Under the pieces are notes generated by a model. The model made no database searches, was not told the DNA's origin, and was given only the letters and a program-made list of their open reading frames with translations. Positions 1 through 64,000 of a DNA stretch of 64,000 nt are shown piece after piece. Source of the stretch: Candidatus Aenigmatarchaeota archaeon (GTDB taxonomy: Archaea; Aenigmatarchaeota; Aenigmatarchaeia; Aenigmatarchaeales; JACQIB01). The stretch is from assembly GCA_016198755.1 (NCBI GenBank), contig JACQIB010000004.1:96001-160000 (forward strand), in the 5' to 3' direction. The translations under genes and the position numbers were made by a program. How positions within the stretch are numbered: position 1 is the first letter of the stretch; each line of letters opens with the position of its first letter.

Positions 1-1286
1 TTTATTATTTCAACAACACTTCCCTTGAAAGGCACAAACCCCTCCACCCCTTCAGGTGTATAGTCTAAAGCGTCTATCTCCTCTCCAATAGTTTCCCTGT
101 CTACAGCAGAATCAATTGAGGCAGAGCCCCTGTAAATTTTATACTTCCTCCCATTCCTTATAACAGTCATTCCCGGAGACTCATCTGTCCCAGCCAAAAG
201 GTTTCCAAGCATAACAGTAGAGGCTCCTGCAGCCAGAGCTTTTGTTATACTCCCTGATTTTTCTATTCCCCCATCAGCTATCAGCGGAACCCCATAATCC
301 TTTGCAATCTTTGCACATTCTAAAATTGCTGTTAATTGGGGAACGCCAGCTCCAGTTACAATGCGTGTAGTGCATGAACTGCCAGGTCCGACTCCAATTT
401 TAACAGCATCAGCACCCGCAACAATCAAATCCCTGCACCCCTCCCCCGTTGCAACATTCCCAGCAATAATCTCCACATCCCCAAAAGCCTTTTTCAGCTC
501 CCTTACAGTGTTTATCCCCAAGTCAGAGTGGCCATGTGCTAAATCCACGCAAATAACATCCGCTCCAGCTTCCAATAGCTTTCCAGCTCTTTCAATAAAC
601 CCTTTTTTCACCCCAACTGCAGCTCCAACCAAAAGCCTTCCTTTTCTGCTCTTCACAGCTTTCGGGTGGCTATATTGTCTTAGAATATCCTTGCTTGCTA
701 TCATTCCAGCTAAAGTTCCATCTGCAGTCACAAGCGGCAGCTTCTCAATTTTGTATTCCTGCAGTATTTCCTTTGCCCGTTCAATAGTGGTTCCTGCAGG
801 TGCTGTTATAGCCTTCCCTACAGGGGTCATTATTTCTGAAGCTTCTTTTTTTAGATCTGTTTCGAATCTTATATCCCTTGAAGTTATAATTCCCTTCAGC
901 TTTCTTTCAGGGCTTACAACAAGAATGCTGTGCACCCCCTGCTCTGACATTATGTTCTGTATATCATGCAATGTTTGGTTTGGAAGGACTGTAAATGGGT
1001 TGTCTATAACTATTGTTTCAGCTCTTTTAACCCTCAAAACCTTTTCCACCTGCTTTTCTATTGGAAGGAAACGGTGTATAATTCCTATTCCCCCCTCCCT
1101 TGCTAAAGCAATAGCCATTTTAGCTTCGCAGACAGTATCCATGTTAGCTGCAACTATGGGAATATTCAATTTTATTCTGCGTGAAAGCATTACTTCAGTA
1201 TTTATATCTTTCCTCGAGTTAACAGAAGATCTTTTTGGAATAAGCAAAACATCATCATAAGAAAGCCCTTCCTTGATTTCAACCAT
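1..1286 (-). CDS. guaB: IMP dehydrogenase (with CBS domains), 3' end runs off the window
   Basis: Absent from the ORF track. The minus strand from ATG 1286 reads [17 protein letters not shown]...[13 protein letters not shown]...GGIGIIHR and contains the catalytic [11 protein letters not shown] loop and IADGG motif. Confidence 0.95.
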
Positions 1287-1376
1287 TTTATCCCCTACAG
1301 CTACTGTTCTGTAGAAATAAATCCTTTTGTTTGCTGCTGCAGCAGCTTTAAAATCCTTTGCAGACAATACTGGGCT

Positions 1377-1853
1377 ATGAAAGGGATAGAGTCAATGCCA
1401 ATAAGGATATTAGCTTCAGTTTTCATTTTGTTTGCTGTTGTTTCAGTTGGATTATGGCAGCTTGGCTGGTTTACAAACTTTAAAACAGAGGCAGAATTCA
1501 AGCAGAATACTGTTGAGTTCTCGCAGAAGATACAGACTCTAAAGGCTGTTGGAACAGGTTCTTTTGATTCTGAAACAGTTCATGTTCCTGATGGCTGGAC
1601 ATTTACAGTGGATTTGGCAGAGAATACTGTTTATGCAAGGCCAAAGGGAGGAGCAAACTTTACTGTTAATGTTACAGCAAACCTTGTAAAGTTCAAGGCT
1701 TTGGATCCCTCAACCGGAAACATGAAAATCTACACTGATGCAACGAAAGATAGTTCTGTTGAGTTTTCAAAGGGCACTTACAACATAAGGCTGTACTATG
1801 GACAGTTGGATGATGATAAGGTTAAAGACTGGACACTTGTTTTTGGTGGTTAA
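1377..1853 (+). CDS. Type IV pilin-like protein (putative class III signal peptide)
   Basis: MKG|IESMP followed by a hydrophobic helix and a beta-rich domain; first of four abutting small genes. Confidence 0.6.
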   Translation: MKGIESMPIRILASVFILFAVVSVGLWQLGWFTNFKTEAEFKQNTVEFSQKIQTLKAVGTGSFDSETVHVPDGWTFTVDLAENTVYARPKGGANFTVNVTANLVKFKALDPSTGNMKIYTDATKDSSVEFSKGTYNIRLYYGQLDDDKVKDWTLVFGG

Positions 1854-2195
1854 ATGATAGATTGGTTTGCTGCGCGCATGGGAATACTTATATTTGCAAT
1901 AGCTGCAGCTGGAGTTCTTTTAGTGTTTGTTTCTTTCCAGAGCCAGTTTTTTGTTGCACAGCAGAACGCTTTAACAGCTTCCACTCTTGCAAGGGCAGCT
2001 GATCTCCTCCCTGAAATGGCTTACTTGAATTATACTCTGCCTCCGAACTCAAAGCTGGAAATGAAGGATGGAATTATAAGCATTGAGAAATTGGAGCGCT
2101 CATTCCTGTCAAAAGCTGATACAGCAGGCCCGTTATCTGGAACTGTTAGTTTGTACAGGGAAAATGGGAAAATAAAGGTGGTAAATATTGCCTGA
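1854..2195 (+). CDS. Small N-terminally anchored membrane protein (minor pilin-like cluster)
   Basis: N-terminal TM helix; starts directly after the upstream stop (TAAATG). Confidence 0.55.
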   Translation: MIDWFAARMGILIFAIAAAGVLLVFVSFQSQFFVAQQNALTASTLARAADLLPEMAYLNYTLPPNSKLEMKDGIISIEKLERSFLSKADTAGPLSGTVSLYRENGKIKVVNIA

Positions 2196-2523
2196 GGAAT
2201 TATTATCTGCTGTAATAGCTTCTATACTGCTTTTGCTGTTCTTACTCAGTATTATCTTTATTTATGGGAAGGCAGCTGAAAGGCTTGACTATACAGAACT
2301 GAGAAGGGGAGCATGGGCTGGCGCAGAGTTTTTTGTTTATAATGGTTCAGCACATGCAAAGCTTTCCTTTGCTAATGCAACAAACTTATCCAATGTATCC
2401 CAGCCCTTCCCCAGCTATCCACAATATAATTTTGAACATACTGTAGCAGTTTCAAGAATTCCCTATATTAACGGGACAGCACCCAACTACCCTTTTATGG
2501 TGGAGTTTTATGTTGGCAGGTAA
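2188..2523 (+). CDS. Small N-terminally anchored membrane protein (minor pilin-like cluster)
   Basis: TTG start overlapping the upstream gene, GGTGG upstream, N-terminal TM helix. Confidence 0.5.
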   Translation: MPEELLSAVIASILLLLFLLSIIFIYGKAAERLDYTELRRGAWAGAEFFVYNGSAHAKLSFANATNLSNVSQPFPSYPQYNFEHTVAVSRIPYINGTAPNYPFMVEFYVGR

Positions 2524-3112
2524 AGGTCAGGCTTCAATGATAGACATACTTATACTCACACTAATAGTTTCTGCTCTTTTTGTTTTTGTTTATGTACTGC
2601 CAAATGCTGCTGACACAGCTCTGGAAAGCAGAGGGGAGGCTGCATACAACCGTGCTGTACTTTCCAGCCTACTGAACTGGACAAACGCAACCTACGGTCC
2701 TTACTATAATGCTTTTAACAACAAGGCAGGCGTGAGCTTTGGGCAGGCTGCAGACCTTTATTTCTGCTGTAATAAAGGGGACGCTTGCTTTGGGAAGCTT
2801 GGACCAAAAGAGAAGGATGTGGAGGAGCGGCTGGAGGTTTCAGCTGCGGATTTTTTAAATAAAACAGCAAGGAACGAGTTTTACTATATTTTGTTTACTG
2901 ATTTCACAAATCCCGCTGGAAAGCAGAGGCAGCTGATAGCTTACAACAACCAGTCAGATGTTTGTTCATCAAGCCTTATAGTAACTTCTTTCAACCTGAA
3001 TCTTACTTGTTCTACCTCAGACAAACCTTTGGCTTTCCAGTATGCGCAGTGGAGGATTGGAAAGGATGTTAAAAGGGCAGCAGACTGCGAGAGAGTAACC
3101 ACAACTACTTGA
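2510..3112 (+). CDS. Type IV pilin-like protein with class III signal peptide
   Basis: KG|QASMID plus hydrophobic helix matches the archaeal prepilin pattern; Cys-containing globular domain. Confidence 0.65.
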   Translation: MLAGKGQASMIDILILTLIVSALFVFVYVLPNAADTALESRGEAAYNRAVLSSLLNWTNATYGPYYNAFNNKAGVSFGQAADLYFCCNKGDACFGKLGPKEKDVEERLEVSAADFLNKTARNEFYYILFTDFTNPAGKQRQLIAYNNQSDVCSSSLIVTSFNLNLTCSTSDKPLAFQYAQWRIGKDVKRAADCERVTTTT

Positions 3113-3746
3113 GTTCTGGGTGGAAAACTCTTGCTGAGGGGCACAAATTCTTTAAAATACAGGCAGGGCAGCGCGGTGAGCGCGCAGTGCAAACAGCTCT
3201 TCCATGGGCAATCAAAAGCAGGTTAACATTGTCCCAGTCTGCGCGCGGGAACAGCTTTATCAAATCCTGCTCTGTTTTGTCTGGTGTTTTTCCCTCGCTC
3301 AGTCCAAGTCTGTGAGAAAGCCTGAACACATGAGTGTCTACTGCAATCCCCTCCATTTTTCCATGAATATTTGCAAGAACAATATTGGCTGTTTTCCTCG
3401 CTACTCCCGGCAATTCTGTAAGCTGTTCCATAGAGTCTGGAATTTTCCCTTTATGTTTTTCCAGCAAAATCCGGGCAGAGCCGCGGATGTATTTGGCTTT
3501 TTGTTTGTAAAACCCAGTTGGATGGATTATTTTCTCCAGTTCTTTCAAATCAGCTGAAGCATAATCTTTCAGGGTTTTATACCTTGAAAACAAAACGGGT
3601 GTTACTTTGTTAACTCTCTCATCAGTACATTGAGCAGAAAGTATTGTAGCAAACAAAAGCTCGTGCGGCTTTCCATGGTGAAGATAACATTTTACATCTG
3701 GATACTCTTTCTTGAGCAGCCCGAGAATTTTCTTAGCATTTTCCAT
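3105..3746 (-). CDS. nth: Endonuclease III
   Basis: LSAQCTD, HhH motif LPGVARKTAN, VDTHV and 4Fe-4S motif CTARSPRCPACILKNLC; start moved to MENAKK at 3746. Confidence 0.95.
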   Translation of the reverse strand: MENAKKILGLLKKEYPDVKCYLHHGKPHELLFATILSAQCTDERVNKVTPVLFSRYKTLKDYASADLKELEKIIHPTGFYKQKAKYIRGSARILLEKHKGKIPDSMEQLTELPGVARKTANIVLANIHGKMEGIAVDTHVFRLSHRLGLSEGKTPDKTEQDLIKLFPRADWDNVNLLLIAHGRAVCTARSPRCPACILKNLCPSARVFHPELK

Positions 3747-4113
3747 ACTTATCAGTGTTCTGCAAAGCTCTGAGAGGGAGTAAAGCACACTTAAGGCGCG
3801 CAGGACTAACAGAAATCCCAAGCAAATCTATCACTTCTTTCTCCCCTGTATTTTTCAGCTCTTCAATTTTCTTCCCTATCAAATTTTCTAAAAGCATGCT
3901 TGTAGCAGCCTGCGAGATTGCGCACCCCTTCCCTTCAAACTTCGCTTCAGTAACCTTTCCCTTCTTATCAGCCTTAATATAGAGTGTAATCTCATCTCCG
4001 CAGAGAGTGTTAACTTCCCTGACTTTTATCTCTGCTTTTGCGATCTTCCCTTTATTCGGCGGATGTGTATAGTAGTCTATAATCTGCTCGGCATACATAT
4101 CCATTCTGCTCAC
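3733..4113 (-). CDS. sufU: SufU/IscU-family Fe-S scaffold or sulfur-transfer protein
   Basis: NTLCGD, GCAISQA and RLKCA conserved Cys motifs; no LPPVK motif. Confidence 0.85.
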   Translation of the reverse strand: MSRMDMYAEQIIDYYTHPPNKGKIAKAEIKVREVNTLCGDEITLYIKADKKGKVTEAKFEGKGCAISQAATSMLLENLIGKKIEELKNTGEKEVIDLLGISVSPARLKCALLPLRALQNTDKYGKC

Positions 4114-4166
4114 TCAAAAGAACTGGTTGAAAGAAGTTTATTAAGCTTTCCAATAGTATTCGTTAC

Positions 4167-4940
4167 ATGGAAAATAGGTGGTTCTGGGATCTGCATAATA
4201 CGCTGGAAACAGGTACACCGCATGCAGATGCCTGTGCTTTCAATAAGTATTTGGCAGCAAAAAATATAGAGAGAAGGTATACGGCAGAGCAGATACGTGC
4301 AGCAGGCCCAACATGGTCTATAAGGCTGAAGACTCTTGTTCCAGATCTGCTTGTAAATGATCAGGCAATTACAGATTTAAGAGAAAAGCAGATTGCTGCA
4401 ATACCTAAATTCTGCAAAGCAACCCCTGGTGCAGTGGAAACCCTGCGTTATATACGTAGTAGGGGAGATGTTAATGCAATAGTTTCATGGTCAAGGCCAA
4501 CTGTATTAAAAGCCTATATGAATGCTTTGGGGTTTGCCGGCTATGTGAACGGGGGAGTTTTCAGCGTTTATGATGCAATGGACGAAGCAAAAAGAGCAGG
4601 CACAAGCATTTCAAACGACACAGACAGCGTGCCCTTCTATAAAGCCCGCATAATGGGCAGATTTTTGGACGATGATGTACCAATCTTTACAGTAGGTGAT
4701 ATGGAAGGGGATGTGGAAGCCGGACTAATGCTGGAGAAGGAGAGGGTTGCTAAAGGCAAAACACATCCGGTGACAACAATGCTGTTTTCTCCAGATGATA
4801 CAAGCCAGAAAAGCAAGGCTAATCATGTTATAAAAATACTGCCTGAGGTTGTATCTATTGTTTATGGGGATATTCTGAATTGCGTGCCTAGGTGGTGCTA
4901 TGCAAGCTGGTATTACAAGCGAGTATCAGGACAGCAATAA
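4167..4940 (+). CDS. HAD-superfamily hydrolase-like protein
   Basis: Degenerate motif I (WDLHNT), PGAVETL, VS motif II, GD...DVEAG motif IV. Confidence 0.65.
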   Translation: MENRWFWDLHNTLETGTPHADACAFNKYLAAKNIERRYTAEQIRAAGPTWSIRLKTLVPDLLVNDQAITDLREKQIAAIPKFCKATPGAVETLRYIRSRGDVNAIVSWSRPTVLKAYMNALGFAGYVNGGVFSVYDAMDEAKRAGTSISNDTDSVPFYKARIMGRFLDDDVPIFTVGDMEGDVEAGLMLEKERVAKGKTHPVTTMLFSPDDTSQKSKANHVIKILPEVVSIVYGDILNCVPRWCYASWYYKRVSGQQ

Positions 4941-4996
4941 ACAGTCACGTTTTCTTCTGTTCCAAAAAAGGACTTGTTGACATAAGTGTTTACATA

Positions 4997-5042
4997 TATT
5001 CAAAAATGGATTATATAATCCATAAATGAATAGATTTAAATA
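4997..5042 (+). promoter_or_regulatory. Twin palindromic operator-like sites plus TATA box of MNT-HEPN pair 1
   Basis: ATTCA-N4-TGGAT (4998-5011) and ATCCA-N4-TGAAT (5018-5031), then TTTAAATA (5035-5042) 23 nt before the ATG. Confidence 0.65.
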
Positions 5043-5065
5043 TAGCCCGATACAGTATTATATGT

Positions 5066-5647
5066 ATGCTGGAATACATACTCGATTCCAAGGAAAAAGT
5101 GCGTATACTGCGATTACTTGTCAATAGCCCCAGCCATATATTTCACGAAACAGAAATTGTCAGAATGCTGAAATTGCCTCAGGCAACAATTAACAGAAAG
5201 CTAAGGTCTTTAGCAGAGCAGAATATAATTTCCAGATACAAAAAGGGCAGAACGACCGTATACAGGCTAAACGACGAAAATTATATTGTTAGAGATATGT
5301 TAAAACCATTAATAAAGGCTGAAAAAAACACACCATTGGAGAGGTCTAATTATTTATGTGGAAAATTGATCGGACATATAATAGGCATTGTGTTTGGCTC
5401 TGCAGCACGGAATGAAATGAAACCTACAAGCGACGTAGATTTGGCAATTATTACAGATAAAACCAGAGAGACAGAGAGAATAGCATTTAAAATAAACCAG
5501 GAAATTTTTGATAGGGACGGGATGATAATTTCACTTCACATATTCAATTATAAAGATTTTAGAAAAAGATATAGATCGGGAGACCTATTAATTCGCGAAA
5601 TTGCCAATGGTAAAGTGGTGTACGGAGATATAGAAGAGGTGTTATAA
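5066..5647 (+). CDS. wHTH-MNT (minimal nucleotidyltransferase) antitoxin
   Basis: N-terminal wHTH; FGSAAR...SDVDL MNT motif. Confidence 0.9.
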   Translation: MLEYILDSKEKVRILRLLVNSPSHIFHETEIVRMLKLPQATINRKLRSLAEQNIISRYKKGRTTVYRLNDENYIVRDMLKPLIKAEKNTPLERSNYLCGKLIGHIIGIVFGSAARNEMKPTSDVDLAIITDKTRETERIAFKINQEIFDRDGMIISLHIFNYKDFRKRYRSGDLLIREIANGKVVYGDIEEVL

Positions 5648-6039
5648 TGGCAAGAGAGTATAATAGGATATATGCAAAAGAGTTCTTTGAAAAGTCAAAG
5701 CGATTCCTCGAGCTTGCAAAAAATGCAGTAAATCAGTATCCAGATGAAGCGGCTTTCATTGCTATTCAAGCTACAATAAATGCTAATGATGCATTTACCA
5801 TAGCTATAATAGGAAAAAGAGCCAGCGCAGAACATAACGAAGCCATATCATTACATAAAAAGGCAGCTGCAATAATTGGGGAGTCAAAATCAGATGTACT
5901 AAATTTTGAGCTGGATAAAAGAAGTTCTACAGGATATGATATTAAAACGCATCTCGGGAGGGTAGAAGCAGAAATTTTTATAAAAAGAACAGAAAGGTTT
6001 CTCAGCTGGGTAGAGGAAAAAATAAAGGATGTGGATTAG
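5647..6039 (+). CDS. HEPN domain protein (toxin partner)
   Basis: All-helical 130 aa with RASAEH; overlaps the MNT stop; similar to the HEPNs at 15985 and 23027. Confidence 0.85.
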   Translation: MAREYNRIYAKEFFEKSKRFLELAKNAVNQYPDEAAFIAIQATINANDAFTIAIIGKRASAEHNEAISLHKKAAAIIGESKSDVLNFELDKRSSTGYDIKTHLGRVEAEIFIKRTERFLSWVEEKIKDVD

Positions 6040-6040
6040 C

Positions 6041-6703
6041 ATGAAACCCCTGATAATTTTTGATATGGATTGGACTTTGATTAAGCTTGTAATGACCTGG
6101 GAGGATGTGATAGAGGAGCTTTCAGAGCTTTTTAGAAGATATGGCGTTCAGCTAGATACACGTGGGAATATTATAGCCGAGGTTTTTTCAAAATCAAGCA
6201 ACATGAAAGAAGGGAAAAAGCTGCTGAAGCAGGCATATGGCATAATAGATAAATATGAGGCTGTCGGGTCAAAGAATGCAGTTGTTCTTGGAAACAGCCC
6301 TTCCATACTGAAGGAACTGGAACAAAACTATAATTTGGCAATAGTCAGCAACAACGGGGACAAAGCTATAAAGACTGCTTTAAAGACAGTTGGAGTATCT
6401 TTGAAAACATTCAAGTCCATAATAAGCAGGGACAGCCATGAAAAGCCAAAACCCTCTCCTGTGCCAATAATAGAAATGCTGAAAAAATTTCCGGGAACAA
6501 AAGTTGTTTATGTTGTAGGTGATGAGCCTGTGGATATTTTGTGCGGAAAAGCTGCTGCTAAACTGGTTAACGGAATAAGCATTTACACTGTTGGGATAAT
6601 GGGTGGCTGGATAGGGAAGGAGAAAGTACTCAGATCAAAACCTGATTTTGTTATAAAAAATATAGAGGAACTCCCAGCCCTGCTTTCGAAGCAGCCTTTA
6701 TAA
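6041..6703 (+). CDS. HAD-family phosphatase (phosphoglycolate phosphatase-like)
   Basis: IIFDMDWT, VSNN, KPSP and GD..VD motifs. Confidence 0.85.
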   Translation: MKPLIIFDMDWTLIKLVMTWEDVIEELSELFRRYGVQLDTRGNIIAEVFSKSSNMKEGKKLLKQAYGIIDKYEAVGSKNAVVLGNSPSILKELEQNYNLAIVSNNGDKAIKTALKTVGVSLKTFKSIISRDSHEKPKPSPVPIIEMLKKFPGTKVVYVVGDEPVDILCGKAAAKLVNGISIYTVGIMGGWIGKEKVLRSKPDFVIKNIEELPALLSKQPL

Positions 6704-6726
6704 GTCCGCATAGTCAAAAACTAAAA

Positions 6727-7611
6727 ATGGAGCGGGGATACTGGTATGTTATTCTGTCAGGTATCTTGGCTGGAACAGTTGTTTCCGGCGGCAGGTTCTT
6801 TGGGGAATTAGGTATGTCATTTTATCAGCTTTCAATTTTTTGGTTTGGATTAAGTGCATTGATTTTGTTCCCGTTCCTGTTGGTAAAAAAAGAGCTGCGT
6901 TTGGATAGGAAATCTTTTATATTCTATATAGCCTGCGGCCTTATAGGAACTGTTATAATGTTTGGACAGTTTTTACCCCTGTTTATGGGTGTGTCTGTTG
7001 CTGTTGTTGTTCTTCTTCTTTATACACAGCCATTATGGACAGCTATCTTTGGAAGGGTTTTGTTTAAGGAAAGGTTCACAAAATATAAGATTGCAGCAAT
7101 TATTTTGGTGCTGATAGGTATAGCTTTGCTCGCAAATCCTTTTCAGTCAGCTGGCATAGGCAACTTGTCTGGAATAGCTATTGCGTTGGCAGGAGGATTG
7201 GGATTATCAGGTTGGGTTATAACAGGGAAGGTTTCAGAAAACCGCAAGTACAATTCAATTAAAACAGTTTTTTACTTTAATCTTTTTACAACAGTGTTTC
7301 TTGCTGCAACATACCTTTTAGCTGTACAATTCCCAGCTGCCGGCAGTGCAACAGGATTAATGTTCAATTTTCCTCCAGCAGTGTGGCTTCTTTTTGTACT
7401 CTATTCAATTGCAAATGTAGGCACTTTCCTATTCCTGTATAAAGGTATTGCGACTATTACTGCATCGACTGCAGGCATAATACTGCTTTTGGAGCCTGTT
7501 GTTGCTACATTGATTGCAGCAGCCTTCCTGAACCAGCCTTTGACAATAAATATTCTTGCTGGGGGAGGAATAATTTTGCTAGCTAACTATATTTCAATAA
7601 AAAGCAAATAA
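6727..7611 (+). CDS. EamA/DMT-family transporter
   Basis: About 10 TM helices, LLLYTQPLW...LFKERF, LLLEPVVA. Confidence 0.9.
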   Translation: MERGYWYVILSGILAGTVVSGGRFFGELGMSFYQLSIFWFGLSALILFPFLLVKKELRLDRKSFIFYIACGLIGTVIMFGQFLPLFMGVSVAVVVLLLYTQPLWTAIFGRVLFKERFTKYKIAAIILVLIGIALLANPFQSAGIGNLSGIAIALAGGLGLSGWVITGKVSENRKYNSIKTVFYFNLFTTVFLAATYLLAVQFPAAGSATGLMFNFPPAVWLLFVLYSIANVGTFLFLYKGIATITASTAGIILLLEPVVATLIAAAFLNQPLTINILAGGGIILLANYISIKSK

Positions 7612-7614
7612 TAT

Positions 7615-8841
7615 CTAAGCCAGCTTGAAAACTTTCCTTGCTTTTTCCAGACCCAGAACAAGTTTGTCTATATCTGAGCGTGTGTTGTATAGATAGAAGC
7701 TGGCTCTTGCTACTGCGGTTACACCGAGCCTGTCCATTAATGGCTGTGCGCAGGCATGGCCGGAACGGATTGCTATACCCTCGGAATTCAGAATACTTGC
7801 TATATCATGTGGATGCACACCGCGCAGTTCAAAGGATACAACGCCGCTGCGCATTTTATAGTTTTTCGGTCCGAAAATTTTCATCCCCCTGATATCAGAG
7901 AGCTTTTCCAGAGTATAGTCTGTCAATTCTTTGTCATGGTCCCTGATTTTTTTCATTCCAACTTTCTGCAAATAGTCAACTGCAGCTCCCAGCCCAATTG
8001 CTCCTGCAATGTTTGGTGTCCCAGCTTCGAATTTCCATGGAAGGGAGTTGTAAACAGTTTTTTGCAGTCCAACTTCCTTTATCATATCCCCTCCTCCCAG
8101 AAAGGGCTGTAACTTTGCCAAAAGTCCCTCTTTTCCATACAAAACCCCTATTCCAGTCGGTCCAAGCATTTTGTGGCCTGAGAAAGCCAGAAAATCTATA
8201 TCCAGTTTCTTCACATCCACAGGCATATGCGGCACAGACTGAGCTCCATCCACAATAAGCAAAGAGTCATTGTCATGAGCTAGTTTAGATATAGCGGAGA
8301 CAGGGTTTATTGTCCCTAAAACATTTGAAACATGTGTTACTGTAACGAGCTTTGTTTTTTTTGTTAAAAGTTTTTCATACTGCTCCATTTTCAAAGTTCC
8401 ATCAGGGTTCACATCCACAAACTTCAGCTTAATTCCCTTTGCTTTCAAAAACTGCCATGGAACAATATTGCTGTGATGTTCCATAACAGTGCTCAGCACT
8501 TCGTCTCCGCGTTTAAGTTTCCCAAAACCTAAGCTGTAAACTAAAAGATTGAGAGCTTCAGTTGTGTTGCGAGTGAAAATAACCTCTGCAGGTTTGGTTC
8601 CAATAAAGCTGGCAACTTTCTCTCTCCCGCTTTCATATTCTTCAGTAGCCTCCTCAGCAAGTTTATGTACCCCGCGTGCAACATTTGCTGTATAAGACAT
8701 ATAGTACCCGTTCATTGCATCCAAAACACTTACGGGCTTGAGAGAGGTTGCAGCGCTATCTAAATATACCAAGGTCTTACCATTTACCTTTCTCTTTAGT
8801 ACAGGAAAATCTTTCCTGAATTTTTTAAAATCAACTGGCAT
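7615..8841 (-). CDS. sufS: Cysteine desulfurase SufS
   Basis: YLDSAATS, EHHSN, FSGHKMLGPTG (PLP Lys), RSGHACA (group II catalytic Cys). Confidence 0.97.
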   Translation of the reverse strand: MPVDFKKFRKDFPVLKRKVNGKTLVYLDSAATSLKPVSVLDAMNGYYMSYTANVARGVHKLAEEATEEYESGREKVASFIGTKPAEVIFTRNTTEALNLLVYSLGFGKLKRGDEVLSTVMEHHSNIVPWQFLKAKGIKLKFVDVNPDGTLKMEQYEKLLTKKTKLVTVTHVSNVLGTINPVSAISKLAHDNDSLLIVDGAQSVPHMPVDVKKLDIDFLAFSGHKMLGPTGIGVLYGKEGLLAKLQPFLGGGDMIKEVGLQKTVYNSLPWKFEAGTPNIAGAIGLGAAVDYLQKVGMKKIRDHDKELTDYTLEKLSDIRGMKIFGPKNYKMRSGVVSFELRGVHPHDIASILNSEGIAIRSGHACAQPLMDRLGVTAVARASFYLYNTRSDIDKLVLGLEKARKVFKLA

Positions 8842-10024
8842 TTGAAACCTTCTCCTCCAGTATAGTCTTTATTTTCCCCCTTAAAACTTCATCTGGTATC
8901 CTTTGTAATACAGGCTCAAAATATCCCTGCACAATAAGCCTCTCAGCCTCCCTCCTTTCAAGTCCGCGGCTCATCAGATAAAATAGCTGCTCTTCATCCA
9001 CTTTTCCAACAGAAGCCTCATGTCCTGCCTGCACATCGTTTGTATCTATTTCAAGGCTTGGTATAACATCAGATTTTGATTTATCCCCAAACAAAAGAGT
9101 ATGGCCGCGCAGCCAGCTGTTTGCTCCCAGAGCAGATTTGTATATTTTGTTTACTCCCCTGTGCACAGCAGTTGAATTTCCAAAGAGAGCGCCGCGCGCA
9201 AGTATATCATAGGTTGTGTGCGGAACCAAATGCTGGACAGAAGTTTGTAGCTCTATATTTTGTTTTCCTGTGCCAATATAGGATCCGTAAACTTTTGCTT
9301 CAGATCCTTTGCCCTGCAAAGCACAGTCAAGTCTGAGCCTTGAAAAATCCCCACCGAAAATACAGAAAACCTGCTCCAGTCTAGAGTCTTTGTCCAGCAA
9401 AACCCGTTTAATTGAAAATTCAACGCCTGAAGACAGGTTTTGCAGGCTTATTATTTTGGCCTGAGTCCCCTCCTTCAGGAAAATCTCAAAAAAGTTGCTG
9501 AAATAGGAAGCTGGTCCCCCCAAATCTTCTATTAAAGTAAAAGAGCTTCCAGGCTCTGCTACTATTATAGAGTGCATAAAGTTCGAGCCTGTAACAATTT
9601 CTGAGAGTAAAAGCGGTTTAGTCAGGTTTGTTTTTGCAGGTATATACAAAAGAGAGCCTTTGGAAAAGCATGCAGAGTGCAGGGCCGTGAAAATATTTTC
9701 CTCTGGTTTTATTGCTGAAAATATATATTTTTTCAGTATATCTGAATGATCTTTTATTGCCGTTTCAATATCACAGAAAATAATCCCTGATTTTTCCAGC
9801 TCTCCGGATAAAGTTTGTTTTATATTTCCTTTATCTGCAGACGATTTGATATTAAGGAGAGAAAAATCAGTGTACTTCCATTCTTCTATTTTTCTTATTG
9901 GCTCAGGCATGGATTTAAACAAATCCAGTCCATGTTTTCTCTTTTCAGACAGCCATGCAGGTTCTGTTTTAGAAGTTATAATAGGTATATCAAAATCTAT
10001 TTTTGGGTTCAAGAACTCACCCAA
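8831..10024 (-). CDS. sufD: Fe-S cluster assembly protein SufD
   Basis: EEWKYT, PSLEI...VQAGHEASVG, QLFYLMSRG. The start could be the TTG slightly downstream. Confidence 0.92.
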   Translation of the reverse strand: MGEFLNPKIDFDIPIITSKTEPAWLSEKRKHGLDLFKSMPEPIRKIEEWKYTDFSLLNIKSSADKGNIKQTLSGELEKSGIIFCDIETAIKDHSDILKKYIFSAIKPEENIFTALHSACFSKGSLLYIPAKTNLTKPLLLSEIVTGSNFMHSIIVAEPGSSFTLIEDLGGPASYFSNFFEIFLKEGTQAKIISLQNLSSGVEFSIKRVLLDKDSRLEQVFCIFGGDFSRLRLDCALQGKGSEAKVYGSYIGTGKQNIELQTSVQHLVPHTTYDILARGALFGNSTAVHRGVNKIYKSALGANSWLRGHTLLFGDKSKSDVIPSLEIDTNDVQAGHEASVGKVDEEQLFYLMSRGLERREAERLIVQGYFEPVLQRIPDEVLRGKIKTILEEKVSNAS

Positions 10025-12584
10025 CAGCCCCTGTCATTTCCAGTTCTATCAGCCTGTTAAATTCAACCGCATATTCCAGAGGGAGTTGTTTTGTAAAAGG
10101 CTGTAAAAATCCGGAAACAATCATAGTAAGAGCCTGTTGTTCTGATAAACCTCTTGACATAAGATAGAACAGCTGCTCCTCGCTCACTTTTCCTACAACA
10201 GCCTCGTGCCCTATAGTTGTGTCTTTCTCCTCTATCTCCATATAGGGTATTGTATCTGATTTGGCTTCCTTATTCAGAATCAAAGCATCGCACTTTACAT
10301 GAGACTTGCAGTTCTTAGCCCCAGGAATAACCTTTACCAAACCGCGGTAGGTTGTTATTCCATTTCCTTTGCTTACTGATTTGGAAACAATTGTAGAAGA
10401 GGTATTCGAAGCCAGATGAACAGCTTTTGCACCAGTATCCTGATGCTGGCCTGAGTTTGCAAATGCTATTGACAAAATATCAGTCTTAGCCCCAGGCCCC
10501 ATCAAATAAACAGAAGGATACTTCATTGTTATTCTGGACCCTATATTCGCATCCAGCCACTCAACATAAGAGTTTTCATAAGCATAGGCTCTTTTTGTAA
10601 CTAGGTTGAAAACATTGTTTGCCCAGTTCTGCAGTGTTGTGTAGCGCACTCGCGAATTCTTGTGGGCTATAACTTCAACAACAGCTGAATGAAGAGAGTT
10701 TGTAGAATAGGTTGGCGCGGAACAGTTGTGCACAGCAACCCCGTTTGCAATGTAGCTTTCATCTTCCTCAACGCCGAAATTGTAGACAGGAACATTTTCA
10801 ACCTCACGCGAAGAAATACTTTTTATCGGAACGAAAGCGTAATTTTCTGTAATATGCGCAAAAGATTTTGCATTTATTTGCTGGAGCATCTGAAAAGCAA
10901 TCTGCTTTCCAACAGCAATTTCTGTTGACGGATATGTTCCGACAGCATTAGCAAAAGCTTTCAGGAAACTTCCGCCAACATGGACGCAGTAAATATCTTT
11001 TCTTTTTCCAGTCCTTTTGTGTTTGTTGAGGCTAGCGAAAATATTCATACGCAAAAGCATTTTATGAAGACTTTCAGCGATATTCTTGGAAATTGTATTC
11101 ATCCTAAACATTCTTTTTACTCCATAAGCATATTGATGCATCATGAAACTTCCATCTCCGCGCCAAAACCCTTTCACTAATTCTTTTTGTTTCTCCGGAG
11201 ATTCTTTCATTACCCAATCTGGAATTCTTTTTCCTGCCGCGCCCTTTGAGAATTGTGTCTCAAAAAATCTTGCAGCAGCTGTTGATGAAAGCACAAGAGA
11301 AATTCCATGCTTATATGGCTTTTGCTCCCATGGCTGCTCGCCGAAATATTTTTTCAACAGCTCTTTCACATCATCAATATAAAGCCTTTCATTTTCATTG
11401 AAAGTGAAATGAACATAATGGCCGCCGACAATGCTGCCTTCTGAAAGATAATATCCTGCGAGCCTGAAAAAATCAGAATCAGTCTTTATTTTAAATTCTA
11501 TTGTTTTGAAGCCGTGCCTGCCAGTCCCCTTTTCTATAGGAAAAATTCTTTCTTCTTGTGTTTCAACTTTTCTATCAATAGGAATCGCAAGATAATCTTC
11601 TTTGCCGAGATCTTCCACTTTCACCCAATCTGGCTTCCACTCTGTATTTTTATATTCATGTTTCTGCCTCTTCACAGCAAGGAATGGATGTTCTCCAGTA
11701 ACTTCTATATTTTTTGTCGAATCTCCAAAATATTGTATTGTGAAAAGCCCTCCTGTGTGTGGGCGGACTTGAATATGATAAACTTTTTTCAGCCTGTTAT
11801 TGTGTGTTATAACAAAGTCACCAACTTTAACATCTTCAATTTTTTTGATTCCATTTGAAGTTACAACAGGTGCACCCGCAGTAAAGCAGCCTTCTATATA
11901 GTGTACCGAAGCTCCCTCTTCCACAATTATTAAAGTTCTTTCAAACTGTCCAACATTTTTTGCGTTTATTCTGAAGTAGGCTTGCAGAGGAAGTTCAACT
12001 TTCACTCCTTTTGGAATATAAACAAAGCTCCCCCCACTCCAGACTGCAGTATTCAGAGCAGCAAATTTATTGTCAGCAAATGGAACAACAGTGCCGAAAT
12101 ATTTTTTAACAAGCTCCGGATGTTCTTTAATTGCTGTATCTGTATCGCAGAAAATAACTCCAAGCTTTGCCAAATCCTCCCTTACCTTATGGTATACTGT
12201 TTCTGAATCAAACTGTGTTCCGGCACCTGAAAGGAACTTCTTTTCAGCTTCAGGTATTCCAAGCTTATCAAATGTTTTTTTAATATTCTTAGGCACATCC
12301 TTCCAGTCTGTGGAAGTTTTTGCATTCGGGCTCACATAGTAAGCTATATCATCAAAACTGACAACTGAAAGGTCTGCTCCCCATGCAGGCATTGTCCTTT
12401 TCAGGAAATGTGCCAAAGCTTTCAATCTGATGTTTAGCATCCACTCCGGCTCTTTTTTTATCTCTGAAATTTTCCTTACAACAGCTTCTGAAAGGCCGTT
12501 AGGTAGTCTGAATTCCTTTACGTCATTCTTTTCCCTGTATTTTTCTGTGTTTATGTCCAAAAAACCTGTTTTCTGCCCAGCCAT
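10017..12584 (-). CDS. sufB: Fe-S cluster assembly protein SufB, intein-containing
   Basis: SufB motifs (AVWSGGSF, GQFERTLI, HYIEG|C, LHSAVVE, TMKYPS) interrupted by a 388-aa insert. Confidence 0.97.
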   Translation of the reverse strand: MAGQKTGFLDINTEKYREKNDVKEFRLPNGLSEAVVRKISEIKKEPEWMLNIRLKALAHFLKRTMPAWGADLSVVSFDDIAYYVSPNAKTSTDWKDVPKNIKKTFDKLGIPEAEKKFLSGAGTQFDSETVYHKVREDLAKLGVIFCDTDTAIKEHPELVKKYFGTVVPFADNKFAALNTAVWSGGSFVYIPKGVKVELPLQAYFRINAKNVGQFERTLIIVEEGASVHYIEGCFTAGAPVVTSNGIKKIEDVKVGDFVITHNNRLKKVYHIQVRPHTGGLFTIQYFGDSTKNIEVTGEHPFLAVKRQKHEYKNTEWKPDWVKVEDLGKEDYLAIPIDRKVETQEERIFPIEKGTGRHGFKTIEFKIKTDSDFFRLAGYYLSEGSIVGGHYVHFTFNENERLYIDDVKELLKKYFGEQPWEQKPYKHGISLVLSSTAAARFFETQFSKGAAGKRIPDWVMKESPEKQKELVKGFWRGDGSFMMHQYAYGVKRMFRMNTISKNIAESLHKMLLRMNIFASLNKHKRTGKRKDIYCVHVGGSFLKAFANAVGTYPSTEIAVGKQIAFQMLQQINAKSFAHITENYAFVPIKSISSREVENVPVYNFGVEEDESYIANGVAVHNCSAPTYSTNSLHSAVVEVIAHKNSRVRYTTLQNWANNVFNLVTKRAYAYENSYVEWLDANIGSRITMKYPSVYLMGPGAKTDILSIAFANSGQHQDTGAKAVHLASNTSSTIVSKSVSKGNGITTYRGLVKVIPGAKNCKSHVKCDALILNKEAKSDTIPYMEIEEKDTTIGHEAVVGKVSEEQLFYLMSRGLSEQQALTMIVSGFLQPFTKQLPLEYAVEFNRLIELEMTGAVG
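10725..11888 (-). mobile_element. Intein with LAGLIDADG homing endonuclease in SufB
   Basis: Starts CFTAGAPV, block B VTGEHPF, LAGYYLSEG and VKGFWRGDG motifs, ends VYNFGVEEDESYIANGVAVHN followed by Cys+1. Confidence 0.95.
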
Positions 12585-12589
12585 TATTC

Positions 12590-13333
12590 TCACCCAAAAG
12601 CCTCATATCCTTCCTTTTCAACTTCCCCAGCTAATTCCGCTTTCCCGCTTTTCACAACCCTCCCATCCTTGAAAACATGCACAAAGTCAGGTTTAACATA
12701 CTTCAAAATCCTGTTATAGTGTGTAATAAGCAAAACCCCGGTTTTATTCTCTTTCGCAGATTGTTCAATTCCCTTTCCCACAACTTTCAAAGCGTCCACA
12801 TCTGTACCTGAATCAGGTTCATCCAAAATTGCAATTTTTGGCTTTAGCATATTCATTTGTAAAATCTCAGCGCGTTTCTTTTCCCCTCCCGAAAACCCTT
12901 CATTTAACCCGCGCCTGATAAATTCATCTCCCATTCCAAGCCTTCCCATCTGCTCTTTCAGAATCTTATGGAATTCCATTACCGGAGGAGCTTTCCCATT
13001 GGAAGAAATCAATGCAGTGCGCAGAAAATTTCCCAGACCAACTCCTGGAACTTCCATTGGATACTGAAAACCCAAAAAAAGCCCCATATGCGCGCGTTCA
13101 TTGGCTGGGAACTTAAGTATGGATTTTCCATCAAGCAGAATATCCCCTTTTAGAATCTTGTATTTTGGGTGCCCCATTATAACTGAGCTAAGTGTGGATT
13201 TTCCGGAACCATTGGGTCCCATAATAGCATGTACTTTCCCCTTTTCTATAGTTAGATTAACGCCTTTCAAAACTTCCTTCCCTTCTATAGAAGCCCACAA
13301 ATTTTTTATTTCCAGTTTCACTGGCTCACCCAA
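12590..13333 (-). CDS. sufC: Fe-S cluster assembly ATPase SufC
   Basis: [34 protein letters not shown]. Confidence 0.96.
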
Positions 13334-13694
13334 AACTCTTGCCGCACCCGCAGGTAGAGCGTGCGTTAGGGTTTATTACTTGTACTCCCCCTCCTTGCAG
13401 TCCTTCAGAGTAGTCTATTGTTGCCCCCTTTAGCATTGCAAGAGAAGTCTTGTCTATAAACACTCTCAGGCCTGAAAATTCCAAAATCTGATCACCTGCT
13501 TCAGGGTCCTTCAAAAATGTGAAATCATATGAGAAACCAGCACATCCCCCAGGCAAAACCTGTATTTTTAACCCATACCCATCTAAGCTCTGCCTCTTCA
13601 TTATGTCCCTTATTTTTTCTGCAGTATTATTTTCCATACTCAGACTGTCTGAATTCTTCCCGACCTGTACTGTTTCCGCGTGTGCATGAACCAT
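13326..13694 (-). CDS. A-type Fe-S carrier (SufA/IscA/ErpA family)
   Basis: GGCAGFSY and [12 protein letters not shown] motifs; GAGGTGA SD upstream. Confidence 0.93.
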
Positions 13695-14054
13695 ATTCTC
13701 ACCTCAATTGTTTTCGCTTTCCTACCGTATAAATATAACGGTGTTATAAACTTTTACATCTTTTAAAATGTTGTTAATAGTTCCTTTTCCACCCATATAA
13801 AGTGATAGGGTTGAAGGTGTCTGGAACATATACAGTAATTGGCAGAACCCCCATATAAATGCCACTATTTGGTAGTAATAAATATTCAAATATAACAACG
13901 TCCTAAGTTTTATGGGGCATTTAATTGTATAACGAATATAAGTTCTATAAAAGACAGGTAGATATTTTAGAAACAGAGAATTTTTACTCTCTCTATAGTG
14001 CAATGGAACCAACTTCTTTTTAAGTCTCAGTAGCAGAATTTAGAGCGAGATAAA

Positions 14055-14780
14055 ATGCCACTGAAAATAGATACATACGAGTTTACGGAGATTATACAGG
14101 CAACTCCAGATGTGAAAATTTTCAAGTTTAAGCCTGTGATCCCTGAAACAAAGATATTCAATTATAAACCAGGGCAGTTTTTAATGATGTACATGTTGGA
14201 CAGTGAGGGAAAACCAACCAATTTAGCTCGCGCCTATTCAATTTCCTCCAACCCTATACAAAAAGACCATTTGGAGCTTACAATAAAGATAACAGGCAAG
14301 TTTACAAATATGCTGGACAAAATGAAAGTCGGAGATAGGGTTGGTGTAACAGGCTCCTTTGGAGTTTTCACTTACAACACTGAAAAACATAAGGACACTG
14401 TAATGATGGCCGGCGGAGTTGGAATAGCCCCTTTTATTAGCATGGTACGCTTTTCAACAGCACAAAAACTCCAGAATAAAATCTTTCTCTTTTACAGCAA
14501 CAGAACAAATAAGGATATTTCCCATCTGGAAGAACTAAAAAGGCTGGAGGAGGAAAATCCAAACTTCCGTGCAATTTACACTGTAACAAGAGATGAACCA
14601 GCTTCTGGAATACATGAACAGGGCAGGTTTAACGAAACCCATATACAAAAATATCTGCCAGCCCTCGAAGGAAAGAACTTTATGCTATGCGGCTCAACAG
14701 CAATGGTAAATGATTTCACAGCAATTCTTCAGGCACTGGGAGTTGAAAAGTTCAGAATAACAGCAGAAAAGTTTGGCTAA
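14055..14780 (+). CDS. Ferredoxin-NAD(P)+ reductase-family FAD/NAD(P)-binding oxidoreductase
   Basis: PGQF, RAYSISS, GKFT, AGGVGIAP, LCGS and a terminal E-x-F. Confidence 0.9.
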   Translation: MPLKIDTYEFTEIIQATPDVKIFKFKPVIPETKIFNYKPGQFLMMYMLDSEGKPTNLARAYSISSNPIQKDHLELTIKITGKFTNMLDKMKVGDRVGVTGSFGVFTYNTEKHKDTVMMAGGVGIAPFISMVRFSTAQKLQNKIFLFYSNRTNKDISHLEELKRLEEENPNFRAIYTVTRDEPASGIHEQGRFNETHIQKYLPALEGKNFMLCGSTAMVNDFTAILQALGVEKFRITAEKFG

Positions 14781-15964
14781 GCCAGACCTTCCTCCTTGGC
14801 TATAATTTCAGCGACATAATCTATACCATCTATTCCAAACATCTTTAAATCAGTTTCATATGCCTGCATTAGTGAAATACCTCCTTCAGGGTCTGTTGAT
14901 GCAGGTTCCCTCTCCAAGCTCCATTCATTGAATGTTATCTCAAAATCCCCATCTGTACATTTTGCAGGGAAAAATCGTTTGCCTGGAGTATTCACATAGG
15001 CTTCCCATATTGTTCCCCAGCCAGCTCTGCCAGCAGTTCCAAGGCAGGCAGGGTTGCTCATAACAGACTCGGGCAGAATCCTGCCTCCAATCTTTCTTGC
15101 TGTTTCAGCAAAAGTATCAGGAAAAGCTATATCTATTCCAGTTCTCTTAAAGTCTTCAAGCCTTTTCAGCAGCTCCTGTTCCCCATAACCAGCCCCGCTC
15201 ATGTTAGCATATATAAAATTTGGCAACGGTGACAAATCCCTAGGCATCTTACTTTTCAGCGGAGGAGTTTTGACCTCATTCACATGCGGTTCCCTCCCAT
15301 TTACAAATGAAAGTGTGTGTATTCTTGGAAGGAAAACCTTCCTGTAAGAATTTGCTCCTCTTGTTTTATCGAAAATAGCTGCTGCTTCCCTTAATTTTTC
15401 TGATGTTACACCAACAGGCAGCTGTATTATGCGCCCTTCATAGCCATTATCAGCAACATCTGCAACCCTTCTTGCAAATTCTGGGAATACAAAAGAACAA
15501 GTGCTGTATGCAGGCAGGCCTGTCGCAAATTGCATCCAAGTCATAAGTTCAAATTTCATGCTTTCGGGCTGTACCACAACCTCTTCTCCAGTTCCCAAAG
15601 AAACTGCTTTAACAGGTTTTTTCAGCTTCTCTTGGAAAGCTTTTTGCGTCTTCTCTCCATCTCTAGTAAGCCTTTCTAAATAATCAGGATATCCCTGTTT
15701 GTTTTGCATTACAGGTAGAAGATGTTCCCCCAGTTCCCTGCTCATATAAATATTGTCCAATCCAGAAGGCTCAAGCCTCCTTTCCATTATACCTTCCTGC
15801 GTTCCGGGATAAAATAGCGGAATAAGAACCCCGTACTGCAAGGCTGGATTTTCTTTTCTTGCAATCTCTCCAATTCTCCTACCAATTTCAGCTCCCACAA
15901 GGTATGGAGCATGACCATGACTTGGGCTTAAAACAGCTACAACACTGTCTTTTCCAAATTCCAT
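14777..15964 (-). CDS. Divergent GT-B glycosyltransferase-like protein
   Basis: N-terminal SPSHGH and C-terminal GRAGWGTIWEA resemble MurG/GT28-type motifs. Confidence 0.45.
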   Translation of the reverse strand: MEFGKDSVVAVLSPSHGHAPYLVGAEIGRRIGEIARKENPALQYGVLIPLFYPGTQEGIMERRLEPSGLDNIYMSRELGEHLLPVMQNKQGYPDYLERLTRDGEKTQKAFQEKLKKPVKAVSLGTGEEVVVQPESMKFELMTWMQFATGLPAYSTCSFVFPEFARRVADVADNGYEGRIIQLPVGVTSEKLREAAAIFDKTRGANSYRKVFLPRIHTLSFVNGREPHVNEVKTPPLKSKMPRDLSPLPNFIYANMSGAGYGEQELLKRLEDFKRTGIDIAFPDTFAETARKIGGRILPESVMSNPACLGTAGRAGWGTIWEAYVNTPGKRFFPAKCTDGDFEITFNEWSLEREPASTDPEGGISLMQAYETDLKMFGIDGIDYVAEIIAKEEGLA

Positions 15965-15984
15965 AACAGCATTTTGAAAGAAAT

Positions 15985-16404
15985 CTATTTAAATGACTTA
16001 TTATTCGTATTCTCACCAAGCTTTGTTCGCCCTTTAACCCATTCTATAAATTTCATAGCTTCTTTAACCAAATTTTCAGCTACCGCCTTTGAAACTGACG
16101 TTCCCAAATAACCGGCAGTATTTCTCATTTCAAGAGCATCTCTTATGATTTTCCTTCCTGCGCTATCATTTATAATTCTTACCACGTCTGTGTGGAATTG
16201 TATGGCTTCCCTATGGTCTTTTGAAGCCCGCTTTCCCAAAAAGAATATTGTTAACGCATCGTTTGCATTTATAATGGACTGTGTAGCATCAAACCCAGCT
16301 GCATTAAGCCTGTTTTTATTTAAATTATCTGCCGCAGATTCCAAAAATTCTCCGGCTTGTTTCAGGTAATCTGCCGCCTCTTCTTTTTTCACTTCTTTAA
16401 CCAT
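15985..16404 (-). CDS. HEPN domain protein
   Basis: INANDALT...GKRASKDH, closely similar to 5647-6039. Confidence 0.85.
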   Translation of the reverse strand: MVKEVKKEEAADYLKQAGEFLESAADNLNKNRLNAAGFDATQSIINANDALTIFFLGKRASKDHREAIQFHTDVVRIINDSAGRKIIRDALEMRNTAGYLGTSVSKAVAENLVKEAMKFIEWVKGRTKLGENTNNKSFK

Positions 16405-16979
16405 TCTAAATCACCATATAAAACTTTTCCTTCTTCTGCCAGTTTTACTATAAAGTCATCCATTCTCTTCAACTTTTCTTTATACTCTCCCTGTTTCATA
16501 TATGTAACTGAAATAAAAATATCATAACTTTCAATGATCCTTTGGACTTCTTCATAGAGTTTTTTGTCTATAGTTTCTTTGCTCCCTTTGTAAATTACTA
16601 AGATATCAATATCGCTTTTTTCTTTAAATTCCCCCCTAGCTAAAGACCCGAATAAAATCAAGTTTATAATACCTCTTTTATAGACGCTTTTTGCAAAGCT
16701 TTCCGCTATTTTAATTGGTTTTTCCCTTTCTGCCTCAAACAAGCTTTTTAGTTCAGGATAGAAAAAAATACTCTTATTCAGGCAGTATAACCTTGATTTG
16801 TCATTTAATTTGGTCTTCAAAATCCTGAACTCCACAAGATCTTTAAGTGCAGGATGGACAGTTCCATAAGAGAGGTTAGAATATTTGGCTATATCCTCAA
16901 AGCGCATATATTTATCTATTTCCATCATTGTGCGCAAAACTCGTATTTTTGTTTTGGATGCTATAGCTTCTTCCAGCAT
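16389..16979 (-). CDS. wHTH-MNT antitoxin
   Basis: wHTH N-terminus; LFGSLARG...SDIDIL. Confidence 0.9.
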   Translation of the reverse strand: MLEEAIASKTKIRVLRTMMEIDKYMRFEDIAKYSNLSYGTVHPALKDLVEFRILKTKLNDKSRLYCLNKSIFFYPELKSLFEAEREKPIKIAESFAKSVYKRGIINLILFGSLARGEFKEKSDIDILVIYKGSKETIDKKLYEEVQRIIESYDIFISVTYMKQGEYKEKLKRMDDFIVKLAEEGKVLYGDLEWLKK

Positions 16980-17001
16980 ACTAATTATTACACAAAAGTT
17001 C

Positions 17002-17047
17002 TATTTAAATCTATCTATTTTTAGATATTTTTATCTAAATTTAGATA
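17002..17047 (-). promoter_or_regulatory. TATA box plus twin palindromes of MNT-HEPN pair 2
   Basis: TTTAAATA (minus, 17002-17009); TATCTA-N4-TAGATA at 17012-17027 and 17032-17047. Confidence 0.7.
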
Positions 17048-17371
17048 TTATTCGTATTCCCGCCAGACATGGTTGCATTTTACGCAGCGGTAGAATCTTG
17101 TTGGGGGCTCGTCAGCACTTCTTGTTTGCTGCATCCACCAGAAAGCTTCTTCTGACTCACACTTCGGGCATTGTATTTTTGTTTTAGGCATCAATTCAAT
17201 TTGCGCTTTCTTTTCAACAACAACAACCTGCTCCTGCTTCTTTATTCCTCTGGATCCTATCTTAAACTCCCCGCGGGAAACTTTTGCATAGCTTTTCTTT
17301 CCACAATTCCTGCAAACTAATGCAGAGCCCTGTGGCAACATTGATCCCCCACATTTATCACAGAATTCCAT
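17048..17371 (-). CDS. tfs: Transcription factor S
   Basis: Two Zn ribbons and QTRSADEP. Confidence 0.95.
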   Translation of the reverse strand: MEFCDKCGGSMLPQGSALVCRNCGKKSYAKVSRGEFKIGSRGIKKQEQVVVVEKKAQIELMPKTKIQCPKCESEEAFWWMQQTRSADEPPTRFYRCVKCNHVWREYE

Positions 17372-17415
17372 TTTAACCCTCTTTTGTGCGAAAACAGAGT
17401 TATTTCCCTTTCTAT

Positions 17416-18576
17416 TTAAAGCTTTAGAATATGCGGCAATTTGTTAAGCCTGCGGAGTTTTCCCTTCCAAATTGCCACAAGGTCTTCAATCCTGATTCCA
17501 AACTTCCCTGGAAAATACAATCCAGGTTCGATGCTGAAAACCTGCCCGTTTTTCAGAATATCAGTGCTCAGATGGGAAATTGCAGGGCTTTCATGCACAT
17601 AAAGTCCAATCCCATGCCCTGTGCTGTGTAAAAATCCATCCTTTGCTTTTTCATTTTTCCTCATAGTTTGATACCCATTATTTTCCAGAACTTCGCAAAC
17701 AGCAATATCCACTGCTTTCGCTTCCCCACCAATTTCCACAGCGTTGTATCCGGCTTCCATTGCTCTTTGAACAGCAGAAAACGCTTCTTTTATCTCTTGA
17801 GAACAACTGCCTAAAAGCAAAGTCCGCGTGCAGTCTCCCCAGTATCCTCTCCGGCTGCGCGGGTAAATATCCAGCACCAAAGGGGAATTCTGCTGGATTT
17901 TTTCTTTTGGTTCTCCCTGATAGTGTGGGTCAGCTGCTTTTGTTCCTGTAGAAACAATAAATCCTTCAGGAAAATCCATGCCAAGTTTTTCAGCTTCCAC
18001 ACGCATCACACCCTTTATTTTGCCAATATTTTTCCCGGGCTTTGCAACCTTTGCACCAGCAAGAATAATGCTTTCTGTGGAGTGCTGTGAAAATTCAATT
18101 GCAGCAATTTCATTTCCACTTTTGGTTTCTCTTGCATCAGAGAGAGCTTCAGTTGATTCAGATATTTTAAACTGCAGGCGGGAAGCAAGACCCCAAGGGA
18201 ATGATTTTGGCAGTCCCACATTTTTTGCTCCAGCCCTTTTAACCAAAGCAGTTGCTGTTTCTGCCAAAGCAAGACTGGAAGCTTCAGAACGTTTCAAGCC
18301 TTTTTTCAGGAAATTTTTATAGAAAGAAAAATAACCCAGCTGCTCAAAAGTCAGTATTTTACAGTTTCTATAACACTCTTTTTTTGCTCTGCCAGCCTCA
18401 AACCCACCCACAACTAACCATGGATTTTTGGAGAATAAAGCCAGAACAGGATCTGGAGTTGAGAATCCTGTTAAGAATCTTATGTTTTCATCCTTCCCGT
18501 ATAGCAGGATAGAATCAATTTTTTCCGCAGACAAAAGTTTTGGAAGATCTGAAAGCATGCAAGAAATTGTACGCAC
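17416..18576 (-). CDS. Xaa-Pro aminopeptidase (M24 family)
   Basis: D...DCTRT, HSTGHGIGL.VHE, EPGLY, GIRIED. Confidence 0.93.
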   Translation of the reverse strand: MRTISCMLSDLPKLLSAEKIDSILLYGKDENIRFLTGFSTPDPVLALFSKNPWLVVGGFEAGRAKKECYRNCKILTFEQLGYFSFYKNFLKKGLKRSEASSLALAETATALVKRAGAKNVGLPKSFPWGLASRLQFKISESTEALSDARETKSGNEIAAIEFSQHSTESIILAGAKVAKPGKNIGKIKGVMRVEAEKLGMDFPEGFIVSTGTKAADPHYQGEPKEKIQQNSPLVLDIYPRSRRGYWGDCTRTLLLGSCSQEIKEAFSAVQRAMEAGYNAVEIGGEAKAVDIAVCEVLENNGYQTMRKNEKAKDGFLHSTGHGIGLYVHESPAISHLSTDILKNGQVFSIEPGLYFPGKFGIRIEDLVAIWKGKLRRLNKLPHILKL

Positions 18577-18602
18577 CAGAATAAAAGCTTGTCTCAGGCT
18601 TT

Positions 18603-19067
18603 CTATTCTTTTGCAAGCCCAAGCGCTTCAAAAACCCCCACTTTTACCCAACCTAAGTAAGGAATTTCAAAAATAGCCTTTCCATGTATTTGCGATGCTC
18701 TTATATTGTGTTCAAAATTCCCCTGCACAGAATTTGCATCCCCTTTTGTTTCATATGTTCCATCAGGATTAATTGCTATTACCCTGTGTATTATTGGATA
18801 TCTGTAACCTCCGGTGGAAGCATCAAAAACAACAATATCCCCAATAGAAAGTCCGCTTGGGCTGGACACTATAACCATATCCCCTTTGGAAAACTCAGGA
18901 ACCATGCTGTTTGAGAAAACAGCAACAACTGGAGTATCTGTATGCAGGGCAAACCCAAGTCCCCAGTTAACTCCAATTGCAATTGCAAACCCTAAAACAA
19001 TGTAGAAACCAGTTCCAAAAAGGCTGTTTCTCTCGTTTACTTTAGCCCAAAACTCCCGCAGATTCAT
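18603..19067 (-). CDS. Archaeal signal peptidase I (Sec11/S26B)
   Basis: SNSMVP, GDIVVF, IIHRV, TKGDAN; start moved to MNLREF. Confidence 0.92.
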   Translation of the reverse strand: MNLREFWAKVNERNSLFGTGFYIVLGFAIAIGVNWGLGFALHTDTPVVAVFSNSMVPEFSKGDMVIVSSPSGLSIGDIVVFDASTGGYRYPIIHRVIAINPDGTYETKGDANSVQGNFEHNIRASQIHGKAIFEIPYLGWVKVGVFEALGLAKE

Positions 19068-19151
19068 AATTAAACACTCTTCCGCAGCCTTTTTAAGTAT
19101 ATTGGTTTCTCCTACTCTAACTTTATATATAGGCCTGACAATAAAATATTC

Positions 19152-21251
19152 ATGCAACTTAAACTACCTCTGCTCTCTGCTATATTCTTCCTTATTTTCC
19201 TGTTGCCAATAGCATTTGCACACAACAGTGTTGACCAGAAAACATTGGACGATTTTGTGAGCCAGTATAATTCTTTCTATGAGAAAAACCCAAGTATTCT
19301 AAAAAGCCTTCTGGGTACTGAAACAATAAAGGTTTCTTTAACTCTTGCAGACGGAGATGTTGCAATTTTCGGTGTAAAAACAGTAGACGGAAAAATAACA
19401 GAATCCAGTCCAACAGCCTATTCCGGTTCCACTCTTGCAATATCCTTCTCAGAAAACACTTTAACAAGAATAGGAAACAGCGAGAATCCTGTTTCAGAAT
19501 TCCAGAAAGCTTGGGGCACTGAAATAAAAATCCAGGGTCTCTCTATTGGAAACATAATCAAGTTCTTTTTCATAAACCTACTCCTTTCTATTCTAAAATT
19601 CTTTTCCGCAGCACCTGCAACAACTCAGATAGGAGTTCAGGGAAGTGCCTTTAACTATGTTATAACACCTCCAGCAGCAGTTTCAAAACCCCGATTTCCC
19701 TATATTATGATGGGCGATTATCCTGCAAGCGAGGATATAGGTTCCTGCGGTTTCACTGTAAACGGAACCTATTATGGATATACAGTAATCCCTGAAATGA
19801 GCTTTACTCTAAAAAAGGATGATGGAAGCTGGTGCAAAACATCCCCTGTAAATATGTGCCTGCATAACATACGTGGCACAAGCCGTCCAATTTTCAAGAT
19901 AGAAAATGCACCCAAAAGTGGCATTTATTATTTGTCTATTAATCTTCCACAAGGCTGGGGAATGGCTCCTGACAACAGGATAATTGCCGCAGGCGGGGAA
20001 GTCAGCACAACAAACAACAAGTCCACACTCAAAGTTATTTTATCCCCCTCCAAAGAACCCCCATACACTTTCTTTGCAATTAAACAGGGCCAGCCCACTC
20101 CAGCCCCAGTTTTGTGCGATGGTGTTACAACCTCCACTGTACCCACAACAATACCTACCACAACCACTACTGTACCTACAACAACTACAACAATAGACTT
20201 TTCAACAACTACTATTGTTGGCTCTCCTGATATGACTTTAAACAACAACGACGTTACAAACAGCACATATATAATAAATAATACGCCCACACGACGCTGG
20301 CCTCAAACTATTTTCCACATATTCAATGTTACAGTAAGAAACATTGGCACAGTCGCCACTGGGCAATTCGATGTTCTTATGCAACCGTACAATATAACCA
20401 ACCCAGCCGTTTACACATTCCACAACCCAGCAGAACCAGACTACAATAATTATAGAGTAAACAACATTCCAGCAGGCGATAAATTCACAATAACAGTTAA
20501 TGCTACTTTAACCGCGAGAAATGGCACTTTCGATCCTTTAACAAACTACCATCCAGCAGTATATTGCATCCCGCTTAATATAACAGTAGACAAGCCAAAC
20601 GTGGTTATAGAATCTAATGAAAATAACAACTTCCTGTCTACAATAGTTTATAATAATTCTGTTGCATTCCCGCATTTCACACCTTGTACCACTTCCACCC
20701 CACCCCCAACAACCACTTCCACTACAACATCCACGACCACAACGACCACAACAACCACCACAACTACAACCCTAGGGATGGCTGATCTGAACGTTACAAA
20801 CGCAACTCTCGTATACCTGTACTACTATAGTGGTGCATCAACACCGTACCCCAACACAAATCCGTATAACGGCTTCTATAAAATAAGAGCCAATATCAAA
20901 AACCTAGGAAATGGGGATGCAGGCCCATTTTGGGTCAATGCTACATTATACGATGGTACTTCGGGCTTTCCAGATACATATGACAATCTTTACAACATGA
21001 CACAGATATATGTTAGCGGCTTGGCAGCAGGGCAGACCACGACTATAGAATTCTTATATTTCAATACAACGAAATTCAATGGACCTCTAGATCCCGTTGG
21101 CAATAGGTATACTCAGGTGAGTGTCATGATAAATCCAGACTACCTAAATAACGTACCGGAGAGCAACGAAAACAACAAGAAATATATAGTTTCAGTCGGT
21201 AATAGGTTCTATGAGGGAATAAACACAATAGTTTACAGGTTTCCAAGCTAA
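19152..21251 (+). CDS. Secreted surface protein: SCP2-like N-domain, Thr-rich linkers, two CARDB domains
   Basis: Signal peptide (AFA|H); two V.N.G...ESNENN CARDB signatures; poly-Thr tracts. Confidence 0.75.
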   Translation: MQLKLPLLSAIFFLIFLLPIAFAHNSVDQKTLDDFVSQYNSFYEKNPSILKSLLGTETIKVSLTLADGDVAIFGVKTVDGKITESSPTAYSGSTLAISFSENTLTRIGNSENPVSEFQKAWGTEIKIQGLSIGNIIKFFFINLLLSILKFFSAAPATTQIGVQGSAFNYVITPPAAVSKPRFPYIMMGDYPASEDIGSCGFTVNGTYYGYTVIPEMSFTLKKDDGSWCKTSPVNMCLHNIRGTSRPIFKIENAPKSGIYYLSINLPQGWGMAPDNRIIAAGGEVSTTNNKSTLKVILSPSKEPPYTFFAIKQGQPTPAPVLCDGVTTSTVPTTIPTTTTTVPTTTTTIDFSTTTIVGSPDMTLNNNDVTNSTYIINNTPTRRWPQTIFHIFNVTVRNIGTVATGQFDVLMQPYNITNPAVYTFHNPAEPDYNNYRVNNIPAGDKFTITVNATLTARNGTFDPLTNYHPAVYCIPLNITVDKPNVVIESNENNNFLSTIVYNNSVAFPHFTPCTTSTPPPTTTSTTTSTTTTTTTTTTTTTLGMADLNVTNATLVYLYYYSGASTPYPNTNPYNGFYKIRANIKNLGNGDAGPFWVNATLYDGTSGFPDTYDNLYNMTQIYVSGLAAGQTTTIEFLYFNTTKFNGPLDPVGNRYTQVSVMINPDYLNNVPESNENNKKYIVSVGNRFYEGINTIVYRFPS
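20686..20771 (+). repeat. Low-complexity ACN codon tract encoding a poly-Thr linker
   Basis: Encodes TTSTPPPTTTSTTTSTTTTTTTTTTTTT with mixed codons. Confidence 0.8.
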
Positions 21252-21504
21252 ATTTCAATAATTTTCCTACTTTTTCTTAAAACCTGCCCCAGCTGTAGGT
21301 CTATATAATGTTCATGTTAAAGCCGGATTTGTACAAGGCAGTTGCAGCAATTTAGGCTTTTCTGGGCGAGGCATACATGTAGAAACATCTGTAAAACCAC
21401 GCTCAAAATCTAATCCTGCAACTAAAAAAGACCTGCATAGATTTATGATGACTGCAGCTGTGCCTGGAATGAAAACTCCCATATAGATAGTGGAAGAAAA
21501 TGGC

Positions 21505-21771
21505 TTAGCGTTGCAGAGCTTTCTTGAAGGCAGCTTCCAGCTCATCGCACTTTTCTTCTATTGCAACAGCAGACTTCTCCAAAAGCTTTCTTGGGTTGGA
21601 TCCTTTCACAAGCAATCTAGTCTCAGCCATGAATGGATGTTCTTTCAAAGCAGCAGCTTCCCCCCCTTCTATCCAAACCTGCTTAGATACCAAAGAAGCC
21701 AAAGTCATGCCCTCATCTTTCATTTCAATCTTCAGTTTATCTTTCTGGTCCTCAAGAACTTCTATGTTCAT
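21505..21771 (-). CDS. rpoL: RNA polymerase subunit L (Rpo11)
   Basis: 88 aa, EGMTLAS (usually E.HTL.N), EHP motif, C-terminal helix. Confidence 0.85.
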   Translation of the reverse strand: MNIEVLEDQKDKLKIEMKDEGMTLASLVSKQVWIEGGEAAALKEHPFMAETRLLVKGSNPRKLLEKSAVAIEEKCDELEAAFKKALQR

Positions 21772-21851
21772 GCACTCAGTTATATGGAAAGACTATTTAA
21801 AGCTTTTAGGGGGTGTGCAATGCTTAAATTATAGTAAATATCAAATCCACC

Positions 21852-22358
21852 ATGCTTTGGGAAATTTTTCAAGCGTTTTTAGTGCTCGTAATTGTTCTAG
21901 TTGCTGGTCATTTAATAGACTACAGGGTTTTAAAACCTCTTCACAGAAAAGAAAGAAAATGGGGGCTAAATATATCCTGCTGTGACACTGATGGGGGAGG
22001 AATAAACGCGGATGTTGTAGAAAGGGATATTCCAAATTTTGTTCTCATAAAGGATATTTACAAACTGCCTTTCAAAAACAAGCAGTTTGATACTGTTTTA
22101 TGTTCCCATACAATAGAGCATGTAAAAGAGCCTGAGAGGTTTTATAAAGAGCTTCAAAGGGTTGGAAAGAGTGTTACCATACTTATCCCGCCGATATGGG
22201 ACATGTTAGGCAGTTTTCTTGATTTTATAGAACACCGCTGGCTGTTTTTGACATTTAAAACCAGACATGATAATGAGCTGCCCAAAAGTATAAAACTCCC
22301 ATATTGGAGCTTTATATCTTGGTTGCAGGAAAAAACATATGGAAAGGTATTGCCGTAA
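21852..22358 (+). CDS. Membrane-anchored class I SAM methyltransferase-like protein
   Basis: LPFKNKQFDTVLCSHTIEH; N-terminal TM; degenerate motif I. Confidence 0.75.
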   Translation: MLWEIFQAFLVLVIVLVAGHLIDYRVLKPLHRKERKWGLNISCCDTDGGGINADVVERDIPNFVLIKDIYKLPFKNKQFDTVLCSHTIEHVKEPERFYKELQRVGKSVTILIPPIWDMLGSFLDFIEHRWLFLTFKTRHDNELPKSIKLPYWSFISWLQEKTYGKVLP

Positions 22359-22377
22359 AAATATTTCGGGTGTATTC

Positions 22378-23007
22378 ATGGTAGAAAAGTTTGGCAGGGA
22401 CTATTATTACGGAAGGAAAAAATCCAATTATTCTAACTATGAGACAATTGATTTTCCTAGGCAATTCAAAGCTATACTGGAATTTATGCGCAAAACAGGA
22501 GCTAAAAGGTTTCTGGATGTAGGTTGTGCATTTGGCTATCTTGTAAACCTTGCGTTACCGTATGTGAAAGAGGCACATGGATGCGATGCTTCACACTTTG
22601 CAGTCAAAAAAGCAAAGTCCATGTTTCCTAGGGGCAAATTCAAAGTTTCAAACTTGGAAAAAGATTTATCCTATCCGAATGAATATTTTGATGTTATAAC
22701 TGCTTTGGATATTCTGGAACACACAAAATCCATAAAGGAATCCATGAAAAATATAATAAAAAAATTAAGGCCTGGCGGATATCTTATAATATCCCTTCCA
22801 TTCAACGGAAAGTTGAGGCTTATAATGAAGCACATAGACAAAGACGTTACACATATATCTGTTATACCGGAGAAAGAGCTTTTGGAAATCATATCATCCT
22901 GCGGATTGGACGTTGTTAAGAAGCTGTATTTTTTGCCTGTTCCATATTTTACAAAGATATACGGCATACCTGCTGAAATAGAGTTGTATCTGAGAAAACC
23001 TTATTGA
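22378..23007 (+). CDS. Class I SAM-dependent methyltransferase
   Basis: LDVGCAFG, FDVITALDILEH, LRPGG. Confidence 0.9.
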   Translation: MVEKFGRDYYYGRKKSNYSNYETIDFPRQFKAILEFMRKTGAKRFLDVGCAFGYLVNLALPYVKEAHGCDASHFAVKKAKSMFPRGKFKVSNLEKDLSYPNEYFDVITALDILEHTKSIKESMKNIIKKLRPGGYLIISLPFNGKLRLIMKHIDKDVTHISVIPEKELLEIISSCGLDVVKKLYFLPVPYFTKIYGIPAEIELYLRKPY

Positions 23008-23026
23008 AGAGCTTCCATAGGTTTTC

Positions 23027-23428
23027 TCATGTCCTGCTGATAGTCTCTTCTGCAAAACTTAACAGCCTCTCAGCATGCTTTACAGCTGCTTCTGCATCTT
23101 TTTGCACAGCTAATCTTTCTCCATATTCTGCAGAAGTCTTCACGCTTAGCAAAGAAGATAAATGGCGGGCCGCTTTTTTAATATCTTCATTTTGCGGTTC
23201 TATGCTTATTAGCAGCGCTATAGAGTCAGTATGAGTTTCACCAGCATTTCTTATGCCTTTTTTGAACACACAAATAGCATCTGCCGCAGAAATTGAAGCA
23301 TGAATAGAATTTATAACAGCAGCATCCCAATCGCCCGTTTCCAATGCTCTTATAGCGGCATTTTTACATTGTCGAGCCTTTATCAAATAGTTGCCTGCAA
23401 AAGACCTGTCCACGTTTCTTGTTTTCAT
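23027..23428 (-). CDS. HEPN domain protein
   Basis: IHASISAADA...RNAGETH...KTSAEYG; ATGA overlap with the MNT gene. Confidence 0.85.
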   Translation of the reverse strand: MKTRNVDRSFAGNYLIKARQCKNAAIRALETGDWDAAVINSIHASISAADAICVFKKGIRNAGETHTDSIALLISIEPQNEDIKKAARHLSSLLSVKTSAEYGERLAVQKDAEAAVKHAERLLSFAEETISRT

Positions 23429-24012
23429 TTTTCTAACACCACTATGCCAGTTTTTATATTTTCTAAAAGTTTCTTGTTTTTTTCACTCTCAAACTTTTTA
23501 GGCGTGTATATAATGAAGGATAGTTTATTTCCATATCTGCGCAGGCATCTATTATCCAGATCAGCTAACATATTAAGGAGCTTATCATTTTCCCTATCCA
23601 CCAATACAAATAGGTCTATATCACTCTCTGGCATATCATTTTCTTCTGAAACAGAGCCGAAAATAATAGCTTTTCTTACTTCATTTATGGTTTGCAGTTT
23701 CAATAATTCCCTTCTTAAATCTTTAAGCGGAGTGTCTCCATCCTTCCATTTCTCAAAAATATGGTTTATAAAATCATATGCATAGCTCTCCTTATTTACG
23801 CTCCACATAAAGGCGGTTCCAATGCGCGTGGATTTTATAAAGTTGGCATCTTGAAAAGACTTAAGACTTTTACTAACTGCCGCATTAGATACTCCAAGTA
23901 TTCTTGCAGTTTCCCGCTCACTGCCTATCACATCACTTCTTATTAATTCCTGCAGTAATAAAATCTTTATCTTCGACCCCATAAGGTTGCATGCGAAATC
24001 TCTGAATTGCAT
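23425..24012 (-). CDS. wHTH-MNT antitoxin
   Basis: HTH (SERETARILGVSNAAVS); IFGSV...SDIDLFV. Confidence 0.9.
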   Translation of the reverse strand: MQFRDFACNLMGSKIKILLLQELIRSDVIGSERETARILGVSNAAVSKSLKSFQDANFIKSTRIGTAFMWSVNKESYAYDFINHIFEKWKDGDTPLKDLRRELLKLQTINEVRKAIIFGSVSEENDMPESDIDLFVLVDRENDKLLNMLADLDNRCLRRYGNKLSFIIYTPKKFESEKNKKLLENIKTGIVVLEK

Positions 24013-24019
24013 ACTTTTA

Positions 24020-24060
24020 TTAACTATTGTTAATATTTAAAGTTAACTATTGTTAACTTT
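24020..24060 (-). promoter_or_regulatory. Twin palindromes flanking the TATA box of MNT-HEPN pair 3
   Basis: TTAAC-TATT-GTTAA at 24020-24033 and 24043-24056 on either side of TTTAAATA (minus, 24034-24041). Confidence 0.7.
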
Positions 24061-24068
24061 TATTAACA

Positions 24069-24986
24069 CTACAAGGCAAGTGCTTCCATAAGCTCATCTG
24101 GGTTTATTATAGGCTTTGAAAACTGTATTCTGTCTTCTATAGCTATTCTCGGACAGGCTGTATTTACAATGCAGTCCACTGGAAAATCTTCTATTTTTTC
24201 TGGTTTGAGCTCATCGCATGCAAAAATATAGGCTGTCTTCCCTTTCTTTTCTATTATACTCTTTAAGTCCCGCGCAGAAAAGAACTTCTGCCCTGGTTTT
24301 GTGCTGATAACAATCCCAAAAGTTTTAGAATCTTTAGCTCTGCTAACAGCAACTGCTTTCTGTTTAAAAAACAGTTCTTTTGCAGCCTCAGCTGACCTGA
24401 TTTCCCCCCGTTCGATATCCAGCAGGAACAGTGGTTTTTTGGTTTCCAAAGCAACAGCAAGCGCATGGAATTTTCCTGATCCCAAAGAAACAAAACAGTC
24501 AACTTTACCGGCAACAGAAAGCCCAGCATTCCCATCGCACCCTAAAAGCTGCCCAGAATGTAGTTCAGGCTTGTCCCCATAGGGTTTTTCAGATTTTCCT
24601 ATTTCCACTTTCTTTCCTTTTGTTTCTAACAGTTCTTTCAAAACAGGCAGCCAGTCTAAAAATTGCAGGCTTGAAACCAATCCAAAGCTTTTGAATTGTT
24701 CTATTTGTTTCCAGTCCCTTTCAAGTATAGTTTTTAATCGTATGCTGTCGCAGGGAAGCCTGTATTCTATAAACTCTACAGGGATTTTGCTGTTTACAAA
24801 CTTAACATGTCCATAATGGACAATCTTGTCACACCCTAAAGAGAGAGCCTCGGAGTCGCGCAAATCACAGGCTCCAAAGCAGTTCTCTGCTGAAATTATA
24901 ACTTCATTTCCCTGTTTTTCAAGCTCAGAAGCATAGGCTAAAGCCTGTTTTCTTAGTCCAGCAGGTACCTGTATAAGTATTCTCAT
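24069..24986 (-). CDS. dph2: Diphthamide biosynthesis protein Dph2
   Basis: CFGACD, HYGH, GQLLGC, GKFH, STKPGQ, TACPRI. Confidence 0.93.
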   Translation of the reverse strand: MRILIQVPAGLRKQALAYASELEKQGNEVIISAENCFGACDLRDSEALSLGCDKIVHYGHVKFVNSKIPVEFIEYRLPCDSIRLKTILERDWKQIEQFKSFGLVSSLQFLDWLPVLKELLETKGKKVEIGKSEKPYGDKPELHSGQLLGCDGNAGLSVAGKVDCFVSLGSGKFHALAVALETKKPLFLLDIERGEIRSAEAAKELFFKQKAVAVSRAKDSKTFGIVISTKPGQKFFSARDLKSIIEKKGKTAYIFACDELKPEKIEDFPVDCIVNTACPRIAIEDRIQFSKPIINPDELMEALAL

Positions 24987-25019
24987 GAGAAAAGCTGCAG
25001 CTGGAAAGCTCTTAAAGCT

Positions 25020-25754
25020 TTATCCAGTGAGAAAACGCGAATAATCTATAATATTCAAATACTGCAAAACAAACGGGAGAACTATAAGCAAAGCAATTAT
25101 AATTGCAGCCGCCTGCAGCCCTTTGCGCATGCCAGCTTCCCTGAACCCAAAAGCCGCCCCAGCTATAATTCCTCCTATATGCGCCCCATAAGCAATATTA
25201 CTCGCAATTCCTCCAAGAGTGGCAAAGAAAGCTATAAAGTTAAAAGCAGTATAAAAGACAGCAGCAAGTATCAGCGGGACAGGTATAATATAGGGGTAAA
25301 AAACAAGGTTAAAGGGCCTCATAATCATTGCCCCGCCCATAAGCCCGAAAATTGCTGCTGAAGCCCCAATAGTTGGTATTGTTGCAGAGCCAAAACCCAG
25401 CAAAGCTGTAAATGAAATAACAAGGTCTCCAACCAGTCCGGAAACAAAGAAAATGGCCAGATATTTCTTCCAGTTTACAGATTCCTCAACAGCTCTCCCA
25501 AAGAAATACAAAGCAAGGAGATTAACAACAATATGCTCAACCCCACCGTGCAGGAAAATTGAGGTCAGCAGCGTCCACCACTTACCCTGCAAAAGTCCCT
25601 GTAAAGAAAATCCAAACCCATCTATAAGGGCTTTTTCAGCTACAGCTCCCTGCAAAAAATAAACAAGCCCCTCATAGAAATAGACAGCAACAATAACACC
25701 CATTAAAATATAGGTCAGTCTTGGTTCCTTTTCTTTGTGCAGTTCAAAAGGCAT
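25020..25754 (-). CDS. Rhomboid intramembrane serine protease
   Basis: TSIFLHG..HI..N, GASAAIFG, AHIGG. Confidence 0.92.
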   Translation of the reverse strand: MPFELHKEKEPRLTYILMGVIVAVYFYEGLVYFLQGAVAEKALIDGFGFSLQGLLQGKWWTLLTSIFLHGGVEHIVVNLLALYFFGRAVEESVNWKKYLAIFFVSGLVGDLVISFTALLGFGSATIPTIGASAAIFGLMGGAMIMRPFNLVFYPYIIPVPLILAAVFYTAFNFIAFFATLGGIASNIAYGAHIGGIIAGAAFGFREAGMRKGLQAAAIIIALLIVLPFVLQYLNIIDYSRFLTG

Positions 25755-25838
25755 AAACAGCTTTGTTAGGCTGGGAATAAAAACATACCTCAATAAAAAG
25801 CCTATTTAAGCATTCAAATAGCATTAGAAAATGATTTT

Positions 25839-26396
25839 ATGCCTTATGTACCTGTCACAGGGAAAACTCTTGTAGTAAATAGCGTAATCTATTCTGAAGT
25901 TTTTCCTTTTGCACACCCATCATACTACAGAGTATCTCTCTACCAGCTAAAAGCACATGAAAATATTGTAGATAAACATGTAAGAGAGGTTGCACAGCAA
26001 ATTAGGGATGCTGGCAGATTAAACAGGCCAATACCAGTTTCCCGATGGTTTTGCAGTGATGGAGCTGGTATAAAATACTCAGATGTTGTTCTGGATGGTC
26101 ACCACAGGCTTGCTGCACTTAATCTTTTGCTTGGTGATGGGTATAATATAGATCGTGTTCCGGTGCATGTTGTAGAATATACTTCTGACAGGGTTCAGTT
26201 AGGGCTCTGGCCAACCGCGAAAATAGCAAGAGTAGAAAAAATGGATGTGGTAGCAGCAGGACTCAGTGGCAGGTTAATGGAACCAAAAACCACAAAACAC
26301 CTTTTTAATCCACCCCTGCCTGAAGAACCAACTCCTTTAGAAGAGCTGCGCGATCCAGATAGAAGAGTTGTTCCAACAAATGCTGGTTCTTGTTAG
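25839..26396 (+). CDS. ParB/Srx-fold protein, SerK/SbnI-like kinase signature
   Basis: AHE...DGHHR...W...G.LM.PKTTKH. Confidence 0.7.
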   Translation: MPYVPVTGKTLVVNSVIYSEVFPFAHPSYYRVSLYQLKAHENIVDKHVREVAQQIRDAGRLNRPIPVSRWFCSDGAGIKYSDVVLDGHHRLAALNLLLGDGYNIDRVPVHVVEYTSDRVQLGLWPTAKIARVEKMDVVAAGLSGRLMEPKTTKHLFNPPLPEEPTPLEELRDPDRRVVPTNAGSC

Positions 26397-26926
26397 GCTG
26401 TATTTTCCTTAGTTATAGAGCACAAACCTGAAAGCTTATGTGTAGCTCTTCTCAGAGCTTCTTTTACAATATCATCTTTTCCTGCAGGAACGCGTGCAGT
26501 CATTATTCTTTGTTCCGGATAAACACGCGCAGCCTGACCAATAGGCTTTCCCCAGCTCATTCTCATTCCCTGAGAAAACCTGTCAGCACCAGCTCCTGTA
26601 GCCATTGGATTATTTCTTAAAACATGATGTGGAAAAGGTCTGATTTTCAAAAAGAATCCAGTCTCACCAAGAGATGCTGTAAGGTATTTTGTGGCAGACT
26701 GCCGTGCAGCTTCAAGGCAGTTTGAGCGGAGCTGGCGTTCCTCATTTATAACAATGCTGTAAACCAATGGAAAGCGAGAATGGTTTTTAATATCTCCCAT
26801 CTCAAACTGATGTATCTTGCTTACAGGAACTCCTTTCACATAGCTTCTCCTCGGTTTTGAAATAGAAATACGTGTAAACGGTTTCTTTGATATGTGGTGA
26901 AAACATCTTCCTGGTATCAATCCCAT
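26393..26926 (-). CDS. rpl10e: 50S ribosomal protein uL16 (L10e)
   Basis: LEAAR, PFPHHVLR.N.MATGAGADR..GMR..WGKPIG. Confidence 0.96.
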   Translation of the reverse strand: MGLIPGRCFHHISKKPFTRISISKPRRSYVKGVPVSKIHQFEMGDIKNHSRFPLVYSIVINEERQLRSNCLEAARQSATKYLTASLGETGFFLKIRPFPHHVLRNNPMATGAGADRFSQGMRMSWGKPIGQAARVYPEQRIMTARVPAGKDDIVKEALRRATHKLSGLCSITKENTA

Positions 26927-26978
26927 CTAAATCCCCTGCCCTTATACTGCGCGGGTCTTTATAAAACTTCCCCATACC

Positions 26979-27179
26979 CTAATGCATGCTTGCAGGCTTG
27001 TATCCATTTGGACGGAGTGAAGAAGCAGTCGGTTCAAACTTATCTTTCTGTATTTTATATAAAAAATCATCCAGTTTCAAAGGTATAGTCCCCTTATCAA
27101 GCGCGTCCTCATAATGTTTTCTATAACTTTCAAGCACTTCTGCAGGTACAACAAGCACATCACTTGGGGCAGCTGTCAT
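26979..27179 (-). CDS. Small hypothetical protein
   Basis: 66-aa ORF filling an intergenic gap, AT-rich upstream; no motif recognised. Confidence 0.35.
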   Translation of the reverse strand: MTAAPSDVLVVPAEVLESYRKHYEDALDKGTIPLKLDDFLYKIQKDKFEPTASSLRPNGYKPASMH

Positions 27180-27241
27180 AATAATCTGGATAATTAGAGT
27201 TAAGAAGCAAATAAAAAGCTTATGTATCCTTAGATGTAGAT

Positions 27242-28411
27242 TTAAAACCAGCCACTTTTCTTTTCTTCATCGGATTTTTCAGTCTTCCAGTGCATAGCAA
27301 GCTTGTTCATCCCTATTTCCACAGAAGCAGAATCATTCCCAACACCACACGTGTTTCCAACTCCAATTATAAGTATTTTTTCCTTTGTTCCGGCGCGTTG
27401 CACAGCAGCTTCCACCATTTTCAAAGCCTGCGGTGCAGCCTCAACCAGCTCCCTTTTCATCACTGATAAAGCATCCTCATCTGAAACTTTTACAGCAACC
27501 GCATCCAAAGGAATTCTTTTAGCAAGAGCAACCTCTTCTATCTCATATCTATCTACTCCACTTCCGCCCATAGCAACTCCAACACCCTCTGCTAAAGATC
27601 CCGTTTTCTCCCCTTCCATTTTCAGAGCAGCATCCACTGTAATAATCCTGTCAATTTTCTGCTTTTTCAAAAGCTTTAGCAAAAACTTCCCTGGATAACC
27701 AGTTGAAGCCCCCGGACCAAGAGCTTTTGAAACAAAAACATTCCTCCCTGCAATTTTTGCTTCTCCCAGCACAAATTCCTCTTCAGTAAATCTTGTTACT
27801 TTTTTCATCATTCTAGCAGCAATCAACGGCCCAATTCCATCCCCAACAGGCATCCCATCAGCAAAAGCTTTTGTAGCTCGCACAGCAGCCTTTGCTACCC
27901 TTACAATAAGCGGTATCTGCATCTGCAAAATCATTGCCAGCTGGAAAATCTTGTACTTCTTTATTGTTTCCAAGAAGTGGCGCACAATTTTAGCTATCTG
28001 GTAGGATTGCATTGCTCCCAGCAAAGCATCCTTTATGTTAGCTTTTTGGATATCAGAAGCCTGCGGAGCAATCTGGTTCACAAAATACGTAAACCTATAG
28101 TCCATCTGCCGCACAACCATGTCTACCTTTTTTACAATACCATACGGATCCATATCCACAGGTGAAACAGCAAAGAATTCCATAAAGTTTTTAACAGCTA
28201 TTTTTTGTTCTTTTGTAGGCTTTCTGGACACAGCATGCAAAGCAATGCTCCTGCTCTTTTCAGCCATACCCTCCAGTTCAGCCACATCTTTTTCCAGCTT
28301 CCAGATTGTTTGTGTAGTCATTAACCGCGGATAAAGAAAAATCATAACCATGAAAAGTATAAAGTAAATTATATTAAGCAGGCCATCCCCGCCCCCTATC
28401 TGCGAAAGCAT
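27242..28411 (-). CDS. DUF1512-family archaeal membrane protein
   Basis: PVDMDPYGI, P.GDGIGPL, GPG...G.PG, VDAALK.EGE.TG..AEGVG, GVGNT.G. Confidence 0.85.
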   Translation of the reverse strand: MLSQIGGGDGLLNIIYFILFMVMIFLYPRLMTTQTIWKLEKDVAELEGMAEKSRSIALHAVSRKPTKEQKIAVKNFMEFFAVSPVDMDPYGIVKKVDMVVRQMDYRFTYFVNQIAPQASDIQKANIKDALLGAMQSYQIAKIVRHFLETIKKYKIFQLAMILQMQIPLIVRVAKAAVRATKAFADGMPVGDGIGPLIAARMMKKVTRFTEEEFVLGEAKIAGRNVFVSKALGPGASTGYPGKFLLKLLKKQKIDRIITVDAALKMEGEKTGSLAEGVGVAMGGSGVDRYEIEEVALAKRIPLDAVAVKVSDEDALSVMKRELVEAAPQALKMVEAAVQRAGTKEKILIIGVGNTCGVGNDSASVEIGMNKLAMHWKTEKSDEEKKSGWF

Positions 28412-28481
28412 GGGCTTACTTTGTTTGTAGCTGTATATAAACCTTTTCTGCCCTCGCGCAGAGTGCTTTCCTTTGGAAAGC

Positions 28482-30083
28482 TTAACGCTTATTCTTCCTG
28501 CGTTTTATTACTATTATAAAAAACTCCCTGTAAACTACAACAGATACAAACGCAACAGCAACCCCTATAACAATTATTACAGGAAGTGCTGGAAGTTCCT
28601 CTATTGGCTGCGAAACTATATCCACTCTCTTTTCAATAGTCTCTGTCCCACTCTCATTCTGGATAGTTATCTGCAGTGAGGTTGGGAGTATTCCATTTTC
28701 ACTTGAAGCAATTTCTATTTCCACTTCCCTCTCTTCCCCAGCAGCCAGAGTGAGAGTTATTGGCTTTGTTAAAACAGTTATTCCTTGTTGTGGTTTAAGC
28801 AAAACTGTAATATTTACTGTACTATTCTGGGTGTTCTTTACAAGTATACGAACCTTACCACCTATTATTCCAGTTATCAAAACAGGCGTTTCAATTCTAT
28901 TGATATCCAGCCCTCTATAAACCGCGGGTGTAATAGTAAATATTCCCAATGTTCTCACTTCTGTACCGCCGGCAGAAGCCTTGTAAGCAAATGGATAGTT
29001 CTTTACTCCAGCTTCTTTCGGAGGCTTAAAAAGAACAGAAAAAGCCTGTTCCTGCCCGGGCTTCAGTATCATAGACACGGGCTTTACTTCAAACCAGCTT
29101 TTATTCAATCCTTCTATATCCAGATAAAGCAGAAGTGGAGAGGAAGAGTTGTAAAAGCTTGAGATAGAAACTGTAGTGAAAATAAAGTCCCCAGCCGAAA
29201 CCCTTACCTCATCCTGATATTTTGTTATGTTCAGCTTTGGCTGGGTTGGTTGTAATGTTGTTGTGGTTTCTGTAACAGCAGCTCCGCCTCCTGCCCCTCC
29301 AACACCTTTTGATCCCCCAGACTCAGGTGAAGCCACTACAGTAAATGTATCAAATGCTGTTACATAATAGTCAGCTGAGTGTGCAGTGGCAGAAAGCCTG
29401 TAAGAACCTGGAGTTGGGGGAGCTGTAAACTTTACTATCCTTGTGTATGTCTGCCCGTTGCTAAGTGCAACAACATACTGCCCCAGCTCAGTTGTAAGAG
29501 AATAGTTTACTGTAGTGTCAACAGTGCCCGAGGAAAAGCTGCTTACAGTTATATTGGCTGACACTGAACCGAAAGATACTGGAGACTTGTCTATTACCTC
29601 CACAAAAACATCATATACAGGGGAGTTTGCTGTAAAGTTTGTTATATTGCTATCCCAGAGAACGCTGCGCGTTCCATTGTAAATCTGTGTTGTTATCTGA
29701 TAGAGGCCAGTGGTATTCGGGATGAAGTTTACAGAACAGTTTTTTAGACTATTGGATGCAACTGTTAAAGAGCAGCTTGTATTCTGGAAAACTCCCAGAG
29801 TGTTATTCATTGTAAGGTTTATAAAAAGCAAATCTCCAAGGTTTCCTGTATTCTGCACTGTTGCTGTAACATTAATTGAGCTGTTTGCACGAGGAGAAGG
29901 TGTTATGTTCAGGTCTGTAAACCTGCCCACTGCAAGGCTCTGTATGCTTGCATTTGATGTAACAGGCTCTGTTTGCTGGGTAACATATGCTACAGTCGAT
30001 AATAGTGGGAAGAAAACGTATATTAAAAGGAAAAGAACTGCAACAAAAGCAATCTCCCAGTCTCCAGTAGTTTTAGCATGCAT
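28482..30083 (-). CDS. Membrane-anchored multi-Ig (CARDB/NEW3-like) surface protein
   Basis: N-terminal hydrophobic segment, V.NTG and LKPGQE-type Ig motifs, Gly-rich linker, C-terminal TM with basic tail. Confidence 0.75.
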   Translation of the reverse strand: MHAKTTGDWEIAFVAVLFLLIYVFFPLLSTVAYVTQQTEPVTSNASIQSLAVGRFTDLNITPSPRANSSINVTATVQNTGNLGDLLFINLTMNNTLGVFQNTSCSLTVASNSLKNCSVNFIPNTTGLYQITTQIYNGTRSVLWDSNITNFTANSPVYDVFVEVIDKSPVSFGSVSANITVSSFSSGTVDTTVNYSLTTELGQYVVALSNGQTYTRIVKFTAPPTPGSYRLSATAHSADYYVTAFDTFTVVASPESGGSKGVGGAGGGAAVTETTTTLQPTQPKLNITKYQDEVRVSAGDFIFTTVSISSFYNSSSPLLLYLDIEGLNKSWFEVKPVSMILKPGQEQAFSVLFKPPKEAGVKNYPFAYKASAGGTEVRTLGIFTITPAVYRGLDINRIETPVLITGIIGGKVRILVKNTQNSTVNITVLLKPQQGITVLTKPITLTLAAGEEREVEIEIASSENGILPTSLQITIQNESGTETIEKRVDIVSQPIEELPALPVIIVIGVAVAFVSVVVYREFFIIVIKRRKNKR

Positions 30084-30121
30084 AAAAGAATTGCGCTGCG
30101 CCCGCTTAAAAGGCTTATCCC

Positions 30122-30805
30122 CTACTTTTTCTTTCCAAGCTTTTTCTTCAATTCCTGTTCCTGTTTCTTTAATTCAGCTAACTTTTCAGTAGCGGATATT
30201 TTGCCAGCTTTTTCCCTTCCCAGTTTAACAGTCCTGTATCCGGAAACAAGCTTTCTGCGTTCCAAGAAAACACCTATTGCTGTTGCAACAGCTCCTATGG
30301 CTGTTATAAAACCTGAAAACATCCCCCATTCCCCAACGAAAACGCTTAATGGAGCCTGTACAGAAGCGCCTACAGCAGAGCCTGTTGCAGCCAAATTAGT
30401 TCCTGGAGCATATGAAGCCAAGACCTTTCCTTTATACTGGGCAGGCATAAAAGGCGGGAATCTGGCTGTTGGTGCGGAAAAACAGACTTTCACGGCCCTT
30501 CCATCGCGTGGCATTGTTTTTGCAGGTACAGCTACTGCTGCTGGCTCTGTTCTTGTAACCATTCCGGAAATATCCCCCTCCACTTTTATAGAGGCAACAA
30601 CATCTGTATCAAACGGATTGTAAATATAGTATTGTGTGCAGGTTTCTTTCAGGTCTGGCACTCCAATAGCTTCCTGATCCCATCTCAGCCCAACACCAAT
30701 ATACTGCGCAGAAGCTAAAGTAGGCAGCAGTGATATGGGTATGGCAAAAGCAAGTAAAAGTAATAATGCCCGTTTATTTCCCATATTTTGAACTTTGTTT
30801 TCCAT
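30122..30805 (-). CDS. Secreted single-Ig protein with C-terminal membrane anchor
   Basis: GAGG SD overlapping the upstream stop; signal peptide (ASA|Q), Ig-like domain, TM, Lys-rich tail. Confidence 0.7.
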   Translation of the reverse strand: MENKVQNMGNKRALLLLLAFAIPISLLPTLASAQYIGVGLRWDQEAIGVPDLKETCTQYYIYNPFDTDVVASIKVEGDISGMVTRTEPAAVAVPAKTMPRDGRAVKVCFSAPTARFPPFMPAQYKGKVLASYAPGTNLAATGSAVGASVQAPLSVFVGEWGMFSGFITAIGAVATAIGVFLERRKLVSGYRTVKLGREKAGKISATEKLAELKKQEQELKKKLGKKK

Positions 30806-30815
30806 ATTTATAACC

Positions 30816-31454
30816 TCAACAGGCTGTTTCATTTTCAGTTCCAAGGAAGTTTACTGTATTGTTGTAAATACCAGCGCGCTGGCCTGAAGGTATTGTTAAC
30901 CAAAATCTAAAACTGATAACAGTACCTGCCACGCTGTCATTTCCAATACCATCTATATATTTTTTAGCAGTGTCTATTGCAATGCCTGTGCCCAAGAACG
31001 GGTCGCGCGGGGCAGTAACGCTTGGTGCATTTACTGTATAGTTTGAGGCATTAAAGAGGAAGTTTATGTTTGGTATTGTTGCTGTATCTCCTCCGGATAT
31101 ATTGGTCAGGTTCGCATTATCATAAATACAGATATCCACTCCCACGTTTGTAGTGGAGGAAATAGATATATTGTACATAGATAGATTTCCGCCCGCATAG
31201 TTTGTTTGATTGTAGTTTCCAGAAGCATTATTGTTGCTTGTTCCAGGGTTTACAGCGCCAAATGCAATTCCGGCAGATAAATTTGTTGTAATTCCCAGTG
31301 CAACGAACTTGTTTATGCTTACATTAGCTGTTGTGCTCTGTGTATCTGTGGTAGCAAAGCCTGTTAGCTTGCCTCCGAATGAAAACAAAGAGAGGGAAAT
31401 TGCCATTAGCAAAAACACTGTTACCGTCAATATTTTAGCCCTGTTGTCTCCCAT
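30816..31454 (-). CDS. Secreted WxL/pilin-like beta-sandwich protein (candidate major filament subunit)
   Basis: N-terminal TM plus LTGFA; ends FWLTIPSGQRAGIYNNTVNF; homologous to the C-terminus of the 2708-aa protein. Confidence 0.6.
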   Translation of the reverse strand: MGDNRAKILTVTVFLLMAISLSLFSFGGKLTGFATTDTQSTTANVSINKFVALGITTNLSAGIAFGAVNPGTSNNNASGNYNQTNYAGGNLSMYNISISSTTNVGVDICIYDNANLTNISGGDTATIPNINFLFNASNYTVNAPSVTAPRDPFLGTGIAIDTAKKYIDGIGNDSVAGTVISFRFWLTIPSGQRAGIYNNTVNFLGTENETAC

Positions 31455-31527
31455 ACTATCACATTATTTTTTAACTATTTAAGCCTTGATTTTGTCTTAT
31501 TTTTACTATATGTTTTTATATTCCCTC

Positions 31528-34500
31528 CTAACTGCTTTTGTTAGCAGTGAATATTATTGAGTTGTTATACAGACCTGGAGTCTGCCCCGTTGGGATTGCA
31601 AGGCGGAACTTAAAGTATACAGTTGTTGTGCCAGCTGCAATCTGGCTTTTAACAAGCTGGTCTGTCAAACTCATTGTCTGGAACGGGGAAATTGTTTCCA
31701 GCGTGTTGTCTGTGCTGGAGTTTAAAAAAGTCATATTGCTAATTCCTATAATGGATGTACCTCCTGTCTTGTTTGTTAAATGATCGTTTGCCCTCAGCCA
31801 GATATCTGCACTGCAGCCTGCATTTGTTAACTGGACAGAAAAAGTTGTAACTCCTGTTCCATTATTGCCTGTTGCGTTTATAGTAGTCCCAGGATTTATT
31901 ACATCGTATCCTATTGGAGCGCTCAGATTTGTTGAGAGTCCGAGGGAAATTGAGCAGGCAGCACCTGAAACATTTGCATAAACAGTTCTTGCACCTGCAG
32001 AATAGTTCTCATCTCCTGTAAAATAGCCCGTTACATTATAGTTGCCAGCTGTAGAAAATGGTCCTGTAAGGTTTATTAGAGGAGGGGCTCCTGAAGTTGC
32101 ATTTATCCAGCCAGTAAAGTTCGAGTCTATTTTAACTGTCTGCACTGAAAAGTTCAAAGCCTGTGTTGTTGAATTAAGCAAAACAGTTATGTTCAGTGTA
32201 TCTGTATCATTATAGTCCCTGTTCCCGTCTGTTCCGTTCAAAAGAACTGTTAGGTTTGTTGCTCCCTTGTTTACAAGGTAATTCAAGCTTGAGCTCCCAA
32301 CAGTAAAGTTTGTTGTGGCAGTTGAGTTGCAGATATACTGCCATGTGCTAACATTCAGCCTGAATGTTGTGCTGTTTTCAGGAGTTGTAACATCAAATGA
32401 AAGGCTTGAAATGTTTCTATAAAGTTTTACTGTAACACCTGCATCAGTGTTTGAACTGGAGCAGTTAGACTGGCTTGTTGTAGGATAAGTTATGGGACTA
32501 GAGGGGGATATTGTAAGTGTTATTGTAGGAGTTAAAGTGTTTACTGTAAGAGTGTATGATGCTCCAGTATCATTTGCTGAATAGTTTGCATTTGAGCTCA
32601 TATTAACTTTATAGGAATATGTCCCTGCCCCCAGCTTTATTGTTTCAGTGCTGCTCTTGGAAACTCCATCTCTGAATAAATTGGCTGTGCCTGCAGTTGA
32701 GAAGTTTTTACTTGCCGTGGCTATAATGTTTGCCCCATAGAACATAGCTTTGTTTGAGTTGAAACTAACAGTTCCATTATCCAAAGTCAGGTCCACAAAA
32801 TTGCTTGTATTTACAGCCACAGAATATGGTATAACTCTGGTTGTGTTTACCTTAGATGTTGTGTCTGTACCAATCCAGCGATACTGGTAAGAGCCCCCAG
32901 CCAGATCAGAGAAGTTTATAACATACAGGCCATTTATCTGATCACCAGTGCTGCGTGCAACAGTATAGTTTGTTAGGCTGGAATTCAGGTTCGCTTCAAA
33001 TAAAACAGTGTCTATACCCCCGTCATCGCTCCAGTTTGCCTGGAATCCATAATTCTTGCCCGGAGCATAGACTGTTGCAGATGGGACAGAAGTAAAGTTG
33101 TTTGTGTAGTTTGGATTATTGTTCGGGGCAACTGCTGTATATGTATAGGTAAACCATGCTGTAGGTGCAATATCAAACATCTGCTGAGTTATGACCATTA
33201 TACTAAAGTTGTATTGTGTTGTTGCATTTGCAAGACCATAAAAATCAATTCCTGATCCAGCAGGAGCTGAATTTCCAGATAAGTTGGAAGCATTAAACAA
33301 ATGCTGTTCAGGGCTGAGCAAATCAGAGTCCTGCACAACAATCTGCCCCTGCTGGACTTGAGAATGGTTAATCCATGGCCTTATCTGTCCCACTCCAGCT
33401 GTTGAGCCTTTTACAGGAATATCTATCCAGCTGTTCCTTACTGCTGGGTTGTCTGGAGTGTAAATATATAGAGCTTGTGTAGAGGCGTTCTGGGCAGCGT
33501 TTGTGGTATTACTGAAATTTGTAAAATATCCTATGGTTTTCAGTTGCGTGGAAGAATCATTTGGATATGTATAAATCAAGTCGGCAGTAAACCAAGTGTT
33601 TGACTGAGCTTGCGTGCGTGCCCAGAGAGTTACATTATGTCTATTATCACCGGTTGTTGTAGAGTAAAACTCTCCAGATCCATCTGAACCGTTCACAATA
33701 ATCCACTTCGGAGAGATAAAATCTGTATCAGCAACGCCTATATTATTTCCGTACTGGAGATTTGAACCATTCACAGTTATATTCATTATCCCACCAGCTG
33801 TTCCATTCCCCTGCGTATAAATTGTAAGATAAGCGCTCCTCACTGCAACACTACTTTCAGGAATATACATGTCAAACAGGGAAGACCAGTTTGTGTTTGC
33901 AGCTATAGAGAAAGTCCTGTTACCAAAGAAGCGTACATGTTTCAGTTGTGTTGTGGAACTGGAATCATAACTGTAAGTTACTGTAGCTTTAATCCAAGCA
34001 TCGTCCAGTCTGTTTGTATAAGTTCTAAAAGTAACATTATAATAGTTGTTACCTGTGCCCGCATTATAAAACCCATTTACATAATTTTGTGTGTTGTTTG
34101 AGGCATTAAATGCCCAGTGTATTGGAGCACGGGTAGAGGTTTGCACAGATCTGTTCAGCGAATAATAAAGAGCAGTTTGGTTTATGTAGACATCAGCCTT
34201 CCCTTGTGCTGTCCCACCAACATTTGTTTCTCCATAAACTTCTACAAAGGCGTTCCTTACTGTTATCTGGTTTTCTGGAATGTAAAGATTGAAATCCATT
34301 GTAGTGAAGTTAGAGTTTGCAGTTATGTTTGCAGTGCGGTTTACAAAATAAGTTATTGTTTTCAAATGTGTTTCTGATATTATATCATATTCATAAGTTA
34401 TGTAGGCTTTTGCCCAAGTGTTGAAAAATTGCTTTGCATCAGATTTTATTTCCAGTCCGAATTTGTTATCTCCTTGAGTTATACCATAAAGACCGCTATA

Positions 34501-37500
34501 AGGGGTTGTTGTGTTAGAGGCATTGAACCTGTAGATTGAAGGGAAAACCTGATCTGCATCCATTATACCTACTTTGCTTGCATAATCCAACGGAGTTCCG
34601 TTTAATAGCACTCGTAGGTTGGCGCCTCCTCCCGCATCCCCTTCTGTATAAACTTCTATCCACGCACTTTTAACAGAAACTCCTCTCTCTGGTATATATA
34701 CAGAAAAGTTGCTTGTGAACACACCACTGGCATCAGTCATGTTGCTGCTGTTAATAAACCATTCTATTGTTTTTATTGAGTGATTGCCTACGAGAGGATT
34801 TATTATATATGGTATTACTCCAGTATCATTTATCTGCTGCATTGTGTCGTTTGCAATCCATCTATATTGATAAGTTCCGTTTGTCAAGCCAGTAAAGTTT
34901 ATTGTATATATTGCCTGTGTTAAATTCCCGCCTGCAAGCTTTGTGAGTGTAAAGTTCTTCAGGCTTGAATTCAGGTTTGTCTCAAATGTTACATTAACAA
35001 TTTCAGCAACCTCAGTTGAGATATTGGTTGAAAAGCCATAGTTTCCAGTGCTGTGTATTGTATCTAAATCTGGAATGCTGGTTGCATTGTTTATGAAAAC
35101 TGGAGTTCTGTTTCCTACAGAATATGGTATAACACCTGTAGTATTCACATAATTATCCGTATCATTGGCAATCCATCTGTACTGGTAAGAACCTGTAGAT
35201 ATATTTGTAAAGTTTATAAGATACAGGCCATTGAAGCTGTCGCCTGCAGTCCTGCCAACAGTAAAGTTTTTCAGGCTGCTGTTGAAATTAGACTCGAAAA
35301 ATACAATCTGCACCCCAAAGTTGTCTGTCCAGTTTGTCTGGAAGCCCCAGTTTTTGTTCAGCTGATATACTGTACCGCTTGGCTGAGATGTAACATTGTT
35401 CTGGAATTGTGGAGGAGGGGCTGGAGAGTATGTATATGTAAACCAACCAACAGGAGCTATATTGAACATTTGCTGAGTTATGACCATTATACTAAAGTTG
35501 TATTGTGTTGTAGCGTTTCCGAGTGCATAAAAGTCATTTCCTGTTGTTGCAGAAGCATTGAAAAGCCCCTGAAACGGGCTTAGTACAGTGTCTGTATCAG
35601 GTATAACAGTCTGTCCCTGATTTATCTGGGAGTGGTTAATCCAAATCCTTACCTGACCTGCCCCTGCTGTGCTCCCATGAACATAAGTATCTACCCAGCT
35701 GTTTCTTACTGTTGGATTATCTGGAGTGTAAATGTATAGAGCTTGTGTAGAGGCGTTCTGGGCAGCGTTTGTTGTGTTGCTCTGGTTTATGAAGTAACCT
35801 ATTGTTTTCAGCTGGCTGGTAGAGTCATTTGCATAGGTATAAACAAGTCCTGCCCTGAACCAGCTATCTTTCTGCGCCTGCGTCCTCACCCACACGCTTA
35901 CATTATGTCTGTTGCTACCTGTTGTTGTACTGTAAAGCTCTCCAAATCCATCTGAAGCGTTCACAGAAACCCATATCGGGGCAATAATATCTGTATCAGT
36001 AACAGCAATATTGCTTGAATACTGCAGGTTAGACTGGTTTATGCTTATGTTCATTGTACCTCCAGCAGTGCCGTTTCCATGAGTATAAAAGTCAAGATAG
36101 GCATTCCTGATCGTAACAGAGGTTTCCGGAATAAAAATATCAAAGAGAGAGGACCAGTTTGTGTTTGCAGCAATAGCAAAAGTGCTCCTGTTACCAAAGA
36201 ACTTTACACTATTTAACTGTGTGGTTGAATTTGCAGCATAAGAATATGTTGCAGTAACCTTTATCCAAACATTGTCCATGCGGTTTGTATAGGATCTGAC
36301 TGTTATGTTATATAGGTTATTACCTGTGCCTGCAGTATAAAGTCCGTTTGCATAGCTTAAAGTTGAATTAGAGGCGTTAAACATAAGGAATGTTGGGGCG
36401 CGCGGCGTTGTCTGCAGGCTCCTATTCAATCCATAATCCACTCCTGTACCGTTTATGTACACATCAGTCTTTCCTTTTGTTGTTCCTGAAACAGCTGGCT
36501 CTGTATAAACCTCTATAAAAGAATTTCTGACCTTTACCTGATCCTCGGGGATATAGAGATTAAAATTATAGTTTGTGAAATTAGAGTTTGCGCTAACATT
36601 GGCAGTCCTGTTTACAAAATAAGTTACTGTTTTCAGTTGCGTTTCAGAGTTTGTATCATACTCATAAGTTACATAAGCTTTTATCCAGCCGTTGAAGGAG
36701 TTCTTTGCAAACCCATCCACTTCAATCCCAAAATTATTTTCCCCCTGAGCTATACTGTAGAGGCCGTTAAAGTTTGCGCTTGCATTCGAGGCATTGAATC
36801 TCCATATATTTGGAAAAAACAAATCAGCATCACCAATCACAGCTTTGCTTGCATACTGCAGAGGAGTTCCGTTAAGAAAAATCACAAAATAGTCTCCTGC
36901 AGACTCTGAACCCTCTCTATAAACCTCTATCCACGCACTTTTAACAGAAACTCCTCTCTCTGGTATATAGATGCTGAAATTCGAAATAGCATCACCTGTA
37001 ATGGTTGTCATGTTTGAGCTATTTACAAACCACTCTATTGTCTTTATTGAGGCAGCTCCAGGTATGGGATTCATTGAATAAGGTATAACTCCTGTTGTGT
37101 TTACACCGCTTGCACTGTCGTTTACTATCCATCTGTATTGGTAGGTTCCGTTTGTCAGGCCAGTAAGACTAGTGAAGTTTATTGTATAGGTTGCAAAGGT
37201 TGTGTTTCCGCCTGCAACAGCAGATATAGTAAAGTTTTTCAGGGTTGCATTCAGGTTTGTTTCGAAAGTTACGTTGATAATTTCTGTTCCAAATGTAGTT
37301 ATGTTTGTTGAAAATCCATAGTTTGCTGTAGCATTTATTGGGAAGTTAGAAGGCATGGAGCTTGCGTTGTTAACAAAAATTAGTTGAGAGTTTGCTATAG
37401 AAAATGGTATAATGCCGGTTGTGTTTATATTGTTTGCAGAATCATTTGCTATCCAGCGATATTGGTAGTTTCCGGCAGAGAGCGTTGAACCAGTGAAGTT

Positions 37501-39654
37501 TATGAAATAAAATTTCTGAGTTGCATTTCCACCAGCAACAGCAGGTATAGTAAAGTTTTTCAGGGTCGCATTCAGGTTTGTTTCGAAAGTTACATTGTTT
37601 ATGGAAACGGATTCTGTGGATACGTTTGTTGAGAATGTGTAGTTTGTAAGTGTGTTTATGCCCACTCCGCTTGCTTGTGAACTCGTGTTGCTTACAAAGC
37701 GGGGCTTTGGAACATCAGAATAAGCTCCTGTGGCTACAAGCTTTACTGATTTGAGCGGACATGCAACATTAGACTGGCATTTTATGTTTACTGAAAATGT
37801 TTTTGGAGTGTCTGTTGACAGGTTGTATACTCCATTGGTGTTTGTTGTTGCATTGTGCCTTATCATGTAGTTGAAAATCTCAACGCCTGCAACAAAAGTA
37901 TAGTTTGTGTAGCTTGTGTTTTCATCGTATGGTGTACTGTTCATTGAAACAGTTATTGCTGTTGTAAGAGCTGACACATCCAAAAGTCCCTCTACCTGCA
38001 GGAAAGCTGATTTCACAACAAAATCATCGTCTATAGGCTTTATTGTAAATGTAGAGTTCCACCAGCTCCCAGCAGAAACAGTTGCTGTGGAAGAGTTCAC
38101 ATAATATTCTTCAGTATCCATATAGTTAGCGGCATCTGAAGTATATGTTATAATAACAGAGGCTGACATTGCTTCGCATGTATCGCCTGCTCCGCATTTC
38201 ACACCGAAAGCAAATCCATATGTGCTATTGTCTGTTATTCCATACAGTCCCTGCACGCTTCCTGTTACGCTGGATGCGTTTGCAAGTACAACAAATCCAT
38301 AGCTTGGGGTTGTACCTGCTATAACTGGGGATAAAATGTTCGTTCCATTAAGCCTGAGGTCAAGTGTGTTGTCAGTGGTTGCAGCGCTCCCAGGATAAAC
38401 ACCTGTAAGTTTTATGTACGATGATTTTACAGCAATGTTTGTGCCTGAAAGGGCAACAGTAAAGGTCGAATTCCACCATGTGCTTGTTCCAACACTTACA
38501 TTTGTGGAGTTGATAAAAACCTCAACTGTTTTTGTTTTCGCAGGTGCTGTATACTGATATGTTACTTTCATTACAGTTCCAAGTGCTCCTGTAGGCGCTC
38601 CGGCTTTGAGTCCATAGAGAAAGGTAGATGGGGTAGAGTTGAGCATATATGTCAGGTTGTTGCTTGCATTCCTTACAATCCTTATTGTGGAAGCTTCCCC
38701 ATTTCCAGCACTTACAGGCGCAGGCCCAAGATTTGTAGAATTCTGTGATACGTTAAGTACCCTATCTACTGTTCCAGTTTCGTCATTTGATCCCCAGGTT
38801 TCAAACCATGCATTTTTCACAACAGCAGCATTATCAGAGAGTGCAGCTGAAAATGTGGAATTCCACCATACACCGGCTCCTGTCTGCGGTCCGCTTGCAT
38901 TCACGAAAAAATCAACTGTACGTACTTCTGTTGCTGCAAATGCTGGTATAGATGTTAATGGGATAAACAACATTATAAAAATAATTGCCAGAAATGTTGG
39001 CTTCTTTTTTCGCAATACAATTCCAAGTGGAATAAAAGCAAGAAGAGGGAGTAAACTGAAAAGCCAGTTTAGGATTGATTTTGGTTCAGTATGAGTTTGG
39101 GATAGCGGGAACTGGGGCGCAGCATTTTCAGATACAACTTTTGTATTATCTTCCTCAGGACCGGTTCCTGGAGGATCGTATGTATAGGTTATTATAGCGC
39201 GTGCAGAGACCGAATTGCAAAGGTCGCCGTTGCACTGCACCCCGAATTTCAGCCTTCTTGAACTGCTGTTTGTTATATTGTAAAGGTTATCGTAGTTACC
39301 CGATGAATTATCCAGAATAGTAAAATATTCAGTTTCTCCGGAATTTGTGAAAGAGTATGTATCAGCAGCTCCTCCGTTCTGCGCTATTTTTATATTGCTT
39401 GCCGCTGTCCCAGCCTTCCCAAAAGAGCCCGAAACTTCTATAAAGGCTGAAATAACCTGAGGAGTTGGATCAGGGAGCTGCACATCATATGTGCTGTTAA
39501 ACCAGTTTCCATTTGGCATTTGCGAATCAGACTGGTTTATGAAAAATACAACTGTTTTTGTGTTGAAAAGATAGCCTGCTTCTGCTACTGGAACAGAGAG
39601 TAAGAAAATCAGGGCAAATAAGAGCGGCAGAGCCAGCAAAGAGAGAGCTTTCAT
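31528..39654 (-). CDS. Giant repetitive surface glycoprotein/adhesin (2708 aa)
   Basis: Signal peptide, 12 copies of a roughly 135-aa domain, 5 copies of a YQYRW domain, very many NxS/T sequons, C-terminal WxL/pilin-like domain. Confidence 0.85.
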   Translation of the reverse strand: MKALSLLALPLLFALIFLLSVPVAEAGYLFNTKTVVFFINQSDSQMPNGNWFNSTYDVQLPDPTPQVISAFIEVSGSFGKAGTAASNIKIAQNGGAADTYSFTNSGETEYFTILDNSSGNYDNLYNITNSSSRRLKFGVQCNGDLCNSVSARAIITYTYDPPGTGPEEDNTKVVSENAAPQFPLSQTHTEPKSILNWLFSLLPLLAFIPLGIVLRKKKPTFLAIIFIMLFIPLTSIPAFAATEVRTVDFFVNASGPQTGAGVWWNSTFSAALSDNAAVVKNAWFETWGSNDETGTVDRVLNVSQNSTNLGPAPVSAGNGEASTIRIVRNASNNLTYMLNSTPSTFLYGLKAGAPTGALGTVMKVTYQYTAPAKTKTVEVFINSTNVSVGTSTWWNSTFTVALSGTNIAVKSSYIKLTGVYPGSAATTDNTLDLRLNGTNILSPVIAGTTPSYGFVVLANASSVTGSVQGLYGITDNSTYGFAFGVKCGAGDTCEAMSASVIITYTSDAANYMDTEEYYVNSSTATVSAGSWWNSTFTIKPIDDDFVVKSAFLQVEGLLDVSALTTAITVSMNSTPYDENTSYTNYTFVAGVEIFNYMIRHNATTNTNGVYNLSTDTPKTFSVNIKCQSNVACPLKSVKLVATGAYSDVPKPRFVSNTSSQASGVGINTLTNYTFSTNVSTESVSINNVTFETNLNATLKNFTIPAVAGGNATQKFYFINFTGSTLSAGNYQYRWIANDSANNINTTGIIPFSIANSQLIFVNNASSMPSNFPINATANYGFSTNITTFGTEIINVTFETNLNATLKNFTISAVAGGNTTFATYTINFTSLTGLTNGTYQYRWIVNDSASGVNTTGVIPYSMNPIPGAASIKTIEWFVNSSNMTTITGDAISNFSIYIPERGVSVKSAWIEVYREGSESAGDYFVIFLNGTPLQYASKAVIGDADLFFPNIWRFNASNASANFNGLYSIAQGENNFGIEVDGFAKNSFNGWIKAYVTYEYDTNSETQLKTVTYFVNRTANVSANSNFTNYNFNLYIPEDQVKVRNSFIEVYTEPAVSGTTKGKTDVYINGTGVDYGLNRSLQTTPRAPTFLMFNASNSTLSYANGLYTAGTGNNLYNITVRSYTNRMDNVWIKVTATYSYAANSTTQLNSVKFFGNRSTFAIAANTNWSSLFDIFIPETSVTIRNAYLDFYTHGNGTAGGTMNISINQSNLQYSSNIAVTDTDIIAPIWVSVNASDGFGELYSTTTGSNRHNVSVWVRTQAQKDSWFRAGLVYTYANDSTSQLKTIGYFINQSNTTNAAQNASTQALYIYTPDNPTVRNSWVDTYVHGSTAGAGQVRIWINHSQINQGQTVIPDTDTVLSPFQGLFNASATTGNDFYALGNATTQYNFSIMVITQQMFNIAPVGWFTYTYSPAPPPQFQNNVTSQPSGTVYQLNKNWGFQTNWTDNFGVQIVFFESNFNSSLKNFTVGRTAGDSFNGLYLINFTNISTGSYQYRWIANDTDNYVNTTGVIPYSVGNRTPVFINNATSIPDLDTIHSTGNYGFSTNISTEVAEIVNVTFETNLNSSLKNFTLTKLAGGNLTQAIYTINFTGLTNGTYQYRWIANDTMQQINDTGVIPYIINPLVGNHSIKTIEWFINSSNMTDASGVFTSNFSVYIPERGVSVKSAWIEVYTEGDAGGGANLRVLLNGTPLDYASKVGIMDADQVFPSIYRFNASNTTTPYSGLYGITQGDNKFGLEIKSDAKQFFNTWAKAYITYEYDIISETHLKTITYFVNRTANITANSNFTTMDFNLYIPENQITVRNAFVEVYGETNVGGTAQGKADVYINQTALYYSLNRSVQTSTRAPIHWAFNASNNTQNYVNGFYNAGTGNNYYNVTFRTYTNRLDDAWIKATVTYSYDSSSTTQLKHVRFFGNRTFSIAANTNWSSLFDMYIPESSVAVRSAYLTIYTQGNGTAGGIMNITVNGSNLQYGNNIGVADTDFISPKWIIVNGSDGSGEFYSTTTGDNRHNVTLWARTQAQSNTWFTADLIYTYPNDSSTQLKTIGYFTNFSNTTNAAQNASTQALYIYTPDNPAVRNSWIDIPVKGSTAGVGQIRPWINHSQVQQGQIVVQDSDLLSPEQHLFNASNLSGNSAPAGSGIDFYGLANATTQYNFSIMVITQQMFDIAPTAWFTYTYTAVAPNNNPNYTNNFTSVPSATVYAPGKNYGFQANWSDDGGIDTVLFEANLNSSLTNYTVARSTGDQINGLYVINFSDLAGGSYQYRWIGTDTTSKVNTTRVIPYSVAVNTSNFVDLTLDNGTVSFNSNKAMFYGANIIATASKNFSTAGTANLFRDGVSKSSTETIKLGAGTYSYKVNMSSNANYSANDTGASYTLTVNTLTPTITLTISPSSPITYPTTSQSNCSSSNTDAGVTVKLYRNISSLSFDVTTPENSTTFRLNVSTWQYICNSTATTNFTVGSSSLNYLVNKGATNLTVLLNGTDGNRDYNDTDTLNITVLLNSTTQALNFSVQTVKIDSNFTGWINATSGAPPLINLTGPFSTAGNYNVTGYFTGDENYSAGARTVYANVSGAACSISLGLSTNLSAPIGYDVINPGTTINATGNNGTGVTTFSVQLTNAGCSADIWLRANDHLTNKTGGTSIIGISNMTFLNSSTDNTLETISPFQTMSLTDQLVKSQIAAGTTTVYFKFRLAIPTGQTPGLYNNSIIFTANKSS
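32800..37400 (-). repeat. Internal tandem duplication of about 2.28 kb within the giant gene (boundaries approximate)
   Basis: Identical nucleotide blocks at about 34656/36927 and 33184/35473 (offsets 2271 and 2289 bp); the protein blocks beginning IKTIEWF repeat. Confidence 0.85.
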
Positions 39655-39710
39655 GGGTTTAATTTAGTGCGTAAGCATATATTTAATGGTTATTTGTGCC
39701 TTTTGGAGGT

Positions 39711-40889
39711 TTAGCTCTGGAAAATCACATTATCTATCAGGAAGCTTGAACCCGGGAACTGGTTGCAGCTGTCTGTGGCTGTATAAAACCGCATTAACTT
39801 ACCCTTGTCTATAATAGTATTGGAATTTGCTGTTATATTATACCATCCACCTCCGACATCAATTGTGGATGTTTTATACTCCCCCGGAGTTGAAATAATA
39901 TTCCCAGCCGAATCTATCTCAAACGGAAGGCTTGTATCAGAATCCCCATTTGCAAATAAAACCTCCACACCGAAAGCCCAGTTGCAGGTTGCCCCATTTG
40001 TAAAGTTAGGTAGGTAATTAAAGCTTACATTGAATAATCCTGTTCCTGTGGCTTCCAGCTTATCAGAAAAAACCCTTTGGGGTGCCCCAAGGTATTTTAT
40101 ACGCAGTGCTGTTGCAGACTGGTAACCAGATTCCAGAGGATTATATTCCCAGTTTATCTCATCTGCAGCACCGTTTATATCCTGCATGAGCGTCCAGTTC
40201 TCGGGCAGGCTTGAATTGCCTGCACGCACGGTTTCCAAATCATAGTTAGATATTCTTGACGCATCTTTCTGTGCACTAACATCACCCCCATCAGCTGAGA
40301 GGCTTGGTATAGTCCAGCGTACTCCGTCTTTTTTTCCAACATTGTTCTTATCTAACAGAGCTTTCCTAATATTCTTCTTATTGCTGTCCAATACAACAGA
40401 ATAATGATATTCCGGTGGTAGCCCAGGAAGATCTGTATTGATTGGTATGTTTTTATAATGATAATCAGATTTTACAGTTACATGTTTTTTATAGTTGGTT
40501 TGCTCGCTGTTCAATATACTTTCAGTAACGTATATTGGCGATGTTTGGAAGCGAAAAACCCATGAAGAATCCCCTGGCGGGGCATCAAAAGAAACAGTTT
40601 CCTTCCCATGTATTTTTGCATTAGCAGGTGCTGATATTACTTCAGCTCCCTTTCCAAAGTTTAATTTAGTTGTTTTTGCAAATAGTCCTGGATTTTTTGC
40701 AATAACTGTCCTATCCCATACTATTGGTTTTTCATAGACAAACCCAGAAACCAGCGAATATGTGCTTGTTGTAGAAACCTCACCTGTTTTTGCTGGCGCA
40801 AGACCGGTGTTAACAGAAACATTATAAAGCCCAAGGGCTAGAAAAAGTACTGTTATGACTGCAAAAGCCAAAAGAGGTATCTTTCCCAT
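39711..40889 (-). CDS. Surface protein with C-terminal CBM4/9-like domain (paralog A)
   Basis: N-terminal TM; ISNYDLE...PENW...IDNV jelly-roll pattern. Confidence 0.65.
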   Translation of the reverse strand: MGKIPLLAFAVITVLFLALGLYNVSVNTGLAPAKTGEVSTTSTYSLVSGFVYEKPIVWDRTVIAKNPGLFAKTTKLNFGKGAEVISAPANAKIHGKETVSFDAPPGDSSWVFRFQTSPIYVTESILNSEQTNYKKHVTVKSDYHYKNIPINTDLPGLPPEYHYSVVLDSNKKNIRKALLDKNNVGKKDGVRWTIPSLSADGGDVSAQKDASRISNYDLETVRAGNSSLPENWTLMQDINGAADEINWEYNPLESGYQSATALRIKYLGAPQRVFSDKLEATGTGLFNVSFNYLPNFTNGATCNWAFGVEVLFANGDSDTSLPFEIDSAGNIISTPGEYKTSTIDVGGGWYNITANSNTIIDKGKLMRFYTATDSCNQFPGSSFLIDNVIFQS

Positions 40890-40935
40890 AATTAAAATAT
40901 ATGATGGTTGTTAATATAGCTTTCTGTTTTAAAAT

Positions 40936-42120
40936 TTAGGCTTCAAACACAACGTTATCCATTAAGACGCTTGATCCAGGGAACTGATTGCAGCTCTCAG
41001 TGTCTATATAAAATTGCATAGACTTATCAGGATCTATCAGTACATTTGACTTTGCATCCACATGGTACCAGCCATCAGTCAGCGGGGTTACAACTGTATT
41101 ATACTCCCCTGGGGTTGAAACAATATTCCCGGCTGAATCTATCTCAAACGGAAGGCTTGTATCAGATTCTCCTGTTGCAAAGAAAACTTCCACACCGAAA
41201 GCCCAGTTGCAGATTGCTCCGCTCTCAAACTGGGGATTAAAATCAAAGCTTATATTGAAAGTTCCGGTGCCCAGTGTAGATAGATTATCAGAATATATCC
41301 TGTATGTGCCCAAGTGCTTTACTCTTAGTGAGCTGGAAGACTGCCAGCCAGCTTCCAAGGGATCATATCCCCAGTCAATTGCATCAGTTCTGGCAGTCGG
41401 ATCCTGTGTCAAAGTCCATCCATCAGGTTTCTTATCATTGTTAGCTCTGCCTGTCTCAAACTTGTAATTCGAAATCCTTGAAGGCACTTTCTGTGCTGCA
41501 ACACCAAAGCTTTCAGTTGATAAATGGGCAACTGTCCAGCGAGTAGAATCTTTGTTCCCATCCCCATCATTATCATACAAAACCTTCCTTGTCTCCTGCC
41601 CTGTGCTCTGCGGAGTAATAGAATAAACATGGGTTGCAGGGAGATTTGGTAAAGAAGTTAAAGCAGGTATATTTGTATAATGGTAATTTGAGGAAACAGT
41701 AACAATTTTATTGTAGTTTGCTGGATCAGAGTTTAGAACCTGTTCAGTAACAGTTATGGGAGCTGTTTCAAACCTTATAATCCATACAGAATCTCCCGAA
41801 GGAGCCTTTATTACAAACTTTTTCTTTCCTTCCATTTTTACCCCATCAGGAACACTAACAACCTCAGCTCCCTTGCCAAGCTTTATTTTAACCTTCTTAT
41901 TCTTTTCTGTTGGATTGTGTACATATACTGTCCTGTCCCATGTAATTGGCTGGTTCAAAACAAAACCTGAAACAAGGCTGTCTGTTTGCGTGAAAGTAAC
42001 CTTATTATCCTCAACCTCTGCTGCTTCTATATCATCATCAGCCAGAACAGCTGTAGAATAAGAAGCAAAAAATAGTGCAAATACAGAAACTAAAAGAAGT
42101 ACACCAATAGCATGCTTCAT
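40936..42120 (-). CDS. Secreted protein with C-terminal CBM4/9-like domain (paralog B)
   Basis: Full-length similarity to 39711-40889, including a 32-bp identical stretch (39910-39941 vs 41135-41166). Confidence 0.65.
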   Translation of the reverse strand: MKHAIGVLLLVSVFALFFASYSTAVLADDDIEAAEVEDNKVTFTQTDSLVSGFVLNQPITWDRTVYVHNPTEKNKKVKIKLGKGAEVVSVPDGVKMEGKKKFVIKAPSGDSVWIIRFETAPITVTEQVLNSDPANYNKIVTVSSNYHYTNIPALTSLPNLPATHVYSITPQSTGQETRKVLYDNDGDGNKDSTRWTVAHLSTESFGVAAQKVPSRISNYKFETGRANNDKKPDGWTLTQDPTARTDAIDWGYDPLEAGWQSSSSLRVKHLGTYRIYSDNLSTLGTGTFNISFDFNPQFESGAICNWAFGVEVFFATGESDTSLPFEIDSAGNIVSTPGEYNTVVTPLTDGWYHVDAKSNVLIDPDKSMQFYIDTESCNQFPGSSVLMDNVVFEA

Positions 42121-42185
42121 AGGATACTATTCTATAGAAATATAATAAATACACACACCCCATGACAAATAATAAAAATTTTTGA

Positions 42186-43733
42186 CTATTTTGTTATGAA
42201 ACCGCTTACAACAAAATTTTCAAATCCTGAGAGGCATCCTTGGCTGTTTGAGGAAATAAACGGCACATAAAGCCTTCCATCAGGGATCGATTCTCTGGTT
42301 TTAATTTGTATGTGCTGCCAGCCAAAGTCTGTATTTTCTATGGTTCCTGAGAAATCAGGCAAACCTGCCGGAAGCAAATCCAATGTTGTATTTGCATTTA
42401 TACCTGCAGTATAGGTTGTATCAGACTCTCCGTTTGGATAGAAAACTTCTATTCCCGCTCTTCCAATCTGGCATTGAGATTCATAGTCTGTTTTGAAATA
42501 GAAATCCAATCCAACCTGCTTATTTCCCCCCGCTTGCACCTTTCTGTACATAGTAAGCGGATTACCTGTTTTAAGAATAATCCCGCGCGAATCCACAAAA
42601 CCTTCTGTTATAGCAGTATAATTCAAATCTTCACTTTCTTCTATTCTGTCGGCATTCGCTCTTGCAAACCAGCCTTCATTTTCTAATATTTCCTTTTCTG
42701 TTTTTTTCTTTTGTTTTTGTTTTACATCCAAACTTACTGAAGCTTTTACCTTTCCCTGCACAAGGCTTGTTATAGTATAGTATTCCAGAACCTGTTGGAA
42801 TCCTTCGCTTGGCCTGAAAATAAGCCTTAATTTTCCTGTATTATTTTGTATATTGTAAATTCCCTCTCCATCAGTTCCCTCAAAAACTAGCTCTTCTTTT
42901 CCATTGAAATCCACCCAAATTGAACCTAGGCTGCCTACAATAACCTGACCTGTTGCTCCCTGCAATGTTGTATTTTCTTCTGTTGTAGTTGTTGGAACCG
43001 TGGTTGTGGTAGAAATTGTTGTACTTGTGATTGTAGTAGATGTTGTGGAAGTTGTAGTCTGGTTTTCTTGTTGTATGGTTGTTTCTGTCTGATTGGTAAG
43101 TACCAGTGTGGTTGTTGTATTTTCTGATGTGGTGTTTTCTAAGGAAGGTATTATAGTGATGCTTGTTGTACTGGTTGTTTGGTTTGCCTGTTCCAACGTG
43201 GTTGTGGTTTCCACAATGTTTATTATCTTCTTTCCCAATGAACTGATTTTGAAAGAAAGCAACACAGGATTTTTAATCCCCTCCAAATCAATTATAAAAT
43301 CCCCCTCAGAAAATGACTTTCCAACAGGGAATTTATCTTCTTTTTCCAGCATACCATCTCCCATAGCATCCACAGAAATAACTCCCACAGCGTCTGATGT
43401 GAAGTTTAGCTCTCTTTTCTCCCCGCCTCCTATATTATTAACAAACCAGGAAATTTTCTTCCCTTCAACATACCCATCAACGGGATTTATTATATTTGAA
43501 TTTTCCGGCAGGGAAACTAAAACCGTAATATTTTCAATATTTTCCCTCCCTATATTAGAGAGTGTTACCAAGAACCCATTTTCCCCAATCTCATTTATCC
43601 CTACTGAAAGGGTCCCTTTTCCAAACAGAGAAAATCCCCCTATGCCCTCAGGTGAAAATAGCATCAAAAACCCGAATATACCAAAAATAAGGGCTAGAGA
43701 CAATGTAATTTTGAACGCAAATGATTTTTCCAT
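42186..43733 (-). CDS. Surface protein with DUF11/Ig-like domain, Thr-rich linker and related C-terminal domain
   Basis: N-terminal TM; GIEVFYPNGESDT matches GVEV(L/F)FA.G.SDT of the two adjacent paralogs. Confidence 0.6.
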   Translation of the reverse strand: MEKSFAFKITLSLALIFGIFGFLMLFSPEGIGGFSLFGKGTLSVGINEIGENGFLVTLSNIGRENIENITVLVSLPENSNIINPVDGYVEGKKISWFVNNIGGGEKRELNFTSDAVGVISVDAMGDGMLEKEDKFPVGKSFSEGDFIIDLEGIKNPVLLSFKISSLGKKIINIVETTTTLEQANQTTSTTSITIIPSLENTTSENTTTTLVLTNQTETTIQQENQTTTSTTSTTITSTTISTTTTVPTTTTEENTTLQGATGQVIVGSLGSIWVDFNGKEELVFEGTDGEGIYNIQNNTGKLRLIFRPSEGFQQVLEYYTITSLVQGKVKASVSLDVKQKQKKKTEKEILENEGWFARANADRIEESEDLNYTAITEGFVDSRGIILKTGNPLTMYRKVQAGGNKQVGLDFYFKTDYESQCQIGRAGIEVFYPNGESDTTYTAGINANTTLDLLPAGLPDFSGTIENTDFGWQHIQIKTRESIPDGRLYVPFISSNSQGCLSGFENFVVSGFITK

Positions 43734-43787
43734 ACCCCAACCTCAACTATTTATACCTGTCCGCGTATTTATTTAAACAGTGGTTTT

Positions 43788-44414
43788 ATGGACTGGAAGA
43801 TATGGGCTGTTGTTTTGGTGGCTCTTGGGATAGTTGCTTCTGCTTTTATAGTTTCTTCAGGCAGTCCAAGTGGCTATATTGCATTCCCATCTTTGCCTGA
43901 GGAAAAGAAAGCAGCCTTTTCAGCAGATCTTACAGTGCGTTCATTCTCTTTGGATGCTCCGGCAGAGTTATTGACCATTGATTTCAAAGATTCCAACTCA
44001 AGCCTTTTTGTTGGTGCAGATAAAATAGATATTCTTTCAGATACTTCTACAGGAACCCTTGTTCTGGAAAAGTTCAAAGGAAAAATAGCTTATAATGGCC
44101 TGCTGACTTTAGTGGGAACAGCAGAAGCTGTTTCTGTTAACGGAGTAAGGTTTAAAGCCCGTTCAGTACGTTTGGAAAGCAATTCAATAGAGTTCAGAAA
44201 AGTTTCAATAGATGGGGTTTCTATCCCCTCCCTATCTGTAACAGGCTCAGGAACAGTGAATGTGAATTCAGGCAAATACTCTGCAAAAATGGAAGGGGAA
44301 ACACTAGAATCCGGTCCTTTCTCCGGTAGAATCGATCTCTCGCAGAGTGACAGTTTTTATCTCTCCGGTTCTGCAGCACGTTTACATATTGGAGAGCGCG
44401 TACGCTTTGCCTAA
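43788..44414 (+). CDS. Membrane-anchored beta-rich hypothetical protein
   Basis: N-terminal TM, TATA-like TTTAAA upstream. Confidence 0.6.
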   Translation: MDWKIWAVVLVALGIVASAFIVSSGSPSGYIAFPSLPEEKKAAFSADLTVRSFSLDAPAELLTIDFKDSNSSLFVGADKIDILSDTSTGTLVLEKFKGKIAYNGLLTLVGTAEAVSVNGVRFKARSVRLESNSIEFRKVSIDGVSIPSLSVTGSGTVNVNSGKYSAKMEGETLESGPFSGRIDLSQSDSFYLSGSAARLHIGERVRFA

Positions 44415-44472
44415 CTAATCCGGCTTGGGTAGAAAAGGCAGCTTTATATACCACTATATAGTAATAAAATAT

Positions 44473-44727
44473 ATGGGAAATCTCTTTGTCCGCGATGGTG
44501 TTGTAGGACATCTCTCACCGCTCTTATTTCTCCAGAGCGATAAGCCTATATATTTTGATAGGAATACAGGTATGTATCATTTAATGCCAGAGTCGGAGGG
44601 TTCGCAGGTGTCTACAGGTCTAAGTGTTCTTTGTGCTCGGGGTGGAGCATACAACCTTCCCGCATTCTTAATACTTCTGGGAGGAAAAAATCCAAGACAG
44701 TCTGGTCATAACTCTGAAGAGAAGTAA
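44473..44727 (+). CDS. Small hypothetical protein (probably leaderless)
   Basis: TTTATATA at 44443-44450, 22 nt before the ATG. Confidence 0.4.
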   Translation: MGNLFVRDGVVGHLSPLLFLQSDKPIYFDRNTGMYHLMPESEGSQVSTGLSVLCARGGAYNLPAFLILLGGKNPRQSGHNSEEK

Positions 44728-44728
44728 C

Positions 44729-45127
44729 TTACCTGTTTTCTTTTCTTTTGCTTTCTTCTTCTAACAGCTCTTTTTTCATTTGTGCCAGCTCATCTTTCCT
44801 GCTGGTTTTCAGCAGGGCACGGAAAGGCCATGTTACAATCTTTAAAACAAAAATAGCCACGTGAGCAAACTCATACAGAAGGAACAGGCCCAGAGCATAG
44901 CCTGCAAACTGAATGCTATTTTCTATTGTTGGTGGCGGGAGCGGGAAAACTATACCCAGCTTTGCAAAGATTAACGGCGCTATATACAAAAACCCAAACC
45001 CTGCGGCAGCAGCTATTCCAGCTCTCAGAGCCAGCTTGAAAAGCCTGTATAGTAGGAAAAGGGCAATAAAAAAGAGCAAAGCCGCTGGCAGTGTTTCTAT
45101 TGGTATCCCAAAAATCTCTGCAGCCAT
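44729..45127 (-). CDS. Small membrane protein
   Basis: GGAGG SD, about 3 TM segments, charged tail. Confidence 0.7.
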   Translation of the reverse strand: MAAEIFGIPIETLPAALLFFIALFLLYRLFKLALRAGIAAAAGFGFLYIAPLIFAKLGIVFPLPPPTIENSIQFAGYALGLFLLYEFAHVAIFVLKIVTWPFRALLKTSRKDELAQMKKELLEEESKRKENR

Positions 45128-45170
45128 AACCCTCCTTTGGAAAGCTAGAATAAAAAGCTGCTTATTTGCA

Positions 45171-45551
45171 CTACATTATAATTTTGTTCATTTCTTCTAT
45201 TTTTTCGAAATCCCTGTCTGATGTAACTAGCATCATGCCATTTTCTATGGCTTGTGCTGCAATAAAAAGATCAGAAAAATGTTGGCCACCATATTTTTGT
45301 TTTAATATAGATAATATATGAGCTGTATTTTTTGTAGTTTGTACAACTTCAAAATTTTCTATAAAAGCTAAAGATTTTTCTTTGTTGTGGATGTGTTTTT
45401 CCCTTAAGCCGTAAATAAATTCAAAATACGAAATAAAAGAAATTTTTGGTGGTTCAGGATAGTCCACCTTCAGATTTGATACCTTTTCTATGATACTCTT
45501 CTGTCTTCTATCCAGATCTATTACTATGGAAGTATCGAAAATAAGCATCAT
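45171..45551 (-). CDS. vapC: VapC PIN-domain toxin
   Basis: IFDTSIVID, E, SDLFIAA, LVTSDRDF. Confidence 0.9.
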   Translation of the reverse strand: MMLIFDTSIVIDLDRRQKSIIEKVSNLKVDYPEPPKISFISYFEFIYGLREKHIHNKEKSLAFIENFEVVQTTKNTAHILSILKQKYGGQHFSDLFIAAQAIENGMMLVTSDRDFEKIEEMNKIIM

Positions 45552-45553
45552 AC

Positions 45554-45790
45554 CTAAAACCATTTTTCCTTTCTAATACTTTCTATAAATTTTTTCAGAT
45601 CTTCTGCTTCCTTATCTGACAAATGTTTTTCCCCATGTAATATCTTATTCCAGACTTCTTCCCTGTGTTTTGAATAGTGAGAAATCATATTTTCCAAAAG
45701 TGTTCCCATATTTATCCTGTCTTTTGCTGCCAAACTTTTAAATTCTGCCCATTTATTTTCTCTAACATTCTTTATAGTTTTTAATGTCAT
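45554..45790 (-). CDS. VapB-type antitoxin (RHH-like)
   Basis: 78 aa directly upstream of the PIN gene; TTTAAATA at 45814-45821 and AGTATT repeats at 45795, 45803 and 45812. Confidence 0.75.
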   Translation of the reverse strand: MTLKTIKNVRENKWAEFKSLAAKDRINMGTLLENMISHYSKHREEVWNKILHGEKHLSDKEAEDLKKFIESIRKEKWF

Positions 45791-45930
45791 ATAAAGTATT
45801 ATAGTATTACTAGTATTTAAATATTACCTTAATGCATGAGTTTTGCGCTCTGGAATAACAAACCAGAATACGAAATTTGCGCGGCGGTGTTAAGAAAAAG
45901 CTTTATAAACATTGTTTTCTTAGCTTTCCC

Positions 45931-46551
45931 ATGCAAAAGGCAGGTAAAGTAACAATTTTGGGCACTTCCCATATATCAAAGGAGAGTGTGGGAAATGCTG
46001 TACACCTTATTTTGGAACAGAAGCCAGACTGCGTAGCAGTTGAGCTCTGTCCTGAACGTTTTTTCTCATTAACACACAAAACAAAGGGCTCTTTTCCATC
46101 TCCATTTTATTTTTTCCTCCATCTCTTCCAGCAGTATCTTTCCAGCAAAACAGGTGTGATGGCAGGCTCTGAAATGCTTTATGCTGTTGAAGCAGCGCAG
46201 GCTGTTTCTGCTCATATAGAGTTTATAGATAAGAATATTTCAGAGACAGCAATGAAAATAAAGGCTGTTTCCGGATCAGAGAAGCTCAGGCTTTTTACAG
46301 CCCTTATTTTCTCTCCTTTAGCTTCCAAAAGCTTTAACCTGCAGAAAACACCCTCAAAAAAAGATGTTTCTTCGGCTGTTTCATACCTGAAAGAAAACTT
46401 TCCGCAGCTGCACAGTGTTTTAATAGAGGAGAGAGACAAACATATGTTTTCAAGAATATCGGAACTTAGAAAACACTATAAAAAAATTATTGTTATTGTA
46501 GGTGCAGGACACGAGGCTGGATTAAAGAAGCTTTTAAGGAGACATGCATAA
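45931..46551 (+). CDS. TraB/PrgY-family protein
   Basis: GTSHIS, PDCVAVELC..R, G.EM, ERD..M, VGAGH. Confidence 0.9.
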   Translation: MQKAGKVTILGTSHISKESVGNAVHLILEQKPDCVAVELCPERFFSLTHKTKGSFPSPFYFFLHLFQQYLSSKTGVMAGSEMLYAVEAAQAVSAHIEFIDKNISETAMKIKAVSGSEKLRLFTALIFSPLASKSFNLQKTPSKKDVSSAVSYLKENFPQLHSVLIEERDKHMFSRISELRKHYKKIIVIVGAGHEAGLKKLLRRHA

Positions 46552-47149
46552 ATCTTTAAGGGATGTTTTAATGGACTTTTCAAAAACAGAAGTCAGGGAT
46601 ATAATAATAGCCACATTAGTGCTGGCTTTTGCCTTCTCCGGCCTCCGTAATCTTTCATCTTTTCTTCCAAACCTGCTTGTAGTAGGGCTGGGATTTATTT
46701 TGCACGAGCTGGCTCACAAGTTTGTTGCCCAGAAGTATGGGTTTTTTGCTGAGTTTAGGATGTGGACAATAGGTCTTGCGGTAGCTGCTGTTGGAAGTTT
46801 GATTGGTTTTGTTTTCGCTGCACCCGGTGCAGTGTATATAGCTCCTGCAGTGCGCGGAAAGTTTGCATTCACGGTTCACAACATTACCCGGAAGGAAAAC
46901 GGAATAATCTCTGTTGCAGGAGCTTTGGTAAATATTGTTATTGCAGGTGCATTCTTTGCTATCGGGACTTTTGTTCCTGGGCTAAAGCAGCTTGCCCTAC
47001 AAGGTGCAAGTATAAACTTCTTTCTTGCAGCCTTTAATTTACTGCCAATCCCCCCATTAGACGGCTCAAAAGTTTTTGGATGGAACAAGCTTGTTTGGCT
47101 GGGAACAATAGGAATTGCAGCAGCAGGTTGGCTTTTACTGCATTTCTAA
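46544..47149 (+). CDS. Site-2 (M50) membrane metalloprotease
   Basis: HELAH and NLLPIPPLDG. Confidence 0.92.
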   Translation: MHKSLRDVLMDFSKTEVRDIIIATLVLAFAFSGLRNLSSFLPNLLVVGLGFILHELAHKFVAQKYGFFAEFRMWTIGLAVAAVGSLIGFVFAAPGAVYIAPAVRGKFAFTVHNITRKENGIISVAGALVNIVIAGAFFAIGTFVPGLKQLALQGASINFFLAAFNLLPIPPLDGSKVFGWNKLVWLGTIGIAAAGWLLLHF

Positions 47150-47536
47150 TTACTTCCAGCCGGTTCTCAGAATCAGGCCCAAAGAAACAATAAATCCTCC
47201 AACCCCGAAAGCAACTGCAACATTAGCCAGGAAAAGGGAAAAGAATTCAGGCATTTTTACAAATGTTGTCAATAACAGCACAACTATACTCAACCCTATA
47301 ACACCCAGCAGGAAAGCTGTCTCCTCATTTTTCCTAATATTATAGACTGCAAGATAGGCTCCTGTAAGGCCTAACAGGAGTGTTGCAGTAGGCGCAACGA
47401 AAACTGCTTTTATAGCTGCCTCAGCACTGCTAGCTCCCCAGCTCTGTATTGCAGAAACAATGAAAATCGCTATAAAAGCTATATCCCCCAGCCTGCGTTC
47501 CCAGTCTCCAACAAGTTTCTCCCCGCGCAACGCCAT
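47150..47536 (-). CDS. Small membrane protein
   Basis: About 4 TM helices. Confidence 0.65.
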   Translation of the reverse strand: MALRGEKLVGDWERRLGDIAFIAIFIVSAIQSWGASSAEAAIKAVFVAPTATLLLGLTGAYLAVYNIRKNEETAFLLGVIGLSIVVLLLTTFVKMPEFFSLFLANVAVAFGVGGFIVSLGLILRTGWK

Positions 47537-47598
47537 AGCTATAATGTTAAGAAAGCCAGAATATAAGCTTTAAAAGGATTACCTTTAAGTGATAAATT

Positions 47599-49260
47599 AT
47601 GGGAACTATCGGTATTAATGTAAAAAAGGTTGCGAGCTCCTCCTCCATGGGGCAGTTGGCTAGGTATTTCCAGTTCCAGCCCGGAAAACTTGTAAGGGAA
47701 GATGGAGTTTTTATTGTTTATGTTCCCCCTTCTATGATTCCCAAAAAAGAGAAAGAACAGGAACTTGTTGACTCAATGGGAATTTTTATTGAGGATGTGG
47801 AAACCAACAGAAAGGAAAATAGAAGGGGGGTTTATGAAGATATTCTTTCTTCCAGAAAGCATGAAGGCAGGGGAACATATCAGTGGGTAACTGGAAAAAA
47901 CCCTGCAGATGTTTCGGGAGGTTTTTCTCCTGATATGAAGCAGATGATAGCTCGTTATCTTTCGCAAAACCCACGTCCAACAGATAATTATGATCTTGCC
48001 CAGGAGTTGGGAGACGGAACTGCAAAGGTGCCTCACAATCTTGTACAAAAAGCACTGAATGAACTAAAAGAAGAAGGGTTTATAATGAAGGGTTCTGAAA
48101 AATCTGCTGTTATAGATTATGGGAAAAATATTTTTGGGAGTGATGGTGCAGAGCTTTTTGAAGCCTATATGGAACCGGATTGGAAGGGAAGGAAAATAGA
48201 CAGTGAAGCTCAGGCAAGGGCAAAGGCTGTTCTTAATTGCAGGGTTCAGGAACTTTCAGCAACAAATGCGATAAGGGAATTGGCGTTGGATGAAACACTG
48301 AATCTTATAGAAGGTGGATTTAATAGAGAAGATATTTTTGCAGAGGATTTGTCAAGTCTCATAAGAAAAGGGCAGTTGGGACTGGCTTATACAAAGATTG
48401 TAACTGAAATAGGAAGATTAGAAAGGCTTTACGATCCAAAGCATATAGAACATTTGGAAGAGCTGAGGGACAGGGAACTTCCAAGGCTTCAGGCAGCTGT
48501 TGGTGCACTGGAAGATTATGCGAACAGGGAAGCTGCAGCTAGGAAAGAAGGACGCAGACTAAGGGGAAATTTGAGCATGATTAAAGGGTCTTTAAGGTCT
48601 GCAGAAAGAGCCGTTGATTCTATAAAATCTGACAAGTCAACGCCTCCGCAGTATTTGGAAGATATTGGATATGCTTTAACACATTTATCAGAAACCGTTG
48701 AGAAGGCAGTCAGAGCGCAGGAAGTTAGAACAGCAGGAGTTTTGCCTGCTGTGCTTAGGTTAAAGCCATTGATAGGAAGACTGGCAGAACTTGTTGACGG
48801 CAAAGAGCCTCCGGGAAAGTTAAAGATTCTTAATGATGTAAGAAAAGCTGTGGCTGCTCTGGATTCTGTATATGGAATAAGAAAAGGGTTTTATACAGAT
48901 GCACAGGGACTTTTTGACAGGAGTTTTATTTTGAGACATTTTAATCTGCCTGAAGTGCAGGGTGTTATATCCGGAATGCGGGAGTTGGGAGAGGGTATGG
49001 ACTCTGTGGAAGTTTATGTGCTGCGCGGGATTGGAAAAGTCGAGAAACATAGAGGTGTTATGGAGCTGCATTCTGTTTCTGAAGCTGAAGCTGCAGTATT
49101 GGGAGATTTTGGAGGAAGAGCACATATAAACTCTTCTGAAATGCCTCCGGAAAGCCTGCATACAGTGGAGTCACTTCTGTTGGCCTTGGATGAGCCGGGT
49201 TTCCCGTATGTTATTAAAGCAAAAGAACAAATTAGAACAGAAGAAGAGAAGAAAAAGTAG
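47599..49260 (+). CDS. Hypothetical helical protein with a possible internal wHTH
   Basis: 553-aa ORF; YDLAQEL...VQKALNELKEEGFI segment; coiled-coil-like middle. Confidence 0.6.
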   Translation: MGTIGINVKKVASSSSMGQLARYFQFQPGKLVREDGVFIVYVPPSMIPKKEKEQELVDSMGIFIEDVETNRKENRRGVYEDILSSRKHEGRGTYQWVTGKNPADVSGGFSPDMKQMIARYLSQNPRPTDNYDLAQELGDGTAKVPHNLVQKALNELKEEGFIMKGSEKSAVIDYGKNIFGSDGAELFEAYMEPDWKGRKIDSEAQARAKAVLNCRVQELSATNAIRELALDETLNLIEGGFNREDIFAEDLSSLIRKGQLGLAYTKIVTEIGRLERLYDPKHIEHLEELRDRELPRLQAAVGALEDYANREAAARKEGRRLRGNLSMIKGSLRSAERAVDSIKSDKSTPPQYLEDIGYALTHLSETVEKAVRAQEVRTAGVLPAVLRLKPLIGRLAELVDGKEPPGKLKILNDVRKAVAALDSVYGIRKGFYTDAQGLFDRSFILRHFNLPEVQGVISGMRELGEGMDSVEVYVLRGIGKVEKHRGVMELHSVSEAEAAVLGDFGGRAHINSSEMPPESLHTVESLLLALDEPGFPYVIKAKEQIRTEEEKKK

Positions 49261-49354
49261 TATTTTTACTACTGTATAGTAAAAAGATGACCTATTAAAT
49301 AGTTTACGGATTCAAGTTTTATTACTACTATTAAAAGATAATAGTGATTTGTAT

Positions 49355-51223
49355 ATGGCAACACCATCAGCTGGTCTTGGGATGAAAGGCAGTTCAAATA
49401 TTGTGGGAGCTGTAGGTGCAGCTGTAGGAATGGCGCTGACTGCTCTGGGAGGTGCTGTTGTAGAGCACCACAAAGATACAGGAAGTTATAATATCTTTGA
49501 ACCGGTAGCAAAGGAACCAAAACCAACTCCAAGCAAGGAAAACAAAAGTCTTGATCATTCAGGAGAATTATTGTTCGGGTTTTCACCAGACGGGGCACTG
49601 CATGTGCCAGATGAAGATGGATTTGCACATGCAGCGCTCAACGGAACTCCAAACGAAAAGCTGTTGGAGGGTGGTGATGTAGGTCAGATTATTTTGGATC
49701 CTGCAAAGGGAAGGGTTAACATAACAATAGAAAAGGATTCTGATACGTACACAGTAAGGGTTCCTTATGATGTGGCTTTGAAGGCACTTCAGAATATAGA
49801 GGATACTGCTGCAAAACATGCTGGTGGAAAAGCCAGGAGTGTAAAGCTTGTTCCAGATAATTTTCTTAAAACTCCAACTGGCTCTGCAGCAGAGGCTGCT
49901 TATTTGATGCATGCTGATGGGAAGAAGCTTGCTGGGGGTAGTGACGCAAGGTACACCATTAATGTAAGTTATGAATTTATGGATTCTGCAGGAAAACCAC
50001 TTCTTAAACCAAGGGCACGTGCAACAATAACAATAGATGGTTCAACCCCACGCACTCCTATAACACAGGAAGTCAGTCCAGGTTCTTCTGGCTGGGCAGG
50101 TGGGGATGTTATAAATCTGTTGGATGGAGCTGACAATGGAGTTTTAGATAAGGAAGCACATGGTTGGATAGACACACTTCTAGATTCTCTTTTCAATAAT
50201 AGTATGCTGGAAACTCTCGGAGTTCAGCATGATAATGGATTCAGGGAAGGTAATGAAACTGCAAGGAATGCTATAGTGGGTTTGCTTGGAATAGAGCCGC
50301 AGTACATGAATGGTTCTGCTCATTTGAATGTAACAGACACTTTAAAGGAACTTGCTTTCTTAAGGAACCTGAACAACACACTGAACAATGCAAGTGCAAC
50401 CCGCGAAAGCTTTACAGATGGGGTACCACCAGTTGTTGATGCACTCTTCCGCTATCTTGGATTTGGAAACGATACTATACAAAAGCTTCTTTCAGCAAAC
50501 GGACTGCCTTCCGGAGCAAATCAAACTCCGGCCGGTTTAGATAATCTTGTTACAAAAATGAACTACAGGATAGGCGAACTTCAGGGAAACCTGAGCAAAC
50601 TGGAAAGGACAGATACACTCAATTATAGACAATTAATGCAGGCATATGGGCAAAACGGTTCTCTTTTATCAACACTTCTCAAAGGTTCCATGGAAGCCAG
50701 ATATTTCAGTGATGGGAAGAATGGATCAGCTAAAGTACGGGGAGCTGATGTTTACTTTAGGCCAAATGGTTCAAGCGAACTTGTTGTTCATGCAACAGAT
50801 GGAGACAAGATAATAAATGTAAGCGCTGAACAGGCTTTGGACATTTCACTTGAGTCTGCAATGTTAAAGGGTTCAACGCGCGAACTTGCCTTTGAACGCG
50901 GTAATGAAGAGCTTGGATATTCAACAGATCTTATAGATGCATCTTTAGGTAATTTGAATGCTTCCCTGCCTGAGCTGCAGGATTATTTCTTGGGGACATT
51001 CTCCCCGAACAACAGCCTTCTTTCACACTTGCCGAGCATTGGTGTGGATAACTTGGCAAACGTAACAAATGTTACAGTTTATGATACTCCTAACAGCGTG
51101 AAAAAGAGCGGTATGGGAGGATTTGCTGTTGTCAGGTATGATAATAACAATGTCGGTGTATTTGGAATAGCAAAAACTGATATGACTGCATTTTTAGGGG
51201 CTCTTGGGGAAGCTTTGGGGTAA
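49355..51223 (+). CDS. Hypothetical membrane-anchored extracellular protein
   Basis: N-terminal Gly/Ala-rich hydrophobic helix; many NxS/T sequons in the C-terminal half. Confidence 0.6.
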   Translation: MATPSAGLGMKGSSNIVGAVGAAVGMALTALGGAVVEHHKDTGSYNIFEPVAKEPKPTPSKENKSLDHSGELLFGFSPDGALHVPDEDGFAHAALNGTPNEKLLEGGDVGQIILDPAKGRVNITIEKDSDTYTVRVPYDVALKALQNIEDTAAKHAGGKARSVKLVPDNFLKTPTGSAAEAAYLMHADGKKLAGGSDARYTINVSYEFMDSAGKPLLKPRARATITIDGSTPRTPITQEVSPGSSGWAGGDVINLLDGADNGVLDKEAHGWIDTLLDSLFNNSMLETLGVQHDNGFREGNETARNAIVGLLGIEPQYMNGSAHLNVTDTLKELAFLRNLNNTLNNASATRESFTDGVPPVVDALFRYLGFGNDTIQKLLSANGLPSGANQTPAGLDNLVTKMNYRIGELQGNLSKLERTDTLNYRQLMQAYGQNGSLLSTLLKGSMEARYFSDGKNGSAKVRGADVYFRPNGSSELVVHATDGDKIINVSAEQALDISLESAMLKGSTRELAFERGNEELGYSTDLIDASLGNLNASLPELQDYFLGTFSPNNSLLSHLPSIGVDNLANVTNVTVYDTPNSVKKSGMGGFAVVRYDNNNVGVFGIAKTDMTAFLGALGEALG

Positions 51224-51229
51224 TCGCAT

Positions 51230-54145
51230 ATGGATGCAAAAAAGATAGTGCTGGTTGCGGTACTGAGTTTTCTAGTCTTAATTATACCTGTCTTTGCAGC
51301 AAACTATAATCTTACTGTATATACTTATGATAAGAACACGGGAGTAAGTCTTGGTACAGACTACATAAAGGTTCTTGATTCTTCCGGAAATGTTGCCTGC
51401 CGAACAGCAGGTGCAGGGTTTAGTTCTCTTATATGTAACCTTCCAAAGGCACAATACACAATACAGGCATACAATCCAAAATACAATCCTATGGTAGACA
51501 CATTTACACTGCGCTCAGATCAGACGCGTCATTTATTCCTTGTCCCTGATATAACTTTGCCCATTTCAGCACTTTCTGCATCAGGTACAAAGGGAAATCC
51601 TATTAATGGTGTGGACTGGTATACAACTGCAGTTGTAGTGGATATATCATGTTCTGATGCTTCTGGCAGTGGTTGCAACAAAATTTATGCCACGCTTGGT
51701 AAAGACTCTTACGTAAGCCAGTCAGGTCAGCCACTTTCCATACAAGTTAACTCCGATGGGAGTTATACTCTAAAATATTATTCTGTTGATATGGCAGGTA
51801 ACAGGGAAAATGAAAAGGAATATGTATTTGGGGTAGACACAACACCTCCTGTTATTGCTGGTGCAGGCTCAGATTGGACAAATGTTGCACAGCAATTCAA
51901 TCCATCCTGTTCTGATCCTGAATCGGGCTGCGGAACATTTTTTGGATACGTTTCCTCTACAGTTATAGCACAGTGTCCTGCAACTCCCGCATCTTATAAT
52001 GTTCCATTGCCTGCTGCAGTTTCTACTCATGTATTTTGGTGTGCTGGGGCAGCAAATAATGTTGGACTTTTCAGTTTTACTCCATTGCCTTTTGAGTTCA
52101 AAGTTGATTTAGTTCCGCCAGTTGTAACATCCAGAGATATTCCCAATGGAACAGTTTATTCCCCTTCTCAGGTTTACTGGTTCAATGCAACCATTTCAGA
52201 TAATGAAGTTCTCCAAACAGTTGAATTTGATTTGGATGGGCAGCGCTTTTTGCCTACAAATGACAACGGAGAATATGGAATTAATTTTGTTGGACTCGGT
52301 GCTGGAACACATTCCTATCGCTGGAGAGCAGTGGACATGGCAAGGAATGACCATGTTTTTGTAAACAATCTCGTAATAACAAAGGCTCCAACAAGCATGT
52401 CACTAACAGTAGATGGATCTTCCCTAAGGCAGATGATTGATGTTGATACACAGTTCACTCTAAGAGCAGAGCTGAATGCATCAGGCTTACTTTCAATTAC
52501 ATCTGATTTCCCATGGTTTTCCCAGATTTCAAGCCAAAGTCCAACACAGTCAGCAATAACTTTTAACAATACAGGCACATTTACAATAACAGCAGATTTT
52601 GCAGGTGATAACAACTATCTGCCTTCCTCAGCTTCAATCATTATTGATTCTGTTGAAAGGCCTGATACAGAAGCTCCTGTCTTGGTTTTTGTTTCCCCTT
52701 TAAATGAAAGCACTGTGCAAACTTCAACTGTTCCAATAGAATTCACTGTATCCGATGCAAATCCCTATACAATAAACCTGAGCATTGATGGTGCAACACC
52801 TACAGTTATAACAGGCAGCACAACTCTTAACCTCTCCCAAAACTCTGTACACACTTTAACATTTTCTCTGCAGGATATTCTAGGAAATACAGCAAACTAT
52901 GTTCTGCAGTTTACAATACCTATTTTGAGCACTGTGTCAGACAGCATTATAGATGGCGTTAATTTTACAGGTGACGTTTTGAATGCTCTCGAAGGAAGAA
53001 GCACTTTTGTGCGCTCTGAGATTGTAAACTCCACAGTTTCTATCTCAAATCTAACTGATTCCAGACTTGTGCGCAGCACAATAGAGAACACAAACTTAAC
53101 AAATTCCAAGGTTACTGATGCAACTCTTAAGAATTCTGTTTTGCTTCGCAGCACTTTCATTGGAAAGGAAGCTGAGGATGTTTTTGCAGAAGACAGTTTC
53201 TTGGATCCAGGCAACTTCACAGGTTCAAAATTCAAAAACTGCAATATTGTAAACTCTAATGTTACCTATAGCAATGTTGCAGACTGTTCAATAACAGACA
53301 GCAATGTTAATGGTTCAGTAATTGTTGGAAGCACGTTTAATCTAAAAAGTTATGTTTTCAACAATTCAGATGTTCATGGAATTGATGGAACAGGAGTTAA
53401 CATAACAAATGACAAGCTTGTTTCCGGTACAGTAACATACAAAGGCAACAGCTTTACAGCACCAATGACTTTGTCAGATATTTACAATTATGTTGCTTCA
53501 GAACAACAAAAAGATCCGGGCCCATGGGCTACTGGCGGTGGCGGAGGCGGTGGAGGATTTACTCCAGTCTATTCTGTTTCAGCTTCAGCTGATGGAAGTT
53601 CTTTTGATATGAAACAGGGAGATGTAAATAGGCTGACAGTAGAATTGGAGAATAAAGGAAATATGATGCTTACAGGTTTGACATTTACACTTACAGAAAT
53701 ACCTGCTAATTGGTACAGCTTTGAAGGCCTTCCTGCTTCTCTTGAGGCAGGGCAGAAAACAAATATAACAGTGGTTTTCGCTCCCACAGGAGTAAGTGCT
53801 GATAAAACAGGAAAGCTTTTGGTAAACAGCACAGAAGGAGCTGTTTCCGAGGTTCCAGTTTCAATAAAGTTCACAGGCTCAGCTCCTCAGACAACCACAA
53901 CAATACCTGAAGTAAAGGTAAATGCAACTCTCCCAGGAACAACAACCACAACAACAGTAGGACCAAATCCATTGACAGGTTTCTTTACGGTTATTGGAGG
54001 CAATCCAGCAGCAGTTGCAGTTGTAGGAATAGTGCTGGTTGTTATAGGTTCAATTGGCTGGAGCATGAGAAGTGATTCTGCAAAGAAAAAGCGCGCAGCT
54101 GTAGCTGAGGCAGAAGAAACCGAACAGGAAGGCAATAACAATTAA
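51230..54145 (+). CDS. Multi-Ig surface protein with beta-helix segment and C-terminal TM
   Basis: Signal peptide, DxTxP / YYSVD.AGN.E Ig repeats, 5-residue-period I/V-x-N/D-S region, poly-Gly linker, NEW3-like domain, TM. Confidence 0.8.
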   Translation: MDAKKIVLVAVLSFLVLIIPVFAANYNLTVYTYDKNTGVSLGTDYIKVLDSSGNVACRTAGAGFSSLICNLPKAQYTIQAYNPKYNPMVDTFTLRSDQTRHLFLVPDITLPISALSASGTKGNPINGVDWYTTAVVVDISCSDASGSGCNKIYATLGKDSYVSQSGQPLSIQVNSDGSYTLKYYSVDMAGNRENEKEYVFGVDTTPPVIAGAGSDWTNVAQQFNPSCSDPESGCGTFFGYVSSTVIAQCPATPASYNVPLPAAVSTHVFWCAGAANNVGLFSFTPLPFEFKVDLVPPVVTSRDIPNGTVYSPSQVYWFNATISDNEVLQTVEFDLDGQRFLPTNDNGEYGINFVGLGAGTHSYRWRAVDMARNDHVFVNNLVITKAPTSMSLTVDGSSLRQMIDVDTQFTLRAELNASGLLSITSDFPWFSQISSQSPTQSAITFNNTGTFTITADFAGDNNYLPSSASIIIDSVERPDTEAPVLVFVSPLNESTVQTSTVPIEFTVSDANPYTINLSIDGATPTVITGSTTLNLSQNSVHTLTFSLQDILGNTANYVLQFTIPILSTVSDSIIDGVNFTGDVLNALEGRSTFVRSEIVNSTVSISNLTDSRLVRSTIENTNLTNSKVTDATLKNSVLLRSTFIGKEAEDVFAEDSFLDPGNFTGSKFKNCNIVNSNVTYSNVADCSITDSNVNGSVIVGSTFNLKSYVFNNSDVHGIDGTGVNITNDKLVSGTVTYKGNSFTAPMTLSDIYNYVASEQQKDPGPWATGGGGGGGGFTPVYSVSASADGSSFDMKQGDVNRLTVELENKGNMMLTGLTFTLTEIPANWYSFEGLPASLEAGQKTNITVVFAPTGVSADKTGKLLVNSTEGAVSEVPVSIKFTGSAPQTTTTIPEVKVNATLPGTTTTTTVGPNPLTGFFTVIGGNPAAVAVVGIVLVVIGSIGWSMRSDSAKKKRAAVAEAEETEQEGNNN

Positions 54146-54221
54146 GGTTTTTCTAACACTAAACAGGCGGCTTTATATACTATGAGAGAGTAATAAATAT
54201 TATACGACAAGAGGCGATGGT

Positions 54222-54341
54222 ATGTACGAAGAAATGTTATTGCCTGAAGACAAGAGAAAGGTAGTTGAGGAAGAAGATAAGAAAGAAGCTACAGATCCTG
54301 AACACAGAGTCAGGGAGTTTGCAGCAGATCTATACGACTAA
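54222..54341 (+). CDS. 39-aa acidic small protein (not in ORF track)
   Basis: TTTATATA promoter (54172-54179), GAGGCGA SD-like motif, MYEEMLLPEDKRKVVEEEDKKEATDPEHRVREFAADLYD*. Confidence 0.5.
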   Translation: MYEEMLLPEDKRKVVEEEDKKEATDPEHRVREFAADLYD

Positions 54342-54349
54342 CCATAGAT

Positions 54350-55030
54350 TTACTCTTCTTTTTCTTTCCCTATTGTAAAATCAGTAAGCCCTTTTTGTTT
54401 TTTCTTCCCTTTCAATTCCCTTACAGTCTCCCAGCTATGCCTTATCCATTCCAGATTCTTTTTTTCCTTTAAACATTTTTTAACAAATTCTATTGTTCTT
54501 GAATCATGCGGATATCCAACACCAAAATTCACACCTACAAGTTTCTTTATTTGTTCAATTTCCCTGTCTCTCTCAACTTTGGCTAAAATAGAAGCTGCTG
54601 AAACAACAGGCCAGTTCTTATCAGCATAATTTTCAGCTATAATTTTTGTATGGTTCTTTGCCATAGCCAAAAGATAGGCTTTGAATTTCTCCGTTGAAAC
54701 CTGCGGCGCATCCACTACAGCAGTATCGGGCCCGAAAACTTTTATTATCTCAGCCATTTTCTCAGCTTCAATCCTGTTCAGGTTCTTCTTTGCAGCTCTC
54801 ATTTCGTCTATTTGCTGAGCTGAAATTTTAATTAACACAAAATCCTTAACAACAGCCTTTATTTTAATTTCCAGTTTCTCTCTTTGTAAAGGAGTAAGAA
54901 GTTTGCTGTCTTTCGCCCCCATTTCCTTTAGCTTTTTTTCATCCGTCTCCTCTATAACAACCCCGCCAATAACCAATGGCCCGACGACTGCACCACGCCC
55001 AGCCTCATCAATACCCAAAAGCGTTCTCAT
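54350..55030 (-). CDS. rnhB: Ribonuclease HII
   Basis: GIDEAGRG, DSKLL, VSAASILAKV.RD; GGAGGTG SD before MRTLL. Confidence 0.96.
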   Translation of the reverse strand: MRTLLGIDEAGRGAVVGPLVIGGVVIEETDEKKLKEMGAKDSKLLTPLQREKLEIKIKAVVKDFVLIKISAQQIDEMRAAKKNLNRIEAEKMAEIIKVFGPDTAVVDAPQVSTEKFKAYLLAMAKNHTKIIAENYADKNWPVVSAASILAKVERDREIEQIKKLVGVNFGVGYPHDSRTIEFVKKCLKEKKNLEWIRHSWETVRELKGKKKQKGLTDFTIGKEKEE

Positions 55031-55079
55031 TCTCACACCTCCTATAATGTCTTTAATGCTGAGCAGAATATAAGCCTTC

Positions 55080-56075
55080 TCAAACCCCAAGGGACTTTAA
55101 TCTCAGCCCATGTGTTAACAAATGCCAGTTCTTTCCTGCTGGTGCTGTTGCAGGTACAATATGCCTTCCAACAGGGTTGTGTGTATCAGCGTAGAATGTA
55201 CTGTATTTATTTCCTTGTAAAAGATTATAAAGCCATGTTCCGCTTATAGTGTCCCCAGGAAGGCTTTCCATATACATAACAGCTCCGTGCAAATCAGCTG
55301 TGTGGTGAGCATCAGCTTCCACAACTTTTCTTACATCTCTATGTGCATAAACATCCTTCAAATCCTGTGAAATATCCAATGAAAGGCTGTTAGAATTAGG
55401 CATTATAGAGTTTGCTGTTGCAACTGGCAGGATTTGTCTTCCGCGTACTCCAGACCTGAGAATACTTTTAACTGTAGACGGAGCCATTCTCCATCCATAT
55501 CCATGGTGGCTCTCAACTTCCTGTAATCCATCAGAAGGTGATGGGTGTGGAATAATCGGAAATCCAATGCCGCTGATATAAATAAGGTCTGAAAGCTCCT
55601 CTGCAGTAGGGTTTCTTGCTCCCCTTTCTACAAATTCATCATAATGTGTTTGCATAAATTCAAGAGTTCCGTTTTCATCGAACGGTGCAAAAATAACATG
55701 AGGCCCCCCTGTCAGTTCATTATCTTTTCCATATACTGTTGAAAATTCTGCCCCCACAATAAATTTAACTCTGTCTTTCAATTGCCTTGCTAGATCAAGT
55801 TCCCTTTCCACAACACCATATTCCGGATCATGGTCTGTTAAAAGAACGACAGAAACTATCCCAGCATTCTCGCAAGCATCAGCTACCTGTTCCATACCCT
55901 GCACAGAATCTCCCGAGCCTTCAGTAACGTGCGTGTGCAAAACAGTTCCTATATAGTTCCCGTCCAAAGAACCCTTAAACCTTCCCTGCCTTTCTACTCT
56001 TCCTCGCGAAAGCATTGGGGCTGTCAAACCCTCGTCTATAAACCTTGCAAATCCATACAGGCTCTCCCATCCCAT
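55080..56075 (-). CDS. PHP-family metal-dependent phosphoesterase
   Basis: H-T-H, TDHD, GAEFST, PH, PHP and DAH metal ligands. Confidence 0.75.
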   Translation of the reverse strand: MGWESLYGFARFIDEGLTAPMLSRGRVERQGRFKGSLDGNYIGTVLHTHVTEGSGDSVQGMEQVADACENAGIVSVVLLTDHDPEYGVVERELDLARQLKDRVKFIVGAEFSTVYGKDNELTGGPHVIFAPFDENGTLEFMQTHYDEFVERGARNPTAEELSDLIYISGIGFPIIPHPSPSDGLQEVESHHGYGWRMAPSTVKSILRSGVRGRQILPVATANSIMPNSNSLSLDISQDLKDVYAHRDVRKVVEADAHHTADLHGAVMYMESLPGDTISGTWLYNLLQGNKYSTFYADTHNPVGRHIVPATAPAGKNWHLLTHGLRLKSLGV

Positions 56076-56141
56076 AATTGGAGTTGGAAGGAAATCTTTA
56101 AATATACAGTATTTTTAAGCTCGCATGCACAAAGCTGTTGT

Positions 56142-56789
56142 ATGAACACTATATACGAAATATTCGGGCCAATAAAAATACACCCGCTTGGAAGGTACAG
56201 CTATATTTTATCTGTTGTTCTAATGGCTTATCTGGGTTCTCAGAGGTATGGGGAGGTTTACTGGCAGGCTGCTCTTGGATTTGCGTTGGTTTTGTTTGCA
56301 GCGCGTGCATTAAGAAAATGGTGGAAACTTACTTTTACTGCCGGTTCGATTATTCTGTTAGCTTACTTCCAGATACAAAATAATCTTTCCACTGCAATAC
56401 AGGATATTTTACTCTCCCAGCTCTTCACAGCGCTTTTCTGGGGACTTTATTTCAGGATGTTTGTCTGGAGGCTTATGGGACCCGAACATTACCATAAAGA
56501 AGAGCTGTTTGATCATTCAAAATTCTGGAGAAGGCCTCACTCTCTTATAATGCCAATACTTTTCAGCCTAGTTTACTCTATTGTGCCCATATTCATATTC
56601 AAGTTTTCTTTAACAACAGTAATCTGGCCCCTCTTAGTTCTGCTTTTTATGGGTTTCATTTTTTTCGGGAAAATGGAATATAACGAGAGGAACCCAACAA
56701 AATCCAACAGTGTATATAATTTGCTTTTTTACGGGACAACAATAGTACTTTTCTACATGTTCTATACTTTTGTGTTTTCTGTTGCTTAG
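56142..56789 (+). CDS. Polytopic membrane protein, unknown function
   Basis: Multiple TM helices; TTTAAATA upstream; start moved to MNTIYE. Confidence 0.65.
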   Translation: MNTIYEIFGPIKIHPLGRYSYILSVVLMAYLGSQRYGEVYWQAALGFALVLFAARALRKWWKLTFTAGSIILLAYFQIQNNLSTAIQDILLSQLFTALFWGLYFRMFVWRLMGPEHYHKEELFDHSKFWRRPHSLIMPILFSLVYSIVPIFIFKFSLTTVIWPLLVLLFMGFIFFGKMEYNERNPTKSNSVYNLLFYGTTIVLFYMFYTFVFSVA

Positions 56790-56865
56790 AAATTTTTCCA
56801 GTGCAGGAAAGCCTGTACTGACTATTTATATAGACTGCTGTTCAATAGGAAAAAAGGTGAGCGTG

Positions 56866-57179
56866 ATGTCCAACCAATATGTAAGAGGGGGAATCAGGAG
56901 CCAATTTGCAAAGGCTCGGTTAGCCTGAAAAAGGTTCTTCACCGCGCCCTTAACAACAATCAGATACTGCTTCTCAACGAGATTGGAAACAATGGACATG
57001 AAACCATAACAGCTCTCACAGACACACTTTCAAGAAAATCCAATATACCGCTTTCTACATTAAAGCTGAATTCTGCAATACTGAAAGAGCTAGGACTGGT
57101 AAAAATAGAGCTATGGGAGCCTGTTTCCCTTACTCATGCAGGAAAAGAAATCCTCAGGCTTTTGGGTGAGGGAAAATGA
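56866..57179 (+). other. wHTH regulator whose coding frame is out of register with its SD/ATG (frameshifted or CTG-initiated)
   Basis: Frame 56922-57179 encodes LKKVLHRALNNNQILLL...IPLSTLKLNSAILKELGLV...LTHAGKEIL and has no upstream ATG/GTG/TTG; GGTGA plus ATG 56866 gives a 20-aa ORF ending at 56928. Confidence 0.65.
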
Positions 57180-57871
57180 GAACAGTGGGGGTTCTGGGAG
57201 GGTTCGGTCCTGAAGCTACATCAGAGTTCTATGTTTCTATTGTAAACAAGAACCGCGCACTGAACAAGATTGCACACCCGAGCATTCTGATATACAATGT
57301 GCCAAACCTGTTCAGGCTTGAGGAAGCAGCTGTTAAAACAGATGGAAATCTGGGGGAGTTTTTGCCTCTCCTGCTCAGTGGAATAAAGATACTGGAAGAG
57401 AAATCAGACTTTATTGTCATGCCCTGCAATACATTGCATATATTCATAGAGGATATAAGGAAAGCCAGCAGGGTTCCTGTGCTTAGCATTTTGGATGAGA
57501 CTGTTGGAAGGATAAAAAAGATGGGTATAAGGAAAATAGGAATTCTGGCAACAATGAAAACAATTAAGGAAAAGCTGTTTGAAGAAAAGCTGGAAGAAAA
57601 TGGAATAGAAACAATAAAACCAGATATTTCTGAGCAAAAAAGGGTTTCAGAAATAATCCACTGTATACTGAAAGGGGAAAAAACAGAGGAGATGAAAACA
57701 GAGCTCTTGGGCATTGTAACTGGACTGAAAGAGAAAGGTGCTGAGGCTGTTATTTTAGGCTGTACAGATTTACAGCTATTGATAAATCAGGAAAATTCTG
57801 GTGTAAAGCTTATAGACACTGTGGATGTACTTGCTGATTCTGCAGTTAGAATTTTAAATGAGGGTGGCTAA
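57176..57871 (+). CDS. Aspartate/glutamate racemase family (RacX/YgeA-like)
   Basis: GVLGGFGPEAT, MPCNTLH, LGCTDL (two catalytic Cys). Confidence 0.93.
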   Translation: MRTVGVLGGFGPEATSEFYVSIVNKNRALNKIAHPSILIYNVPNLFRLEEAAVKTDGNLGEFLPLLLSGIKILEEKSDFIVMPCNTLHIFIEDIRKASRVPVLSILDETVGRIKKMGIRKIGILATMKTIKEKLFEEKLEENGIETIKPDISEQKRVSEIIHCILKGEKTEEMKTELLGIVTGLKEKGAEAVILGCTDLQLLINQENSGVKLIDTVDVLADSAVRILNEGG

Positions 57872-57872
57872 A

Positions 57873-58820
57873 ATGAAAGAAGAAAATCTGCTTGGGATGG
57901 TTGGGAAGGAGTACTTAGTTTCCCATTCTATTCTGGGAAAGGATTTGGAAAGTTCAACCGGTCTCTTTTTTGGGATTGGGTTGAGCAACAAGGAAACTGT
58001 TACTAAAGATTTACCTTTTGATGTGATAGGTATGGTACTGGCAGGGGAGCTGGTAAAGAGGAATCTGGGGCTTGAAAGCGCTACTGTTCTTGTAGCTGAT
58101 GAACATGCAAAAACAAACGGCTTTGATCCGCGGGAGATAGATAAGATAGCGCTGGAAAGGAGGGGGGAGCTTTCAAAAGCAGTAGAGAAGCTTGGTTTTG
58201 TGGGCTGGGATGTTGTGCTTGCCTCAGAGATGTCTAAGGAGCCTTTATACGCAGAAGTACTTTCTTCTGTCGGGACTGGGAACGGTTATGAGAAGTTTCA
58301 GACTGCAAATGTTGAACATTTCAGGAGACTGGGAAAGGGAATAAAGATTGGATGGATGCATGAGGGAATGGAACGTGATGAGAGGAGGTTTGATATGCTT
58401 TACAGCTCTGCTTTTGGAGACCGGGAAACATTTATTTACACGAAGGCTGGGAGAGCTCTGGATGGAACTCCTCTCCCTCCATACTTACACTCCCCAACAA
58501 GGGGCAGGCTGTTCCTAAAGGAGGGGGAAGATATAAAAGGAAAAGTGAAAAGTATGCCAAGAGCTGTTGTAAAGCATTACATTAAGGTACTGAAGTGCCT
58601 TTCGGTTCTTCATGGTGAGACATTTATAGAGAGAGACACGTACGCTGCATCTGATAGCTTGGCAGCTGGGCTAAAACAGGTGTATAGCTCAATATTCGGG
58701 TATTTTGGCCCGCAAGGGTCTATAATTTTTTATATAAAATTTATATTGGTATATAGGAAGAAGCCTCAGTTTAGGCTATTCATATTTCAATTAGTGAATG
58801 TAGTGGGAACATTTATATAG
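57873..58820 (+). CDS. Hypothetical protein with class Ic aminoacyl-tRNA-synthetase-like motifs
   Basis: FFGIG, VLVADEHAKTN, Y..FQ.ANV, KIGW...DERRFD appear in TyrRS-like order; no HIGH or KMSKS. Confidence 0.45.
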   Translation: MKEENLLGMVGKEYLVSHSILGKDLESSTGLFFGIGLSNKETVTKDLPFDVIGMVLAGELVKRNLGLESATVLVADEHAKTNGFDPREIDKIALERRGELSKAVEKLGFVGWDVVLASEMSKEPLYAEVLSSVGTGNGYEKFQTANVEHFRRLGKGIKIGWMHEGMERDERRFDMLYSSAFGDRETFIYTKAGRALDGTPLPPYLHSPTRGRLFLKEGEDIKGKVKSMPRAVVKHYIKVLKCLSVLHGETFIERDTYAASDSLAAGLKQVYSSIFGYFGPQGSIIFYIKFILVYRKKPQFRLFIFQLVNVVGTFI

Positions 58821-58851
58821 TAGTGGGAACATATAAATACCTATGGGAACA
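58800..58851 (+). promoter_or_regulatory. 20-bp-period direct repeats around a TATA box upstream of the AbiE-like pair
   Basis: GTAGTGGGAACAT at 58800 and 58820; TGGGAACA also at 58844 over the start codon; TTTATATA at 58812-58819. Confidence 0.7.
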
Positions 58852-59589
58852 AATCTGCTATCGCCCATAGCACTTCGTCTAATACATACTCTCCTAGTTA
58901 AAGTTAGAGCATCCCCTTTCCAAGGCTCCGAGGCATATTCTACCCTGAAAATATCAGGGCTAAAAGGCCATCCAGAAGCCCTTGAAAGGGGTCAATCGTT
59001 TGAAGCTCTTACAAAACCACCTTCGGTTAGGGACATATCAAAATTGGCAAACATACCGCTTTCCAAGTGCTCCTCTTATCTCAGTGCTCTGGAGAAGATT
59101 GGGTATATACAGAGAAGACCCAGACTTATGATAATAGATAGAAGAATGGTCTATATACTAGCATATTGCTATCCTTTAAGGAGTATACCGTTTGTTGGCT
59201 TTGAAGGGTTGGAAAGACCTGCTTCTTATGTCCAAAAAATTGCAACCATAGGAAAAGAGAAAAAAATGAAATATGCACTTACTCATTTGGCTGCATCTGA
59301 AGTCATATCACCCTATAAATTTTCTAACTTAGTTTATTTTTATGCAGATCTAGAAAAAGTCTCTGAATGGAAGGAATCATTAAAGAAAGTTGGAATAGCC
59401 GAGAGTGCGAAAGGTTCAATAAGGCTGTTAATATCTGATCTTAATCCATTTACTGGTGCAAGAGAAATTAATGGTATAAAGGTAGTTTCTTCTCCACTGC
59501 TTTATTCCGATCTTTATAGTTCAGGAGAAATCGAGGTTGCAGAATGGATTGCAAAGAACGAGGTGCTATTGAATTATGGCAATATATGA
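58843..59589 (+). CDS. wHTH + AbiEi-like antitoxin/regulator
   Basis: SVRDISKLANIPLSKCSSYLSALEKIGYI HTH; YALT..AA and VVS..LLY.DL C-terminal pattern. Confidence 0.65.
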   Translation: MGTNLLSPIALRLIHTLLVKVRASPFQGSEAYSTLKISGLKGHPEALERGQSFEALTKPPSVRDISKLANIPLSKCSSYLSALEKIGYIQRRPRLMIIDRRMVYILAYCYPLRSIPFVGFEGLERPASYVQKIATIGKEKKMKYALTHLAASEVISPYKFSNLVYFYADLEKVSEWKESLKKVGIAESAKGSIRLLISDLNPFTGAREINGIKVVSSPLLYSDLYSSGEIEVAEWIAKNEVLLNYGNI

Positions 59590-60343
59590 TCCTGTTGAAA
59601 CAGACACATCAAAACAATATGTGCTTAAATTGTTTAAAGAGACTGGAAACACTGGTGGCATAGGTCTTCTGGGCGGTTGGGCAGTCTATCTTTGGGTTCA
59701 TGAAAATTTCAGAAAGGCAACGGGATCCGAATATCTAGGAAGCAGGGATATAGATGTTTTTATAGACGTTGATTCAGAAGCCGCAGAAAAATTAAATACA
59801 TTTATGCAAAGAAATGGATTTCTGCCAAGCGGTTATTTTTTTAGATACCAATTGATAACAGAAAGAGAAACAGGCAGAGAGTTGACTGAGGAGGAGTCCA
59901 AAAAGATTCAGAGTTATAATCTTTTCATTATATTTTTGGATATCTTCGGTAACAAAGAGAGCAAAGAACTAAAGCTCTGGACCTCACAGCTAATAGCCGA
60001 AATGTTTGAAACAGACTCTAAAGAGGTTTTAATCTTTGAAAATATGCCTATTTTGGTTCCTTCTGTTGATATATTGCTGGCATTAAAAGTAGAAGGATTT
60101 TTAGGAAGAGAAAATACAGAAAAAAAGCAGAAGGATGCGGCAGATATATATGCACTATTTTTTTATAGTGGAGAGTTAAACTGGGATAAATTAAAACATA
60201 AAGACATAATTCGGAAATCTGTTGATATTATGCTCTCTTCGGAATCTTATATAAGATTTATTGCAAAGGAGTTATTTGGAGATGAATTGAAGTTTTCTCT
60301 TGTAAAAGCAAATCTACTCACAGTTTTGGAGAGTCTAAAATAG
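59576..60343 (+). CDS. AbiEii-like nucleotidyltransferase toxin
   Basis: LGGWAV, SRDIDV, LLALK, R..K..KD..DI. Confidence 0.75.
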   Translation: MAIYDPVETDTSKQYVLKLFKETGNTGGIGLLGGWAVYLWVHENFRKATGSEYLGSRDIDVFIDVDSEAAEKLNTFMQRNGFLPSGYFFRYQLITERETGRELTEEESKKIQSYNLFIIFLDIFGNKESKELKLWTSQLIAEMFETDSKEVLIFENMPILVPSVDILLALKVEGFLGRENTEKKQKDAADIYALFFYSGELNWDKLKHKDIIRKSVDIMLSSESYIRFIAKELFGDELKFSLVKANLLTVLESLK

Positions 60344-61292
60344 TTCCGTCTTTCCAGAGCTTTCTCGAAACTCCCAGCCCCTTCCTTGCAAACTCTATCC
60401 AATATGGGGACTTATTGTAAGTTGAAGCTATCAGGTAGATAGCATATGTTGCCTGTATAAGTATTGGAATAGCTTCTGTCTCTTCTTTTGTAAGTTTTCT
60501 GATACTGTTGTATTTTTCCAGAACAAAATAGTATATTTTCCTGCATTTTCCCACAGAATTAACTGGAAAGAAAAGCGCAAGGAAAATTGCCAAATCAAGA
60601 ACAGAAGCATTGTAATCCATACAGCCCAAATCAATTATACACATATCCCCCTTGCTGTTCTTTAGAAAATGATGCCTCTGCAAATCCCCATGTATAATGG
60701 ATTTCCTAAACTTTGAAAAGTTTATTTTTCCAAACTCGCGCACAGCAGGTTCCACTAATTTTCTGTCTTTTTCCCGCAAAAACCTTTTCTTTTCCCTATA
60801 CTCCTTAACTAAATTAACTGTTCCCCACGAATCATAATTATGTTTTACTTTAAACCTCAGCCCGTGTATTTTTGCCATAAATTTTACAATATTATTAAGT
60901 TCTTTTTCAGAAACACTCCTCCCCTCAAAGCTTTTCCCAGTAAAAAACTCCATTAAACACATATAGCTTTTTCCAATTTTTAGCAAATATTTCCCTCTCG
61001 CTTTCAATAATTTTGGAGTTGGAACACCAGCTTTTCTGAATTCTACTAACCCTTTAACAACATCATTTATTTTTCTGAGAGTTTTTAATTTTGAGAAAAT
61101 CTTCAGCACATACTTTCCTTTTTTCGTCTCCAAAACGATATTCGCATCCTCAAAACCCATCTGTATAATCCTGTAATGCAAAACATTCCCAATCCTATAG
61201 GCTTCTGAAACCTTTTCTAATGCAGACTTCAAGGGAACCTGCAAGTCTACTCGTTTAAGAATATCCCCAGCTACAATATACTCTCTCATCAC
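60318..61292 (-). CDS. Aminoglycoside phosphotransferase / type II homoserine kinase-like protein
   Basis: YVLKI, IIHGDL, IIDLG, DLAI. Confidence 0.8.
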   Translation of the reverse strand: MMREYIVAGDILKRVDLQVPLKSALEKVSEAYRIGNVLHYRIIQMGFEDANIVLETKKGKYVLKIFSKLKTLRKINDVVKGLVEFRKAGVPTPKLLKARGKYLLKIGKSYMCLMEFFTGKSFEGRSVSEKELNNIVKFMAKIHGLRFKVKHNYDSWGTVNLVKEYREKKRFLREKDRKLVEPAVREFGKINFSKFRKSIIHGDLQRHHFLKNSKGDMCIIDLGCMDYNASVLDLAIFLALFFPVNSVGKCRKIYYFVLEKYNSIRKLTKEETEAIPILIQATYAIYLIASTYNKSPYWIEFARKGLGVSRKLWKDGTILDSPKL

Positions 61293-62983
61293 TTTTTCCC
61301 CTTCTGCTGCCCATAAATTGTTTTCAGCCTTTCCAAACTATCAGCTTCCTCTGGGGCTTTATCCGTGCGGATACGCAAAAACCTCGGAAATCTCAAACCA
61401 AAACCAGACTCGTATGTTGGAGATTTTTGTATCTCCTCATAAGCCACCTCAATAACAATTTTTGGCTTAAATTTTACTTCACTCTCCTTCTCTGAAAGAA
61501 TCAATGGCTTAAGAAGTTTTGTGAGCTGCTCAAAAGTTACACTGCCTTCTGTTTCCTTTTCTTTAACTCCAGTTCCCATCATTCCACAGTCTAAAAACTT
61601 TCCAGTATCAGGATCGCGACATCCCAAAAGCAGGGATCCAATCCATCCAGCTCTTTTTCCAGTCCCCCAAGTCCCCCCAACAATAACCAAATCCAGATTC
61701 TCCAGCGTGGGCTTAACTTTTAACCAGCCACCCGCAACCCTCCTCCCAGGCTGGTATAAAGCCTCAAGATTTTTAACCATTACTCCTTCCTGACTTTCAT
61801 TCAAAGCCTTCCTATAAAATTGATCTGCTTCTTTCAAGTTTTTTGTTCTTAATTGTTCCAAAAGCTCAATTTTTCCTTTCTGTGGAAAAACAATTTTCTC
61901 GAGCAAAGCTCTGCGTTCTTCCAATGTTTTTTCAAACAGACTTTCCCCATCCAGAAAAACAACATCAAACAAATTCAATTTTGCAGGAATTTCCTTTAAT
62001 GTTTTTTCTATATCATATTTTCTCTTTATCCTTTGGGAGAGGGCCTGGAAAGGCAAAGGCCTTTCAGTTTTTTTATCCACAGCAACACATTCCCCCTCTA
62101 CAATATAGTTCTCTGCGCGAATCCCTTTCTTGCAGTATTCTATAATATCCGGGAATTGTTTTGTTACATTTTCCAGTCTCCTTGTATAAACCCAGAACTG
62201 ATTTCCCTTTCTATGTACCTGTAATCTTGCTCCATCTATCTTCTGTTCAATCCCAACTTTCTCAAAGCTTTCTATCGCTTCTTTCAGTGTGGGTGCTTTC
62301 TCAGCAAGCAAAACAAAAACCGGGTTCCCAATCTTTATTCTCACTTTTTTCAACCCTTCCGTCCCCTCCTCCTTAGCTATCCTTGCAATTTCCCCATAAT
62401 CCTGATTTAAAAACCAGGCATTTTCCACATCTTCCGGGGATACAGAATAGGCTTTTGCAATTGCATCCCTTACAATACCTTCAGCCACACCAACCCTTAA
62501 CTGCTCTAAAACAGTGCGCACAATATACCTTGCTTCCAGAGGCTTTGCAGAAATAAGAAGTTCAGCAATAAAGTCCAGCTTCCTCTCCTGACTACCAGCT
62601 CCAGAAACCTCAGCCAGCTTTCTCAGGCCCTCGAAAATATGCTCTACTGTAAGTTCCTTTTTCCCAAAAGAACGCTGCTTTTTTTCCCTTGATAGTTCTT
62701 CAGCTGTTAATCCCAAATCCCCGCTCTTGTTAAACTGCTTTTGCACTTCCTCCGGAGAAATTCCTGCAGCTCTTGAAACCGCGCGTATCATTAATTGTAT
62801 GGCAACCCCAACTTCCTTATCAGACCAGACAGGAAAAACCCTTCCACCCAGCAAAAGTACAACCTGTTCCAAATCTGCAGCAGGCGTTTCTTTCAAAAGC
62901 TCAGAGACAACCTCTGCTTTCTTTATTTTGCCCGAGTGCTTTTCCAGCTCCGCATAAACCTCAACAAGAATAGAGTACTTCAT
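61289..62983 (-). CDS. lig: ATP-dependent DNA ligase
   Basis: EQKIDGAR, EGVMVK, WLKVK, LRFPRF.R.R.DK. Confidence 0.97.
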   Translation of the reverse strand: MKYSILVEVYAELEKHSGKIKKAEVVSELLKETPAADLEQVVLLLGGRVFPVWSDKEVGVAIQLMIRAVSRAAGISPEEVQKQFNKSGDLGLTAEELSREKKQRSFGKKELTVEHIFEGLRKLAEVSGAGSQERKLDFIAELLISAKPLEARYIVRTVLEQLRVGVAEGIVRDAIAKAYSVSPEDVENAWFLNQDYGEIARIAKEEGTEGLKKVRIKIGNPVFVLLAEKAPTLKEAIESFEKVGIEQKIDGARLQVHRKGNQFWVYTRRLENVTKQFPDIIEYCKKGIRAENYIVEGECVAVDKKTERPLPFQALSQRIKRKYDIEKTLKEIPAKLNLFDVVFLDGESLFEKTLEERRALLEKIVFPQKGKIELLEQLRTKNLKEADQFYRKALNESQEGVMVKNLEALYQPGRRVAGGWLKVKPTLENLDLVIVGGTWGTGKRAGWIGSLLLGCRDPDTGKFLDCGMMGTGVKEKETEGSVTFEQLTKLLKPLILSEKESEVKFKPKIVIEVAYEEIQKSPTYESGFGLRFPRFLRIRTDKAPEEADSLERLKTIYGQQKGKK

Positions 62984-63016
62984 ACTGGAAAATTTGCAGA
63001 GCCAGAATAAAAGCTT

Positions 63017-63622
63017 TCAAACCGGCTGTTTAAGCGGCTCGTACCTATAAAGTGTGGCAAAATCAGCCTCTTTCTCTATTGACCTATCCACATCGCCAAT
63101 TACTTTGTGCTCCAGAGGCTTTAGCTCTGGAGGAGTGAGGTTCATTCTCCGCTTGATTAATTCCTGTATAACTTCATTGTCACTAGGTCTATGGTCTATT
63201 GGATCGAATTCGGGAGTTGTATAGAAGAAAAAACCCCCCGGAGTCAGGAACTTTAAAAATTCTGATGGCGGAAGCGCACTCCACCCCTCTGCAGCAGATG
63301 GATCATCAGCAGTAACGTTCATTCCAATTACCAAATCGAATCTCTCCCCTGCCCATGGATATTTTATATCAGCATGGACAGTTTTACTAGATTTTAAGCT
63401 GCAATCCTCAACACCCAAATCCAAGTAGTCTTTACTCAAGTCCATAGCATATACATCTGCAGCTGGATAGAGTACATATAATATTCTGGTGAAAAATCCG
63501 GGTCCAGAGCCCGCATCTAAAACCCTGCGCGGGTTAATTCCATATTTTTCTCCAGTTCTTTTCAAAAAAATGAGAGCACTATCTATTCTCTCCTCTCCCG
63601 GCATTCTAAATGATGGAATCAT
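63017..63622 (-). CDS. Class I SAM-dependent methyltransferase
   Basis: VLDAGSGPG, D-L-S, FDLV, LTPGG. Confidence 0.8.
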   Translation of the reverse strand: MIPSFRMPGEERIDSALIFLKRTGEKYGINPRRVLDAGSGPGFFTRILYVLYPAADVYAMDLSKDYLDLGVEDCSLKSSKTVHADIKYPWAGERFDLVIGMNVTADDPSAAEGWSALPPSEFLKFLTPGGFFFYTTPEFDPIDHRPSDNEVIQELIKRRMNLTPPELKPLEHKVIGDVDRSIEKEADFATLYRYEPLKQPV

Positions 63623-63711
63623 AAAAATAGTCTGATAGAAAACGATTAAAAGCTATTTCTTTTCTAGCAAAGACCAGAGTTATTAATCTTTATCTAGTCA
63701 TTATTTTTGAA

Positions 63712-64000
63712 ATGAGAAAAGTTGCAGTATCAACAGAAAAAGCTCCCGCACCAATAGGTCCGTATTCGCAGGCTGTTTTACATGATGGAAAATACACGCT
63801 TAATTTATCTGGCCAAATAGGAATAGACCCGAAAACAGGGAAATTAGTCAGTGGTATAGAAGCCCAGACAAGACAGGCTCTAGAAAATGTAGGTGGAATT
63901 TTATCTGCGGTGGGATGGGGTTATGAGAATGTAACATCTGTTACAGTATACTTAGTGGATATGAAAGACTATCCAACAGTAAATAGATTGTATGAAAGGA
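63712..64000 (+). CDS. RidA/YjgF-family enamine deaminase, partial
   Basis: Absent from the ORF track; MRKVAVSTEKAPAPIGPYSQAV...LSGQIGIDP. Confidence 0.92.
   Translation, partial: MRKVAVSTEKAPAPIGPYSQAVLHDGKYTLNLSGQIGIDPKTGKLVSGIEAQTRQALENVGGILSAVGWGYENVTSVTVYLVDMKDYPTVNRLYER

What the first reader, a model, noticed from the sequence alone, without database searches (positions are those of the whole stretch)
28482..39654. Candidate undescribed archaeal surface filament: giant tip adhesin, small subunit with a shared domain, and two anchored Ig proteins
Seen: the last roughly 150 aa of the 2708-aa protein align by eye with the whole mature 212-aa neighbour (ANVS..ISLGLSTNLSAPIGYDVINPGT vs ANVS..VALGITTNLSAGIAFGAVNPGT; HLTNKTGG vs NLTNISGG; FRLAIPTGQTPGLYNNSIIF vs FWLTIPSGQRAGIYNNTVNF). 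Neither has a C-terminal anchor. The small gene has its own TATA-like box (31476-31483). Two co-oriented genes encoding Ig-like proteins with C-terminal TMs follow. There is no class III signal, ATPase or usher. Known: this layout parallels Gram-positive csc/WxL clusters (large WxL, small WxL, anchored partner) and donor-strand pili (adhesin plus pilin). Inference: the 212-aa protein polymerises through its N-terminal strand (TQSTTANVSI), is capped by the giant adhesin, and is assembled or anchored by the downstream proteins, perhaps for host attachment.
Basis: partly seen in the sequence, partly recalled or inferred. Interest (0 to 1): 0.85.

Follow-up and report, generated by a model that had tools for sequence, protein, structure and literature searches.

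The report
Donor-strand pilus cluster in DPANN archaeon
A tiny symbiotic-type archaeon carries a conserved four-gene cluster that most likely builds a thin surface fibre from small interlocking subunits tipped by a giant sticky protein, a design so far described only in bacteria and a few other archaea.

Summary
The last ~140 aa of the 2708-aa protein are homologous to the 212-aa neighbour (BLASTP E 1e-13; independent profile E 4.6e-24). The small protein belongs to an unannotated family: 503 representatives, no Pfam or PDB sequence match. It occurs in 118 of 371 genomes of the same phylum, which is Nanobdellota/Woesearchaeota by Atlas taxa.

An AF2 model (pLDDT 86.8) weakly resembles chaperone-usher pilins (best Foldseek E 3e-3). 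A three-copy model puts residues 35-50 of one copy into a groove of the next, antiparallel to its last strand (score 0.65, best control 0.00). The inserted residues are conserved in 103 of 103 relatives.

The gene order giant, pilin(s), TM-anchored protein, TM-anchored multi-Ig protein recurs in 18-19 of 20 loci from nine families.

The closest known systems are the WxL/Elr pilus of Bacillota and the Pam pilus of CPR bacteria (both 2026 preprints) and archaeal threads. Sequence membership in the WxL and chaperone-usher families fails; Pam could not be tested. Capping, anchoring and host attachment were not tested. I rate it a new variant of a known kind.

The parts
31528..39654 (-). Giant secreted glycoprotein P0001 (2708 aa), the candidate distal adhesin. 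It has an N-terminal signal peptide, about 12 copies of a ~135-aa module, 5 copies of a ~100-aa module, a stretch that looks Ig-like by eye, and a C-terminal pilin-like domain.
   Evidence: ORF and translation. Repeat map, including a ~760-aa super-repeat (645-1409 ~ 1409-2172, 60-70% identical). 165 N-x-S/T sequons. No Pfam hit above cut-off.
31537..31956 (-). C-terminal pilin-like (acceptor) domain of the giant, residues 2567-2706. It is homologous to the small subunit but is not aligned over the donor-strand columns.
   Evidence: BLASTP E 1e-13. A2 profile E 4.6e-24, profile columns 47-188.
38929..39075 (-). Internal hydrophobic pair in the giant (residues 194-242): a TM-like segment, RKKK, then a second signal-peptide-like segment ending AFA|ATE.
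   Evidence: Hydropathy scan and the sequence itself. Processing is inferred, not shown.
30816..31454 (-). Small subunit P0002 (212 aa), the candidate pilin. It has a Sec-type signal peptide (residues 1-34, likely cleaved after G-F-A), an N-terminal donor strand and an Ig-like body. 13 sequons.
31311..31337 (-). Predicted donor strand, residues 40-48 (STTANVSIN). T41, A43, V45 and I47 point into the neighbour's groove.
   Evidence: Lowest-error contact pairs in the three-copy model. Column conservation: position 43 S/T/A in 103/103, position 45 V/A/L/I in 103/103, position 47 I/V/L in 103/103.
31476..31482 (-). TATA-like heptamer TTAAATA, 21 nt upstream of the small gene's ATG.
   Evidence: Function not tested.
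39680..39686 (-). Identical TTAAATA heptamer, 25 nt upstream of the giant gene's ATG.
   Evidence: Function not tested.
30122..30784 (-). P0003 (220 aa from the ATG at 30784): signal peptide, a ~130-aa domain with two invariant Cys, a C-terminal TM helix and a Lys-rich tail. Candidate membrane anchor/terminator or chaperone.
   Evidence: Relatives lie in 19 of 20 syntenic loci. No Pfam hit.
28482..30083 (-). P0004 (533 aa): N-terminal hydrophobic segment, several Ig-like domains (Cep192_D3/CARDB/MSP-like) and a C-terminal TM helix. Candidate membrane-anchored assembly factor.
   Evidence: Relatives lie in 18 of 20 syntenic loci.

Best explanation
The cluster most likely encodes an usher-free surface fibre joined by donor-strand complementation, in a DPANN (Nanobdellota/Woesearchaeota-type) archaeon.

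Proposed mechanism:
1. The 212-aa protein is exported by Sec and its signal peptide is removed after the conserved (I/L)-T-G-x-A site.
2. Its Ig-like body lacks a final strand. [quoted passage not shown] This gives a head-to-tail, heavily N-glycosylated chain.
3. The 2708-aa protein carries the same domain at its extreme C-terminus, apparently without a donor strand of its own. It can therefore accept a strand but not donate one, and it sits at the distal end as an interchangeable adhesin.
4. The two downstream proteins, each held in the membrane by a C-terminal helix, act at the base. One probably holds or primes subunits as a chaperone. One probably ends the chain and ties it to the membrane.

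Shown by computation: the domain homology, the size and spread of the family, the synteny, and the predicted strand insertion with controls. Inferred: signal-peptide cleavage, the giant's tip position, the roles of the two anchored proteins, the length of the polymer, and host attachment.
For: (1) Homology of the giant's C-terminal domain to the small protein: E 1e-13 and E 4.6e-24 with a profile that excludes the giant.

(2) The small protein belongs to a large unannotated family. There are 503 representatives at E<=1e-3 and 321 at E<=1e-10. Most are 185-210 aa. A minority are very large proteins with the domain at the extreme C-terminus.

(3) The AF2 model with 103 sequences has pLDDT 86.8 and pTM 0.73. 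In Foldseek against the PDB, 35 of the 44 rows listed are chaperone-usher pilus subunits (CupE, CfaB, CsuA/B, FimA, PapA, Caf1, SafA); best E 3e-3, probability up to 0.99, TM by target 0.37-0.52.

(4) Three copies of residues 35-212 gave a score (ipSAE) of 0.65 (runs 0.71, 0.64, 0.65), best of 3 controls 0.00.
- In the tool's calibration, 20 of 30 proteins solved as pairs reached the mark and 1 of 23 solved as single chains did.
- The runs agree in at least 97% of contacts and the partner's pLDDT is at least 78.
- The interface is residues 35-50 of one copy against 49-70 and 184-207 of the next.
- T41, A43, V45 and I47 are the best-defined contacts, and the donor runs antiparallel to 194-203.

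(5) The donor positions are conserved: 43 S/T/A, 45 V/A/L/I and 47 I/V/L, each in 103 of 103 sequences; position 50 is Y/F in 74 of 103.

(6) Large proteins align to the profile only from columns 26-60 onward, and about half of them from 43-49, which is after the donor columns.

(7) Synteny in 20 loci from 9 coded families: a P0003-like gene in 19 of 20 and a P0004-like gene in 18 of 20, in the same order, with 1-3 tandem small subunits.

(8) The N-terminal parts of the large proteins differ completely between loci, as expected for swappable adhesin payloads.

(9) The same logic is experimentally established for the WxL/Elr pilus. There the donor consensus is [S/T]-x-[G/A]-x-[V/I]-x-F, antiparallel to strand F; the chaperone is membrane-anchored; the tip adhesin has a C-terminal acceptor domain. 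It is proposed for Pam pili of CPR bacteria.
Against: - No Foldseek match reaches E<=1e-3, and TM-scores are modest.
- The complex score is the model's own confidence. The calibration used two copies and other alignments. A pass may partly reflect learned pilin geometry.
- I could not inspect coordinates, so I cannot say whether the monomer model self-complements. Residues 41-50 have pLDDT 92 in the monomer.
- The giant keeps an 'ANVS' stretch at the place of the donor strand. My attempt to show that this stretch is the last strand of the preceding Ig-like domain was not significant: 67, 35 and 221 of 500 shuffles reached the observed scores.
- In 10 more divergent loci the giant's domain occurs with no detectable small subunit (0 of 10), and only 5 of 10 have a P0004-like gene. 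The domain can therefore work without a polymerising partner, or those partners are too diverged to detect.
- P0003 and P0004 show no sequence likeness to PapD or to DUF916/DUF3324. The mature N-terminus of P0003 may simply be the first strand of its own domain.
- The 20 syntenic loci were chosen because a large and a small hit lay side by side, so the adjacency of giant and small subunit is biased by selection. The presence of P0003- and P0004-like genes was not a selection criterion.
- There is no expression or microscopy evidence.
Confidence: 0.6

Rival explanations
1. A short donor-strand tether rather than a pilus. The giant adhesin is joined through one or a few small adaptor subunits to a membrane-anchored protein (P0003 and/or P0004). 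The system would then be a way to display and anchor giant adhesins on a cell without a wall, not a long homopolymeric fibre.
For: - Ten divergent loci have the giant's domain plus TM-anchored Ig-type proteins but no detectable small subunit.
- Many loci carry 2-3 distinct small paralogues, which resembles adaptor subunits more than one major pilin.
- P0003 has a TM helix and a Lys-rich tail like the Elr base subunit ElrB.
- Nothing here measures polymer length.
Against: The small subunit is predicted to bind itself head to tail. That is what a polymerising major subunit does. A subunit that has both a donor strand and an acceptor groove has no obvious stop signal.
Confidence: 0.2
2. A non-filament surface-display module. 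The shared domain would be a self-complete beta-sandwich that binds the S-layer, surface glycans or the ectodomains of P0003/P0004. This was the older view of WxL domains as wall-binding modules. The small protein would be a free paralogue that competes, regulates or coats.
For: - No Foldseek hit passes E<=1e-3.
- The nearest Pfam-bearing Atlas cluster is WxL, historically a wall-binding domain (feature score 0.83, a lead only; structure TM 0.52).
- The giant's domain occurs without small subunits in some genomes.
Against: - The predicted inter-subunit strand insertion has clean controls.
- The alternating small and hydrophobic residues in the N-terminal tail, outside the globular body, are invariant in character.
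- WxL domains themselves have now been shown to form donor-strand pili.
Confidence: 0.12
3. Unrelated secreted glycoproteins that merely share a mobile Ig-like domain. There would be no joint assembly, and the neighbourhood would reflect co-regulation of surface proteins.
For: DPANN genomes are rich in large repetitive surface proteins. Ig-like domains are shuffled widely. All functional links here are computational.
Against: The four-gene order is kept across nine coded families. In every large relative seen, the domain sits at the extreme C-terminus. Both facts are hard to explain without a shared function.
Confidence: 0.05

Closest known systems
WxL/Elr pilus of Enterococcus faecalis and other Bacillota (bioRxiv 10.64898/2026.10.17.759780; abstract and sections 7, 8, 9, 12, 14 read, plus passages of sections 13 and 15 by term search)
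   Same: - Same gene logic: a large protein with variable N-terminal payload and the shared domain at the extreme C-terminus, small proteins that consist of the domain alone, and a protein anchored by a C-terminal TM helix.
- The N-terminal donor strand lies within about the first 15 mature residues. It has an alternating small/aliphatic pattern (here T-x-A/S-x-V/A-x-I/V; there [S/T]-x-[G/A]-x-[V/I]-x-F). [quoted passage not shown]
- There is no usher.
- The tip domain lacks a donor strand.
- The base protein ElrB has a TM helix and a Lys-rich tail, as P0003 does.
   Different: - No sequence membership: Pfam WxL matched 0 of 371 genomes of this phylum, and no WxL hit was listed among 103 family members.
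- No DUF916/DUF3324.
- No LPXTG, sortase or peptidoglycan is expected. This is read from the sequences and from general knowledge of archaea.
- No W-x-L motifs at the C-terminus.
- The proteins are heavily N-glycosylated.
- That paper screened 4,698 genera in 81 phyla and found the system only in Bacillota.
- A profile-profile test against WxL could not be run.
Pam pili of Candidate Phyla Radiation bacteria (PMC13278184, 2026 preprint; abstract and passages read)
   Same: - An ultra-small episymbiont lineage.
- Ig-fold pilins joined by donor-strand exchange.
- Putative chaperones that keep a C-terminal TM helix.
- A single-domain tip acceptor.
- A terminator that tethers the fibre to the membrane.
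- No trans-envelope machine.
   Different: - Pam pilins have two domains, with a linker strand as the donor. [quoted passage not shown]
- Pam is reported as exclusive to CPR bacteria.
- The tip there is a small pilin, not a giant adhesin.
- No Pam sequences were available here, so relatedness was not tested.
Archaeal thread filament of Sulfolobus acidocaldarius (Saci_0406; PMC9715654; passages read)
   Same: An archaeal, Sec/SPase I-processed, heavily N-glycosylated ~200-aa subunit with a type-1-pilin-like fold and an N-terminal donor strand. It is independent of class III signal peptidase and no usher is known.
   Different: - No sequence relation: the profile search of all PDB chains found nothing relevant, and no thread chain is among the 44 Foldseek rows listed.
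- No N-terminal Asp/YYY motif for the proposed isopeptide.
- The thread's partner Saci_0405 is a small donor-only cap, not a giant acceptor-only adhesin.
- The neighbourhood differs.
- Threads are reported from Crenarchaea.
Chaperone-usher pili of Gram-negative bacteria (FimA/PapA/CsuA/B/Caf1)
   Same: These are the best structural neighbours of the model. They share the two-part tip-adhesin logic (payload plus acceptor pilin domain) and a donor strand antiparallel to the last strand.
   Different: No PapD_N chaperone or usher in the genome. No Fimbrial or SCPU Pfam match. The organism is presumed to have a single membrane, which is an inference for a DPANN archaeon.
TasA / archaeal bundling pili (ABP) and Tat-dependent haloarchaeal pili
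   Same: Strand-donation filaments of monoderm cells. A signal peptidase I of the archaeal/SipW type is encoded in the window at 18603-19157.
   Different: No Peptidase_M73/TasA Pfam match was listed. The peptidase gene lies 12 kb away and is the ordinary archaeal type (TIGR02228 1.5e-24, against SipW 6.1e-8, far below its cut-off). There is no twin-arginine motif in P0002 (read from the sequence). These papers were seen only as search listings or are recalled.

Membership tests
WxL/Elr donor-strand pilus (Bacillota) | Subunits carry the Pfam WxL domain (PF13731) | tested here: not met
   0 of 371 genomes of the phylum matched at E<=0.01, while the control rang in Lactococcus lactis. No WxL hit for P0001 or P0002 at E<=1. 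WxL is not among the 25 of 31 families listed for the 103 members. Atlas leads only: feature score 0.83, structure TM 0.52.
WxL/Elr donor-strand pilus (Bacillota) | DUF916/DUF3324 membrane-anchored chaperone | tested here: not met
   PF06030 and PF11797: no match in the own genome at E<=0.1. Neither was found in the 21 P0003-like proteins or the 19 P0004-like proteins. Both proteins do have the C-terminal TM helix.
WxL/Elr donor-strand pilus (Bacillota) | Layout: large protein with the domain at its C-terminus, small domain-only protein(s), and a TM-anchored partner in one cluster | tested here: met
   Present in the window and in 18-19 of 20 loci from 9 coded families.
WxL/Elr donor-strand pilus (Bacillota) | N-terminal donor strand inserted antiparallel to the acceptor's C-terminal strand | tested here: met
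   Met by prediction only. Score 0.65, best control 0.00. Residues 35-50 go into 49-70 and 184-207. Donor index falls as acceptor index rises over 194-203. The columns are conserved.
WxL/Elr donor-strand pilus (Bacillota) | Sortase/LPXTG anchoring of the base subunit | tested here: not met
   No LPXTG in P0003 or P0004 (read). The TM helix plus Lys-rich tail is present.
Chaperone-usher pili | Periplasmic PapD-like chaperone (PF00345) | tested here: not met
   No match in the own genome, which is 89% complete.
Chaperone-usher pili | Outer-membrane usher (PF00577) | tested here: not met
   No match in the own genome.
Chaperone-usher pili | Pilin with an incomplete Ig fold resembling Fim/Pap/Csu subunits | tested here: inconclusive
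   35 of the 44 listed Foldseek rows are CU subunits, but the best E is 3e-3 and TM by target is 0.37-0.52. No Fimbrial or SCPU Pfam hit; DUF4402 matched 2 of 103 at 0.003.
Archaeal threads (Saci_0406, arCOG10215) | Sequence or fold match to Saci_0406; N-terminal Asp and YYY motif | tested here: not met
   The profile search of all PDB chain sequences at E<=10 gave two unrelated hits. No thread chain is in the listed Foldseek rows. The mature N-terminus is TTDTQ..., not D-x-YYY (motif as).
TasA / archaeal bundling pili | Peptidase_M73/TasA-type domain and a dedicated SipW-type peptidase in the locus | tested here: not met
   No such Pfam hit was listed. The only signal peptidase I in the window is 12 kb away and is the general archaeal type.
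Pam pili (CPR bacteria) | Homology to PamA/B pilins and PamC/D chaperones | not testable with these tools
Only the published description was read.
Type IV pili / archaella | Class III signal peptide, assembly ATPase and platform protein in the locus | tested here: not met
   No such genes lie between 25000 and 45000. The P0002 signal has no G/A-cleavage motif before its hydrophobic core (read). The rest of the genome was not searched for them.

The most novel reading that the evidence does not exclude
DPANN archaea possess their own donor-strand-exchange pilus. It would be built by membrane-tethered Ig-fold factors and tipped by interchangeable giant adhesins; relatives reach 12,864 aa. It would serve as their host-attachment organelle. 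It would be either an ancient inter-domain relative of the Bacillota WxL pilus or a third independent invention of the same design, alongside WxL pili and the Pam pili of CPR bacteria. In that case, usher-free, chaperone-at-the-membrane strand exchange is the general way single-membrane and ultra-small symbiotic cells build adhesive fibres.
Probability: 0.35. Interest if true: 0.85.

Novelty: new variant of a known kind. Interest (0 to 1): 0.78.

Why it matters
DPANN archaea live attached to other cells, yet how they hold on is largely unknown. Their giant surface proteins are mostly unannotated. This cluster gives a concrete, testable mechanism for how such giants are displayed and anchored on a cell without a wall.

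It assigns a likely role to a family of about 500 representative protein clusters with no Pfam model, and to two companion families.

It also extends to Archaea a pilus design that two 2026 preprints report as confined to Bacillota (WxL/Elr) and to CPR bacteria (Pam). Whether the archaeal family is homologous to WxL or convergent bears on how often donor-strand assembly evolved.

The variable payloads on a constant C-terminal attachment module also offer a handle for predicting host specificity from metagenomes.

Tried and rejected
- First AF2 model with a 5-row alignment: pLDDT 42, unusable. It was replaced by a 103-row alignment.
- Word-based homologue search: only 4 relatives. The exhaustive profile search was needed.
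- Profile against PDB sequences: two unrelated weak hits, E 0.29 and 1.1.
- Pfam or NCBIfam on P0001-P0003: nothing real.
- TasA/SipW idea, prompted by the conserved T-G-x-A after the signal helix: dropped. There is no TasA-type Pfam hit and the motif fits an ordinary SPase I site.
- P0003 as a domain of P0004: hhalign probability 46% over 8 columns, rejected. The iterated P0004 profile did pick up P0003-like proteins, but I treat that as drift through a fused ORF in L050.
- Test that 'TVYANVS' in the giant is the last strand of the preceding Ig-like repeat: not significant; 67, 35 and 221 of 500 shuffles reached the observed scores.
- The three paralogous secreted proteins upstream (39711-43733) as part of the system: not found in the other 20 loci, so they are left out.
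- RNA evidence: no RNA holder was listed.
- Literature: searches for 'DPANN' + 'donor strand', archaea/chaperone-usher/pilin-like/Nanoarchaeota, Nanobdellota/pili/adhesin/giant and Woesearchaeota/surface protein/filament/Ig-like found no description of this archaeal system. The Elr preprint contains no mention of DPANN. The supplements of the thread, Pam and Elr papers (synteny tables, distribution lists) could bear on the claim that no archaeal counterpart has been reported.
- A profile-profile comparison with WxL, and complex predictions of giant+small, small+P0003 and small+P0004, were not possible.
Full report
What is there. Between 28482 and 39654, four co-oriented minus-strand genes lie almost end to end.
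- P0001: 2708 aa, 31528-39654.
- P0002: 212 aa, 30816-31454.
- P0003: ORF 30122-30844. The likely ATG at 30784 gives 220 aa.
- P0004: 533 aa, 28482-30083.

The flanks are housekeeping genes: DUF1512, ribosomal protein L10e and a rhomboid protease. The host genome is 890,842 bases in 6 contigs and 89% complete. Atlas clusters nearest to P0002 and P0003 are archaeal, most often Woesearchaeota/Nanobdellota. This is therefore a DPANN-type archaeon. That assignment rests on those taxa and on genome size, not on a marker-gene tree.

The observation. The giant's residues 2569-2702 align to residues 51-203 of P0002 with 33% identity (E 1e-13). A profile of 103 relatives of the small protein, built without the giant, matches residues 2567-2706 at E 4.6e-24. 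Neither protein has a C-terminal hydrophobic segment, whereas both downstream proteins do. P0004 carries Ig-like domains of the Cep192/CARDB/MSP type, with one hit above Pfam's cut-off; related proteins also hit NPCBM_assoc/NEW3. P0003 has no Pfam match. A TTAAATA heptamer lies 21 nt before the P0002 start and an identical one lies 25 nt before the P0001 start. The heptamer is not enriched in the window overall (18 seen, 23.6 expected).

The family. A word-based search found only four relatives. An exhaustive profile search found 503 representatives at E<=1e-3 and 321 at E<=1e-10.
- Most are 185-210 aa.
- One class of about 290 aa has an extra N-terminal region.
- A minority are very large proteins (for example 2163 and 1322 aa) with the domain at the extreme C-terminus.

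None of 103 members has a credible Pfam match, and the profile finds nothing in the PDB by sequence. Within the phylum, 118 of 371 genomes have a match at E<=1e-5. That is 33 of 98 among high-quality genomes and 60 of 170 genera. The spread is patchy: only 1 of 6 other genomes of the window's own family has a match. The large carriers include open frames of 12,864, 6,215, 4,004, 3,959 and 3,551 aa.

Assembly. Three copies of residues 35-212, with the 103-row alignment, scored 0.65 (runs 0.71, 0.64, 0.65) against 0.00 for the best of three controls.
- In the tool's calibration, 20 of 30 proteins solved as pairs reached the mark and 1 of 23 solved as single chains did.
- The runs agree in at least 97% of contacts and the partner's pLDDT is at least 78.
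- The tool warns that its calibration used two copies and other alignments.
- The interface is residues 35-50 of one copy against residues 49-70 and 184-207 of the next.
- The best-defined contacts are T41, A43, V45 and I47 against 62-65, 112-132, 184-188 and 192-203.
- As the donor index falls from 47 to 40, the acceptor index rises from about 194 to 203. The strand is therefore antiparallel to the last strand.

This is the geometry of donor-strand complementation. The inserted positions are conserved across the family: position 43 is S/T/A, position 45 is V/A/L/I and position 47 is I/V/L, each in 103 of 103 sequences. Position 41 is T in 58 and V or A in 30. Position 50 is aromatic in 74. 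Just upstream, (I/V)-(T/S/A)-(G/A) follows the hydrophobic helix and fits a signal peptidase I site. This puts the first pocket residue about seven residues into the mature protein.

The giant. Its N-terminal 2,500 residues are repeats:
- about 12 copies of a ~135-aa module;
- 5 copies of a ~100-aa module, with a sub-threshold CBM48-like hit;
- a ~760-aa super-repeat that is 60-70% identical.

It has 165 N-glycosylation sequons. The independent profile aligns the giant only from column 47, after donor columns 39-45. In 19 other large relatives the alignment starts at columns 26-49, and the segment before the domain has no conserved donor motif. The large proteins therefore look like acceptors without a donor, as tip adhesins are in chaperone-usher and WxL pili. 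This step is inferred. The 'ANVS' identity at that spot remains unexplained. My test that it belongs to the preceding repeat was not significant. The N-terminal parts of the large relatives are unrelated to each other, as expected for swappable payloads.

Synteny. I fetched 20 loci from 20 genomes of nine coded families, chosen because a large and a small hit lay side by side. A P0003-like gene is present in 19 of 20 and a P0004-like gene in 18 of 20. The order is always large protein, then 1-3 small subunits, then the P0003-like gene (sometimes between two subunit genes), then the P0004-like gene. L052 lacks both companions and L058 lacks the P0004-like gene.

P0003-like proteins share a signal peptide, a mature N-terminus G-V-G-I-x-W, two invariant cysteines, a TM helix and a KKKK tail. 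They are not related to P0004-like proteins.

In 10 further loci where only a large protein had matched, no small subunit was detectable (0 of 10), and a P0004-like gene was found in 5 of 10. In 5 of the 7 loci I inspected, the next gene encodes a divergent protein with a signal peptide, one domain, an acidic linker and a TM helix. The minimal conserved pair may therefore be giant plus membrane-anchored partner. This keeps the short-tether rival alive.

Comparison with what is known.
- Chaperone-usher pili give the best fold matches, but no PapD or usher is present.
- Archaeal threads share the principle but not the sequence, the motif or the neighbourhood.
- The closest match in organisation is the WxL/Elr pilus. 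An October 2026 preprint reports the following. ElrD polymerises by donor-strand exchange, with the donor consensus [S/T]-x-[G/A]-x-[V/I]-x-F antiparallel to strand F. ElrE (DUF916/DUF3324) is a membrane-anchored chaperone. [quoted passage not shown] ElrB is a base subunit with a TM helix and a Lys-rich tail. In 4,698 genera of 81 phyla, the system was found only in Bacillota.
- A June 2026 preprint describes Pam pili of CPR bacteria, with TM-anchored chaperone-like proteins, and calls them exclusive to CPR.

By sequence the archaeal proteins are not members. Pfam WxL matches 0 of 371 genomes of the phylum. DUF916 and DUF3324 are absent from the genome. There is no LPXTG. Whether there is remote homology to WxL could not be tested.

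Verdict. The system is a new variant of a known kind: an archaeal, DPANN-wide, unannotated donor-strand fibre or tether with giant tip adhesins. I put 0.6 on the donor-strand fibre model, 0.2 on a short tether, and the rest on non-assembling readings.

Noticed in passing
window 38929-39075 (P0001 residues 194-242): The giant ORF contains an internal TM-like segment, then RKKK, then a second signal-peptide-like segment ending AFA|ATE, after a first signal peptide and one repeat module. It looks like two genes fused in frame: a small anchored protein and the giant. If signal peptidase cuts at the second site, the two parts would separate again.
   Followed up: partly
P0070 (698 aa), P0032 and P0041 (~290 aa): P0070 is a pilin-like protein fused in frame to a second signal peptide and a P0004-like multi-Ig protein with a TM helix. 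P0032 and P0041 have a ~100-aa cytoplasmic coiled-coil-like region before the hydrophobic helix and the pilin domain. They may be uncleaved, membrane-tethered base subunits.
   Followed up: no
window 39711-43733, minus strand: Three secreted proteins (392, 394, 515 aa) lie directly upstream of the giant. The first two are 52% identical, and the third shares only the C-terminal ~160 aa. They have no Pfam family and were not found in the 20 related loci.
   Followed up: partly
window 18603-19157 (-) and 19152-21251 (+): An archaeal-type signal peptidase I (TIGR02228, E 1.5e-24) lies divergent from a 699-aa secreted Thr-rich protein with a CARDB domain. It is the likely processing enzyme for the cluster's signal peptides, but it is 12 kb away.
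   Followed up: no
G299:C1:102037-102402 and other places listed: Open frames of 12,864, 6,215, 4,004, 3,959 and 3,551 aa in related genomes end in the same pilin-like domain. These are among the largest archaeal ORFs one is likely to meet.
   Followed up: partly
P0002 residues C109 and C212 (window 31128-31130 and 30819-30821): Two cysteines are nearly invariant in the small subunits, one in a core strand and one as the very last residue. The giant's domain lacks both and has two cysteines elsewhere. This may be a subunit-specific disulfide that pins the C-terminal strand.
   Followed up: no
P0001 residues 653-861, 1415-1618, 2188-2279: The ~100-aa modules with the motif Y-Q-Y-R-W-I-x-N-D give a sub-threshold match to the glycogen-binding CBM48 family (AMPK1_CBM, E 3e-4, 21.3 bits against a cut-off of 26.8). 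This hints at carbohydrate binding by the adhesin.
   Followed up: no
window, 18 sites listed: TTAAATA is not enriched overall. However, several copies lie 10-40 nt upstream of minus-strand gene starts (24034, 25803, 31476, 39680, 43770). This fits an archaeal TATA box with short or no leaders.
   Followed up: partly
Atlas structure rows 2-3: Unnamed archaeal clusters from Methanobacteriota (186 aa) and Microcaldota (154 aa) have models similar to P0002 (TM 0.53-0.56). Related pilin-like proteins may exist outside DPANN.
   Followed up: no
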